Of a stretch of 64,000 nucleotides of DNA, positions 1 through 64,000 are shown one piece after another. Made by a program: the position numbers and the translations under genes. The first letter of the stretch is position 1; the number at the start of each line of letters is the position of its first letter. The stretch lies in assembly GCA_000934665.2 (NCBI GenBank), contig KZ538402.1, forward strand, positions 1 to 64,000, written 5' to 3'. Source of the stretch: Catajapyx aquilonaris. Taxonomy: Eukaryota. Under the pieces are notes generated by a model, which saw only the letters and a list, made by a program, of their open reading frames with translations, had not been told where the DNA came from and ran no database searches.

Positions 1-2516
1 GGCTAAATTTCATCCTTAGGATGTCAAAAATGATCTGCGATCATAAAAAAAAGGTCCCCTCAAAAAACGCACGGGTTTCGGTTTCTCGACCGGACTAAAG
101 CGAGTGGCTTTCTAGGCCTGCGTCTTAAGAAAAATGGGAGCGAAGCGATGGTTTCTTTTTAGCAATTTATTAATTAACATGTGTAATTACCGCTTCTAGA
201 AGAATATTTCACCGTTACGTTTATAGGTAAACGATTTAAGTGCAGGAACAATGTATTGGCTCAGTACAGAGTGTGACATAATGAATTTCTATCAGCCACA
301 GATAAATGAACTGGTGCCAATCACATAAAGGAAAGTCGTGTAATCTGTCCCAGAGTTTAAACAGTGGGCTCATTGTCCAGGGAAGCATAAGGATTGACCT
401 GACCTCAACCACGGTCAAGTTCACTATCAACAGGCTTATGTGAATTGCGCAAATTGGGACGCAAAAAAAAGTACTACGCATTTAAAAGCACTTATGGGCT
501 GTACAGCTGCATTGCATGTGTATACATTGCGGCATCAAGAAATGCAATAAATCAGTTGGTTAACTGCACTGCAACACATCTGGGTCAAACTGCAACTGAT
601 GCAAAAATCCCCCACGTCAGGAGAAGGTCAAGTGTACTACGAACAGAGACTATTTCTGATGTTTTGCCCACACATTCTTATTGCGCAATTGGTTGGAACG
701 CATTCCAAATGTTGCGAAATTGCCTTATTTTTTTTTCTCTCTGTCTTCTTCTTCGTCTTCCTCTCTTATAGGAGGATCCCCCCCACCCACTCTGGAAAAA
801 GTATTGGACATTTTTTTGGGGTCTCTCTCCCTCCCACCGGAATAGAAATTGGCCTGAGAGTAATAAACGTAACTCGGTTCAGATCCAATCGGATCAAGTG
901 GACCGCTCAATTCATCTCGATTCGATAAAAAAAAAGGAATCTGATTCTTTATCGTTCAAGCGAAGTCGATCAATCGCTCAACTGACCGTCTCACTATAGT
1001 AAACTGAAAAAAATTGTTGTCTTTTTAAACCAATGAGCTTTGCTATAAAATGGTGAGAACCATCACCTGTCCCGAGTTATTAATTATGTATTATTTACCG
1101 AACGAATTCTCGTCAAGCGTCATATTAAAGCCACTCACAGGTGTTTACTTACTGAAATTTTCGACAAATTGTGACAAAAGTTACAAAAGGAATGACACCA
1201 TGTCCTGTAATTATTAAATGAAAAAATGTCGATAATTTTTATTTAAAAAATGACCACACTGTAGGTGGTATCACGCTCATAACATGTATCGTAAGTTAAA
1301 ATTGAATTTTTTTAAAAACAGCTGGCCGTATGTAACATGCCGGAAAAAGTTGACGAAACAAACCGGAACTGAAACCGCTGAATTAATGCAAAAAAAAAAC
1401 CACCGCAGAGAAGTCAAAATTTTCGTCATTTTGACACCCCCAACATTATTCAGCTAAGTTACAAAATCTGGCATAATACCCGTAAAAAAAACAACCCTAA
1501 ATTGTCCGAATCAACTCTAATCTACATTTTAATATATGCAATAAATATGATATGTCAGAACTATATTTTACGAAATTGTGCTAAGAGAATATCTGCCAAG
1601 CACAAATCACTTATACCAAACATAATTTCCGCTAAACTCGCAAAAATGCTTTATAACCAAAAAGGACCTGACTTTATTCCTCTCGCATGAATTATTACAC
1701 TTCGTCCCTTCCCCTCCAAAAAAACGAGCCGTCAACCAACCCAAGCTTAAAAAACGAGCCTCGCTTTAAAAATTCCCTAGCTCAAAAAAATGAGCGGACC
1801 CTATATAAAAACGCCAGGGCTTGAAACGAGCCTAATCTGCGAAGACGGCACTAATGACACTCGGCCGCTGCCTGAAAATGACTACCTTGTAAAATCCATT
1901 CAACCCAGAGCTATATAGCGCCCCCATACTCTTCTAAAAACCAGAAACCGAAAATCCCCCAACTCATTACCACAAAATGCATGAATTCTGCAGAATTTAA
2001 TTGATTCTACATGAATAATTTAGTGGCCAGGTCCCTCATTTGAACCAAAATGTCATATTTTAATTAGTAATTCCTTATTCAGGCTTTAAACTATAGAGAG
2101 GAAAACGTTTTGTGTTTGTTTCTTACCTAATGCAAACAGCGTGGCGACCGTGGAAGGACTGAATCTACATTGAAAGTTGCGCGAGTGCACATGACATCTG
2201 GCCTCATGGCAGGGCGGCGGGCAACTTACGAGGCACAAGAAAATGGGGGTTTACACGGTTTAAAAGCCAGATGGCGCAGGCGCTTCACAACACTCGTAGG
2301 GCACATACATCTACCAAGGGAGGTCTTATGATGGCCATTTTTATATGAGAGAGATTATGTGGAGTTGGAGTTACCACTAGTTACAGCACCGGGCTTTGTC
2401 CGCGCGGTGACTCATCACCAACGTGCATGTAGTACTACTTTCCATCTGAGAGTGGCAGTAGTGTGCAGAGAGGGAGAATATGCGCCAACTGGTAGCGGCC
2501 TATATGCACTACTTCC

Positions 2517-2820
2517 AAGCAGTGTAGCCAAAATTTGGCAGAGTCTGCTACTAGTTGGGGTGAGATTGTGCCAGAGCATTTTTTGGACAACAGTGCGCCC
2601 TACTGGCAGCAAGCAGTGTAGCCAAAATTTTGCAGAGTTTGCTACTAGTTGGGGTGAGATTGTGCCAGAGCATTTTTTTGGTGCGCCCTACTGGCAGCAA
2701 GCGAATTTAGGCATGTTTTACTACAATTAAGGATGGGCAAAGTTGGCAATGGTAGGGTAAAATCCCCCCGAAAATGCGATGGCACAATCTCACCCAACCT
2801 GGCACAATCTCACCCCAATT
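2517..2820. repeat. Two ~94-bp direct repeats followed by two inverted copies of their core (MITE/foldback-like remnant)
   Basis: GTGTAGCCAAAATTT...GGGTGAGATTGTGCCAGAGCATTTTTT occurs at ~2522 and ~2616. The reverse complement TGGCACAATCTCACCC occurs at ~2780 and ~2800. Confidence 0.6.
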
Positions 2821-4129
2821 GACGGTACTTTTTGCAGCATTGGTGTCATCATTTGACCTGCGTCTTTGGAGGTTAAGGGCACTTAAAAACTGTGTTTTGT
2901 ACACATAGTAGGCCTACAGTTGCCAGGAGTGTTGTTATTTTTGCAAAACAGACGCTACAATTTACATAATACAGTGTGGGAGAGGCTATTTTCTGAAGGA
3001 ACTGTTGCGAGTCCAGACATAGCACGTGGTGTGCCGTAATATAATTCAACATAACAGTCGTTTAAAAAGGGGCTCGAACAGTAAGGCTCACAAACCGCAA
3101 AACACTGCTTTTTTTGCGAATTCATTTCCAGCGGTTGAATACCACAGTGGGCAAGAACTGCAAACATGAACCAGCTTCATACGATTGTTTTTAAAAAAAA
3201 GCGCAATTGCATTTTTAATCAGCTAAGGTTATAATTTCGCAGTTGGAAACACCTGTGCGACCTACATAATACAGTACTTCACCCAACTTTTAGTGGCTCT
3301 AAAGTGTGCCTGAAGTGAAATCCCAAATCGAACAGAATTACCGCCCCACTGCGCACACACACATACTAAAAAAAAGAGCTGTAATTACCAGCCTTTAATA
3401 CCCATCGACTTAACTGCAACTAACATACTTTCCACAAATCCTAGTCTCTCTTTTTTCGATAAAAAATACTGCGTCTCTGCCACATACGAAGCATATACTC
3501 ATCATAATATACGTGCAGTAGAACATCAGGCATTTGGCACACTGTTTTAATCACTAACTCTTACAATCTCGTCCCCTCCTATTCATCGCATGTAATTTGT
3601 ATCCCGAAATAGGATTGGCGGTGTTATTGGGGGGAAACTGGGGAGGGGTATATAGTAGAAGCCGCATTAAGCGGATAACGACCCGTTTTCAATATTTTAT
3701 CAGCGACAAATGCTAATGAGAGCTCTCTTAAACAAAAGGTTTTTTTTAAGGGTATTGGAACTTGGGTATTCTAGAAGCAAGGGTTTGGTGGTCTGGAAAC
3801 ATCTAGGATTAGACTGGGTATCAGATCTCCATCTGGGCGTAATCCTTTAGGGCAAAGGGGGAGGCGATGGGCAGCCAACACTGATCGCCACTTAAATCCC
3901 CCAGGTTGCACACAATTTGGGGAGGAAGGATTTCCAGGAGGCATTTTCCCTGACCTGACTGCTTGTCCCGTCTCGGTTAGCCGACTAGAATAGTAAAGCT
4001 GAAGGATGATGTGCCTTGGCAGGCAGCATCCGTGGTTCTAATAATGCCAGCAAGGGAGATGCGATGTTTAAAGGGTCCAAAAAGGGCCCTCTAGAACATC
4101 GTCAATGTAACAAAAGCACATCAATATGT

Positions 4130-4295
4130 TAAATAATTATAAAGCAGCAAGTTTGTCTGTATGTTCGGGCTACCAAATCCACTTCCGGTCTATTGAGAGT
4201 GCTGATTATATAATTATACAGCAGAAAGTTTGTCTGTATGTTCGGGCTGCCTAACCCACTTCCGGAGGCTACTGTGAGTGTGCTGAAACTTGTCA
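4130..4295 (+). mobile_element. Tandem pair of Helitron-like 5' ends
   Basis: TATAAAGCAG(C/A)AAGTTTGTCTGTATGTTCGGGCTRCC..ACCCACTTCCGG occurs twice and is related to the copy at 49618. Confidence 0.5.
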
Positions 4296-5877
4296 TTGAT
4301 TGAGGGAAAAAGCTGCAATTGTTTTTAAATAAATTTTAAAATTAAATTAAATGCTGCGAATATTGTTATTGGCATCACTTGTCATATACTGTATGATTTC
4401 CCCCATTTTTTTAAAGTGCGAAAATTAGCCTGGAGGGGGATGAGTTGCATATTGACAGCATCGATTCGCAAAACGTGTCAAGGGTTTGGGATCAAGCTCC
4501 GATCCTTGAACTGTCTATTTTCTTTTTTCCTCCTCGTCCTTCGGTTCGGGATGCAGATAAAGACAGAATTGAAAAATTATGTATTGCTCAGAAGGCTCAT
4601 CAATAAATATGGGTTCGGGAGAAATCAAAAAAGGCGATGGTGGATTAGCTAATGTTCTGCAATTTTGGGCAGTCTGCGACGGTTAAATTGTGATAAAGTA
4701 ATGGAGTCTGAAGGCGAATATATACCAGGGGCGGTTAATGTTTCTCTTGATGACCCTATACCACCCCCGAAGCCTCGGTCTGTTCCCGCCTAATGCTGGC
4801 ATAGCAACCAGCCCTTTTAATCGGGTATGAAAGTCATGCAGCGTTAGGTGCAACCAAAGCATAGCCTGCAGGATAGATAAAAACGATTCAGATTTTATCA
4901 GATTTACTGTACAAAAAATATTGATTGAATGAAACAGATAGACTCCATAAGTTCTGTCTTTTTTGCGGCATGGCAAAGTCCCTAATTTTGTTTCGTTCGC
5001 GTTTGGTTCGATCGCGTTTTTCTATGCCTGCGGTCCACGGTGGACAGCCTAGAATGAGCTTCTGGAACCTCCCACTTTAGTCAAGTTTCCATGGGTATGT
5101 CCTCAACAGTGAGCAGTAAACAGTGTCAACGAAATAGCACTGTTTACTCCTGTTGTGTGAAGGGGGCCAATCGGAAGCGTCGCGGTAATACAAACAACGA
5201 AGGATTTTTAATATTATAGATAATTCGTCCCATGCTGATGAAAAGAGTTTATTTATACGTGTTGCGAAATTATATTTCGTATCAAAAATTAGTGTCATTA
5301 CAGATAAGGTCACAAGTTATAATATGATAGCGCTTCAGTTGACGTCTGCGAAACTTTATGATGTATGATTATAACCACTTTGATGTCTACTGAGTGTGCA
5401 AAATTTTGCATAAAACCCAGATAATTAGCACTGTACTGTATCCCTCCCAGTTATATGTAATTTTCCTATATTAAAAAAAATAGCAGCATCCGACACCCAG
5501 GCCACTCATCCTCTTAACAAAACAGGCTCCCATGATACATAAGCTCAATTGCCTAACACACTTAAAGAGACTTGAAAGACCCACACAAAAGCATTTGTAA
5601 TTCTCTTCCAACCCTCCCATATATTGAAGGAGCCTGCACTTTTTTTTCCGCCCCCTAAAGGGAACCCCATCTCTGAAATCCGACCCTCTGACCCCACCCT
5701 TCCTCTTCCTTCCCAGAGGTCAGCCAGCCTTCAAGATGAATCTGCTGCCAGGAGGAGGGGGATCGAGGCAAAAGGGGGGTGGGGGAGAGAGGTCAGGAGG
5801 AGGGTTGCCAGAGTGTGAAAAAGAAGCTTTGGAGAGGGGGCTTATACTACTCTCCAGTGTGTGACTTAGCTGGGAAC

Positions 5878-8800
5878 ATGACCAAGTTACGTCTTCTGAT
5901 CCTCCTCTTCGTGTACAGGGCATCCGCAGATTTCGACAGGTTTGTCCATCAAGCTAATTAACGCGTTTAAAAAAAATCCAATCATTTTTTTTTTGCCCCT
6001 CTAATAGCAAAGCGGATCTGATTTAATTTTCAAAATGGAGCGAGGCCTCGGATGAACGAACTTGCTGAATTTTTGTCCTGTGATTGGGATTTCAAAATTG
6101 CTTGCCCCAGTTGGCCAATTGTGCGTTAACATGCGACATTAAAAATGGGTTTTATGCGTGCAAAATTAATATCTGCGGCCAATATGCAGGGTTGTGCATT
6201 ATTCAAGCCCATAGGTAATGGAAAAAGTCACGGATCGTTGACACCAGCAACCACTTTAAAGGGGGAGAATTCCGATGTATATGCTATACTTACCATCAAT
6301 GTTAGCATTACTGTGCCTATTAATTAATTAATGCATACATGATTTATTTATACATGCACGTATACGTATTATTTATTTATTTACATACATGCACGCATAT
6401 TGATTGATTTATGCATGCATTTTTATTTAGTAATCTATTTATCCATGTATTTTTATTCAATAATTTATTTATGCACGTATTTTTCTTTAGCGTAATTTAT
6501 TTACGCACGTATTTTTCTTTAGCGTAATTTATTTATGCACGTATAGAGGCCTATGCATATTATTTATGCCATTATTGTCTAACTTCAGTGAGACGTCATG
6601 AGTGTCTGTGACGTCAGTCTAAAGTTAGGACAATTCTGCATTTAGCGACAACATACTGATAAGCAAGTTGTCGGCGACATTTTGTCTCGAGACAGATCTG
6701 ACCTTTAGTATATTACGAAGCACCGTGCATATATGCTGATGATGTAAAAAAAAGAAATTGGCCTGTCACCCACTATATCACTCCAGACCCTCCGCATATT
6801 AATACTAATCTCCAGGCTTTCTGGAGAGACTTGCTGGCCCCTTTTGTCTTCGTTTATGTCCCCGGAAATTCCCCCTTCCTTTTAAAGCCCATCAGATGCC
6901 ATGTCCGACTACGACCTTCCGGAAGTTAACGAGCGTTGCTGCGCCCTAACCGGAGCCAAATATCAAGTAAGTGCTGCTGGGTGACCAAAATTTGGGGGCC
7001 CTGTCTCATTACATTGTTTTTGGTTTTGCTTTGCATATGTAGTTAACGTTCGAAGGGATTTGGTCACGTGCGACGCATCCGAGGGACTTCCCGACCAACG
7101 AATGGCTCCTGCACTTCAGTGACCTCATAGGAGCATCGCATAAGAATGACTTCAGGTTCTGGGAGGAAGGTCAGGTCGCATCTGCTGGGGTCAAAGGCGT
7201 GGCCGAGTGGGGGTCAGTCGGAAGGCTCGCCAAAGAGCTGGAGGAAGACGTGAGTTTTTTTTTGTTAAACAGCCTAATTAATGGCGACGTACTAGTCGCG
7301 CCACCAGCCACTGGCGACAAAAGAGCGAATCGCAACCCTTTGTGCCACCGTAGACCAACAAATGTTATTGCGGCTTTGCCAAGCGCCAAAATGTGCTTGG
7401 CAAAGCCACAATAACATTTGTTGTGCGCTTGGGAAAGTCTCAATAACATTTTGGTTGGCATACTACGGCACAAGGCGGTCAATATTGCTGGGCTGTTGTG
7501 ATTCGCTCTTTTGCCGCCAACAAATGTTATTATGGCTTTTTCAAGCGTCAATGTGCTTGGCAAAGCCACAATAACATTTGTTGTGCTTGGCAAAGCCACA
7601 ATAACATTTGTTGACCTGTTGCGCCACAATAAGACGGTCAGTAGGCTATTGTTGGGTCGTTGTGATTCGCTCTTTTGCCGCCAACAAATGTTATTGTGGA
7701 TTTTCCAAGCGTCAATGTGCTTGGCAAAGCCACAATAACATCTGTTGTGCTTGGCAAAGCTGTCAATAACATTTTTTTTTTTTTTTTTTTGCCTGCGATA
7801 GAACAAGATGGTCAGTAGGCCTATATTGTTGTCATTCGCTCTTTTTCTGCCACCATGGCTCGTGGAGNNNNNNNNNNNNNNNNNNNNNNNNNNNNNNNNN
7901 NNNNNNNNNNNNNNNNNNNNNNNNNNNNNNNNNNNNNNNNNNNNNNNNNNNNNNNNNNNNNNNNNNNNNNNNNNNNNNNNNNNNNNNNNNNNNNNNNNNN
8001 NNNNNNNNNNNNNNNNNNNNNNNNNNNNNNNNNTTCCAATTCCCCCCCCCCCCCCCCCAGTACAGTACAGCAGCAGTCTCTCAGTTCGTTAATATAATTA
8101 CAGCACAATGGGAAAGCCCAACAAAACGGAGTCAGACTCTGAGAGGGGGGAGTGGGGGAACATAGAGAATGCGGCTGAAATGCGAAATCCCAGTGCGGGA
8201 CATTTTCTAGTGTATAAGGGAGATGAGAGAGTACGAGGGGGGGGTTAGAAGTCGGCAGGATTAACTCCTATATGATGATTTTCGAGAGGGGGGTGGGAGG
8301 GAGGGAAATCAGAATCCTCCTGGGCTGCTCGGTTTGGTCGATAGCTTCCGGATAATAATTCCCCCAGACCCGCAAAGTCTCCACCGCTACTACTTGATTA
8401 AAGCTCAACTAATCTAGGACATTCCCTTGCAACATCTCTCTCTCTCTCTCTTTTTAACTACTATAGCTGCTATCTTGTTACTTGATCATCCTATATATGT
8501 TCAACCCGGAGTTTCCGGGTCGATGCATTTTTAGCTGCAAGTTCTGTGTGCTGCGGATACAAAGATTGCTATTTTTGTTGTGAGGGCCCAGAATTAATAA
8601 GCGCGGTTCTTTATGATGTGCGCAATTAAAACTTTGGAGGGCGATGGGGGTATTCCAATTAAGGGCTTTCAACTCTCTGTAAATAAAATTCCAGACGAGT
8701 TTTTTTTCCGGTTTAGACATTTTCTCATCAAAAAGAGTCTTACAGAAGGGCTCTGTCTGTCCGTCTGTCTGTGGGCATGTATCAGGACCTAAAACCGCAT

Positions 8801-11800
8801 GAGATATACCAGCAAACGATTTGAGCCTTTATTAGACTTTTCCGCATAAAAAAGTCTTATAGAACGGCCCTGTCCGTCTGTCTGTCTGTGGACAAGTATC
8901 AGGACTTAAACCGCATGAGATAGTGACAAACGGTTTTCGAATTCGGATTCAGTGGGCCTTTTTTAGATTTTTCTCGTCAAAAAAGTCTTACAGAACGGCC
9001 ATGTCCGTCTGTCTGTCTGTGGACATGTATCAGGACCTAAACCGCATGAGATAGTGACAAACGGTTTTCGAATTCGGATTCAGTGGGCCTTTTTTAGATT
9101 TTTTCTTGTCAAAAAAGTCTTACAGAACGGCCATGTCCGTCCGTCTGTCTGTGGACAGGTATCAGGACGTAAACCGCATGAGATAGTCAGATAGCGACAA
9201 ACGGTTTTCGAATTCGGATTCAGTGGGCCCTTTTAGGCCTTTTCTCCTCAAAAAAAGTCTGATAGAACGGCTCTGACCGTCCGTCCGTCTGTCCGTGGAC
9301 AGGTATCAGGACCTAAACCGCATGAGATAGCGACGAACGGTTTTCGGATTCGGATTCAGTGGGCCTTTATTAAACCTTTTCTCATGAAAAAAAAGGCTTA
9401 TAGTATACGGCTCTGTCCGTCCGTCTGTCTGTGGACAGGTATCAGGACCGCATGAGAGCGCGACAAACGGATTTCGGATTCGGATTCAGTGGGCCATGAA
9501 TAGGTTTAATGGTCAACTTCCGGTTTTTCCGGGTTCGCTCTATCCGCCATCAGATCTACACCGGGAAATATGACAACATTATGTCATTGTTGTCCAGTTA
9601 GAATGTATCGTACTGGTATAATGTCCAACAAAGTCATTTCCTGCTGCCCAATGCAAGAAAACGTCTACTCTAATCACACTCATTTGCCGAAATCTTGTTT
9701 TTATTATTTTGCGCAGAAACATCAGACGAGGAGCATCTTCAAAGCGGGTGGTCTGTGGTACCCGGACCTTAACGACAACACATCCGCACTGTTCTGCACC
9801 GACACCGACAACCATCTAATGTCCATGATCACCATGCTAGGTAAGGGGCTATAATGGCAGTTCATTATTATTTAAAGTGCAGCCATTTCCTGCATCGTAA
9901 AATCCTTTTATTACCATCAGTAGAGGGTCCATATTCTCTGATTATTCATATTATATGAACAGGTCCTTCACCGGATTGGATCGTCGGCGTGTCTGGCCTG
10001 GAGCTGTGCTTGACAAACTGCAGCTGGATGGAACATCTCATCGTCAACCTCTATCCTTGGGATGCTGGCACTGACAGCGGCATTAGTTACATGGTATTCA
10101 GGCCACTTCAATTCCCCTGCCTCTCCTGCTCTTCTTTCTTTTTTCTTTTTTTATTACAACAAGAGCACAACTGGCATTGACCCAGAACTCCAATTAACTT
10201 CTCTTTTTTTTTTTTTGTACTTCAGGATCCGAACACACCTACTGTTCCGCAGGATCCAATAAAGCGCATTACCATTAGGGATCCGGATCATCCCAGAGCA
10301 CCCTTTTTCGATCCGGATGAACAGGAGATGCTGCCTCTGGCCAGGATTTATCTGGATAAGATTGGAGACCAAGGGTGTTCCGGAGAGGATCCGGGGCTGG
10401 AGGAGGCTGAAAACACAGAGGATGTTAGCAAACGTTAGTTGGGGGAGCCCAAAAGAGTGTGGAACTTTAAAAGCTCATTATCACAAATACAGCAATGGAG
10501 CGCTTAATAATAAACAATACATAATGATAATAATGATCAAAATAATGATTTTGTTTCAGCGGAGTGTGCTGTTGGTGACTGGACCGATTGGAGTGATTGC
10601 TCGGTCACATGTGGGAAGGGACTTCGTATGAGGCAGAGGGAATACCTGATGCCGGACAAGGCTGCGATGATGGATTGCGATAGGCAACTTGTTTCTAAAG
10701 AGATGTGTGCGGCTGAACAGCCCACATGTGGGTACGTATTACTTACAGAGTTTCATTACAAAGCGGTGGAGAGATATAACGACGCCTAAGAATTATATTG
10801 TCGTATAATTCCTAGGCGTCGATAAGATTAAGATTCTACAACTGCCGGTCATTTGGTGGGCCAATTTAATCAGGCAAATCAGCAACTAAAAGGCAGCATC
10901 CAAATGACTGACAGCCAATTGACTGGCAGCCAATTGACACAGCAGCCAATTGACACGGCAGCCGTCGCCCGTCGGGATACAAAGATTATAGTTAAACTCT
11001 TTCATTGCCCACAGAGATGAAGAGGATGACATATGTGCAACTACTGACTGGTCAGAGTGGTCTTCTTGTTCTGCCACTTGCGGAAAGGGGGTGCGGACAC
11101 GCAGCAGGAGGTTCCATAACCGCATGGGACGTAAGAAGTGCCGGACACCCCTGATGGAGAAGGACATCTGCATGGCTGACAAGGCTGATTGTAGCCAGGA
11201 GGAGGAAGAAGTTGGTCCATCAATTCACCATCCGGTTTTGTCAGAATCACTGCAATGGTGCCCAAATTTTTTTTTCTTCAGGAGAATCCAATGTGCCCTA
11301 TGACTCCTTGGAGCGAATGGAGTCCCTGCAGCGTTACTTGCGGTGAAGGTGTGCGTGAGAGGTCACGCATACTCTTGGTGTCTGGAGAGATTGCAGCGAT
11401 GAAATGTGGAGATGTATCCATGAACCAGGAGGCACCGTGCACCGGGGAACGTCCAACATGCGAAATGACCATGGCTGAAACAAAAGGTGACAATCACAAA
11501 TAATGGAAGCAAATCAGTTTTTAAAAAAATCATTGAACTTTTTTCAGAGGCTTGCATGATGGATCCGGAAGTCGGTCCATGCCGTGGGTCATTCCCAAGG
11601 TGGTTCTTCCACCCGGAGAAGCTCATGTGTGTTGACTTTACATATGGCGGATGCCGAGGCAACGCCAACAATTTCAACACCCAGGATGAATGCCAATCGA
11701 CATGCGGACCACTCTTCACAGCCGTCACACCATCGCCTCCAACAGAGTCGACAACCAAGGAAGTCATCATTAATTCAAGTAAGTTGCATTAAGCGGTCAT

Positions 11801-12311
11801 AAAAAATTATATTTAATATCGACAATTCCAGTGCTGTGCAGCATGGAGCCTGACTTCGGTCCATGCCGAGGCTTCCTAACCCGCTGGTACTTCAACTCAG
11901 CCAAACGCATGTGCCTCGAGTTCACCTACGGAGGATGCCAAGGAAACGACAACAACTTCGAGTCGCAACAGGAGTGCCTCATGGCCTGCAATCCCCAATC
12001 GCAGCGCATATCGTCAACCACAATCGCACCATCGCCACCCAAGAAGGTCAGGCGAGTCAAATGCATGGTGACCCCTTGGAGCGAATGGTCACCATGTTCT
12101 GCTACATGCGGTAGGGCTTACATGGAGAAAGTACGAATGATCAAGGTAAGATGTAAATCGGAATCTAGACCCCCCCGACATTTTAACTTACCTTTAAAAT
12201 CCCGGTTCACAGGTTCGCCCACAAAACGGCGGCAAACCATGTCCGAGAAAGCTAACGAGGAGGAAGAAATGCCCAACCAAACCCTGCAACCCCCGAAAAA
12301 ATGAAGAGTGA
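5878..12311 (+). CDS. SPON1: F-spondin (spondin-1)-like secreted protein, ~675 aa: signal peptide, Spondin_N, 3 TSR, 2 Kunitz, 1 TSR; no Reeler domain
   Basis: Exons 5878-5939, 6888-6966, 7043-7249, 9717-9840, 9963-10093, 10226-10433, 10560-10731, 11015-11210, 11282-11486, 11548-11778, 11832-12145 and 12213-12311 are all GT-AG and sum to 2028 nt in frame. Motifs: MTKLRLLILLFVYRASA (signal), CCALTGAKYQLTFEGIWSRATHPRDFP, GPSPDWIVGVSGLELC, YPWDAGTDSG, WSxWSxCSxTCG TSRs, and GPCRG..RW..FTYGGCxGNxNNF Kunitz domains. Confidence 0.92.
6325..6570. repeat. AT-rich degenerate minisatellite (TATTTATGCACG-like)
   Basis: Repeated TTTATTTA/TGCAC/GTAT words in spondin intron 1. Confidence 0.6.
7312..7855. 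repeat. ~163-bp tandem units each containing a ~29-bp-stem hairpin (foldback-like)
   Basis: CCAACAAATGTTAT starts at 7355, 7517 and 7681. The hairpin 7356-7384/7395-7423 pairs at 28/29 positions. GGCGACAAAAGAGCGAATCGCAAC at ~7313 is the inverse of GTTGTGATTCGCTCTTTTGCCGCC in each unit. Confidence 0.8.
7868..8033. other. Assembly gap (N run)
   Basis: Ns in sequence. Confidence 1.
8715..9496. repeat. ~130-bp tandem array (~6 copies) with GTCY microsatellite, DINE/Helentron-like satellite
   Basis: GGATTCAGTGGGCC occurs at 8945, 9076, 9216, 9352 and 9482. Each unit has GTCCGTCTGTCTGT. Confidence 0.85.
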
Positions 12312-14307
12312 TCCTCATGCGCTTATTAAGGGTTGTAGTGCAAACACACACACGGAAAAAAAACACTGCCTTATTTCCAGTCTTTTTTTTATTATTATTA
12401 TCCGTTTTGTCAAAAAAAAAACCAAAAAAAAATCTACTGGGAGTCCAACAAAAATAAACATCCTCTTGAAACAAAAATTGGCAGCAACAAAGACATATGG
12501 CAGGAATTCCTCTACCCAAAATAGAGGGGGTTCCAGCTGACGACGACGTTAGTACCTCGGGGGGGGCAAGGATACCGGAAAGGTAGTTTTAAGTATGTCC
12601 ATAAAATATCACTGTGGTTGCAGACTCGATTTCCTTTCTTTTTGTACAGCAATATTTTCTCGAAGACTCCTTCTTTCTTTTCATATTTTCAAATGGTTCA
12701 TATGGTTATTAAATATCACAGGCTCTGTTTCTCCGTAGTAATTGTCGAGTCTTCTCTTTCTCTCTCTCTCTCTCTCTTTTCTCACTCTTTTTTTTGTGCT
12801 CTCTCTCTCTCTCTCTGGCGCTCTCTGTCTCCGCTGGGAAGGGTTGTCGATTTGGAGAAGAAGAAAAAAAACAACTTGATGGCAAACTGGCAGTGAAGAA
12901 ATGCAGCCGGGGTGTGCAAAAATAGCGCCCTCTTCACCAGATGCGGACACAATCCTGTTCGCTTCCTTTCGGCGAGAGTTGTCCACACATCGAAGAGCGG
13001 CTGGGGCAAATCACACACGCAAACACAACGGACACGGAGAGAGGGGTGAAGGGGAGGAGGTAATGGCTCCTAACCCTGTCCAAGTCCTCGTAACAAAAAA
13101 TATATACGTATATATATAAAAAAGAAACTCTTCCAATCTATTTCCCACATGGTTGGAAAAAAAAGGGGGGGGAGGGCGGGAAGCACAAGAATAATTAACT
13201 CACAATTATTCGCACCTTTCCCTGCTGCAATGCATCGAAAACAATATATATATATACCACTAGTACTGGCAATTAGGAAAACGTGAACTTGAAAGCAACC
13301 AGTATGTCATACGAGATTGCACGTTTTCATAGAAAATGCTGCTCACTTACAATGTTTACAGTTGAAATAAATCAATGTGCATTGCCGCAAGTCATCGCAA
13401 CTTGCGAGTGTGTGAAAAACTCACTGGTTGACATCTCGAAAAAAATATTTACATTTACTTTTTTTTTTTTCTTTTTCATACTTTTTACACACTCACACCC
13501 CCAAAAATGCACGCACACAGTCGCAGCCCCCCCCAGTGTCCGGTTAAACATAACTTACCTATTTACACTTTCAGGTACCACAGTTTTTTTTTTTGTTTTT
13601 TTTTGGTGTTGCCCACGGGGTTGGGAGGAAAAAGTCATGAGCGTGTGTGTATGGAGGCAGGAAAATGTCTTGATGGGAGAAGGGCAAGGAGGACATTCAT
13701 AGTTATACAAAACCTGAAAACGACCATCCTCATTGCCTTTCAGACACTGCAAATGGAGAAGAAAATAAAAGAATGATGCGGAACAACATGATTTTCACAC
13801 TTAAAAAAAAAGAAAAAGAAATACACGCGACACTGCACAAATGGGAAATTTCTCGGAAAGTACTGAAGGAACAGGTACGCTAGTTACGGATTCTTGCAGA
13901 AGGTTTTTTTCTAAGCAGAAATATCTGACTAGAGAATGTCGCCAACAGCAATTTATCAAAATGAAAAAAAAATGGCCAATAATTTTTCAGAGTACGCTAC
14001 TATCTGGAAAATCAAGCGACTAAAAATACGTTGAGGTACTTCAATACTGGAACTTACCTCTCCAGCATGTTAATATAATTCGGCAGCACTAGTCTGAAGT
14101 GATCAGCAAACAAGTCAATCCGCTACGTACTACTCTAATTGGTGGCCACATCATTTTCTCTCCCGTATGTGCAGTGCAGCAGGAAACACAGATGTGTTTT
14201 TAAGTGCATTGATTTTTGGCACGATAAAAAAGTGGCCCAACAGCCTTTTGACGAAACACTCACGGTTTGGTCCCGCCCTGTTGCCGCCTCCGCTGAGAAT
14301 TCCCCCG

Positions 14308-17300
14308 TCAGCTGTCCGAATACGGGTGGTGCTGGTACGGACAGTTATCGTCATTGCATTTCCCCATAAGCTCAAAGTGGCATAGGACCTGCTGCGGGTC
14401 CAGCTTGAATGACGCATCCTGTCCATCGCAGTTTCTGAAAAGGGGAAGAAGGGGGATGGCCGCAGCAACCCTCAGCTCACGTGCAGGATTTTAAACTAAT
14501 ACATCGTGTAACACTCTAAATTAAGCGTGCATATCGGCTTAGAAGATTAATATTACAACAGGTTATTACTAAGAGCATACCTGCTCGTTGGCATCACATT
14601 TTGCAATGGTAAGTGAATCGCATCAATTATTATTAAGCTCGAGTGTCGAGTGTCAGGCAGTACCTTTTCAGTACTCCCACAGGATGTCATCACTTACATA
14701 TGGGGACATAAAAGCTATCAAAGGCACCATGTGGGACGTTGGCCATTACCGCCAAGAGTGGAATCCATCGAGGGGCGAGTGGTACTTCTCCAGCTTGGGA
14801 GACGCTCCATGAAGAGAGCTGTTGGCTGCCAGGTAGGCCAGGTCGTGCGATATGGCATCCATCTCGTCGTTTATGGCGCACTCAGTCGACGCAATGGTGT
14901 CCGGGGATGTCTTCAGCTTCTTTTTTTCTTCGGAGTGAAAAAAAAAAGGCGGTTTAAAATTAAACGAACAAAAATAAGCAATGGCCAGAAACGTACCTGA
15001 ATGCTGCTGAAGCTGTGCCGTCGCCTTCCTCTTTCCCCCGACGATGCCGTTCCTTCCGCCCCCGCTCCTCAGCCACTGTGCGCTTGCGGCCACCTGTTGT
15101 ATCCTGGCTTTCATCCGGGCCACCCCACCCCTTGGCACAGTGTATCTCTGTCCTTTCAGCCGAGAGCCAACCTCCTTGCACTCGGCCACTGCTCCGACAA
15201 ACTGCGACTTGGACGTCTTGAGGTGCTCCCTCATAGTCTTCACGCTCTTCACCAGGCCAGCCACTCCCTTTTCCTTCTCTACCGCAGCATCTTCTGCTTC
15301 CAAGAGCATCTGTCGCAGATGGGCCACCCTCTCGTTCGCCTCCGTAAGCTCAGCCTTCTCCTCATGCACCTTCTTCAGCAGGTTCAGCATGGTATCCAAA
15401 CCCTCCATCACTTCATCTTTACGGCTCGCCACCTCCGCTTCTTTTGTGGTCAGCTCGTCCTCACAACTCTTGTTGGCAATGGAAGCTGCCTTGGTGTCAG
15501 ATGTGGAAGCTTTTGCGGTAGATGTGCTGGCATTAGAAGCGGCTTTGGAAATGACGGAATCCGAGATGCTGCAGAGCACACCATTACTTCCTGCGGTAAC
15601 GGCTGGGCTAGTGGTAACGGTTGGGCTAGTGGTAACCGCTGGGCTCACTCTAACAATCTCGGCTGAAGAATGCATTGCACTACATGCGAAAGTCACAACA
15701 GAAGTAATTGGGCTTGTACTGCACGAAGCAACGGAACTAGCGGTAGAAGGCGGCGTCAATGATTCAGTTTCTGTGACAGCAGGGGCAGAACTAGCATCAG
15801 TCTCGTCAGTAGAACGGGAGAGACGCTTCTTCTGCAGCCGGGTCATGACACCAACGCCTGGAGACGTCTGCAGTGTCTTCCTACGAGGCTTCCTGCGGGT
15901 CTTTGGCTTGGGTTCCTCCTCTTCAACCTTCTTCTTCTGCATGTTGGCAAGAAGCTCAAGACGAAGCTTCTCGGTATCTTCATCAGAATCTAGTGTCATC
16001 AGTTCACAACTCTCCACTGACGTCCCTAGCTTTGCCTCAAGAACCACAGTTTCAGGAATCAAGCAGACACGAGATGAAGTGTGGTCTTCCAGAATGGTTG
16101 AGCAATTAGGTGAATTGTCAGAAGCGCAAGGCAAATTCTGGATTTCCTCCCTCTTTGAATCCGCAGTCACTGGATTTGCCACTTTGTCCGGACTTGAATC
16201 ACCTTGCGTGACCGTCACGTCATTTCCTTTTCCAGTCAAAATCTTAAGAGCACTTCGGGCAGGTGCCTGTCTACCTTTCCGACGCATGTTGTTTATTACT
16301 TGGGTAGGAATCATGGAACCATTCTGACCCAGATTCCCTGCCGCTTTCACAATCTCACTCTCCTTCACACTGTGTTGTGCAATGCAAGTCGTCGCGAGTG
16401 AGGGATCGTGGACTACAGTCAGGTTTGCATTACCAGTTGAGAAGATGCGTGGCTTACTGCTGACCACATTTTGACCCAGGTTTGACACAGAGCTTTCAGC
16501 AAGTTTCTGGATATCTGGAGAATCGCTGACACTTTTCTTCACCTTCACAGCAGGGTGAGGTACCTCAGATACAAGAGAGGTCACACTCTGCGTCAAAAGG
16601 GAATCGGCAATCCAGTGTGAATCCTTCGTCACATTTTGGACCATATTCTGGGCCACACCATTAGCCCCTCTCTTGGCTGTTGACTTAGCCACATCCTCGT
16701 TCTTGGACAGCGCTTGACCCGAACCTTTCATGCCGTTCTGATGTGCAGTGGGCAACACCGCTTGCTTCAAAGCCTTCAGCGCAGAAGTCAACGAAATCTT
16801 TTCCTTTTCCTTTGAACTTAGCAAGTCTTTCAGTGAAGACTTCTGAGGTGTTTTCGGCATCTGAGACCCCTTCCTTTGAGATTTTACTGGCGTCTTCTGC
16901 GGAGAATTCTGCACTGCCTTCTGCGGAGAACTCTGTACTGTCTTCTGCGTAGAACTCTGCACTGTCTTCTGCGGAGAACTCTGCACTGTCTTCTGCGGAG
17001 AGCTCTGTACTGTTTTCTGCGGAGAACTCTGCACTTTCTGCAAAGACTTCTGCACTGCTTTCTGTGGAGAACTTGGTGCCTTCCCTGATGCACCTAGTGA
17101 TGTCTTCTGCGGAGAACTCTGTACTGTGTTCTGTGTAGAACTCTGCACTGTCTTCTGCGGAGAACTCTGCACTGTCTTCTGCGGAGAACTCTGTACTGTC
17201 TTCTGCGGAGAACTCTGCACTTTCTGCAAAAACTTCTGCACTGCTTTCTGTGGAGAACTTGGTGTCTTCCCTGATGCACCTAGTGACGTCTTCTGCGGAA

Positions 17301-20300
17301 GATTCAAGGTTGTCATTTGCAAAGAGTTTTGAATCTTCCTCTGGGCCACCTTCTGAGCTGCCTTCTGCACCGATTTTTGAGCAGCCTTCAAGATGGCTGC
17401 CTTCGGGCTGACGCTATTCACCAGTTTAACCATCTCCCTCTTGCGAATTTCCTGCTTCAAACGCTCGTACTCCACTTGCTGCGATGCGGGGAGGTGCTTC
17501 ACGGACTTTAAAATAAACACAATGGATTACAGGACTAGTTCGTACACATTCACTGATCACTATGATTTAAATAAGAAATTCTTTCATACCTTTGGTGTTT
17601 TACCAAGTTCAGAAGGAGCAGAAACCTTTGGCACGATTGCAGTTGGTTGAACCTCCGCAGAAACCTCCACATGCACAGTAGACCCATTAGTTTTCACATC
17701 CGACTCTTCCCTGCATTTCCTGAGAAGCCTCTCAATTTGGTTCTCAAGCTCGAACATGATTGGTCCTGATTTGGGCTCGGCTGGTGATGGCGCTTGATTG
17801 GGCACTAACTTCGCAATTCTCTCCGGCACGCGCTCTTCTTCGTCTTCGGACTCATCTTCACCCAAGTTTATAACAATCCTTGCAGGCTTAGAGGCTGGGT
17901 ACGTGCCATTCACCGGGGACACAGACGCAACATTCTTGCTAGAACCGCCACCCGAACAATTCTCCGGGCTGTTAGGTATGGTCACTTGGAGCTGCAGCGC
18001 ATTAATTTGGGACTCTCTAGAATGCCGGGTGTGAAAGCGGCTCTTGGAATGGAACGAACCTGACGCCTGGGCACGAACATGATGATTGCGAGACTTTGAA
18101 AGCGAGTATTGGGACTTTACTTTGTAGTCAGGCTTCTGATATGGGTTTGGACGCAGCTGCATCAGAGGCTTTGGTGGTGATTTTATTGGTGACTTCATCA
18201 GTGATTTTATTGGTGACTTTGCAAGTGACTTTGTTGCCTGCTTCAGCTGTGGCTTTGATGATGGCTTCGACTGGGGCTTTGACGGTGGTTTCATCTGGGG
18301 CTTTGATTGTGGCTTCGGCTGAGGCTTTGGTGATTGCTTCAGCTGAGGCTTTGACGATGGTTTCGGCTGGACCTTCACCTCATTCATCCCAAGGTGTTTA
18401 CTGGAATGCTCCTTCTCACTAGTACTTGGCTTCCCTGTGCTAGCCGGTAGCAACTCATCTGGTTTCACGTCCGCTTTTGGCTCAGGAATTGGCTGTGTCT
18501 TGGGTTGAAATTGCTGACTAGTCTCCGAACTTGGCTGGATCTCCAACTCCGATGGCAAGTTTGGCTTTGGCTGCATATGGGGATGCGAACTAGGTTCTGG
18601 GAGTTCTGGCACGATGCTCAGCTCAGTTTGCTTTCCATTTGAAACTGCGTCTGGAATAGGTTCGTCTGGTGGCTGCAAATTCGCATCAGTTTTCTTCGCC
18701 TCCTTCTGCTTACGGGCGATATCAATAAGCAACTGGGCCCTAAGAAACTCCTCGTCCTCGTCATTTTCCTCCTTCTTCTCTGCCTCGACTTCCTTAACTT
18801 CACCTTCAAATCCCACTTCATCCAAAACTATCAGCCCGTCTTCTTCCCACCTCTTAACACCAGGCAGGTCCTCAGAGGGGTCGTAGGGTGAGTCACCAGG
18901 AGTGGGCATGTGCGGGGACTGCATATCTGTCGGACTTGGCAAACTCTCGTCAAAATCGTCTTCAATGTCTCCCTGCTTGAGTTCCTTCTCCATCTCTGCA
19001 GCCGTCTCAGCCACCTTATTACATTCAGAGGGTGCAGGTTGCCTAGCCAGCACACCCACCTTAAAGAGCCTGACCCTCTCGTCAAGATCATTGTCACAGT
19101 CCAATTTCCTCCGCTTCGTAGGAACTTCCGAAGTGATCACTCCGGGAAGGAATGAAGCCATAACCCTAATGTTCTGGGTCAGTAAATCACCTTCCTCCTC
19201 CAAAGTCTTGTTATCCTCGGAAGCTTCGCGTATGCAACTTTGGAGGGCCAGCTTCCTCAATTCGAGCTCCTCTACGTCTTCCTCTTCCGCCACGGCCTTT
19301 TTCTCAACCTTGCTGGCATGACTATCATTGAACCTGGTTTGCTTCCTCTCATGTCTCCTTTTCCGATCTGAGTTCCTTGCAGTATCGGGCTTAGGCTTGT
19401 CCCTACTAGGGGCTCTCTTGTTCCTCTTGTTCTCCTTCCCACCCACCGCATCTGTTAGAGAGGCAACAGCCAATTAAACAGTGTTCGGTCAAGTAGTGTT
19501 ACATGGCAGGTCTGATATTGTGACAAAGGTCTACGTACATACAGTGCAAAAATACTTAATAGTCAAGAACATACTGTCACATTAAACAGAATTAAAGTAG
19601 CGCATTTTTAAGTGAAGCCCATTTTGCTTCATCATGAAAGTTGCAGAACCAACATTTCGAACACATTCATCTTTGTGACGTCTCAAGGTCCGGTTATATG
19701 GTTATATGGTAAGCCAATCACGACAAAAAAAATATTTGCCGAGAATTATCTTGGAAGCTTGAACACACTATTGCCATTCATTTAAAAAGCCAACAACATG
19801 CTGTTCGTCCTAAAGCAATCTTGCTTCAAAATGAAATGCTAACAACAAGCCGCAGCAAGCGATGTACATTCCAGAATTACAAATACAACCGCCAGTGAAA
19901 GTCAAAAGACTGCGTGTGGTCATGCAATAGCAGAGTAGACAAAATCCACACTGTCATTGTGCGAGGTAATGCATGGGTTACTTGCTACCCCCATTTCCAA
20001 AGTAAGTATTGACATGTCAACTTGGTTAAGAATGCATGATGTCAGTTGGCGGGGTCTCCGTTCAGATCAATATTCCTTTCCCCTCTTCAACGGTGACCAA
20101 GTATGGCAGGTGATGAATGAATAAATAAGTAAAACGTAGACCAACGAAACAATACGCATTTTTTGATCTAGGTTTTGTCTTTTCAACGTGCCTGCTCTGC
20201 GATCCTCACCACCATTCCAGTAACGTTCCTCATCACCGTTCCAGTAAGCAGGGATCCGAGCTGGGAGGTTCAGGTACGAGAGGATCCCAGTTTGGTTGAC

Positions 20301-21467
20301 AGTGATCCGGGGTACATACACATCACATCCATACGGGGCTGGGTAAGGGTTGCAGGCAGGAATGCAAGGAGAACACACTGCTAAGAGTGGACAAACCCAT
20401 GCAATTTTGCAGGCAGAAGAAAAAAAAAGCAAGACCGTCACCCAAAATATTGACAAAAAGCTGGTTAAAAAATTACAACAAAGTGACACCTCGACAGGAG
20501 AATTACACACAGATTACACATTAAAGACAATTTTCATGCTCTACTACGTAAACAGGATCAATGTGCGCCCAATCACACACTGACACATCAAACAAACATG
20601 CCAAGAAACCCATCAAGACAGCTCTTAGAAAAAGGCGCACCATCCACGCACATCTGTCCCCCATGCCCAAAGCTTATTTTTATTTACGAGTCCCATATGG
20701 TCTCGTCTGGCGTGTGTGTAAAAAGCCACCCCCCAACCTTTCATCTCAAGTGGCTAGCATGTGTGATGGAGAGAGTCAAGGGCTTGTCCAGCGAAAGATT
20801 GCCATGGCATCATTCTCTCCAACAGTGAACGACAAGGAATAAGTCGCCAGGCAACCCAATTCATTGTTAAAGAGAGTGACGCCATGGCAGCCTTTCGCTG
20901 GACAAAGCTTGTCCAGCGAACGTCATATTATGAAAGCAACGATGCTGAAACGACACTTGCTCTCTCCGCACACATCCGCAATTTTTTAACAGAAAATCAT
21001 TCTCATGTGTTCGCCTAAAAACGGTTGGATGTTCAACGAAATGTAATAATGAACATGCGATGAGAAGTACCTGGAGGCCTCCAGTCCCTTCCCCCGTGCT
21101 GAAACTGGCTTGGTTTCTTCCCCTCTCCCCTCCCTCCCCCCGTATCCTCCTTGCTCCTCTTCTGCGGTGATCTCCAGTCACGAGGAGGGGCAGTTCTCAT
21201 GCCCCTCCTCCGCCGGTCATCGGGGATGGTCCCCCTGAACGGAGGGGAGATTTGAGACCTCCTCCGCATGTAGTGACGGTGGCCGGAAATGATCGGGGGC
21301 GGGGGCGGGGAGGGAAGGGTTTCAGGGGGGCGGGAAGAAGGTGGAGGGGACGAGGAAGTGGGGGGTTTGGCCACCTCTTCGACCAACTCGCCATCCGAGT
21401 CCTCAATCTCCCCTTCTTCAGGGCCCTCATCCTCACTTATGCTCTCCACTTCCATCGACGACATCAT
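14308..21467 (-). CDS. ZFC3H1: ZFC3H1/Red1-like PAXT scaffold, ~1690 aa, ending just after the C3H1 zinc finger
   Basis: Exons 21467-21071, 19451-17590, 17505-14997, 14927-14750 and 14434-14308 give 5073 nt in frame; there is a possible cassette exon at 20338-20192. Motifs: N-terminal EEGEIEDSD, ELRKLALQS / EFLRAQLL helices, HLPASQQVEYERLKQEIRKRE, a coiled coil, YHSPLDGFHSWR, and LDPQQVLCHFELMGKCNDDNCPYQH (zf-C3H1). The likely non-coding first exon has its donor at 26815. Confidence 0.85.
16880..17300 (-). repeat. Coding 24-bp repeat (TVQSSPQK) with a 186-bp higher-order duplication
   Basis: CCCTGATGCACCTAGTGA occurs at 17083 and 17269. The translation has 11 SPQK motifs. Confidence 0.95.
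20192..20338 (-). other. Putative 147-nt phase 1-1 cassette exon of ZFC3H1 with GC donor
   Basis: Pyrimidine tract plus CCCAG acceptor, an open frame (APYGCDVYVPRITVNQTG...RRA), a CAG|GCACGT donor, and a length divisible by 3. Confidence 0.4.
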
Positions 21468-24410
21468 CTGTCCAAGAGTAACACACTAATCCGGGAATTC
21501 CTAGGAGGAAGAGAAATAGTTCAGTTCTTCAGCACATCAGGCTTACTCGTAACAAATCGGGCACCCCAATAAATCTGTCACCGCATCACTTGCAAATCCC
21601 GAATTACTACATATGTGCGGATAAGCTATATAAGAAATTATGTGCAAGTCACATTACTGATAACAGTTAGTTCAAAGTGTAAGCTTCCATATCAATGCAC
21701 AAGAATAAGGCAACATGTATATAGACCCTTGCACAAGTTCAAGATGAGAGTAACTATGAGGCAGAAATAAATGTGGTTAGTTCCACCGCCTTCTACGTCT
21801 AAGGTCGAACAGGTATTTCTTATGTGAAACGAGTTCTTGCTACATTTGCTTATGTTTTCCCCTTTCCTCGCCACAATCGCAATCTATCAGTATTAATGCT
21901 TAAATAAAATCAGGTCACGTAAAGACAGAATCCATCCCTGTATTGATTTCTTGAGTGCATTTACATCACATTATTGTCCGCACTGTCATAGATACATAAA
22001 AATGTGCACATGGCAAACAAATTGTTACAAAAATAATAAAACATATCTGGATATCATTATTGTAGCAACATACATCAGAACTCCCGAAATTAATTTTTGG
22101 GTCTGGCAATTACAATTGCAGATAAAACCAATAATAGAGACATGATAAACGATGGGCAAAAAAGTCATCCAAATACTTTCAGGAGATATTAACATATGAT
22201 CTGGCAGACTTATGCCCGATTGCACAAACAGAAATGAACGATCCGATAGATCCCAATAGAGAGCCCTTTTAACATGTGCTAACGATCTGTTAGGAGCTAT
22301 CGAATCGGTAATTTCCTTGGTGCAATCAGGCATTACGGCAACAAACTAGCAATACAAAATTGTTCGCTATTTGTTGCACTTCTTTGTTAATTGGTACATT
22401 TAACCTGACTTCAACCTCACGTGCCACATGTTTCAATCGAGCAGTAAAAGGCTACACAAAACATTACAAGTCTTCACGCTGCAATTCAATCTCAAAGTGT
22501 CCATTGCCCTAGGTGGCCAACTATTACTTCACAAGCACTGCATTTATTGGCAGTCACTTGCACTAGCCTTGCTATTTTTCCTGCGGCTATTTCTATAACA
22601 AGACCTGGGCAATTTTTCAGAAAGCGTGAAAAAAAAAAAAAAATGCTCAGTCACCTCTCGCTCCACGAAGAGTCTAAATGATGGTTGTGTCTCCTCAACA
22701 CATCTAGTCACAGCAATAAACTTGTTGACAATGTACAAATGTGAAGGTGCTATGCTACAACACAACAAAGTAGCACTTCATATGGTTGGTGGAGCACACG
22801 GAATATTCCAATTATAATACTTACTACTATATGGTACATTATTCACATTATTTAGTGTCAACTGACTGTATTTTGCATGCTGTTGAGACGGCTGGTCATA
22901 TGATTAATGGAAGAGAAGAAAAACATCCCCAAGCCGTCATCCCAACATATTATGATCGGATAAGAAACAGGTCCGTGTGTGAGAGTTAACTTATTTTGAA
23001 AGTCAAAAGTCCAATTGCCCTGTGGCCACAAGTCAATTATTTACATCCAAATATTGCAGCATTCAAATAACCTGTGTACCATTAATCATGGCTCTACTTA
23101 CATAAATTGTGTTCCAATTGGCCTACTCTCGGACCATGGGATCTGGTCATACTCTGTAACAGCTCCCACCATTAGTCAGAGATAGTTCATCACTTTTTTT
23201 ATATATAATCTCAATACTATCACCTTCTGATAACTAGTGCGATAACAACATCATACTCTGAACATGCTTCAGTTTAAAAGTGTAGGCTGTAGACAATGCA
23301 GCGATTAATTTTTGAATCATGCTGATTGTACCCATCCTCCCTACCCCTTTGTTTCTGTAAACTACAATGTACATAAATTATGAATGATTAAACACTGTAT
23401 GCAGTAGTGTCCCTCAGTGGATTAAAACACTGAGGCTAAATAAATTGACGATTGAAAAAAATGAGCCTACGATTACGCTTACAAAATATTTTACCAATCA
23501 TTCCAATAATCACATACATTTAAAACACTGAACACTGCTGTTCAAGTGGTATCACCAACTATACAGTGCATTGTATTTTCCACCAAGCACATCCCCATTG
23601 CGACTCACTAAGCAGATCACATGCATCGATTTCGTAAAGACAACAGAATATTACTCGGGAGAAAGTGCAGGTCTAAACTTAGCCCGCAGCACAGTTGTGT
23701 CTTCTCACAACTGTACTCTGTAATGAGGGCAACCTACAGGAAAAGTTATGGCAACCTGTGCAACAGGAATGTACCAGCAGTGCAATTCCATATCGTCAAT
23801 TGCTATTGTGTCAGCTGATATGTCCCCGTGCATGTGCACATTTCACACAGTGGCTTCAAACTGCTGATGAACATATCGGCTCAGTGTATCACAATTAGCT
23901 CATGCAATGTTGCATTGTTCTTGACACTGCAATCGCAGCGTTATAAGACCTGTCAGAGATTCAGCTAAGCTCAAGTGCTGTCATGGAATTTCAATGTATA
24001 TGGGTCAAAAGGTGGCATGAGAATGCTAAGAATGTGCTGACTTGTGAGCGTCACTGACCGGGGTGAGCCAAACAACACTCAGGACAAAACAGCCTCATAA
24101 AACTTGATCTTTAGAACTTCCCATAATGAACATGTTGAAATGTTCCTTAATGTGGCAAAGGGATATGATGCAGACTCTATCAACCCATGCCTCTGAATCA
24201 TTTCCCGCTCTGATTATGCTTTCCTGCCTTAAACGTCAGCCTTTTTCCATATATCCTTGTTACAACGTGAAAAGCCATGTATGATCAAAACTGCTTCGTT
24301 ATTAGTAGAACCAATAATTTCTACTCTTGTTTAAGAGTTTAATAGTTTATTATGACTACTTGTAATGTATTGCATGTAATTATCTCATAAAACACCAGAT
24401 GAAAACACAT

Positions 24411-24486
24411 TGGGTGGAATTTTCGTCCCACTGCTAGTTACTGATAAGTTAGCAGTAATTAGCAGTGGGACGAAAAATTCAACCCA
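24411..24486. repeat. ~76-bp near-perfect palindrome
   Basis: TTTTCGTCCCACTGCTAGTTACTG ... CAGTAATTAGCAGTGGGACGAAAA pairs at 23/24 positions, plus outer TGGGTGGAA/TTCAACCCA. Confidence 0.85.
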
Positions 24487-25495
24487 TTGTAACTAGTGGG
24501 ACTTACAAGTTTAAATCATGCAGATATGAGCACACGGCACTAGGATTTCTTACGACTCTGAATCTCTTTAGTCGCTCAAGGAAAATGTCGGAAAGAAAAC
24601 CTTGACTACTGTGCATGATAAAACATAAAGCACTATTTTACTATTCCAACTATTCATTAATGTGCAGATATGGGTAAAAAACATGTGCAAAACAATATTT
24701 CATGCCTATGGGAGGTGCACATGAACAAGTGATGGCCAACCACTTCACATAATCTAAAGGTGGGAGGAAAAAATCCCAAGGTTAGTATCACGCCTGAATT
24801 ATTCATCATGACAAGAATATTTCTATGGGAACTTAGCTACAATGTTGCATTACTTTATTTGCTGAGTAAAGCAAGAAATCTGCACTTCCCCCCAACTATC
24901 GGTAGAGTGAGATAAATCAACACATGGTCATTTCTATGTACACATCTGGGGTGAAATTTTTGTTGCCTTGTTGGGGTTAGCCTAAATGTACACATTCTTT
25001 ATGTTCATGTCAATACTCGAGACCTTATCCTTTTCTACAAAACTGCTTCGTCACATCTTCGACACAGATGTCGACCGCCCTGCCATACAATGTAACATGT
25101 TTGGCGCAGCATAGCCATGCTTTTCCGCCACTAAAAGGCAAGTCAATCAATCATCCCATCTTTGAACACAGCACTTCTTTCTCCTTGCTCTTTACAGATC
25201 AGCTTTTAAGCATGTAGCCTCCAATAGGAATAGGTGCTCAACAGTGGTCTGGCAATCTCTGCCAGCTCCGTAACGCAGGTGAAAATTTCACATCTGTTAA
25301 TCCCCATCCAAAGGGATAGGTCGTACAGTATTCGCATTGTAATCCAAGGTCAAAAATATCGGGTCAGTTAAATCACCATGTTAAAACATAAAGTACCAAC
25401 ATATGATGTTTTATCAACTTTAACACCATGAGTATGTTGCTGTTGCAGTGTTACATAACATTTTGATACCTAAAATGTAAACCGCAAAACATTAA

Positions 25496-26009
25496 CCCTT
25501 TGAGGGCTACGTGCCTCATATGAGGTCCTGCGGGTTTTTGAACTGGGCGCGCTAGGATTTAGACAGAAATGGCGCAGTTTGAAGCTCAAACTGCTCCTAC
25601 CGCCTCGTAGAAGGGGGCTCAACTACCATGGTTTATGCTAATAAATTTTTCTGCCTTCCAGCGTGAGCTAAAAATACCACCTCCTGTGTCAGAACATGGT
25701 GTGGCGTAAGTCTGGACTCTTAGGAATTTCTCATAGTACAGTGTTTTAGTATGATTTTGTCACCATAGCAACAATTTTACAGTGACTTTAAAAATTTAAA
25801 TAAATTTAATTACATTTAAAGTTAAATGCACTTTAAAAAAATTTATGGAACATCCTGTAGATGATTTTTTTTCAGCATTTTACATTCAAAGGGACCACCA
25901 CAAGTTAAAACGGTCAATATTGGGAGCACATTCTTTTCCATTAATATCACTCTTACTATTTTCATCAAAAGGAAAAAAAAAACGGCCCATAAAAACCACC
26001 GTCAAAGGG
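25496..26009. mobile_element. piggyBac-like non-autonomous element
   Basis: TTAA|CCCTTTGAGGG ... CCGTCAAAGGG|TTAC: terminal inverted repeats with a TTAA-like target. Confidence 0.65.
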
Positions 26010-26037
26010 TTACAAGAGCATCACACATCTCATGAAA

Positions 26038-26108
26038 CATCAATTTTTAATGCTCTTGTGATGCTTTTTTGTTGCTAAAAAGCATTAGAAGAGCATTAAA
26101 AATTGATG
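26038..26108. repeat. ~32-bp-stem palindrome
   Basis: CATCAATTTTTAATGCTCTT ... AAGAGCATTAAAAATTGATG with inner ATGCTTTTT/AAAAAGCAT. Confidence 0.8.
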
Positions 26109-26177
26109 GTCCTTGAGACGAGTCTTTTAACATTTCGAGGTTTTGCAGTGTACACAATTTATATTTGGAAAAAAACA

Positions 26178-26470
26178 CCGAACCATTGGTGGCGGAGGGG
26201 ATATGGTATCCGACTGCTAATCGGGAGGTCCTGGGTTCTAATCCCGGTTCCGGAAACTCTAACTGTGGTTTTCCTCCAGGAGAATTCCGGAGTTGTTTCC
26301 TAAACTAATAGGCCACAGCCGCCTCCTTCCTTTCCTATCCTATCCCAAAAAGCGCAGTAAAAAAACGAAGCGAGGAGTTCCAGTCAAAACAAAAAAATAT
26401 CCCCCCTAAAGAGTCGCCGGCTGATAACGGGGTATGAATTATTGTTATTATTATTATTATTATTATTATA
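26178..26470 (+). mobile_element. tRNA-derived SINE
   Basis: A-box TGGCGGAGGGG (26190), anticodon-like arm TCCGA-CTGCTAA-TCGGG, B-box GGGTTCTAATCCC (26233), body GGCCACAGCCGCCTCCTTCC, and an (ATT)n tail. Confidence 0.75.
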
Positions 26471-26809
26471 ATATTTGGAAGAACACAAAATCAATTTTGT
26501 CCCATACGTGGAATGCTATTCCCAACACATATTGTGTGGGTTTTTTCCCCCCACTTTGGGCCAATATGCGCAAAACCAAAAGATTCCAACGGAACAAAAT
26601 TTTCATCCCAGCCAAACCCCCCAAAGAACATTTCCTCTACTCTTAAAGGAGCAGGATAAACCTTGTTGGAACTTTTTTTCCCCTTCCATCTTTTTTTGTC
26701 CCTTTCTTCTTTTGTGCCCAATAATTTCCCCATCGTCACCACAACAAACCCTTGCTTAACGACTCCCCCCCACAACAATGAGAGCTTTCTTTTTTTTATT
26801 ATTATTTTT

Positions 26810-27474
26810 CCTCACCCTCTTCGTCTGCCCGACTCTCCTCGACGATACCTCCGAGAAAAAACACAAAAACCCTGAAACGCGAAGCACTACCCACGACGAA
26901 CGGCCGCCATCTTCGAACTACAATCGAACAACAACTGACGGAATAAAAATATTCTCAGAAATAGAACAACTGGTAATTCCACCAAAAAAACACCAGATGA
27001 CAGCAGCGGAAAGGGGCGGAACGAGGTCGAAAGAAACGCAGCGGCTGACCCAACCAAATGGCTACATACGCCAATTGGATAATTAATGCAAATTTGCATC
27101 AATTAAAAATGTGCTTACAAATATAGTAAATTATGATGTACATCGCTGATTGTATGTGTAGTACCCGCACCGGATCAAACATTGATGAAATTAGACGAAA
27201 ATTGGTAGCTACATTTTAGCAGTTAACATAATAGCTGCGATTTAACAAGGGCGCGTTCGAATCGGCTTTCAAGGACACACATAAATTTGGCAAATTTCTT
27301 CGCATATCGCATTAATCGCAATTTCTGTGGATATATTCCACTGTTTTAATTATAATTGTGGTTAAATTTGGCATTTGTACTGATTTTTTCGTGTAACTTT
27401 TGGCCTGCTTTTGGCTAACCCGGTTTAGTGTACTTGGCTTCGTAGTGTGCTTGGGCGTGTCCAGCGTGGGCCAC
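26810..27474. promoter_or_regulatory. Likely bidirectional promoter of ZFC3H1 (-) and GTF3A (+)
   Basis: Minus-strand donor AGG|GTGAGG at 26815, YY1-type GCCGCCATCTT at 26903, and head-to-head geometry. Confidence 0.55.
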
Positions 27475-28649
27475 ATGGACGACCAGAAAAAGAGGCATAA
27501 ATGTACCTTCGAAGGCTGTACGGCCGATTTTCTGAAGCCGGATCGACTGAAGCAGCACATCAGGGTCCACACAGGAGAGGTAGTCACACTGAGTTTTAAT
27601 TTAAAGCTTTAAAAATGTAATTAACATATGTATCAACAGAGACCGTATGTGTGTGAACATGCTGATTGCGGTAAGAGCTACACACGTGCGCACCATCTGA
27701 ATCGGCATGTGGCTCGTGTACATACAGCACGTACGTACACCCCGGTTCTGCAGTGCAACCAGTGCGACGGCACGTTCATGACGCAGCAGAAGGTACGGGA
27801 ACATATTGAGCGAGTTCATGCCGAGACGCGCTACACTTGCATGACATGCAAGTGCACGTTCAGGAAGCATCGTAACCTGCAAGAACATGCATGCACCGGT
27901 ACGGAGAGAAAGGCGTACAAATGCAAGCATGATGGGTGCGGGAAGGTGTTTCCACATTTGTCACGATTGGAGCGGCATGAGAAGAAGCATACGCCCCAGT
28001 CGTACGACTGCCCCGAGTGCGATGAGAGTGGATTCAGGGGTTGGAATATGCTGAGGGCTCATAAGAAGCTGGCTCATCCGAAATGTAAGTGTGGCATTGT
28101 GCTCACAAATGTGTGTTAACTGTACGCTCCATAGGTTTCGTCTGCGCAATATGCAACAAGAACTTCAGGTCCAAGTCCAACTTGCGGATACACTCGGCCG
28201 TCCACTCGCAAGAGCGGGAGGTCTTCCACTGTCCAGCTGAACATTGCCCAAGGTAATTTACAAGCATTGTGTATGTATCAGCTATTTCAATCAACAATCA
28301 TTGCAGGTACTACTACAAAGAATCCAGCCTGAAGCACCACATCAGTTCAAGCCACGAGGGCAAGCGCTTCCCCTGCCTTTTCCCAGACTGTGGACGTGAA
28401 CTCTGCTCCAACCAGAAGCTGAAAGAGCACATGAGGCTGCATGACCCAGCATGGCATCCGAAGCGGAAGCCTCCAAAGAAGAACCGTGCGCCTCGTAAGG
28501 ACAAGGGAATTCCAAAGCGGTGCATGGCAGCCAAGATGGCCGGAGTGGCCATCCCGTACGAGAAGGAAAAACAGGACTTGCAGAGGTGGAAAGTCCTGGT
28601 GGACGAGGTCAGCGATAGCGACACAGATAAAGGGGCAATCGCAGTGTAG
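27475..28649 (+). CDS. GTF3A: Transcription factor IIIA, nine C2H2 fingers, ~336 aa
   Basis: Exons 27475-27579, 27640-28084, 28135-28252 and 28307-28649. Nine consecutive fingers (CTFEGC...HIRVHTGERPY through CLFPDC...HMRLH), FRKH in finger 4, and a C-terminal RAPRKDKG..MAAKMAG motif typical of invertebrate TFIIIA. Confidence 0.88.
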
Positions 28650-28736
28650 ATTCATCCAAGGAAAACTCCCAGTGATGCGACAGGGCGGAATTAATAAAAA
28701 GTATCTAATAGTACGACAGGTGTATTTTATAACACA

Positions 28737-29082
28737 CTCGCCGAGGAGCCTGTTCTTTGTTCAGCCTGTTTCCATCAACAGCCATCATTGCAGTTGACGC
28801 CATGGAAATGCTGTTGCCATGGACAAACAAACACGTAATCATCACCATGGAGATCCGTTGCTATGGACAAACAACCGTTGCCATGGAGATCCGTTGCTAT
28901 GGACAAACAAACGTTGCCATGGAGATCAATTGCTATGGACAAACAACCATTGCCACGGAGATCCGTTGCTATGGACAAGCAACCGTTGCCATGGAGATCC
29001 GTTGCTACGGACAAACAAACGTTGCCATGGAGATCCATTGCTACGGACAAACCAATGAACTTTGCCTTTTATATACGTAAGA
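28737..29082 (-). mobile_element. Non-autonomous Helitron with internal 36-bp tandem array of RFX X-box motifs
   Basis: Minus strand starts a|TCTTACGTATATAAAAGGCAAAGTT and ends CAAAGAACAGGCTC...CGAG|t. About 6.5 copies of CCGTTGCCATGGAGATCCGTTGCTATGGACAAACAA. Confidence 0.7.
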
Positions 29083-29142
29083 TTATATTATTTCCAGTGC
29101 ACTTAGCATGGTGTCTAGTCCTTATAGCACAAGAGTTGAACT

Positions 29143-29857
29143 TCATGAAGGCTTCTTGAGAGGCATCATTTGAAACCTGATTTCATTACCCTTCATCCTT
29201 TTCTGGACAATTTTTGCATCTTCTTTCGCATTAGCTTCGACGGTCTTGAACACACTTTCCTGCAATGAGATTGTCCGGGTTTTTACTACAATGGTAGAAA
29301 CGTTTGTAATGTAAGTTACGGCTTACGGCAGCTTCTGGGTTTCCTTCTTCTCCGGCGATTACGACCCTTACGGTGCTTCCCTTCTCGATCCACTTCTTGG
29401 CCTGCTTCATCTTTATATCCAGGTCGTGCGGACTGATCTTCCACTTGAGCGCAACCATCTTCTCCTTCCCAGCGTCCGTCGTCGTTCCTCCTCCTCCCTG
29501 CTTCAGCACCTCCCTCTTCGCCACCAGCCTGTACACCGGCAGATCCGTCTTGAACCTGGGACCACCTTCCTGCTCTCCTTCTCCTTCCACCATCTCCATC
29601 CCTCTCCTCTTGGCCAGTCTCCCACCTTCATCAAAGGTCATGGCAGTCACCCTCTTCTCCTGCAGCAACAGTATTCGTGGGGAGGAATCCTTCTTCGGGC
29701 CCTGTGCCGCCTTCCTGCCCTCACTCTGGGTGTTCCGCTTAGCCTCATCCTGCCGCCGCACGCAACACCCGTGCAGCACACGGCCTTCAAGTCGGTACAC
29801 AGCACGAATCACGCGCAATGACGAAGGTACTATGGCCGCCGCCATGTTGGTGGCCAT
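29143..29857 (-). CDS. MTIF3: Mitochondrial translation initiation factor IF-3, ~215 aa
   Basis: Exons 29857-29327 and 29259-29143. Arg-rich presequence-like N-terminus, PVYRL, and the IF3 C-domain signature KISPHDLDIKMKQAKKWIEKGSTVRVVI. Confidence 0.88.
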
Positions 29858-30073
29858 GTTGCCCCCTCCAATGCTGCCAATCCACAGTTACACACCGAGG
29901 CTAAAAATAGCATAGCAGCTTAACGTGTTGGCTTCCCTGCTCCAATATACACTGCTATGCTATTTTTTGCCTGGGACACTTCACAACACATTGTGTGTGT
30001 TGAATTATTTTGCTGTAATTAGAGCTGTAATTGCTCGACTAATTGCAGTAATTTGTAAGCATCTAAGCCAGCA
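29858..30073. promoter_or_regulatory. 216-bp bidirectional promoter between MTIF3 and Tim8
   Basis: Divergent ATGs at 29857 and 30074. Confidence 0.7.
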
Positions 30074-30402
30074 ATGAGCGAAGAAGAAGGGGATAGGGAG
30101 CTGGCGGATTTCCTGACTGTGGAGCAGCAGAAGGCGCAGTACCAGTCTCATGTAATGCATCGGTTTGCGTTGCGGCGGGTACTTTTTTTTATGTCAATAA
30201 TTATAATTATTTTTTTCTCAATTTGAAGGTTCATCGCTTCAATGATGTTTGCTGGGAGAAGTGTGTGGAGAAGCCGGGGAACAAGCTGGATAGTAGGACC
30301 GAGTCGTGCATTTCCAACTGCGTCGAGAGGTTCATAGACGTCTCGTTGCTCATTACCAACAGATTCGCGCAGCTCTTGCAGCGAAGTGGATCTGGAATGT
30401 AG
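30074..30402 (+). CDS. TIMM8: Mitochondrial import chaperone Tim8, 83 aa
   Basis: Exons 30074-30151 and 30229-30402 encode [72 protein letters not shown], with the twin CX3C motif. Not in the ORF track. Confidence 0.95.
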
Positions 30403-30921
30403 CTGATCACTGTTCATTAAAATTTAATTTGTTCGAAGAGTGTACGCTGTCCCCTTATTGCCTGTAATTGGAATTACAGATTTCCCAGTACGGTACAAGT
30501 CGTATCGAGTGTAATGTACATACGATTCGCCCAGTGGTGATCATCGCTGAGCAATGATTTCATTGCTCAGCGATACTTGCCACCGAGCAAATTACTCGCA
30601 TGTAAACACCGCCTAAAGAATTGCCATGTGAAGAACCGGGAGGACGCCAAATAGAAGAAGAAAAAAAAGCGCATGTGAATCATGCCGATCATTTTATTTG
30701 TCATCACATCATAACCATATAACTGAGGGTGTATTGCTATCACCGTGGCCATTACTTGCGGAGGGGGAGGGGAGAAAACACCCTTGATATAATTAATATC
30801 GAAACAGTAAACAGCTGGAATGAGGCTCCTCTCTCAATAAAAGGAGCTAAATAATAATAATACATTTGTTGTGTATTTATATGTTAGTGATTATTTCGTT
30901 AGCACCATTTTTGTCGCACGT

Positions 30922-33900
30922 TCAGTTACGGTGCATCGGAGGAGTTTGCTTCAGTTGCAAAATGATGGACCTCATGCGCGACACATCTTTGCTGTGCTTG
31001 CTCGCTTTTGGGTTGAAGTCGCACAGCTTCGCAATGCGTTCCCACTCCGTCCCTGGTTCAACCACGTCCGCCTCTGCGACCAGATCTTTCTCCGCGTTCC
31101 TGTACCGCCAAATAAGTGGACAAAATTAGCAACAAGTTACAAATGTAAAGGCCATCACGACTTACTTTGCAGCCTCTCTTTTGTTTGCCAGAAGTAAAAA
31201 ACAATAACACAATTTGTTACATCATGCATGACAATGCGTACATCTTAACGTAGGCTTACATCAGCAAAAGTTTGTTTGTTTGTCCATGGCAGCATGTACC
31301 ACGGCAACGGGTCTTTTAAAAAATTACAAGTGTCCACAGGCTTATGATACAAAAGCAATTTAGTCAAGTCCACATACGTATAGCAATTGCCTGGAATTTC
31401 CTGGAACTACAGGAGAATCCAGGAATATGTGTGGGTGAACGTTACCTGTTAGCGGCCTTGTTCTTGGCGATCTGCTCTTCGTGGTGCTTGTACCACTCTT
31501 CCAGCTCCTTCTTGGCGGCGGCTCTCAGCTCGTCCTTTTTCTTTTCCTCTTCCGCATCTGTCAAAGATTCGGTTTAAAAAAAAATTACTGGTTGTTGCAA
31601 TGGGCACAGACGTATGGCTGTGAAGACTCACCCTTTTTTTCAAGGCATTTCATTTGCTCCTCTCGCCACAGCTTGATCTTTGCGGGCTCCTCACGAGGCG
31701 GCGCAGGATGAGCGATCTCTGCGGAAACAATTGGATGTTGTAATTTCTGGTGTGACGGACTTTTTGCTGCGGATCCTCAGCTGGTTAGTGATCCAGGGAC
31801 ATTTGTGAGTGTAAACATGCACTGAATGGACTGACACAACAAATATTTGGCTGGGATATGTGACTATTCCATAAACTGATGTTTGCATGACCACAGCAAA
31901 CCTTACATCGGTTAACCATAACAACAACTGCTGAACACCAAATCCACTGCTATGCTAGAAGTGTCCTACATCTTTTTACTCACCCCCATTCATCTCTCCG
32001 CTTTCCGGTCCATCGTCAGAATCTAATCACAGAGATTGCATAAATTAGTATGTCGTCGGCAGGGGTAGGACAGGGTAAGGTCTACGAAACACATGCAATG
32101 GAACCTCTTTGCATCGAAAAATTCCACTCGTCTACAAGAAAATTCACGGCCTTTTCTCAAATCATATGATGACTCGTCTGGGCTGCCATGAGCATATTTA
32201 CGCGCAAACTCGTTTTGTCTAACAACGATATTGTTCCTGGATCAATTAGGCTTGTTACATGCGCTTCCTGCAGATGTGAGAGTAGACCATGAGGTGATTT
32301 TTCTCCTAGAGAAAATCTGCGAGATCGAAAGTCATATTGAATCACAAATCTGAATTGCACATTTACCAAGTACAATTAATTCTCATTCTCTCAACTATGA
32401 CCAGAGCGTACAAGGTACAGAGAGTACAAAAGACCTCACAGTAAAACTATCGCAGAATAAGACAAAACCCCAAGTACGTGTAACTACCCTTTCAGTATCA
32501 TTGTGCTGTGTGGATGAAAAAGGTCCAACTGCCACAGGAAGGGTGCAACACAATATTGGCAAAAAAATAAAATGGTGCACACTAAAGCCCACATGCTTCT
32601 TGCCATGAACCTTTTCAAAAAAAAAATCATTAACTACTCGCATAATAATTATTTTTTGGTTGCCATGTAATGCTACACACCTCTACGCTGCTCTTTCCCA
32701 GCATCGTAGTCATCGTAAGTGATGTGTGGAGGAGCCATGTCTCCGCCCAAGTTGTCAATCATCTCGAAACTGCCCAACTGGTCCGTTTGTCCCGCAGCCA
32801 TGAAATCGTCTACGGGGGGGCGCCAGAGGTAGTAAAAGGGGCATGCGCAAGGAATAAACGAGCACAAAAGAAATAACAGGCCATCACAAAAAAAATTAAT
32901 AAAAGAAAAAGCGCATCTACATTACATGCACTCTCCACATGACTCGCACCTGTCACATGCATTTGCACATCTTTTACTTACCACTCACTAAACACACATT
33001 TTCATTTGATATCGCAGGTACTTTCAAACATGTTCCGTACGTCATTTAGTCTTGATTGCCTTTTACATAACTAAGTACTTTTTTTCTGTAAGTACTTTCT
33101 ACCATTTAACAAAAACAACGTTCCTTGCAACTTAGCCCAGATATGCCTGAATTTTTTTTTGGTTTAATTTTTCTCATATTTTTCCTTTTTTTTTACCCTC
33201 TGGGATAACATAAGATAAATATTTTTCTATTTATGTTCAAATGAAAACCTAATACAGTTGAATCCAGATATAAAGACTTCAAGGGACTGCGGAACAATGT
33301 TATAACCGAGGTCGGTTATAGCTGAATGTTTGCAACGAATAAACGAAGTTTCCTGCTTTCCACATGCTTAAAACGCACACTACTGCATACTGCTTAATAA
33401 AATCCATGAAAAAACACAACATTGGCGCATCAAAAAATTATGTAGGACCAATAAAATCCGAAATTTTCTTCTGCCGTCTATTTTTTTTTGCCAATTTTAT
33501 ACCTGAAAAAGCATATTTTCACTCCAGCAGGCCAAGAAATGTTCTGTTATAGCTGCAGTGAGGTGAAAATGAGTATGTTATATCAAGAGTAAAAATATAC
33601 AGGGTCTTATGAAAGTTTGCCGGCCTTTCGAGTCTGTTATAATCCAAAGTCCGTTATAGCTGAGGCTATTATATCAGGATTCAACTGTATTTTAATGCTA
33701 TTTAATTAGTATTTCTAATATTCTTTTATTTTTTTCCTGAACCCTCAGGGGTAACAAAAAGATTATAAATACATACTTTTATTTTTATGTGCAAATGAAA
33801 AACTAACACTATCTAATTTATCTAACATCTGTACAAATTTGTACATCTAAATTCTAGGTTCTAATTTCTAAAGTATTACTGGGTAACCATTGCTTGGCAA

Positions 33901-34233
33901 ATCTGAGTTAAGTAATGAGAAAAATACCATAACGTTCTGAAACCTTTCCCAAAAAATAATTTCATAAATCGCATAATTCAGTGCCAACAAGTCCCACCTG
34001 CACAATAAGATGGGGGAGAGACGAGGGATTAAGCACAACAACAACAACCGGTCAGGTCCCCTCTGGTGCTACGTGCAACACTAACCTTGCTGGATCTGGC
34101 TAACCGGTGCAACAGCCGGTGTCTCATTCTGTTGTTCTCCGAGATCATCCTCCAAGCCTGCCAGCTGGTCCTGCTCTCTGGCCAGGAATTCAGCCGCCGG
34201 ATCAGCCTCGAAGTTATCCGCAAAACCGTCCAT
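30922..34233 (-). CDS. Clc: Clathrin light chain, ~230 aa (+4 aa with microexon)
   Basis: Exons 34233-34086, 32809-32681, 32022-31984, 31718-31632, 31557-31446, [microexon 31177-31166] and 31099-30922. Motifs: DPAAEFLAREQDQLAGLEDD, EEPAKIKLWREEQ, KELEEWY, PGTEWERIAKLCDFNPK, KDVSRMRSIILQLK. The 5'UTR exon donor is at 35259. Confidence 0.95.
31166..31177 (-). other. 12-nt microexon of clathrin light chain (adds EAAK)
   Basis: Minus strand reads caaaag|AGAGGCTGCAAA|gtaagt. It is phase 2-2 and turns ANR-NAEK into ANR-EAAK-NAEK. Confidence 0.75.
31243..31345 (+). mobile_element. Short degenerate copy of the X-box Helitron family
   Basis: AAAAGTTTGTTTGTTTGTCCATGGCA...CCACGGCAACGG is shared with the copies at 28737-29082 and 57813-58495. 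Confidence 0.5.
33255..33687. mobile_element. Tc1/mariner (pogo/Tigger-like) MITE
   Basis: TA|CAGTTGAATCCAGATATAA ... TTATATCAGGATTCAACTG|TA, with internal GTTATA subterminal words. Confidence 0.85.
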
Positions 34234-34239
34234 CTGCAA

Positions 34240-35215
34240 AAGAACTGGTGTTAACTAGTGTTCGAACTGGTAGCAACAACTGTTGTTCTAAATAGAACTA
34301 GTGTTGACTAGTGTTCTAAATCAAACTGTCATTCTAATGGAACTGGTACCAACAACTGGCATTAACTGGTGGCAACACTGGTGTTCTAAATGCAACTGGT
34401 GCCAACAACTGGTGTTCTAAATGCAACTGGTGGCAACACTGCCATTCTAAATGCAACTGGTGGCAACACTGGCGTTCTAAATGGAACTGGTACCAACAAC
34501 TGGTGTTAACTGGTGGCAACACTGGCGTTCTAAATGGAACTGGTACCAGCAACTGGCGTTAACTGGTGGCAACACTGGCGTTCTAAATGGAACTGGTACC
34601 AAAAACTGGCGTTAACTGGCGGCAACACTGGCATTCTAAATGGAACTGATACAGTGCAGAAAACGAAACGACGCGATGATCTGAAGTCATTGTCACGCAA
34701 CAATGGGTCAACAGTGTCAAGAAAAATAAAATTGCTTCCTCCTATTGTTGCATGAGAACAAAATGATGATGTCAGATCGTAGTTTCGTTTTCCGTACGCT
34801 GTACCAACAACTGATATTCTAAATGGAACTGGTACCAACAACTGGCGTTAACTGGTGGCAATACTGGTGTTCTAAATGGAACTGGTATGTACCAACAACT
34901 GGCGTTAACTGGTGGCAATACTGGCGTTCTAAATGGAACCTGGTACCAACAACTGGCGTTAACTGGTGGCAATACTGATGTTCTAAATTGGAACTGGTAC
35001 CAACAACTGGCGTTAACTGGTGGCAACACTGGCGTTCTAAATGGAACCTGGTACCGACAACTGAGTTAACTGGTGGCAATACTGGTGTTCTAAATGGAAC
35101 TTATGCCAACGAGTGTTCTAAATCGAACTGGTTGCAACACTGATGTTCTTAATCGAACTGGTGTAAAATAATAATGTTCGAAATCGAACAACTGATGATG
35201 TTGACACCCAACTGG
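34240..35215. repeat. ~53-bp AACTGG-rich minisatellite filling the Clc 5'UTR intron
   Basis: TTCTAAATGGAACTGGTACC occurs at 34475, 34528 and 34581; further related copies follow in 34817-35050. Confidence 0.9.
34652..34801. mobile_element. 150-bp TA-flanked MITE inserted in the minisatellite
   Basis: TA|CAGTGCAGAAAACGAAACGACG ... CGTAGTTTCGTTTTCCGTACGCTG|TA. Removing it restores the unit AACTG(G)TACCAACAAC. Confidence 0.7.
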
Positions 35216-35259
35216 TTGCTAACAACTGTTGTTTTTTTTTTCTTCCAATGCCAACTCAC

Positions 35260-35895
35260 CCTGAGACGTCCTCTCTACGTGCTGGACCCTTCTGGAATCT
35301 GTTTTTCCCAAAAGAATCTGCAGAATTTAGATAGAAAAGCCGGGCCTACTCTTCAGCTTGTCACTCCCCTTTTTCCTTCCAGTGACGTCACTGGGATTAT
35401 AATCGCCGCTACTTCAAATCGCTGCTACTCTGTTAACAGCTCAAAATCGCGTATAACATGATTTGGCCCAAAAATCGCGTTTTGGTGCGGTTTTGGTCGG
35501 TTTTGGTCCTGTTCGAATCACGTCGCTGATAATGTAAGAACGTGTACATAACGTTCCATGTATATTTATTTGTAAAGTTAATTTTAATACGCTCAGAAGT
35601 TGTTACATGAGCTTGAAGTGAATTTGTTATAATTTAGGTTGAAGAACAAATGAGGAGCGGCGAGCGCGTCGAAAAAAAAAAAAAATCTGACAAGTTGGCT
35701 CCAAATACGTCATAATTATATCCGATGGAGATGGCGCAAAAAAATTTGACCCCAAAGAGTTGGAGTGTCAAAGGGTCGAGAACTTTTTGAAAAAGGTCAG
35801 AAGGAGGATTGATTTCTCTTGCCTTTTCACTTTGAGACAGAGAGACAGAGAGAGAGAGCTAGAGAGAGAGCAGGAAAAAAAAGATCTGTATAGCT
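35260..35895. promoter_or_regulatory. Bidirectional promoter of Clc (-) and TMEM263 (+) with a 16-bp perfect CRE palindrome
   Basis: CCAGTGACGTCACTGG at 35379-35394, AGATGGCG (YY1-like) at ~35730, and divergent genes. Confidence 0.6.
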
Positions 35896-37033
35896 ATGGT
35901 AAGAGATGAGCGCAGAAGTACAGTTAATGCCGGCTTAAACTTTTGCTTCATACGTGATGTTGGTGTGACAATAATTTCAGTCCAACCCCCCTGTGGACGC
36001 CGGAGGAAAGGATAATAAGGTCGACGGGGAGGCCGAAAAGCAAGGTCTGCTGAGGTCAGCCGCTGCCGGACTCACCTCTCATGCCTACACACTCGGTGAG
36101 CATCGCAGCGCACGTAAATTATTATTAAAAAGCTAGCAGTAGAGCCCGTTCTCATAGCACAGCCGTTGCCATGAGACCATTCCATTGTAAGCTGTTGCCA
36201 TGGACACCATTGGAACAAGACAGCTGTTGCTATGGACACTGTACACACGAGACTTGCTATGAAGACTGTTGCCATGAGATTGTAGCCACGAGACTGTTGC
36301 TATGGACACTAGCCATGAGACCACTCCATGGGAAGCTGTTTCCATGGACACAGTTGGCACAAGACCGTTGCTCTGAAACCATTGCTATGAGACCGTTGCT
36401 ATGAGACCGTTGCTATGAAACCTTTGCTATGAGACCGTTGCTATGAAACCTTTGCTATGAAACCTTTGCTATGAGACCGTTGCTATGAAACCTTTGCTAT
36501 GAAACCATTGCTATGAAACCTTTGCTATGAAACCATTGCTATGAGACCGTTGCTATGAAACCATTGCTATGAGACCGTTGCTATGAAACCATTGCTTTGA
36601 AACCATTGCTATGAGACTATTGCTTTGAAACCATTGCTATGAGACTATTGCTTTGAAACCATTGCTATGAGACTATTGCTTTGAAACCATTGCTATGAGA
36701 CTATTGCTTTGAAACCATTGCTATGAGACTATTGCTTTGAAACCATTGCTATGAGACTATTTCTTCCTGCCTCTAAGCTACTACTAAGGCTGTCTACGAT
36801 AATAATTATGAATTTTTTACCAAACAAATTGTTAAGAGGATCGATCGTCAGTGCTGTTCTAATTATGAGGCTGCTGATTGTTTTTTGAAATTTTTCCAGG
36901 CACGAGCGCCCTGTGGCTTGGCGTGGGGACGGTGAAATGGGCAGCTTCCACCACCTACAACGTCGGGACTGGGGTCGTTACTAAAGCGACCGGGATAGTC
37001 AGAAAGTCGCCTGGGAAGGACAAGAGCGACTGA
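35896..37033 (+). CDS. TMEM263: TMEM263 (C12orf23/UPF0444)-like small membrane protein, 83 aa
   Basis: Exons 35896-35898 (ATG|GTAAGA), 35981-36095 and 36900-37033 splice in frame to MSNPPVDAGGKDNKVDGEAEKQGLLRSAAAGLTSHAYTLGTSALWLGVGTVKWAASTTYNVGTGVVTKATGIVRKSPGKDKSD*. The Gly/Val/Thr-rich core and terminal KDKSD match the family as recalled. Confidence 0.8.
36160..36762. repeat. 14-bp tandem array (ACCRTTGCTWTGAR) in TMEM263 intron 2
   Basis: Degenerate GTTGCCATGGACAC-type units grade into homogeneous 14-bp units and 28-bp dimers. Confidence 0.92.
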
Positions 37034-37880
37034 AGGCGATGGCGACACAAGCCGTTATATGAATTCTTTAAGACTGAACCAAGTGCCATATATTATATAA
37101 GTAAAACCATTGTAACGTTGCATTTATACATAGTTGAAACTGGAAAAATAAAAATCTCATTAGTTTGGAACAGATTTTGTAAAATATATTTGTGGGGTCA
37201 AGCGTACATTGGCAGTGACGTAATTGTGTAATTGTAAAGAGTGTAAAACCACAAATTAAATGCACAAACAGGTGGGGGGGCCATTCAATAAGCTCTACCG
37301 GGACAGGCTGCGAATGGCCTTATAATATACCTGTCAATTACATTCAAATGAAAGGTGGGAGTGCAATAAATTGTACAATATCACATACTTCATTGGGAGA
37401 GTGACAGCTAAGGACATAAGTGCAAAGTAAATGTTAAAAAAATGCCGATAAATTTACATAAAGGTCACATTCGTATAGTTTTGTTAAAATTTGAAAATCT
37501 TCACTTGCAAACCAAAGAGGTATCGACGGGATTCCTTTGGTAGTGAGAAGTTTAAAGTGTGTCCAACACTGTCATGTAGGAGCTGCCATCATGCAGAAAA
37601 ATGCAGTAACCACACCACGCAATAAATTGGAGCATCGCTTGCAAGCGGCGCTCCGCCTTATTGCACACAAAAGTCATGCCAACCGACATCTGAATCATGA
37701 TTATAAATACGTCAAAACAGGAACTGGTACAAGTGTCATAAAAAATTAAATACATACTTAGCATGGTTAAAAAATATATATCACATGAAACTTAGCTCCC
37801 AATATGGTTCCAAGTCAGCTGTACATACATGAGGGCCTGCGCCATGGGTATATCAAATGTAAAACTAAATCACGCTATGG

Positions 37881-40800
37881 CTATGTACATGCTTGCTTCT
37901 TTTTCCGACCCTTTATTTGAGGCAGGGCAACGATGTTTCCGCTCGTTGAAGTTCTGAGAGGACTTGGCGGTGTCGGGTCGGGCGTTACGGGCATGTTGAA
38001 AGTGGAGTTCTCAACTTGCGACGAGCTGTCGGCGATTCCGCCACCGCTTTTCCTCTTCCGGTTCTTCCTGATTGTGCTCTGCTGCTGCGAGGGCGCTTCG
38101 TACTCGCTAAGCTCATGGTGGTGACGCTTGGTGCTCAGCATCGTCAACTCAACCGGAGCCATGGGCTTGGACTGAGTTATCTCCAGGTTGTACGTGTTGG
38201 CCTGCAATGTTACTTGTCAGTACAAGAAGTTTTTAAAAATCTACGCAAGAACTCACCAGCTGCAGTATGGACAGAAAGTACCGATGCACTTCCGTCTTTG
38301 GCTCCTCCGCTTTCTTCCGCCTCCTCCGATTCTCCACCTTCCTGTCGTCTGCCTTCTCAGGCATGGGTAGTACATCCTCGAAAGTCAGCGTCACCTTGGC
38401 CCCCGAGTCGGGAAACCCATCGAGGATTTTCGTCCCGTACTCGTGTATGTCAAAGTCTGGACGGCCTTCAAGCACCTCCAGCATCGGCTGCAGCTTCGAG
38501 TGCCACGCGGACACTCTCTTGGCCACTTCGGTCGGCTGCATGTGACTCTGTGCGGCTGACGTGTATTCTTGCACCTTCCCCTTGATCAGCTGATGGTAGG
38601 ACTCATCGACTGACAGGCCATCATCCGCACTCTCATCCTGGCTGCATTGTGAAGCCTCATCTGAAAGAAACAGCATGAGCAGTCTGTACAGATTTAACTC
38701 TACAACGCCGGGTAACAAACATACCGTTCTCGACATTTTCAGGAGGCGTATCCTCCAGTGGCGGCAAGTCGAAGAATTCGCCAGCGTCGTCATCTCCGCC
38801 GTTGTCTTCTTCACCCTCTGGAGGGTCTGGCTCGTTCACTTGTGTCACGACGTCTTCCGGCTGCGGCCAGTCGGCTACCTGCTCCTCCTCTCTTACACCC
38901 CGCTCCTTTTGGTACTGAGCCTGAAAGATGACTGCGTATGGCTGCGGAGGCGGGATGATCTTGTGGCAAATGTACTCCGTCACTGTCTCGTCACCAGATG
39001 GCTTTTTCGACTGTGAAGAATAGAGAATGTAAGCAGAACGTAGCGAGAATTTGCAGGATGTATTGTTTCTCACCTTCCCTGTTTTTTTCGTTCTTCTAGC
39101 CGCCAAAGGTTTCCCCTTTGTAGATCCTGGCCTCGTGAAATCCGGGGTGTCCATCTCCCACAATTCCGCCTTCGCCTTTCCTTTATCCTTACCGCTGGCT
39201 TCCTTCACAGCTTCCGCTCCGACCTTGATCTCGTCCGCAACGTCCTTGGCCACCGCATTTTCCACAGGTCCCTCAGGCTCAGCACCATCTTGCCTTTCGG
39301 GATTCTCACCATCAGTGTTTTCCTCTCCCCGAAAGTCAGGTACTTTTTCCGGCACTGCTTCCTGCGCAACGTCGGCATCCGGAGCTTCAGGAGTAATGGA
39401 GAACATATCGGGCCCTCGATGGTCAACATCGCCGTCACTCTGGCTGCCTCCATCATCATGGAAATCGTCACCAGCGTCCACTGGCGGATCTTCATTCATG
39501 TCGCCATGATATGAAGCCGCTGGTTTTGGCCATGAACAGACAGAAGAGCATTCAATTACTTCACATATCAGGCGATCGTTAAGAAATTATTTAATTATGA
39601 CATAATTTGGATTTTTTTTGGTGCTAATTTGCTATCACAATCAGAGCTGAAAATAATCCTTCGTTCGCACTGAGATTTGGCAACCCACAATTGGTACATA
39701 CAATAATACATTACCTTCGCTGTTTACTGTGATATCCAAGGGGAATTCCTCCGGGACTGGCCCACAAAACACCTTCCGTCCTCTGCCGGCTGGATGATTC
39801 AGGAGCAGAGAGTGTGTGCTGGAGTCCAAAATGGAGTTCATCCTTTAAGAAAAAGATATTCTCATTTTATGTAGTCTTCGTACAGCAAACCTGAAACTAA
39901 CGGAAGCATCGAGATGCAGCATTGCTTGTAAACGTAATGTTAACATTCGTACAAGTATTGATAAGACGAAAGCTAGAATCAACAAGAGTGAAAAAATCAA
40001 CATGTAATACAATAGTTCACTGGAATCGGTTCATACCAAAACTCTGCCTTGAACCCTATCGGATCTCCATGTCGGCCAAAGAGATTCACTTTCATCTTTT
40101 TTGTCCCTTGTTCTTTTTCTTCAGCCTCGATGGGAATCTCCGTGAGAAAATTGACCGTCTTCTTCTTCTCAACCTGGTCGTCCTTGCGAGTTATGCTTAA
40201 CTTCTTTGTCGAAACTGGAAAAAATTTCAAATCGGTACTTGTTAACTGCGACACATGTCAAGATGTAACCTTCATTAAATGGGGGGATTCGCTTAGGAAA
40301 GTACAACACTAACTCATCACCTCACTGGAGAAAAATATTCATTTGCAACAAAGGAACAATTTTTTGTTGCTTGTATCACTTGCGCCACTAACTAACTGCA
40401 ATGTACGTACATATTATCGCACCTCATTGCAAGTAGTTGTTTAGTCATCTGTAACATTCCTAGGCTTCGGTGCATTTTAGCCCACAACGAAAATCAATGG
40501 TTTCTAAATATGTCATCATGAATCTACTCGACAAGTTGTGTCGAATCACACTATTGGCAGAGTGCTTCGTTCAAAGAGTTATCTGAATTTTGACATTGTA
40601 ATTAATATATTGAAACAAATTAAAATAAATCTAAGCAGTCCTTTGTTGAGACTGTTGGCTCCTTTCATTGCACGAGGGATTCTCCATGGCAACATGTCGG
40701 GAGGGATGCTAAAATTATGATAAATAAAGAGTGATTCTTGGTTCTTTGGTTAGAATGAAAGTGTTTTCGCAGCAGGCATTTCTTTCCCGTTGGTGTCATC

Positions 40801-41575
40801 TATGAAGTGTTGGAGTGACTCAATCTTTGAGATGTGTGCGGCACTAACAATGTGAGATGTACGACATCCAACTGGACACGTGTAAGCTGCAATCAGACTC
40901 TGTGAAACTGTTCAAAGCTTTCGCACACTAATATAATTATGATTTGTGGAATTCTTGAGTTCGGCTTGATACTACCGATTAGGAAACAGACCAAAGAACT
41001 GTAAGCTGCAGTAACGTACACAGCCAGTAAATTAAAATGGAGTAAACTTCCTGCAACAGTTAATAAGCCAATGTAAAACAGACTCAAATGAAGAAGCTCA
41101 CTTTTTGAAAGGATGTCAATTTTATGCAGCTCAGTGCCATCATCGCCATCGATTACTCTCTTGCTTTTCTTCCCTCCTCCTCCTCCGCCTTCTTTCTCTT
41201 TACTGGCACCAGCATGTAGGTTCCTGCTTGCCAGAAGGTCCAGCACCTGCTTGGCCAGGTTGCATAGGAAATCCACCTTGCGTCCATACACATGCACAGA
41301 CGCCTGTACCAAAAGAGCTGCCTCCGCAAAGTTCATGGTGCCCTGGCCATCTTGGTACACTATGTCCTTGTCCGTTATCATATGTATGTATGTTTCTAAT
41401 ATCTGCATTTCAAAATAAACAGACGTTAAATTAAAATGAATCGGTGGCATACAAGCAATACGAGGTGAAATAAGTTAGCGCTTACATGGGCAACATCAAT
41501 GTCCCAATTCTTCGTGAGGTCACGCACTGGATTGAGCAGCTCTGCAAACCGCTTGTCTGTCAATTCCTGCGACAT
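37881..41575 (-). CDS. NCAPH2: Condensin-2 complex subunit H2 (kleisin beta), ~717 aa
   Basis: Exons 41575-41486, 41402-41102, 40214-40037, 39842-39715, 39519-39074, 39010-38725, 38660-38257 and 38201-37881 give 2154 nt. Motifs: RFAELLNPVRDLTKNWDIDVA, MNFAEAALLVQASVHVYGRKVDFL, FDIHEYG, EVHRYFLSILQLANTYNLEI. Confidence 0.93.
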
Positions 41576-41782
41576 TTCGAGCACCTATTATCTGAAAAGA
41601 CATTTAAAAAATGGACTTGAATTGAATTTAACAGATTCAAACTTGAATCAAAATTTGAATTATTAATGCTAGGTTACCATAAAAGCATGGGCATTATCAT
41701 TATCATGAATCAATGCTCCTGAAGATATCGTCAAAATTGTGCACCCGATTTTGAGTTACATTCCCTTCCGGATTTCCAATAA

Positions 41783-41937
41783 CGCTGCGTTTACATATGT
41801 GAGCGATTTGATGAGCGAAGTCCTTGCTGAGCGGCAACATCGCTGAGTAACCCGAGTAACCAGTGTACTGGTTACTCAGCGATGTTATCGCTCGGCGAAG
41901 ACTTCGCTCGTCAAATCACTCACATGTAAACGCGGCT
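41783..41937. mobile_element. PIF/Harbinger (Tourist-like) MITE, almost wholly palindromic
   Basis: GCTGCGTTTACAT...GCTGAGTAACC / GGTTACTCAGC...ATGTAAACGCGGC, ~70-bp arms with TAA/TTA-type flanks. Confidence 0.75.
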
Positions 41938-43482
41938 TAGAGTTCACAGTTTGGATATTTTTACATTGTTAACAGTGCTGCAGGGTTTACTTTCTTTTTC
42001 CTGTACCGGTATATGAAAAAAAATATGTCTGACGGTGACCAGTGTCGACTAGCTTTTGTACGAGTTCGCAGAGTATTATATGTGTTGTGTCCCCTCCCTG
42101 TTTCGTGGCCTCATTTGCCTTGCATCCCGGAATAGACCATATAAAATATTGAACAATGCACAATTTCTGCTCCGATAAAAGCGAGACTGATAAGCTATGC
42201 TCCACTTCCACGTAATGATATGCATTTTCTTAACAACATTTAAGTGCATACCGGCAGTCCCCAATCCATTGTCTTATTGTCCCATACCCCCAATTACACT
42301 CGTATGAAGACTCCAGTTGCCATGTAATGCCTAACGATAATTTCACGGGCACCTTGAAGAGTGTAAACAAACCAATTTTTGTGCGGCGGCCTGTCACATG
42401 GAAGTACCAGATAACGAAAGATTCTGCGGAATTGGTTATGACAGCTACGGGCTCTCTGTGATATCAAAATTCAGGAAAGGGGCAAAGGTCAAGGTCACCA
42501 CCAACCACGGCCTTGACCATATTTACAAGAGATAAAATTTAATTACCAGAATAAAACGATCATTTGTGTCGTAAAAAACATTGCATCGGGATTTTAGACT
42601 GGGTTGAGCAAGATGTACGCTCGTAACTAGTTACCGTACGGATAGTTTTCAGTCCAAGTTGATCCCTTATAAATTAAAATTAGGCGGAAACATGGATTAT
42701 TATTAATCCCTTAGTAACCCCTTATAAAATCATTAATTTCAAGTGCATTGCAGATTTAATTAGGTATGGACGTCCCTTTTTTTTGTACAATACTATAAGA
42801 ATAATTACATTATAAATTATTACGGGCAATCAATCCTGGAAGGGTGTACTTTTTCGGACATCTCGCATAAAACATGCTCCTTAATAATAAATGTTGCCCT
42901 CTATTGCGTACTGACAAAAATGTGTGCATTGCTGCCTCTGGGTGCAGCAATCCCCCCCTCATTATTTACAATCACATCATAGAGATCATACTCCCAATTA
43001 TTTACAGTTGTTACATCACACTCTGTACACTACCAATAATTATGCACCAAAATTGAGCCAAAGATGACAATAGCAGGGGTTGTCATTGACCTGTCGTGTC
43101 TCCTTGGATGTCCTGAGGTGGGGGGCAGGACCCGAGGCAGAGTCCAGGGGCGGCCCTTGAGGGAGGGGGGGCTGGAAGGGAGCCAAAGTCAAAACTTGTC
43201 CAAACGAAAAGTAACGGCCATTTTTGACCTGACAGATGTCGCCCCAATCGCGCGGGAAACGAATCCGATCAATCAATTAACAGCCAGCCAAGCACCAAAC
43301 TTAATCTCATTTAAAAACAGACCCTGTTGTGTAATTATGGTTGATTTAAAACGCGTATGTACATTAATTGTTGTGACGTCAGAGGGTCGATGGCGGTTTT
43401 TGTACCTTGTTGTTGGCGGGAAATGGAAAGCGCCCGTTTTGAAACACTATAACAGCCGTTTGTAAGTACAATCGACTAATCG

Positions 43483-44290
43483 AGTACTGTACAGTAAGTA
43501 TTAAGTTGGCCATCACGTCATACTGCTTGCGACATTTTCTGATGCGGCAGAAGTGCAAATCGAAGTGTGATCCGTGGAAGTAAGAAGAGGTAGGCATTGA
43601 GTGACGTCACAGGATGGAAGGCAATGGAGAAAAGGCTTGTTCCCCCAGCCAGTGACGTCATCCAATGGCTACCATTTCTTACTCGCATGGATCACACTTC
43701 GATTTGCACGTCTGCCGCTTCGGAAACTGTCGCTAGCAGTATTACGGAATGTGGACGGAATTGACTGTTGTACAAGAAAGTTTACGGTGAAGACAGGGAG
43801 CATTAGGCGCAAACATTCGATTTCCGCGTCTCTCTGGGCGTTGTCAAGGCTGGGAGCCATTTTGAAGTGGGGGCAACGCCAACGAGGTATAAATAGGGTA
43901 CAGGCAAAAATTGGGTCCGCCATCTTTGATGGTTTTGACTGCCATGGCAACTCATCCACGGCAAGAACACGCGCGAATCAAAGATGGCGGATCCTATTTT
44001 TGCCTGTACCCTATTTATGCCTCGTTGGCGTTGCCCCCACTTCAAAATGGCCGCCAGCCTTGGCAACGACCCCAAACAGAGAGACGCGGAGATCAATGGC
44101 CCGCTGACCGAAGTTTGCGCCTCTTATGTACCATGCTCCCTGGTGGAGATATCAATGCACATAAGGAGAGATGTGCTGGGTGCGTTCGGCAGATTTCCGT
44201 TGACCAGGAGTTTGTAAACAAAACGATGACGTCAGTGGCAAGTTAGGGTGGGCTGCCTGTATGACGTCATAATGCTGATATGTACAGTAC
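43483..44290. repeat. Large palindrome: 75-bp near-perfect inner arms, degenerate outer arms
   Basis: 43856-43930 vs 43977-44051 pair at 72/75 positions. Outer symmetric blocks lie at 43795/44140, 43648/44238, 43595/44275 and 43483/44290. Confidence 0.85.
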
Positions 44291-46130
44291 TGTATGAATA
44301 AAATAATTCATTTCCATTCATTTTTTTCATTGGATGTGAGTACATTCCCTGTCCGCTGTTGGTCGCCTCTGCCTTTAATTCCTGGCCAGTGGCGCCTTCT
44401 GCCGACGGCCAGCAGCACCACTCTATTGATGCCATCCCTCCTTCTCCTGGGGCGGGCCCAGTGTTACCAGATGTACCATAATTATGGTATTCATACCATA
44501 ATTTCGGGTTCCGTACCATGTACCATAATGGTACGCAAAAAGTACCATTATTTTGTCAAGTCCAATGTTACTCTGCAATTCCACTTCCATGAAAAGCGTG
44601 ATACCAATTTAACCACATATACACCTATTCAAATCTCCCAGTAGGTTACATTCACCAAAACTTGTGTGACCTTGAACCAAAAGAAAATTTTCGCCTGCGG
44701 CGNGGGAAGGGTGTACCTATTTTTAGATGTACAAATCAGAGCCAGATGGACCCCTGACCCTTTACATTACTTCCGGGGGGGTCATGCGATTTGGGGGTAC
44801 GTGATGTGCAATGAGGTCGTTTAACGGTACAATAATTTGTTAGTGAGGATTGGGTTAAGGTCTGGTACGCACATGTTTGCACTATTACAAGTGCAACCAA
44901 TTTTGACGATTTTCGCATAGATTGAATCAGTGCTTTGGTGACGTACGAGTGGCAATTGCTCATTACAGAGCGTGAGGGTGTCACGCGTGGAACTCTTTTT
45001 ATCTATTTTGAAGGACATGTATGGAGCGAGTCGCATGCAAATGAAGGGGTCCCAACTGGTAACATGAAGTCATATGAAGTTTTTGAGCTTGTTTTCTAGC
45101 CATCACCATGAACCGTTTTCTCTCCAAGGACCTCCATGGGAAAAAGAAGGGGGGGAGAGGAAATCAAGGTCGAAGGACTTTTGGGCCATTTACAGGGTGG
45201 TACATTGACCACAGTTCATTTTGTTTGCATCCAGCAACCGGTTTTTGGACCGAAGCAACTCGCATTTTTCGGCCCCGTTGCTAGGGTGAACAATCTGTTA
45301 CTGGGGCAGTGCACCACCCTGTACAACATCCCCTTTCTGAAGTCCCAGGCTTTTTCTCCCCATTCAAGATGAAATAGGGTGGATGGGCTCTAGAGAGGGA
45401 GAGGACAAAACCTTAGTTTACATTTCTTTCTTTTTTTCCCCCAAGAGAAGTTGAGGGGTTACTTTTGGGATATTTGTGGGATGCTGCGAATGACATCAAG
45501 GGATTATCGATCTGGACCTTTTTTTATATAAAGGTGATTGATAGCCAGGCGGATAACCTTTTAACACTGAGGCACACATCAGCTTGAGGTGTAGATAAAG
45601 CTATCTTCCAAACAGAAATGACGAAAAACTATAGTCATAATGCCTATTATTGGGAATGAAATCAGTGGATGGCGCACGCTGCTTCTTACCTGAAATCCGC
45701 GGTACGACATGACGGAATTGTTTAAAAACGTATCCAGTTTTCAACACGGTTTACTTGCATCATACTGAAGGTATCAAAATGGTCAGTCGAGTTCACTATT
45801 TTTAACCCGGTTTACACCCCCCGGTTTTAGATCACGACCTTGAAAAAAAATAGAGAAAAAACCCACACGGAAGTTCGCATATTTTGTTCTTTTTTTTCTT
45901 GAATGAAAATAGCATTGTTTGTCCTTCCGGTTTTGACTTTCGCGTCCATTTTCGACTCACGAAGCTCGCGCCATTTTCATGTACGGGAAAACTGAATTAG
46001 TCATTCTCTCTCTCTCTGGAGAGAGAAAATGGTATATCCAACAACCCCCATGGTTGGTGGGGAGAAAGGTTAGCCGGGTGGACTCACGCACAGGAAGTGC
46101 ATTTGTCGGAAGTATATACAAAAAAGTGTG

Positions 46131-46166
46131 NNNNNNNNNNNNNNNNNNNNNNNNNNNNNNNNNNNN
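46131..46166. other. Assembly gap (N run)
   Basis: Ns in sequence. Confidence 1.
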
Positions 46167-49100
46167 ATAAGTGCAAACATAACGTACCGTTATGTATTTT
46201 TCCGCGGAATCAAAACCGCGATTTTGGTTGTTTCCGTACGATAAAAAAAAAAGTGGGTGTCGCCTTCATATGCAATAACTGTTTTGCATTTTGCATGCGA
46301 ATAAGTGGGGCTGGATGCGACGTGTTTACGGTGTGTTGATGTGCAAAAATTGATCACGCGCTAATCGCCAGTTGATTAACATGCAATAATTTTTTTTTTG
46401 AGGGGGCCGCATGTTTCCATAATTGGTGGGGTTGTGCCAATATATCGGACAATATCTCGTGTATTTATATTTTAATGTACTAGAAAAACCCTCTCATTTT
46501 TCTATATAGGGCGAGGGCTAGAAAGTCACTATTTTTCTAGTCCTGCGGCATGCGGTGGTGGAGGCCATATTGTTAATCGCGGTGACGGCCAGAAAGGCTT
46601 GCACAAACTACGATTTTAATATTATAGATGTTTGTCGTTTTTACAAGGAAATATTTACAGATTGGGAGAAGGACTGTCTTTTTTTTTAAATCCTTAAAAA
46701 ACAAACAGGAGCCTGTCACTCTTAACACATGTCTATTTTCTTGGGGGTAAATAACAGTTTGTGCGATCGGGATTCGTGGACACGTGCCGACGTCCCATTA
46801 ATTCGAAGGTGGCTTGGAGCATACACATTTTTGTGACCCNGACCCCCCCCCCCCCCCTACTTCCTGCGTGGGGCATACCTGCTGTACCGTCGTGGCTCGA
46901 AGTGTTTATTTGTCCATTGCCAATCCTGCTCCGAAAATGGCGGTTACGGCGGTTATTTTTGGGAGATCGGAGGAAATAAGGGGGGCCGTGAGAGTGGACC
47001 CGGCTCAGAAAATGTTTCGAGAGAGCTTTAAGTACCAGGCCATCTATATAATCCGATAGATTGGTCGCGTGAGGATGAATTTAACACTTGTCATCAAAGC
47101 AGTGAGGGCTCGTTGTAACGTCTATTTTCATGGAACTATGTACCATGTCTTTACGGGTGTTATTGTGTTGGATATGGAAATTGTTAGAAGCGAAAGCAGT
47201 GTTGGGTTGGTGCCAATTTCGCCGAAGACGTAATCCGACCACATGGCTTTTGCACACATGTAGTACAGGTTGAGTCTGCAGCCTACATTTAAGGAGATTG
47301 TTGCAAGACTGGCCGGCGCACGTTTGTTTTCTTAATGCTTAAAGTAATGCGACCCACTTGCTATAATAGGATAACAAGTGGATGTGTATATCGTGTCGGC
47401 AAGTATGATTTGGTTGTGCAGTTAGTGAAGTTATACAATTACATGGTAGTATCGACCAGACTGTTCGCATGTGCAAGCATTCTGTTTTAATATGAAAATT
47501 ATGTCCCCCCAAAAAAGGGTTATTCCATCGCAAGGGGTTACATAATAAATAATTAATAAATAAATAAAAATATGAAAATTATGTAGCAGTTATACTAGCT
47601 AATGTAAAACTACAATAGTATCTCTCAAATAAATTTTGATATATTTAACACAACAGAGGCGAGTATAAGTTGGGTAAGAAAATATACTACAGTGTCGTGT
47701 AGCTATCCTATTATGTACACCTGTGGTAACATTATGGCAAGAAATAGTCCCACATAAAATGTAAAATTCACTCTGCAATACCGTATGCTGCATGTAATAT
47801 GAAGGCTGCAGTATTTCATTTCCCACATGCATTTTTATATGGGAAAGGTTCTGTGCGTAGGTACGGAAGAAAAAAAAAAATGCGAACCCTTTTTTTTATT
47901 ATTTCGTAATATCTGTGCAGACACATTCGAGGCAAAATGGTAGAAATATTATTACTATACAGTATCAGCTATGTGCAGTTGAAGGACTCAACTTTTTCAG
48001 CCTTCCATGCACCTGAGCAGTTATTGCTCAGCCATTTCGGGTTCCTTATAGTTAGGACCGAAAAAAATTGAATTGCAAAATCAGAGGGGAATATATTATA
48101 TCTTGTGACAAGAAGCGGCAACGCCTTTTCTTTTTCCATATACATAGGAGTGCCTGAAGCTAAGCGAAATCACCAGTGCCCAGCTAATAGGCACTAAAAA
48201 GGCCTCTCATCGGGCAGGAAGTCTGAATAATTCATATACGAAAAAAAAAGATTGAGGAAAAAAAAAAGGTGCAGTTCACATTGCACAACATGTGGACCAG
48301 GTGAGTAATTCCATGAGACAAGAAACCGCGTGACTAAAATTCGCGGGAAGTGTGTCCCTCTACGTGTCTTCCCAGAATAAAGTACTGTGTGCGAAAATTC
48401 CTAGGATGACACAAGACAAGGTCAGGAACCAACGTGACGATGACATCCAGTGACATTAATTTCCCCCCCCTCCCCCCACCCNCCCCCCCATCCTATATCC
48501 TGACCCAACTGTTTATTTATAACATGACTTCCCAACAATCACATGGCTTTAAAAATTTTCGCACAGAGGGTGCAGCATTCCTAAAGTAGCAAGACCTGTA
48601 ATTCTAGGGTTGGCGATGGCCAGTGTTTTGTGCGTGTGCCTCCTTAATTATTTTGGAAACTAGCCTGGAGGAGGGGACATTGGGTTTTCTGGCCACTTTT
48701 GTTAAGGTTCATGGACCTCTGTTGGGCCGCATGTCGAGCAAAAGCCAGAATAAAAACCATCATTGTTCAGAGCACGCAAACCTCTCTCACAGTGCTTTTT
48801 TTTTTTGCACCATATTGTCATTAGAGGTTATGCAACTTGCTTACTGGGCGGGGTCCTCCCATTTTTAAATGTAAAAAAACAGTGCTTATTACTATCATTA
48901 CGTAAATAAGGTGCGTATATTCTGCTAGTGGTGCAACCCTACGAAATTGCTAATTGTAGCCTTATGGAATTAACAATTATTGGTGTTTCCTATTTGCATA
49001 TTAACAAAAATTACTATTTGCAAACTATCATGGCAAGTACAGTACTTGTCGCATTCTCCACCTAATTGGACAGCATTTAGTCCAGGCCATTGACCACCCT

Positions 49101-49617
49101 CTCTTGATATGATCTGATTAAGCCGACTAGTTGCCCGACTAATGATTTTAAGAGCCCAGTGACCCTGTACTGTATATACGACCAGAAAAAAAAAAACAAC
49201 CTAAGGACGACAGGAAGCCCAGAATCTGACACGATGTCGAAAATAAAATGGGACGCAGAATGATCTATTTTTAAGCCAACTGTCGCGATACAATTTTGTC
49301 GCCTGGATGGGCCCGTCATATATTTTTTTTTCCTTATAATATTCCTTCAAAAAAATAAAAAAATAGTGGGGATGCCCCCCGAACTATTCTTAATTAAATT
49401 CCTGGCGCGTCTTATGAGCATGGGGCAGTCCTGAAGGTTCTTGGCATCGGAATAAGGGGCGACGGTAGTCTGTGAGAAGCCATCATGGCAGTGAGAGAAG
49501 AGGGGGAAAAAAAAGAGAGCACAGGAGAGTCCGGGTCGATATTCGGAGAAGTCAACAAGGGCGTGGTTAATATCCCAGGTTACTAGCATTTCACTTTGTA
49601 AAAAAAAAGTACATATT

Positions 49618-49720
49618 TCTATACTTATAAACGGAAAAGTTTGGCTGGTATGTATGTGTGTCCGGGTTGCCTAACCCACTTTCAGACTACTGAGAGCTCT
49701 GAAACTTGGTACGTTGATGT
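49618..49720 (+). mobile_element. Helitron-like 5' end
   Basis: TCTATACTTATAAACGGAAAAGTTTGGCTGGTATGTATGTGTGTCCGGGTTGCCTAACCCACTT is related to 4130-4295. No 3' end was found. Confidence 0.5.
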
Positions 49721-50668
49721 CTTACATACCGATGATCGAGGAAAAAGTTTGAAAACCGCACTTTTTTGAGTATAAATACTGAAAACTTAAAGAGATTTGG
49801 AGAGCGTCCAATAGTTCGATTGATGTTTTGATTTTTTTTTTTCGGAGGGGGGGTCGACGATGGAGGCTTTGAAAATACGATTCTACGGGTCAATAATTAC
49901 GGCGGAATTAATTGCCCCTGAAAGTAATTGCCTCCGAGGATTCATGCTGAGAGCACTCGTTTGATCTACAAGCTCGAGTAAGATCATGGCCAAGAAAGAA
50001 ATAAGAAGAAAAAAACTTTCACAATTTTTACCGCGCCCTGTGTTTTAAGGCGCTCTTGGGTGGAACCACTTCGTTCTCCTCAAGATTTTTTTTTCTTTCT
50101 TTCTTTTTATCGCTTCTTTTTTTTCTTTCAAGTTGCCGAGTTCAGGGTGTGTTCATCAGACGAGACTCGAGTCGAAAGCGCGAGGCATTAGTGTCACTCG
50201 TAAGAAAACGTGCTCGAAAAGTGGTTTCAACTTGTAGGCAATTTATTTCCTACACAGCACCCTCAAAAAGTTCATACGCAAAAAATAAAAATAAAACCAG
50301 CTTATGACTTAATTGAAGCATTTGCATTGTAAGCAAATTTTTGTATATGATAACCGATAGCTTGTATAATATAGTTTATGTCTCATGATAAAAAGTCCTA
50401 GAGACGGATCGAGGTCGTGGTCTGGTCATCGTCAAAGAATTCCTTGTACAGTGTTCTACTAGTAGTGGGGCCCCCTGGTTGCCAAAGGCCACCTCCAAGG
50501 ACTCTTGGCAACACTACTCTCCATACTTCTTTTTTTTTTAAGGCTGGAAGGGAGCCTATTCAATATTTGGGTGGGGGAGTCTGACTGGTATAGGAGAAAG
50601 TAGTCTGGATCCAAGTCAAAAAAAAAAAAGGGATCTGGAATGGTTCCACTTCCTCTTAGAAGGGCTGT

Positions 50669-50672
<4 letters not shown>

Positions 50673-50745
<73 letters not shown>
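50673..50745. repeat. (AAT)n microsatellite
   Basis: Perfect trinucleotide run. Confidence 0.98.
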
Positions 50746-50746
<1 letters not shown>

Positions 50747-52904
50747 TTGGCTGTGAGCAAGGTTCAGGTGTTATGTGGCTTGCTTGTTGCGTAAGTGACC
50801 ATGACACGGTTACCCTCTTTTGAACACACAGTTTTTTAATGCAATTTTATAGACAAAAGTTGCTTTAAATGGCTTCCGGCAATACAGCCAAGGGTTTGTT
50901 ACGTGTTCCTGCAATAAAGCACTGCAAATTGAGGCCAGCCACATGAGTAGCTCTAGTTAAATCCGCAAGCCAGGCTTAATATTTTCACAAAAAAAGGCAA
51001 CAAAAGCCTGGCATATTAATTAGGTGTCAGTTATTTGTTATGATAAGGCCACAATAGGGGGGGGGGGGTCTCTTCTAGACCTAAAAATACGTGTGGCCGA
51101 TAAGCAGCACCTTTTGTTTTGTAAGATCGTAATTTTTGTTTTAAAGAAAAACTTCAAGGCTTGTTGTAAAAGCGTGTTTCCGAGTCTAATCTTTTTTTGA
51201 GTCGTCTGTGGTTAGACCAAGGATTGACAGGCGTTGCTCAAGGAAGCGGTTACCACAAAACGGAAGTTAACAGTGTCATGCCGAGGAAATATCCTCGGTT
51301 AATCGCTCGGGATGTCACGCGGTGGTTTTATCAGCCCCCACTTTTTTTTTTTTTTCTCCCCCGGAGGAATTTCACCCTGCAAAACTTTTGCTGAAACTAG
51401 TCAGGTCTCCTTGAATACCATGTTTGCAGGTGGTCCTTAGAAGAAAAAAAAAAAAGAATGAAGAGGTCAATGGCCAAGAACTGCTTGGAAATCACTTTTT
51501 GTGTGTGTGTGTGGGGAGGGCTATGATTTGTTGAAATCGATCTTCTTCGGTGGAGTCACAAGCGGAACGGATTTAGATTGAGCAACTTAAAGGCCATCTA
51601 AAAACTGCAATGATGTCACTCTTTAAAGGGTGCAACAAGGCCACTGATTAGTAATCCCCCAGCAAAATCGCAATTGCTAAAGACACTTTATAATTATTAG
51701 CAAGATTGTTGCATCTCTGCGAAAAAAGAAAACTAGGGCATGGTTCTATTCTCGAGCTTATGTCACCAAAGTGCATGCCCATAAAAAGTCACGTCTTGCA
51801 TTTCGGTCTGTGGAATGCTAAGGAGGGATTTGAAGAGTTGCGTAATACAACCTACTACACTAACAAGTGTTGCCCACGCTTGCAGAGGACCTTCAGAGAG
51901 GACTACCTTGAAGAAGGTTTTGAATATAGAAGAAGGAGGAGGAAAAAAAAATGAAAGCTCATTTTCGTGCCCTGGAGCCTATATAGTGAAGTTATGGGAT
52001 GAGAATCGGATTAAAGCTGAGGAAAAGTGAATTTCCGGTTCAACTTTTGACATTTTGAGATATTATTTTTTTTCGTGGTCTTTTTATATATAAATTTTTG
52101 GGAAGGGGGATACCAGTGATTGGGATGTCAACAGGAGCAATTGGCATGCGAAATGACCAGTGGTATCGATTATCCTGAGCATTAATTCAGGGCAGGTCTA
52201 ATTTCCTGGGTGTAATGTAATATTACCCGTTGGAGCTTGGGGATGTGCGTATTTCATTTGCATTCATATGGCGTCTTTTACTGCACAGAAAAATCAATAG
52301 GAACCACCAGCTTGTCTTTCATCCTGACAGTTAGCCTACCCGTCACGTACCAATGTTCTGCGTTGAAGTCTAATCCCCATGGGCCGCAGACATAGTTTTT
52401 TGATGTTAAAACCTCATGACAGCATTTTGCCTAACTATTGTGCTCTTGTACTGTAGCGGTGTCATTCACACTTATTCGGTTAATTGATGGGGTTGCCACT
52501 TGGCAATTAATTTTTTTTTAAAGTGGCAATCTGGCAGGTTTTGAATCACCGGCTGGATCAATAGTGCTTGCAAAAGCATTAGTATCCTCATTTATTTTTC
52601 ATAGTTTGTGTGCTGGGATATTGCATTAATATGGCAGCGGGTATTGATAGGCCACCGATTTGAAGGCCACAAGAATGATTGTGGATTGCAGCAATAAAAT
52701 GTGTGTCGTTAATCTAGCGCTTGGGTGGTTGATGGTAATGAGAACTGTGCTGTGGGTGTGTGAAGCTTGTACACAATAGTTGAATTAATTGTGCTAAAGT
52801 AGCACAAAGAGATGGGGGGTACTGGGAAGTGAGTTAGTAGGAAGCTCAAAATAAATCAATTCTTGGATCTCTAACGTCATGTAATTTTTTTTTCCCCCTT
52901 CTAG

Positions 52905-54557
52905 TTGGCTGGCCTGGCTGTCCTGGCATTCTCGATATGGCTCTTGGTGGCTGCGTCGACCTACCTCAACGTGACTCAAGATGCCAGTAATTACTACACT
53001 GGTACTTATGTGCTGCTGGTGGCTGGAGCTGTTATGGCCATTGTCGGGTTTCTCGGATGTTGCGGTGCCTTCCGGGAATCACAATGCATGCTGGCTACTG
53101 TAAGGGATCAATATCTGCTCATATGTTCTGGAGAAAACTGGAGACTAATCCTTACATGTTTATTGCAGTTCTTCTCGTTTGTGCTGGTGATCCTCGTGGC
53201 TCAGGTGGCCGCTGGGGTGTGGGCATACGTGAACCGTGACACGCTAGAAGACACCCTTCGCAAGAGTGTGGAGTCCACCATGCGTAAAGATTATGGCCCT
53301 GGAAAAGATCCGGTGAAGACAGAAGCACTGGACAAAGTGCAATCTGAGGTAATCTTGCAGCTGCGTAGTGTAAATAATGTAATATTATTAGCACAATGTT
53401 ACAGTGAAGGTCTGGACTTATTGCAATGTACAGTAAGACATTAAATTGCTAACTTTAATCTTGTAACCGGAGCATAAAAAGTTGTGGTCTGCCATTGTTT
53501 TCAAAATTCGTTCATTTAACTTCATTATTGTGACCTCTAAAAATGATATCGCTACAACTCTACTTAAGTCATTCATTGTACTGTGCAGCAATATAAATCT
53601 CGTAGTATATGAAGCATTAATTTTACACTTGAAATGGCCCAGTTTTCCACTTGAAGTCCCGTTTGTGAAAGGGAAAAATGTAAGTAGGTGTTGTGTTGAG
53701 CTTTTGTAGACTTTGGCACGTGAATATATTTTTACCATTGCTGTAAAGGCCTGCACATTAATCTTGCTATTCTAAGGGTCTAAAAATATATGTGGCTTCA
53801 AGTGGATGGAATCTTTATAAGATCATTTCATGTGAAGAGTGCTTGAGGTAGACATTTACAGTGTTCCGCCACCCAATTTAGTGATCATAAATGACCGATT
53901 TTCAGCTGCAATGCTGCGGAGCACAACGAGGCCCAGTGGACTGGTACGATACAGACTTCAGCCGTGGAGAGGCCACCAAGGCCAACATGTCAGTCGAGTC
54001 CCAGAAAATCCAGTACGTGGTCCCAGAGAGCTGCTGTGTGCAGCAGAACACCGCCGGTTGCAATGCTGCCCGCAAGCATAAAGTTGGCGAAACCAATTCA
54101 TACGAGGCCAGGGCTCTTTACAGTGAAGTACGTCAGATGATCTCTTTCCCGAGTAATCTATGTGAACTGAGCAATATGTAAAGTATGAGAAAGCTCCTCT
54201 TCATATGACACAGACCTATTCACCGTTGTCGACTTGCACATTCGAATCAGCTGAGACTCTTCAGAGAGTCAGACTTTGACAACTAATATTATGCAGTAAT
54301 TTTGATTACGGGTTTTCTCACGAGCTCAATTTGTTGTATCAAGCAGAATTATCTATCGCGCGTCATGTAACCCCATGTTAACATTTTGCCGTCTTTTATT
54401 TTAGGGTTGCACCAACAAACTTCTGGAGCTTCTGCACAAGTACATGTCGTACGTGATTGGAATCGGCATTGGCATAGGCGTGCTGGAGCTTCTTGGTCTC
54501 ATATTCTCTATGGTCCTCTGCTGTGCCATACGTTCCATGGATTCATATAAGGCTTGA
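52905..54557 (+). CDS. Tetraspanin (CD9/CD81/Tsp96F-like), 5'-partial
   Basis: Exons 52905-53099, 53169-53348, 53906-54127 and 54405-54557. Motifs: GFLGCCGAFRESQCML, LQCCG, VPESCC, EGC, and TM4 ending SMVLCCAIR..YKA*. The first coding exon (start of TM1) was not located and may lie in the gap at 46131-46166. Confidence 0.92.
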
Positions 54558-56093
54558 AGAGAAGGGAAAAAAAGCAACAACCAAAATAATACACCCAAAA
54601 AAAAACAAAAAACAAGGCCCATCCATTTTTGAGCTGCTGTTTCGGAGCCATTTTTTTGATGGTCTACATGTGCGAAAGAAAAAAAAAAGGTCTTTTGGCC
54701 CACCCAAGAGATTATGACCCTAAATTGTTATTTTGACTTCCATGCTAATGATGTCTGCCCAAATATAATTTTTTTTGAAGGCTCTCTCCCACGTGAATGC
54801 TCATTTTTGTTTCTTTTCGCTTCGGTGAGCTTTTTGAACTTTCCTCCACCCCAGACTCGAGCTTCCTGGGAGAAGAGAAAATTTTAATTACATTTTTTTT
54901 TGTGACTAAAAGAAAAAGTTAATCGACAAAACAATCCCCCTTTTCTAAATGAGTGTGATTTGCAAATTAGTTGACTTGGTAGATTTGTACATTTTTTTTT
55001 ATACGTGTCGCTGTACATACAAAAAAAAAAGAAGCTGCAATTGCCAAAACTGTTTTATAAGTGTAGTAATTTTTATGTGGGAATTAGATTTTTGAAATCT
55101 TGCTGCATCATTTTGTTTACTTTTTTAAATGAATTGTTTAAGGGAATGGGACCTGCGTTTTAATTTCATTACTGGAACTTTATACAAAGGTATATTTTGA
55201 GGTGACTCCCAAAGATTTGTAGATCTTTCCCACTGTACATATTTCTGAAGGTACACTTTTTTTAAAAAGCTCATTAAGGAAAACAAGCAGTTAGGAATCT
55301 CGTTAAGAGCATTTAATGAGGCTTTAGTTAGCGCTAGTCATCTAGAAACAAATAATTAAACAAAAAAATACATGAACAGATTCAGCCCTGATGCAACAAG
55401 ATTTCTCAACTCTTTCAAAGAAAACGTGAAAAAAAAAAGAGGAAACTATTCTTCAATACTCCACTACAGGGTGGCTCAAGTGACTAGAATGATTACCACT
55501 TTTGGCAAACTCAGCCGAAGTGGTACATCTTTTTATGTACTCACAAATAAGTGAAAAAACTGATAAAAAAATGTGTGTTGTTCAAGAAAAATGTTGCACA
55601 TGTTCGTAATCGGATCTATGGAAAAAAAGTATTTTATTTTTTGAAGTGTCCTTTGCATAAACCTTCATGTTGTAACAGTCTGTTGAATGGTAAGCAAAAT
55701 GATGCTAACGTTTTAATTCATTTCACCTCAATAGTAACGAAGAAGGCAAAGGGTAACATTAAAAAAAAAGCGAAACAGGGGTGCCTCTGATCTGTGGAGA
55801 TTTAAAAAAAAAGTGAATAAAAAAGCCATATATGTCCAATGTTTGCAAATACTTTCTTTCAAACTCAACAATACTATTTTTTTTAAACAGGTACAGTGGC
55901 TGTGAAGGCATCTTCTGGCCCAGTTAGCCTTTGTCCGATCCTTAAGTTGCAGGTGGCTAACCCTTCAGTCTTTGTGCAAAGTCTGACAGAACCCAGTAAA
56001 TTCTGCCATAGTGTAACATCGGGGGGAACAAATACTTGATACCGTTACCAAAAATACAGGAGTATGCTTTTTTTTTTTGTGACGCCAGTTTTT

Positions 56094-58731
56094 CTAAGGG
56101 CTGGAGACGAGGCTGGTGCTGCTGTCCTTCCTCTTGAAACGTCGCTTGATGTGGTTGGTCCAGGTCCACTCCCCGAGAAGGTACAACAATGGCAGTGTGC
56201 ACACGCAGCTCAAGCCCAGCAGCACGTATGCTGCCACTGTGAGCATGCTCGTAGCCTTTGGTGCGTTAAATATGCAGGTGCTCGTTGCTGAAAGATTAAT
56301 GAAGAAATTGGTAGCTGTGCCATCTTGCGAATATGTTGGCTTTCGAGAAATTATTTTTCAAACTTTATGGCCAATTGGTATACTTATTATCGGAATGGTC
56401 TCAGGTAAAATATTGTGTGATTATGCAAACGTACGGCTGTCATTCTGTCCCACCTGCCTTAACCCTAGAGCTAGAACCAAAATTCAATGTCAATCTATCA
56501 AGCAAATGGTGAGACATACAGCTCAATTAACGCCACCAGCCCATCACCTCTGCACCTCTCTAGATATCCCATTACTACCAATTACACAAGCTGTTAGTGC
56601 CGGGAGAGTAACCTTCACATTTCTAGTAACAGGCTTCCCGGCATGTAACGAATGTAATGCAAAATGTCATTATCTTGCACGTGTTGCGTCAGCATTAAAC
56701 CAATTTTGCCATACACCTAATTGAGATCATGAACAGACGTAAGCGCATTAAAAGTAGTGCTTACCAAATGTGTCCTGTGGGCCGTGTAATCCGACTGGGG
56801 GCCCACAGTCTTCTGCTTCTTTAAATTGAATGTGCTTTCCACTCCTGTTGAATGTGACCTCGAATCCTTCCATTAGGACGACCCCAAGGACAGTGCCAGT
56901 GTCAGACGAGTCGATACCAAACTTGAAGCAAGGGTTGTCCGAATCGTGCCCGTACGACCTGCGCACGTATGACTTGGGCGTGATCTCAAGACCAAATTCA
57001 GACTTCTCACCATGTGATAAATATATTGTAATGTTTGGGAAAGGCGTTAAAAAGTCATTAGTGCAAATGGCAGTCTCGCCATACAAAAAGGCATGATCAA
57101 CGTCAACAAATTTGATCAAAGTGTCCACAACAGCTTGAAACACTACTTTGGGCAACCGCAAGTTGCTGGTGCCACTGTCAACTATGCTCTTGTCCTTGTT
57201 GTATTCCATGCATGAAATTTCCAACCTCTTCCCACCAACACTTAAACCCGTGAGCGTGATCTCGTAAAACCACTCCCTGACTATGGGTGTCGCCAATCCA
57301 CCGCCATGAACAGAACTTCCAACTTGGAAGGTTCCAGAGTGATGGTTTTCTGCCGTAGCACCGCACAGTTTCATCTCAAAAATAGTGACACCCGATGTGT
57401 CAATCCAGCTGGCGACAGTAGAGTCCGGACGCGAAATAGTCGAGTACGCTATCCCAAGTATACCTTCCCAGAGCGAGTTGTTCATGTAGAAGTTGTGGAC
57501 GGACGTGATCGACGACAGGTCACATTGGACCCGAGGCAACGGCAGGGACGGAACAGACACCAAGTCGGTCCCGAGATGCCCAACCCAGTATCCTTGAGTG
57601 TACGGCACGCTCACTTCCGTCCTCTTGTCAATGTACGTACTGGAACTGAAAAAAATCACACAATTTATATAAAGTTCCACCATCCAGTAGCTTAACAACC
57701 GCCTTACTTTGCAGCCACAAAATAAGTAGATATCTCCGGACTGTCAACAGCAGCCACTGCAAAATTGCTACTCCCCGTGTCGACCAAAACCGCAAACTGA
57801 AATAAAACAATATCTTCTTACACGTGCTTGTATACAAGGATAAAGCTTGTTTGTATGTTCGTATTTGCTTCCTTGTTTGTCCATGGTAATGAGGTAATAA
57901 ATGGCAATGGGCTACCATGTCAATGGATATCATGACAACGAGCTTCTTACATGTTCTTGTATATATAAGGAAAAGTTTGTTTGGTTGCGTGTTTGTCCAT
58001 GGCAACAGTTTACCATGGCAATGGATATCATGACAACAAGCTTCTTACAAGTGCTTGTATGAGGAAAAGTTTATTTGCTTGTTAGTTTGTCCATGGCGAT
58101 GGATACCATGAGCTTCTTTCATGTGCTTGTATTTAAGGAAAAGTTTGTTTGATTGTCAGTTTGTCCATGGCAATGAGGTTGCCACAGCAATGGATATCAT
58201 GACAACGAGCTTCTTACATGTGCTTGTATATATAAGGAAAAGTTTGTTTGCTTGTTAGTTTGTCCATGGCAATGAATATCATGACAACGAGCTTCTTTCA
58301 TGTGCTTGTATAAGTAAAAGTTTGTTTGCTTGTCAGTTTGTCCGTGGCAATGAGGTTGCCACTGCAATGGATATCATGACAATGAGCTCTTCTTTCATGT
58401 GCTTGTACAGTATATAAAAGGAAAAGTTTGTTTGTCCATGGCAATGATGCTACCGCATGGCAACGGTCTGTGCAAAGAACAGGCTCTGCTGCTAGTGATG
58501 AATGAAGCACGACGGTATAATGGTACGTGAAGTCCATGAACTAATCCAGGTAAAACCCTTTGAGCGGATTACCCTCTGCGGAGGTGTCCCGACGTCCACG
58601 TGTAGGCAGTACCCTTCCTCCGGCCGCCCGAACAGGTTGTGTCCTCCGTCGTCCTCCGACATGTGACCTGTGTCCTGTGACCCACCGCATTGTGTCACCA
58701 CCAGAAGCAGCAGAAGCCATGGAAGGGTCAT
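56094..58731 (-). CDS. BACE: Beta-secretase (BACE-type) membrane-anchored aspartic protease, ~440 aa
   Basis: Exons 58731-58573, 57796-57708, 57645-56765 and 56287-56094. Signal peptide, NLFGRPEEGY..VGTPPQ, VDTGSSNFAVAA, YTQGYWVG, WEGILGIAY, PIVREWFYEI, YNKDKSIVDSGTSNLRLP, and a C-terminal TM (MLTVAAYVLLGLSCVCTLPLL) with a short basic tail. Confidence 0.92.
57813..58495 (+). mobile_element. Non-autonomous Helitron with internal ~60-100-bp tandem units, in BACE intron 1
   Basis: Starts a|TC. Repeated TATAAGGAAAAGTTTGTTTG..GTCCATGGCAA..GATATCATGACAAC. Ends with the hairpin GTCTGT-GCAAAGA-ACAGGC and then CTAG|t. Confidence 0.72.
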
Positions 58732-59230
58732 CCTCAACGGTCAGTCAGTCAGCCCAGCCGCAGTGTCACAACATCCGGAGAAGGATATGCTTCACATGTC
58801 CATATCTGCTGTGGCTTTTTGTCGTCCTGCGTATCAGCCTGACGTCACCACTTTCCTGCGAAACAACCCCTCAAATGGTCTGCATCCTTCTTTAAAAATA
58901 AAAACCAACGGACGATTACCTCGTGCTGTCCAACGACGCCATTTCTCTTGCGAAAAATTCTTATCGGCGAATTACAGAATAACAGCGACTTACAAATAAC
59001 AGCGATCAAAGTAGCAGCGACCTGCTCCCAAACAAGCGATTTTTGTAAGCCGCTGTGCTAAATGCGACTTGGTTGTTCCGAAAAACAATCGGCTGTCGGC
59101 ATCCGCAATTTTTTTTGTTTTTTTTTGTGGCCGAAGTTGTTGGAGAGAGAAAAAGTTGTTGATGTGGCGTCGGCGTTTCCTGCGACAGTTTGACATTTGA
59201 CCTGGGGTCACCCAATGCCCCAAGGCAGAC

Positions 59231-59466
59231 ATGGAGGTGACCGCTATCCTTCCGGCCTGCCTGCTCCTCGCACTCGTCGCTTTCCTGCTCGTGAGTATAC
59301 CGTATTTCAACCCCGGTGTGTCTGATACGGTATCCGGTTGTGCACAAATTATTATTACAATTAATAAATAATTAAAAATGGCAAGTAAATGAAGCATATG
59401 CAATTTGGAAGGTCTGTTGCATCATCCACAGCAATCTGCTGGTTTGACCCTGTTGCTCCTATGTAC

Positions 59467-59518
<52 letters not shown>

Positions 59519-60757
59519 CAACAACAATAACAACAGCTAACTATAGCAGTAATAATTACACAATAAGTTTTCCACATAACCACTTGTTTTGTTCATAAAT
59601 TAGTTTTTAATTAATGCGGTGTTAATTATTGCGCGGTTTAATTGCTTTCAGTTGTGTGTGATATTGAAGTACACGAGTGATCCAGTCCCAGTGGTGGTTC
59701 GTTACTCGAAGGAGGAGCATTATGTTGATCCGGCTACGGGGATTGTGAAGCAGTTTCCGAGCTGGGATGACCCGGCGTCCGTTGATCTCACTGTGGTTGT
59801 ACCTGCGTATGATGAAGAGAAGCGATGTGAGTTTTTGTCGTTAAATGTTGCTGTGATGAGTTACTCGTAATTCGTTTTCGGCAGTGCCGCCTATGCTGGA
59901 TGAGTGCCTGGAGTATCTGGAGGCTCGGAAGGGTGGTGACCCGTCCTGGAGCTATGAGGTTATCGTTGTAGACGATGGGAGCAAGGACAAGACCACGTCG
60001 GTGGCACAGCAGTACACACGTTCTCGAGGAAGCGACAAAGTGAGGGTTCTGACATTGTTGCAGAATCGAGGGAAAGGTGGAGCTGTACGACTAGTAAGTG
60101 TCCATTAATTTATGCAATGAACAGAATGTAATGCAAGGATTTCTTGTTAACAGGGTGTGCACAGTGCTCGGGGAGAATTGATTCTCTTCGCTGATGCTGA
60201 TGGTGCCACCCGCTTTTCGGACTTGGCCAAGCTTGAAGCCGTTTTGGGCCAGTTGGTACCAGATGGTGGGAAGACTAATCGACGAGGGCTTCCACCTGCC
60301 ATTGTTGTTGGATCACGAGCCCACCTGGAGAAGGAATCCATCGCCAAGCGGAGCATCTTTCGCACATTCCTCATGTACGGATTCCACTTCCTGGTGTGGC
60401 TCTTTGCCGTGAAGACAGTTCGGGACACCCAATGTGGATTCAAACTGTTCACCAAGACTGCAGCGCGTACATGCTTTGGAAGCTTGCATGTTCAAAGATG
60501 GTACGTAAAGTGCATTTATTGACTACTCTTGCATGTTCTACAATAATTTATTCTTCCTCTACAGGGCATTTGATGCGGAACTTTTGTACGTTGCCGAGCA
60601 GGTAGGCATACCTGTGTCAGAAGTGGCCGTGACCTGGACTGAAATTGATGGGTCCAAAGTGGTTCCATTTTGGAGCTGGATTCAGATGGGAAAGGATTTA
60701 GTTCTTCTCTGGCTGCGATACCAGATCGGAGCTTGGAAGCTAGTCAAGCTGGACTGA
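59231..60757 (+). CDS. ALG5: Dolichyl-phosphate beta-glucosyltransferase, ~327 aa
   Basis: Exons 59231-59290, 59652-59826, 59885-60093, 60154-60500 and 60565-60757. Motifs: VVVPAYDEEKRL, EVIVVDDGSKD, NRGKGGAVR, FADADGAT, DTQCGFKLF, WAFDAELL, WTEIDGSK. Confidence 0.95.
59468..59535. repeat. (AAT)n(AAC)n microsatellite
   Basis: Trinucleotide runs in ALG5 intron 1. Confidence 0.95.
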
Positions 60758-61250
60758 GCCAATTGGGGTTAAAAGTTCCTCCATTTTGCACTTTTCAATT
60801 AAAGCGCACATGAAAAACATCGGCAATTAATATCAGGTGTTGTCTTTTTTTCAATGATTATAAAATTAAGCAGGATGGTTTTTTTTTTACATAATTTCTA
60901 CACCATATTCTTGGCAGCATTTATTAGAAAATTTTTGCATGAAATGGACACTACTTTTTAAATGTAGACTTGCTTTAATTAATATGATAGTGCAAAATGC
61001 AGGTGCTTTTAAACTTTCCTGGTATAAGAACTACTATAATTGTTGCGAGAGAAATGGGATTATTTCTTTTGAACATTCCGCCATTTTTATACCACCAATG
61101 TGACCAAATAAATAAGGGTTTAAACCTGTCAGGAATTAATTGTGTTTTATCCTAGTCGGTCTTGCAACTCTAATTATGATTTACTTGCGGTATTCTGAGA
61201 AAGTTGCTTGACCAGGCGTAAGGCGCATGATTTTGGTGCCACATTTTAGC

Positions 61251-63391
61251 CTATTTAAGGAATGGATAAGGAGAAGTAGGGGCTAATGTCTTAGACGGCG
61301 CAGATTTATGAATAGGCAAAGTTCCTGCTCGACAACAGAAATAGTGAAAAAATTCAATCATGAGAGTCACGGCAGCACAGCCCAAACAGATTGCCCAGAA
61401 GTAGAAGATGATAGCCGTGTGTTTGTGCCAATGAACATTGGGCTCTCCTATTTCATCCACGTAATTATATTCATTGCTCTTGCGAATTTTCATGAACCTG
61501 TGCAATACTTCCTGGCTGTACCACATGTCATACAGACCCGATTCTATAATATTGGTGACGAAATCCATTGAGGCATCGTTGAGTATGCCCGAGTTGGATA
61601 ATCCGATGGTTGGGCTGAGTTGGTAATCCCTTGTCGGAGCCACTTTCAAGAGGGGGTGACCTCTCGCAGTGTAGAAGTGGCCGATTACTTCATTTAGAAG
61701 GATATTGTGAAGAATACAAGCTGTTTCAGGACTACGCAACGCTGCGTCCAAGCATGCCATCGAAAAAGGAGCTAAATCTGACTCGTTGAACAGCCGAATG
61801 ATTGGATTCCCGATCATGGACGTTAGCTGGAAATATAAGAGATAAGGTCATTTACGGCCAACGTAAATGCTACGTAACATACCCAACACCACTCAGAATT
61901 AAATGATTAGATAAGGTACCTGCTTGATGACAATGCCGGTTGCAAATGGCATGATGCATTTGTAGTCGGATGTGTACAACTGCTCTAGCGTTTCCGGGAT
62001 TATCTCAGTCCTAGGCAGCGCCATGATCTCAACAAGCTTGCTCTTGTAGCCGCAAACTATCACGGTGGCCAGGACCCAAAAGGAGCTTATCAAAAACCGT
62101 AGTCCGGGCAAATCAGGGATGTCATGGGGTTGCTCCAGAAGCATCCTGATCACCATGCCTGCAGCCGATGAAAAAGATGCTGGCCCGACATGTCTGTTCA
62201 AAAAGCATTTGAGGACCACAGCACATGCTACGGTGGTGAATGACAACCAGATCCAAGACTCCATGCTTAAGGGTTGCAGCAAAACGATCCACCGGATTTT
62301 CACGGCAGGCATTGCAGTCGCGAAAGTCAAATGGGCTGTTATCATACTTTTTGTCATTTTCAAATATGGAATTAGATCTGGTTTCAGGGAAAATATGACA
62401 CCAGAGTAGCACTCGCCAGACAATATTGGAGCAGCTCCTCCGATCCACGATCCATTTGCGAGCCTGTACTCCCATTTTTCCTCAGTCGGTTCCATCACAT
62501 GTATCTTATTAATACGAACGCCAAGAGTTTCTTCCACTGCTATAAATGCGTTATCCAAAGCATTTACGAATCTGTATCCGTATTCTTGCAGTAACCAGCG
62601 TGAATGCTCGAGATCGATGTTTTCATAATGGACAATGCAGATTTGGTATCCGTTAGCATCTCTTGACATATCAGGATACAGATCTCTTCCCTGTTTATAT
62701 CCTTCTAGAGTTGTTATCATCATCGGCTGGCCTCCATCACCGCAGAAGAAGCAAACGGTTTGAAGATCTAGTCGCTTCTCAGGTGAGAATCTGCCAAATT
62801 AATTAAAATGAGTTGGCTACTTAGTTCACACAATTTTGAGAGTTCTTACCTGGTTGCCACCTTATATTTTATCCCTGAGGCAAGTCCATGCTTCAACATG
62901 CTCTGCGGATCTCCACGCTTGAAGTGCATTATGAACGGATCTTCAAGATTTCTCACACGGACAAAAGCGACAGTTTGTAACATTAATTTGTTCAAGTGTT
63001 CCGGTGAGTTTAATAAGAACAGATTCAAAGTGCAGCTTCCTCCAGGCCAAAATTTTGATTTGATCTCTGGAGGCATGGTGCGAAACGAATAGATTTGTTC
63101 CTCTCTTGAAATTCCAAGGTATTTGGACCAATGCTTGATTGAGATTCCTGTTGGATGATGTGTGTTGAGAATTGCAACAGTCCGATACGAATTGCTTTGA
63201 ATTATTAGCAATTCATTCAGAAATTCACTTGTTGTTCTTTCACTTCTGGACATCACCAGTGAACAGTTGGTGTAGAGAGGATCATCTTGAATATCCTTGA
63301 TAACTTGAACCAGATTGTAGTATTCATCAGGTTCACTTGCTGAGTCGACAAAGTAAATTATCCATGACAGGACCCAACACAGTTTCCACAT
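61251..63391 (-). CDS. Divergent ionotropic receptor (IR, variant iGluR chemoreceptor), ~662 aa
   Basis: Exons 63391-62850, 62790-61920 and 61826-61251. Signal peptide, VCFFC, NGSWIG, LLQPLSMESWIW (M1), LLEQP, RFLISSFW..GYKSKL (M2), PETLEQL, IIESGLYDMW, a final TM, and terminal PYPFLK. Confidence 0.85.
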
Positions 63392-64000
63392 TTTAGCGCC
63401 TAATGCAAAACCTGTACCGGTAATTGCACGCTTACAGGGACAACACTTACGTTTACCGCAGTAAAATGTTGTGGTGTAACATATTTCTCTGACGCTCAAT
63501 TTACAACATGACTACACTTGCTTCTAAAGGCATGAGAAATGACTTATTCCGAGGAACATATGATAACTTACCCACTTTGTCATTACAGACACATGTAAAA
63601 GCATAAATCAATTCAACAATCAAGTGCTCAGATCTGACTGGTCATGAAGCAATTCAAGGTATTTTCTGCCTTATTGACTTCATAATAATATTATGGCAAC
63701 TATAATTATGACACAACATGCCAACTGATGATACAGTCACGTACAGTCTATCATGTGAATTATAAAATAATGCAACGCTCCACATGTTTTATTGAGAAAT
63801 AATTAGGTAGAATGATAGTATTTTCCTTTCCAAGTTCCTTTCAATTGGCTTCATTAACCTTAATAATTCTTATGGTTGGTCGGTAACTCTGGCCTAATAA
63901 TGGACACTGGCTCTGTCACCTCTACATAATTATTTAAAATCATTTTTTTGGCTGGTTCCAAGGAATTTGGTAAAATGGGGGTAAAGATTTGTCTAGTAAT

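Follow-up and report, generated by a model that had tools for sequence, protein, structure and literature searches.

The window, which is the whole stretch of DNA analysed here, comprises 64,000 nucleotides of Catajapyx aquilonaris (contig KZ538402.1, positions 1 to 64,000). In it a TFIIIA-like gene on the plus strand (27475-28649) and a gene for mitochondrial IF3, MTIF3, on the minus strand (29857-29143) converge, with exactly 493 bases between the two stop codons. The features of the locus are the following:

27475-27579, plus strand: TFIIIA-like exon 1 with start codon, finger 1 and TGE linker (from sequence and X1 splice joint)
27640-28084, plus strand: TFIIIA-like exon 2 with fingers 2-6, finger 4 ending in H-x-C and not in H-x3-H (sequence, X1 joint)
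28135-28252, plus strand: TFIIIA-like exon 3 with finger 7 and the beginning of finger 8 (sequence, X1 joint)
28307-28649, plus strand: TFIIIA-like exon 4 with fingers 8-9, basic tail, KRSLAS-like motif and stop codon (sequence, X1 joint)
28693-28728, plus strand: predicted poly(A) signal of TFIIIA, AATAAA at 28693-28698, a CA about 20 bases on as presumed cleavage site, then GT/T-rich
28726-28731, minus strand: TATAAA, distal candidate poly(A) hexamer of MTIF3, facing the TFIIIA signal 27 bases apart
28845-29052, no strand: tandem repeat, 36-bp unit, 5.8 copies, of a dispersed repeat family
29068-29073, minus strand: TATAAA, proximal candidate poly(A) hexamer of MTIF3, about 70 bases past the stop codon, with a GT-rich stretch downstream
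29143-29259, minus strand: MTIF3 exon 2 with the end of the C-terminal domain and the stop codon (X1 joint, profile match)
29327-29857, minus strand: MTIF3 exon 1 with a basic presequence-like N-terminus, N domain, linker and most of the C domain (PDB, Pfam, homologs)
30074-30402, plus strand: small Tim gene, TIMM8-like (PF02953, E 8.6e-20; X1 contigs)

The first-pass annotation had described a convergent TFIIIA and MTIF3 pair with stop codons 493 bp apart, and gene models, spacing and splice joints all agree with this. The joints come from the contigs of run X1; 12 of them were placed on 26500-32500 and their joints match all four predicted introns of the two genes. Since the contigs are spliced, the run implies RNA. 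As read from the sequence, the TFIIIA-like gene has GT-AG introns of 60, 50, and 54 bp and 336 codons plus stop, and MTIF3 has one GT-AG intron of 67 bp and 215 codons plus stop. No other gene was seen within the 493-bp spacer.

The minus-strand gene can be firmly assigned, on the strength of its similarities, as the ortholog of mitochondrial IF3. All five top matches in the PDB are mitochondrial IF3, exon 2 matches an arthropod mtIF3 profile with a probability of 98%, and the Pfam families IF3_C and mIF3 match the protein below the cut-off. Eighty-three homologs were found; the 30 that were looked up are named IF-3, mIF3 or uncharacterised, and the 14 of these with a species name are from 13 arthropods and 1 chiton. 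A word-index search returned no homolog among 125 candidates. Exon 1 as query of the contigs of the genome matched only itself. The N-terminus is basic and poor in acidic residues and may be a mitochondrial presequence. A quick tree of the 83 homologs was weakly supported and left out the protein of the window; it was set aside. The single intron (29327) is found at the same position in the insect-like metagenome loci L002-L007 and L010, and the gene calls of many mtIF3 proteins in the databases run into the intron at that same position.

Nine tandem C2H2 fingers are characteristic of the TFIIIA class, and nine are present in the plus-strand protein, eight regular ones and an irregular fourth (C-x2-C-x12-H-x-C); C-x4-C spacing occurs in fingers 1, 2, 5, 8, and 9. 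The irregular finger 4 with its H-x-C end lies at about 27830-27890; finger 4 of Xenopus TFIIIA is a 5S RNA-binding finger. In a comparison of exon 2 with the PDB, Xenopus TFIIIA (1tf6) ranked first of 102 sequences, and fingers 2-6 aligned finger for finger and in register with its residues 41-183. TFIIIA-like residues are kept in fingers 4-6 of this alignment, including the finger 6 tryptophan; we assume that these residues have a role in 5S RNA binding, and a literature search for such a role found nothing. The best single stretch reached 62.3 bits for TFIIIA vs 39.3 for ZNF568, whereas the E-values for the whole sequence were nearly equal (2.4e-21 vs 2.7e-21). Behind finger 9 follows the motif KRCMAAKMAG, which by eye resembles the KRSLAS activation motif and is identical to the quoted consensus at 4 of 10 positions and similar at 4 more (PMC6991959; here and throughout, papers are cited for those parts of them that were accessible).

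Other searches would fit a different multi-finger protein. In the Atlas, TFIIIA clusters came 8th and 9th of 30 for the zinc-finger protein, with low recognition value; the word-index homolog search gave two generic zinc-finger proteins and no TFIIIA among 49 candidates for exon 2, and no homolog and no TFIIIA among 43 candidates for exon 4. Exon 4 by itself was not diagnostic for TFIIIA against the PDB. The family PF22110 matched exon 1 weakly (profile positions 1-11, E 0.026, 14.9 bits, cut-off 27), and the gene was absent from the 10 matches of PF22110 in the contigs of the genome; both results stand beside the fact that intron 1 splits the PF22110 region in this gene. Three of the 10 matches were examined as controls and were generic zinc-finger arrays for which TFIIIA ranked 23rd, 38th or was absent, and so behaved unlike TFIIIA. 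The best match of PF22110 in the genome was rejected as a generic Krueppel array. The zinc-finger exon has at least 144 further matches in the genome, many in tandem clusters (e.g. C404, C290, C1679), which represent a large Krueppel-type expansion; exon 4 as query matched only itself. Judged by its sequence features, the plus-strand gene is very probably the ortholog of TFIIIA (GTF3A).

Between the stop codons, the predicted AATAAA of TFIIIA is canonical and located 44 bases past the stop codon. On the minus strand no canonical AATAAA or ATTAAA was found in 28300-29200, only the two TATAAA variants. The plus-strand AATAAA (28693) and the distal minus-strand TATAAA (28731-28726) face each other, and downstream of each, on the strand concerned, the sequence is T-rich. 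Of the 104 AATAAA sites of the window, 5 have a hexamer that faces them at a distance of 15-40 bases; this layout was noticed post hoc. With the distal TATAAA the 3' ends are predicted to overlap by 10-20 nt, with the proximal one not at all. If the proximal ends are used, the two UTRs can form no perfect duplex longer than 6 bases, and folding of the long UTR option was no better than that of shuffled sequences (z -1.17). None of the contigs covers 28711-29112; the TFIIIA contig stops at 28687 and the MTIF3 contig extends to about 29113. This gap carries no weight concerning the 3' ends, because transcript ends cannot be read from the contigs, which also break at repeats. The spacer repeat has 22 further matches on other contigs of the genome with 65-89% identity. 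The window contains several repeats rich in CCATGG and in words like GTTGC, at 28845-29052, 31280-31310, 36224-36761, and 57915-58434. A search of Rfam with 24000-34000 found nothing.

Upstream of MTIF3 the small Tim gene, whose subfamily name TIMM8 is our assumption, is arranged head-to-head with it, with 216 bases between the start codons (29857-30074). Two mitochondrial genes are thus likely to share one two-way promoter, and for any co-regulation of MTIF3 at this locus small Tim is a better candidate partner than TFIIIA. A clathrin light chain gene (minus strand, 30402-32020; spliced joints 31098/31445, 31557/31632, 31718/31984) converges on small Tim, and facing ATTAAA hexamers are located between these two at 30416 (plus) and 30423 (minus). 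On the other side of the pair, a minus-strand motif at 26903-26913, which we take to be a YY1 site, coincides with a few contigs at 26.7-27.1 kb. Motif and contigs could be where the large minus-strand gene at 14746-21485, presumably ZFC3H1-like, begins; with a first intron of great length, this gene would then stand head-to-head with TFIIIA. Further genes of the window encode condensin II H2, a tetraspanin, an aspartyl protease (presumably BACE-like), a spondin with Kunitz domain and a protein that we take to be ionotropic-receptor-like (coordinates, as one list: 40893-41474, 52905-53444, 56748-57743, 11783-12304, 61251-63511); a piece of the last-named gene had no match in Pfam.

According to the first-pass annotation GTF3A and MTIF3 are immediate neighbours in human as well. 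This part is borne out in print; we take the human genes to be arranged tail-to-tail, like those of the window, and to overlap at their 3' ends. The window differs from the human locus in the repeat between the stop codons and in an overlap that is only predicted. At human 13q12 the order is RASL11A, GTF3A, MTIF3, LNX2 (figure legend, PMC13734240), so that both genes are direct neighbours as in the window, and synteny has also been described for teleosts (PMC6991959). In cattle GTF3A and MTIF3 are found in one 0.5-Mb interval (PMC8520274). Zebrafish mtif3 lies near gtf3aa, whereas most teleost gtf3aa copies, in which the activation motif is present, have lost the ancestral neighbours (PMC6991959).

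A survey of the adjacency across animals had been proposed, and the two other invertebrates that were looked at, Nematostella and Drosophila, were negative. UFM1, PIBF1, ATP7B, OBI1, ALG5, VPS36, and NBEA, which we take to be genes of human chromosome 13, are all contained in one ordered run of Nematostella gene models. The same run holds TF3A-like-1 (NV2.3166) and the sole row named IF3 (NV2.3024), 142 gene models apart and hence not adjacent; TF3A-like-2 is NV2.2474 (table of PMC10946136, in which the identifiers follow the genome order and the gene names are automatic best hits). We read this as an old chromosome-level linkage of the TFIIIA and IF3 candidates without adjacency. For Drosophila we assume that CG9609 is TFIIIA and that CG9609 and CG13163 are located on different chromosomes. 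The gene numbers of the two are not adjacent in the sources available (PMC5354226, PMC12262857), and such a missing adjacency is to be expected, since flies keep only 46 of the catalogued ancient pairs (PMC3514665). A scan of metagenomes gave 9 MTIF3 loci from 109 stretches, with no zinc-finger or small-Tim match in any of the 9; these loci carry no weight, because only 0.2-2.2 kb follow the match, which is too short. In a prokaryote collection none of 14 stretches was positive.

The best explanation for these observations, and one to which we give a somewhat better than even chance as a whole, is an ancient inherited adjacency that was passively retained by two genes with separate promoters. 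TFIIIA and MTIF3 would have been ordinary single-copy housekeeping genes on one ancestral chromosome and would already have been neighbours in the bilaterian ancestor. The pair would then have stayed tail-to-tail in vertebrates and in the slowly rearranging arthropod genome of the window, with a separate promoter for each gene and, most likely, a separate poly(A) site as well. Since at most a few hundred bases separate the 3' ends, the target for a harmless break would be very small, and the pair would be lost once such a break occurred between the genes. The genes would thus stay together mainly because both are essential and hardly any break between them would do no harm. What we infer in this account is that the adjacency is of common ancestry, where the poly(A) sites lie and that retention is passive. 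In favour of passive retention counts the tolerance of the spacer for a dispersed repeat; moreover, convergent pairs that are conserved are few and show no excess of related functions (Davila Lopez et al., PMC2871058). Against it, the facing minus-strand TATAAA could be a shared two-way poly(A) element and hence an active constraint, and zebrafish gtf3aa and mtif3 have been described as similarly transcribed in every case (legend, PMC6991959).

We considered several other reasons why the two genes could be found together. First, the inherited pair could be held by a mechanical lock at the 3' ends, in our view the main rival, though a doubtful one. In this case a shared two-way polyadenylation element would exist in which the A-rich signal of each gene is the U-rich downstream element of the other, and the repeat would be situated inside the 3' UTR of MTIF3. 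A break between the genes would damage both mRNA ends because the element is shared, and 5S rRNA would not have to be linked to mitochondria in any way. The facing hexamers 27 bases apart, their layout at 5 of 104 sites and the lack of a canonical minus-strand signal in the region searched are in accordance with such a lock, as is the presumed overlap of human GTF3A and MTIF3. Overlaps on opposite strands are also common in human, 2,980 genes being part of a convergent or divergent one (PMC6746723). However, the 5% that the layout amounts to is a post hoc figure, and the proximal TATAAA would make a 430-base UTR through the repeat unnecessary. A purely mechanical link without any coupling of 5S rRNA and mitochondria would fit the facing TATAAA and AATAAA, and we regard it as possible but doubtful.

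Second, the two genes could have met by chance. In this case they would share an ancestral linkage group and would have been shuffled independently into the tail-to-tail arrangement in vertebrates and in this lineage. Two given genes, chosen beforehand, would end up tail-to-tail by chance with a probability of 3e-5 in the whole genome (15,000 genes) and of 2.5e-4 to 1e-3 if they share a chromosome with 2000 to 500 genes; up to about one pair of this type is expected in each genome. The separation of the genes in Nematostella and, judged from gene numbers and the map positions assumed, in Drosophila would fit independent shuffling. The same holds for the surroundings: none of the printed human neighbours besides GTF3A and MTIF3 was recognised in the window, and clathrin light chain, condensin H2, tetraspanin, aspartyl protease, and spondin differ from them. 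Yet chance re-formation of 0.07-1.2 such pairs per genome compares with 3-30 inherited ones, giving, with inputs that are all assumed, a posterior of 0.71-1.0 for ancestry, and inherited pairs outnumbered chance pairs under every input set tried. The few catalogued pairs left in flies take further weight from the separation in Drosophila. We therefore consider chance unlikely. It is more likely that the adjacency was inherited from the bilaterian ancestor, with two lineages as the basis of this statement; of the earlier statement that the microsynteny has been kept since the protostome-deuterostome split, the inherited origin is upheld at this strength, and the absence of the adjacency from Nematostella and Drosophila speaks against it.

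Third, it had been suggested from the lack of a shared promoter that a 3'-end or antisense constraint links 5S rRNA supply to mitochondrial translation initiation. The output of TFIIIA and mtIF3 would then be coupled through 3' ends that overlap or are antisense. 5S rRNA has been reported in mammalian mitochondria and is exported from the nucleus with TFIIIA, and mitochondrial translation falls when factors for its import are lost; mammalian mitoribosomes, however, contain a tRNA and not 5S rRNA (all PMC6468882). One human variant is an eQTL for both GTF3A and MTIF3, in different tissues, but editing this variant in cells altered the mRNA of MTIF3 and not of GTF3A (PMC10023155). The similar transcription of the zebrafish genes would agree with a coupling; on the other hand, housekeeping genes presumably co-vary anyway, and the loss of the neighbours by most teleost gtf3aa copies that have the activation motif argues against it. 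A short overlap is possible at the locus of the window as predicted, yet the proximal ends would leave the 6-base duplex only. In fungi, TFIIIA is partnered instead with RPB6, and head-to-head (PMC2871058). Together with the missing functional enrichment among convergent pairs and a spacer that tolerated a dispersed repeat, these results give the suggestion no support, and we regard such a functional link as very unlikely. Equally hard to credit is a combination in which a two-way poly(A) element, of which the facing AATAAA and TATAAA of the window would be the visible remainder, has locked the genes together ever since the bilaterian ancestor and competition at this element couples TFIIIA to mtIF3; if true, this coupling would be a deeply conserved 3'-end switch balancing the cytosolic and the mitochondrial translation systems. 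Finally, that the zinc-finger gene encodes another multi-finger protein, the likeness to the human locus being superficial, is highly improbable in view of its nine fingers, the in-register alignment with TFIIIA and the motif behind finger 9.

Old neighbourhoods of unrelated genes have been catalogued by the hundreds. The CAMPs are a catalogue of 595 ancient non-paralogous pairs, of which 54.8% are head-to-head in human, and orientation is fully kept in only 15-25% of the non-head-to-head classes (Irimia et al. 2012, PMC3514665). Like these, TFIIIA and MTIF3 are unrelated genes that lie close together, with little intergenic DNA, in bilaterian lineages far apart from each other; CAMPs are four or fewer genes apart, and the present two are direct neighbours. 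Unlike most CAMPs, which are head-to-head or belong to blocks of developmental genes, the pair of the window is convergent and consists of two housekeeping genes with tiny introns. CAMPs also require at least four major metazoan lineages, whereas TFIIIA-MTIF3 is shown in two, the window and the vertebrates. In 14 fungi, TFIIIA has likewise long been situated beside one housekeeping gene, RPB6, but there the partner is a different one, the orientation is divergent and a functional link exists through RNA polymerase III (PMC2871058).

The pair table of the latter study lists TFIIIA with fungal RPB6 and holds no row for IF-3, and TFIIIA-MTIF3 is absent from the conserved-pair tables that could be searched (PMC2871058, PMC7530604); Table S2 of Irimia et al., which was outside this search, may list it. 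The supplements of PMC6746723 (one small file), PMC8809688, and PMC11136973 gave no match to the pair, the orthology table of PMC11136973 apparently being outside these. At the level of listings, the literature searched contained no description of the pair outside vertebrates.

TFIIIA-MTIF3 is a real pair and probably an old gene neighbourhood of a well-known kind, and not a sign of joint function. As it stands, the pair is one among hundreds of such neighbourhoods. If it is ancestral, a pair that in the literature searched has so far been described only in vertebrates would reach back to the bilaterian root, and a class made up mostly of head-to-head pairs would gain a convergent one of housekeeping genes. 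Whether 3'-end entanglement alone can hold genes together for hundreds of millions of years is a question for which convergent pairs are the test case, and the compact locus of Catajapyx with its two candidate poly(A) sites makes it accessible to 3'-end mapping.
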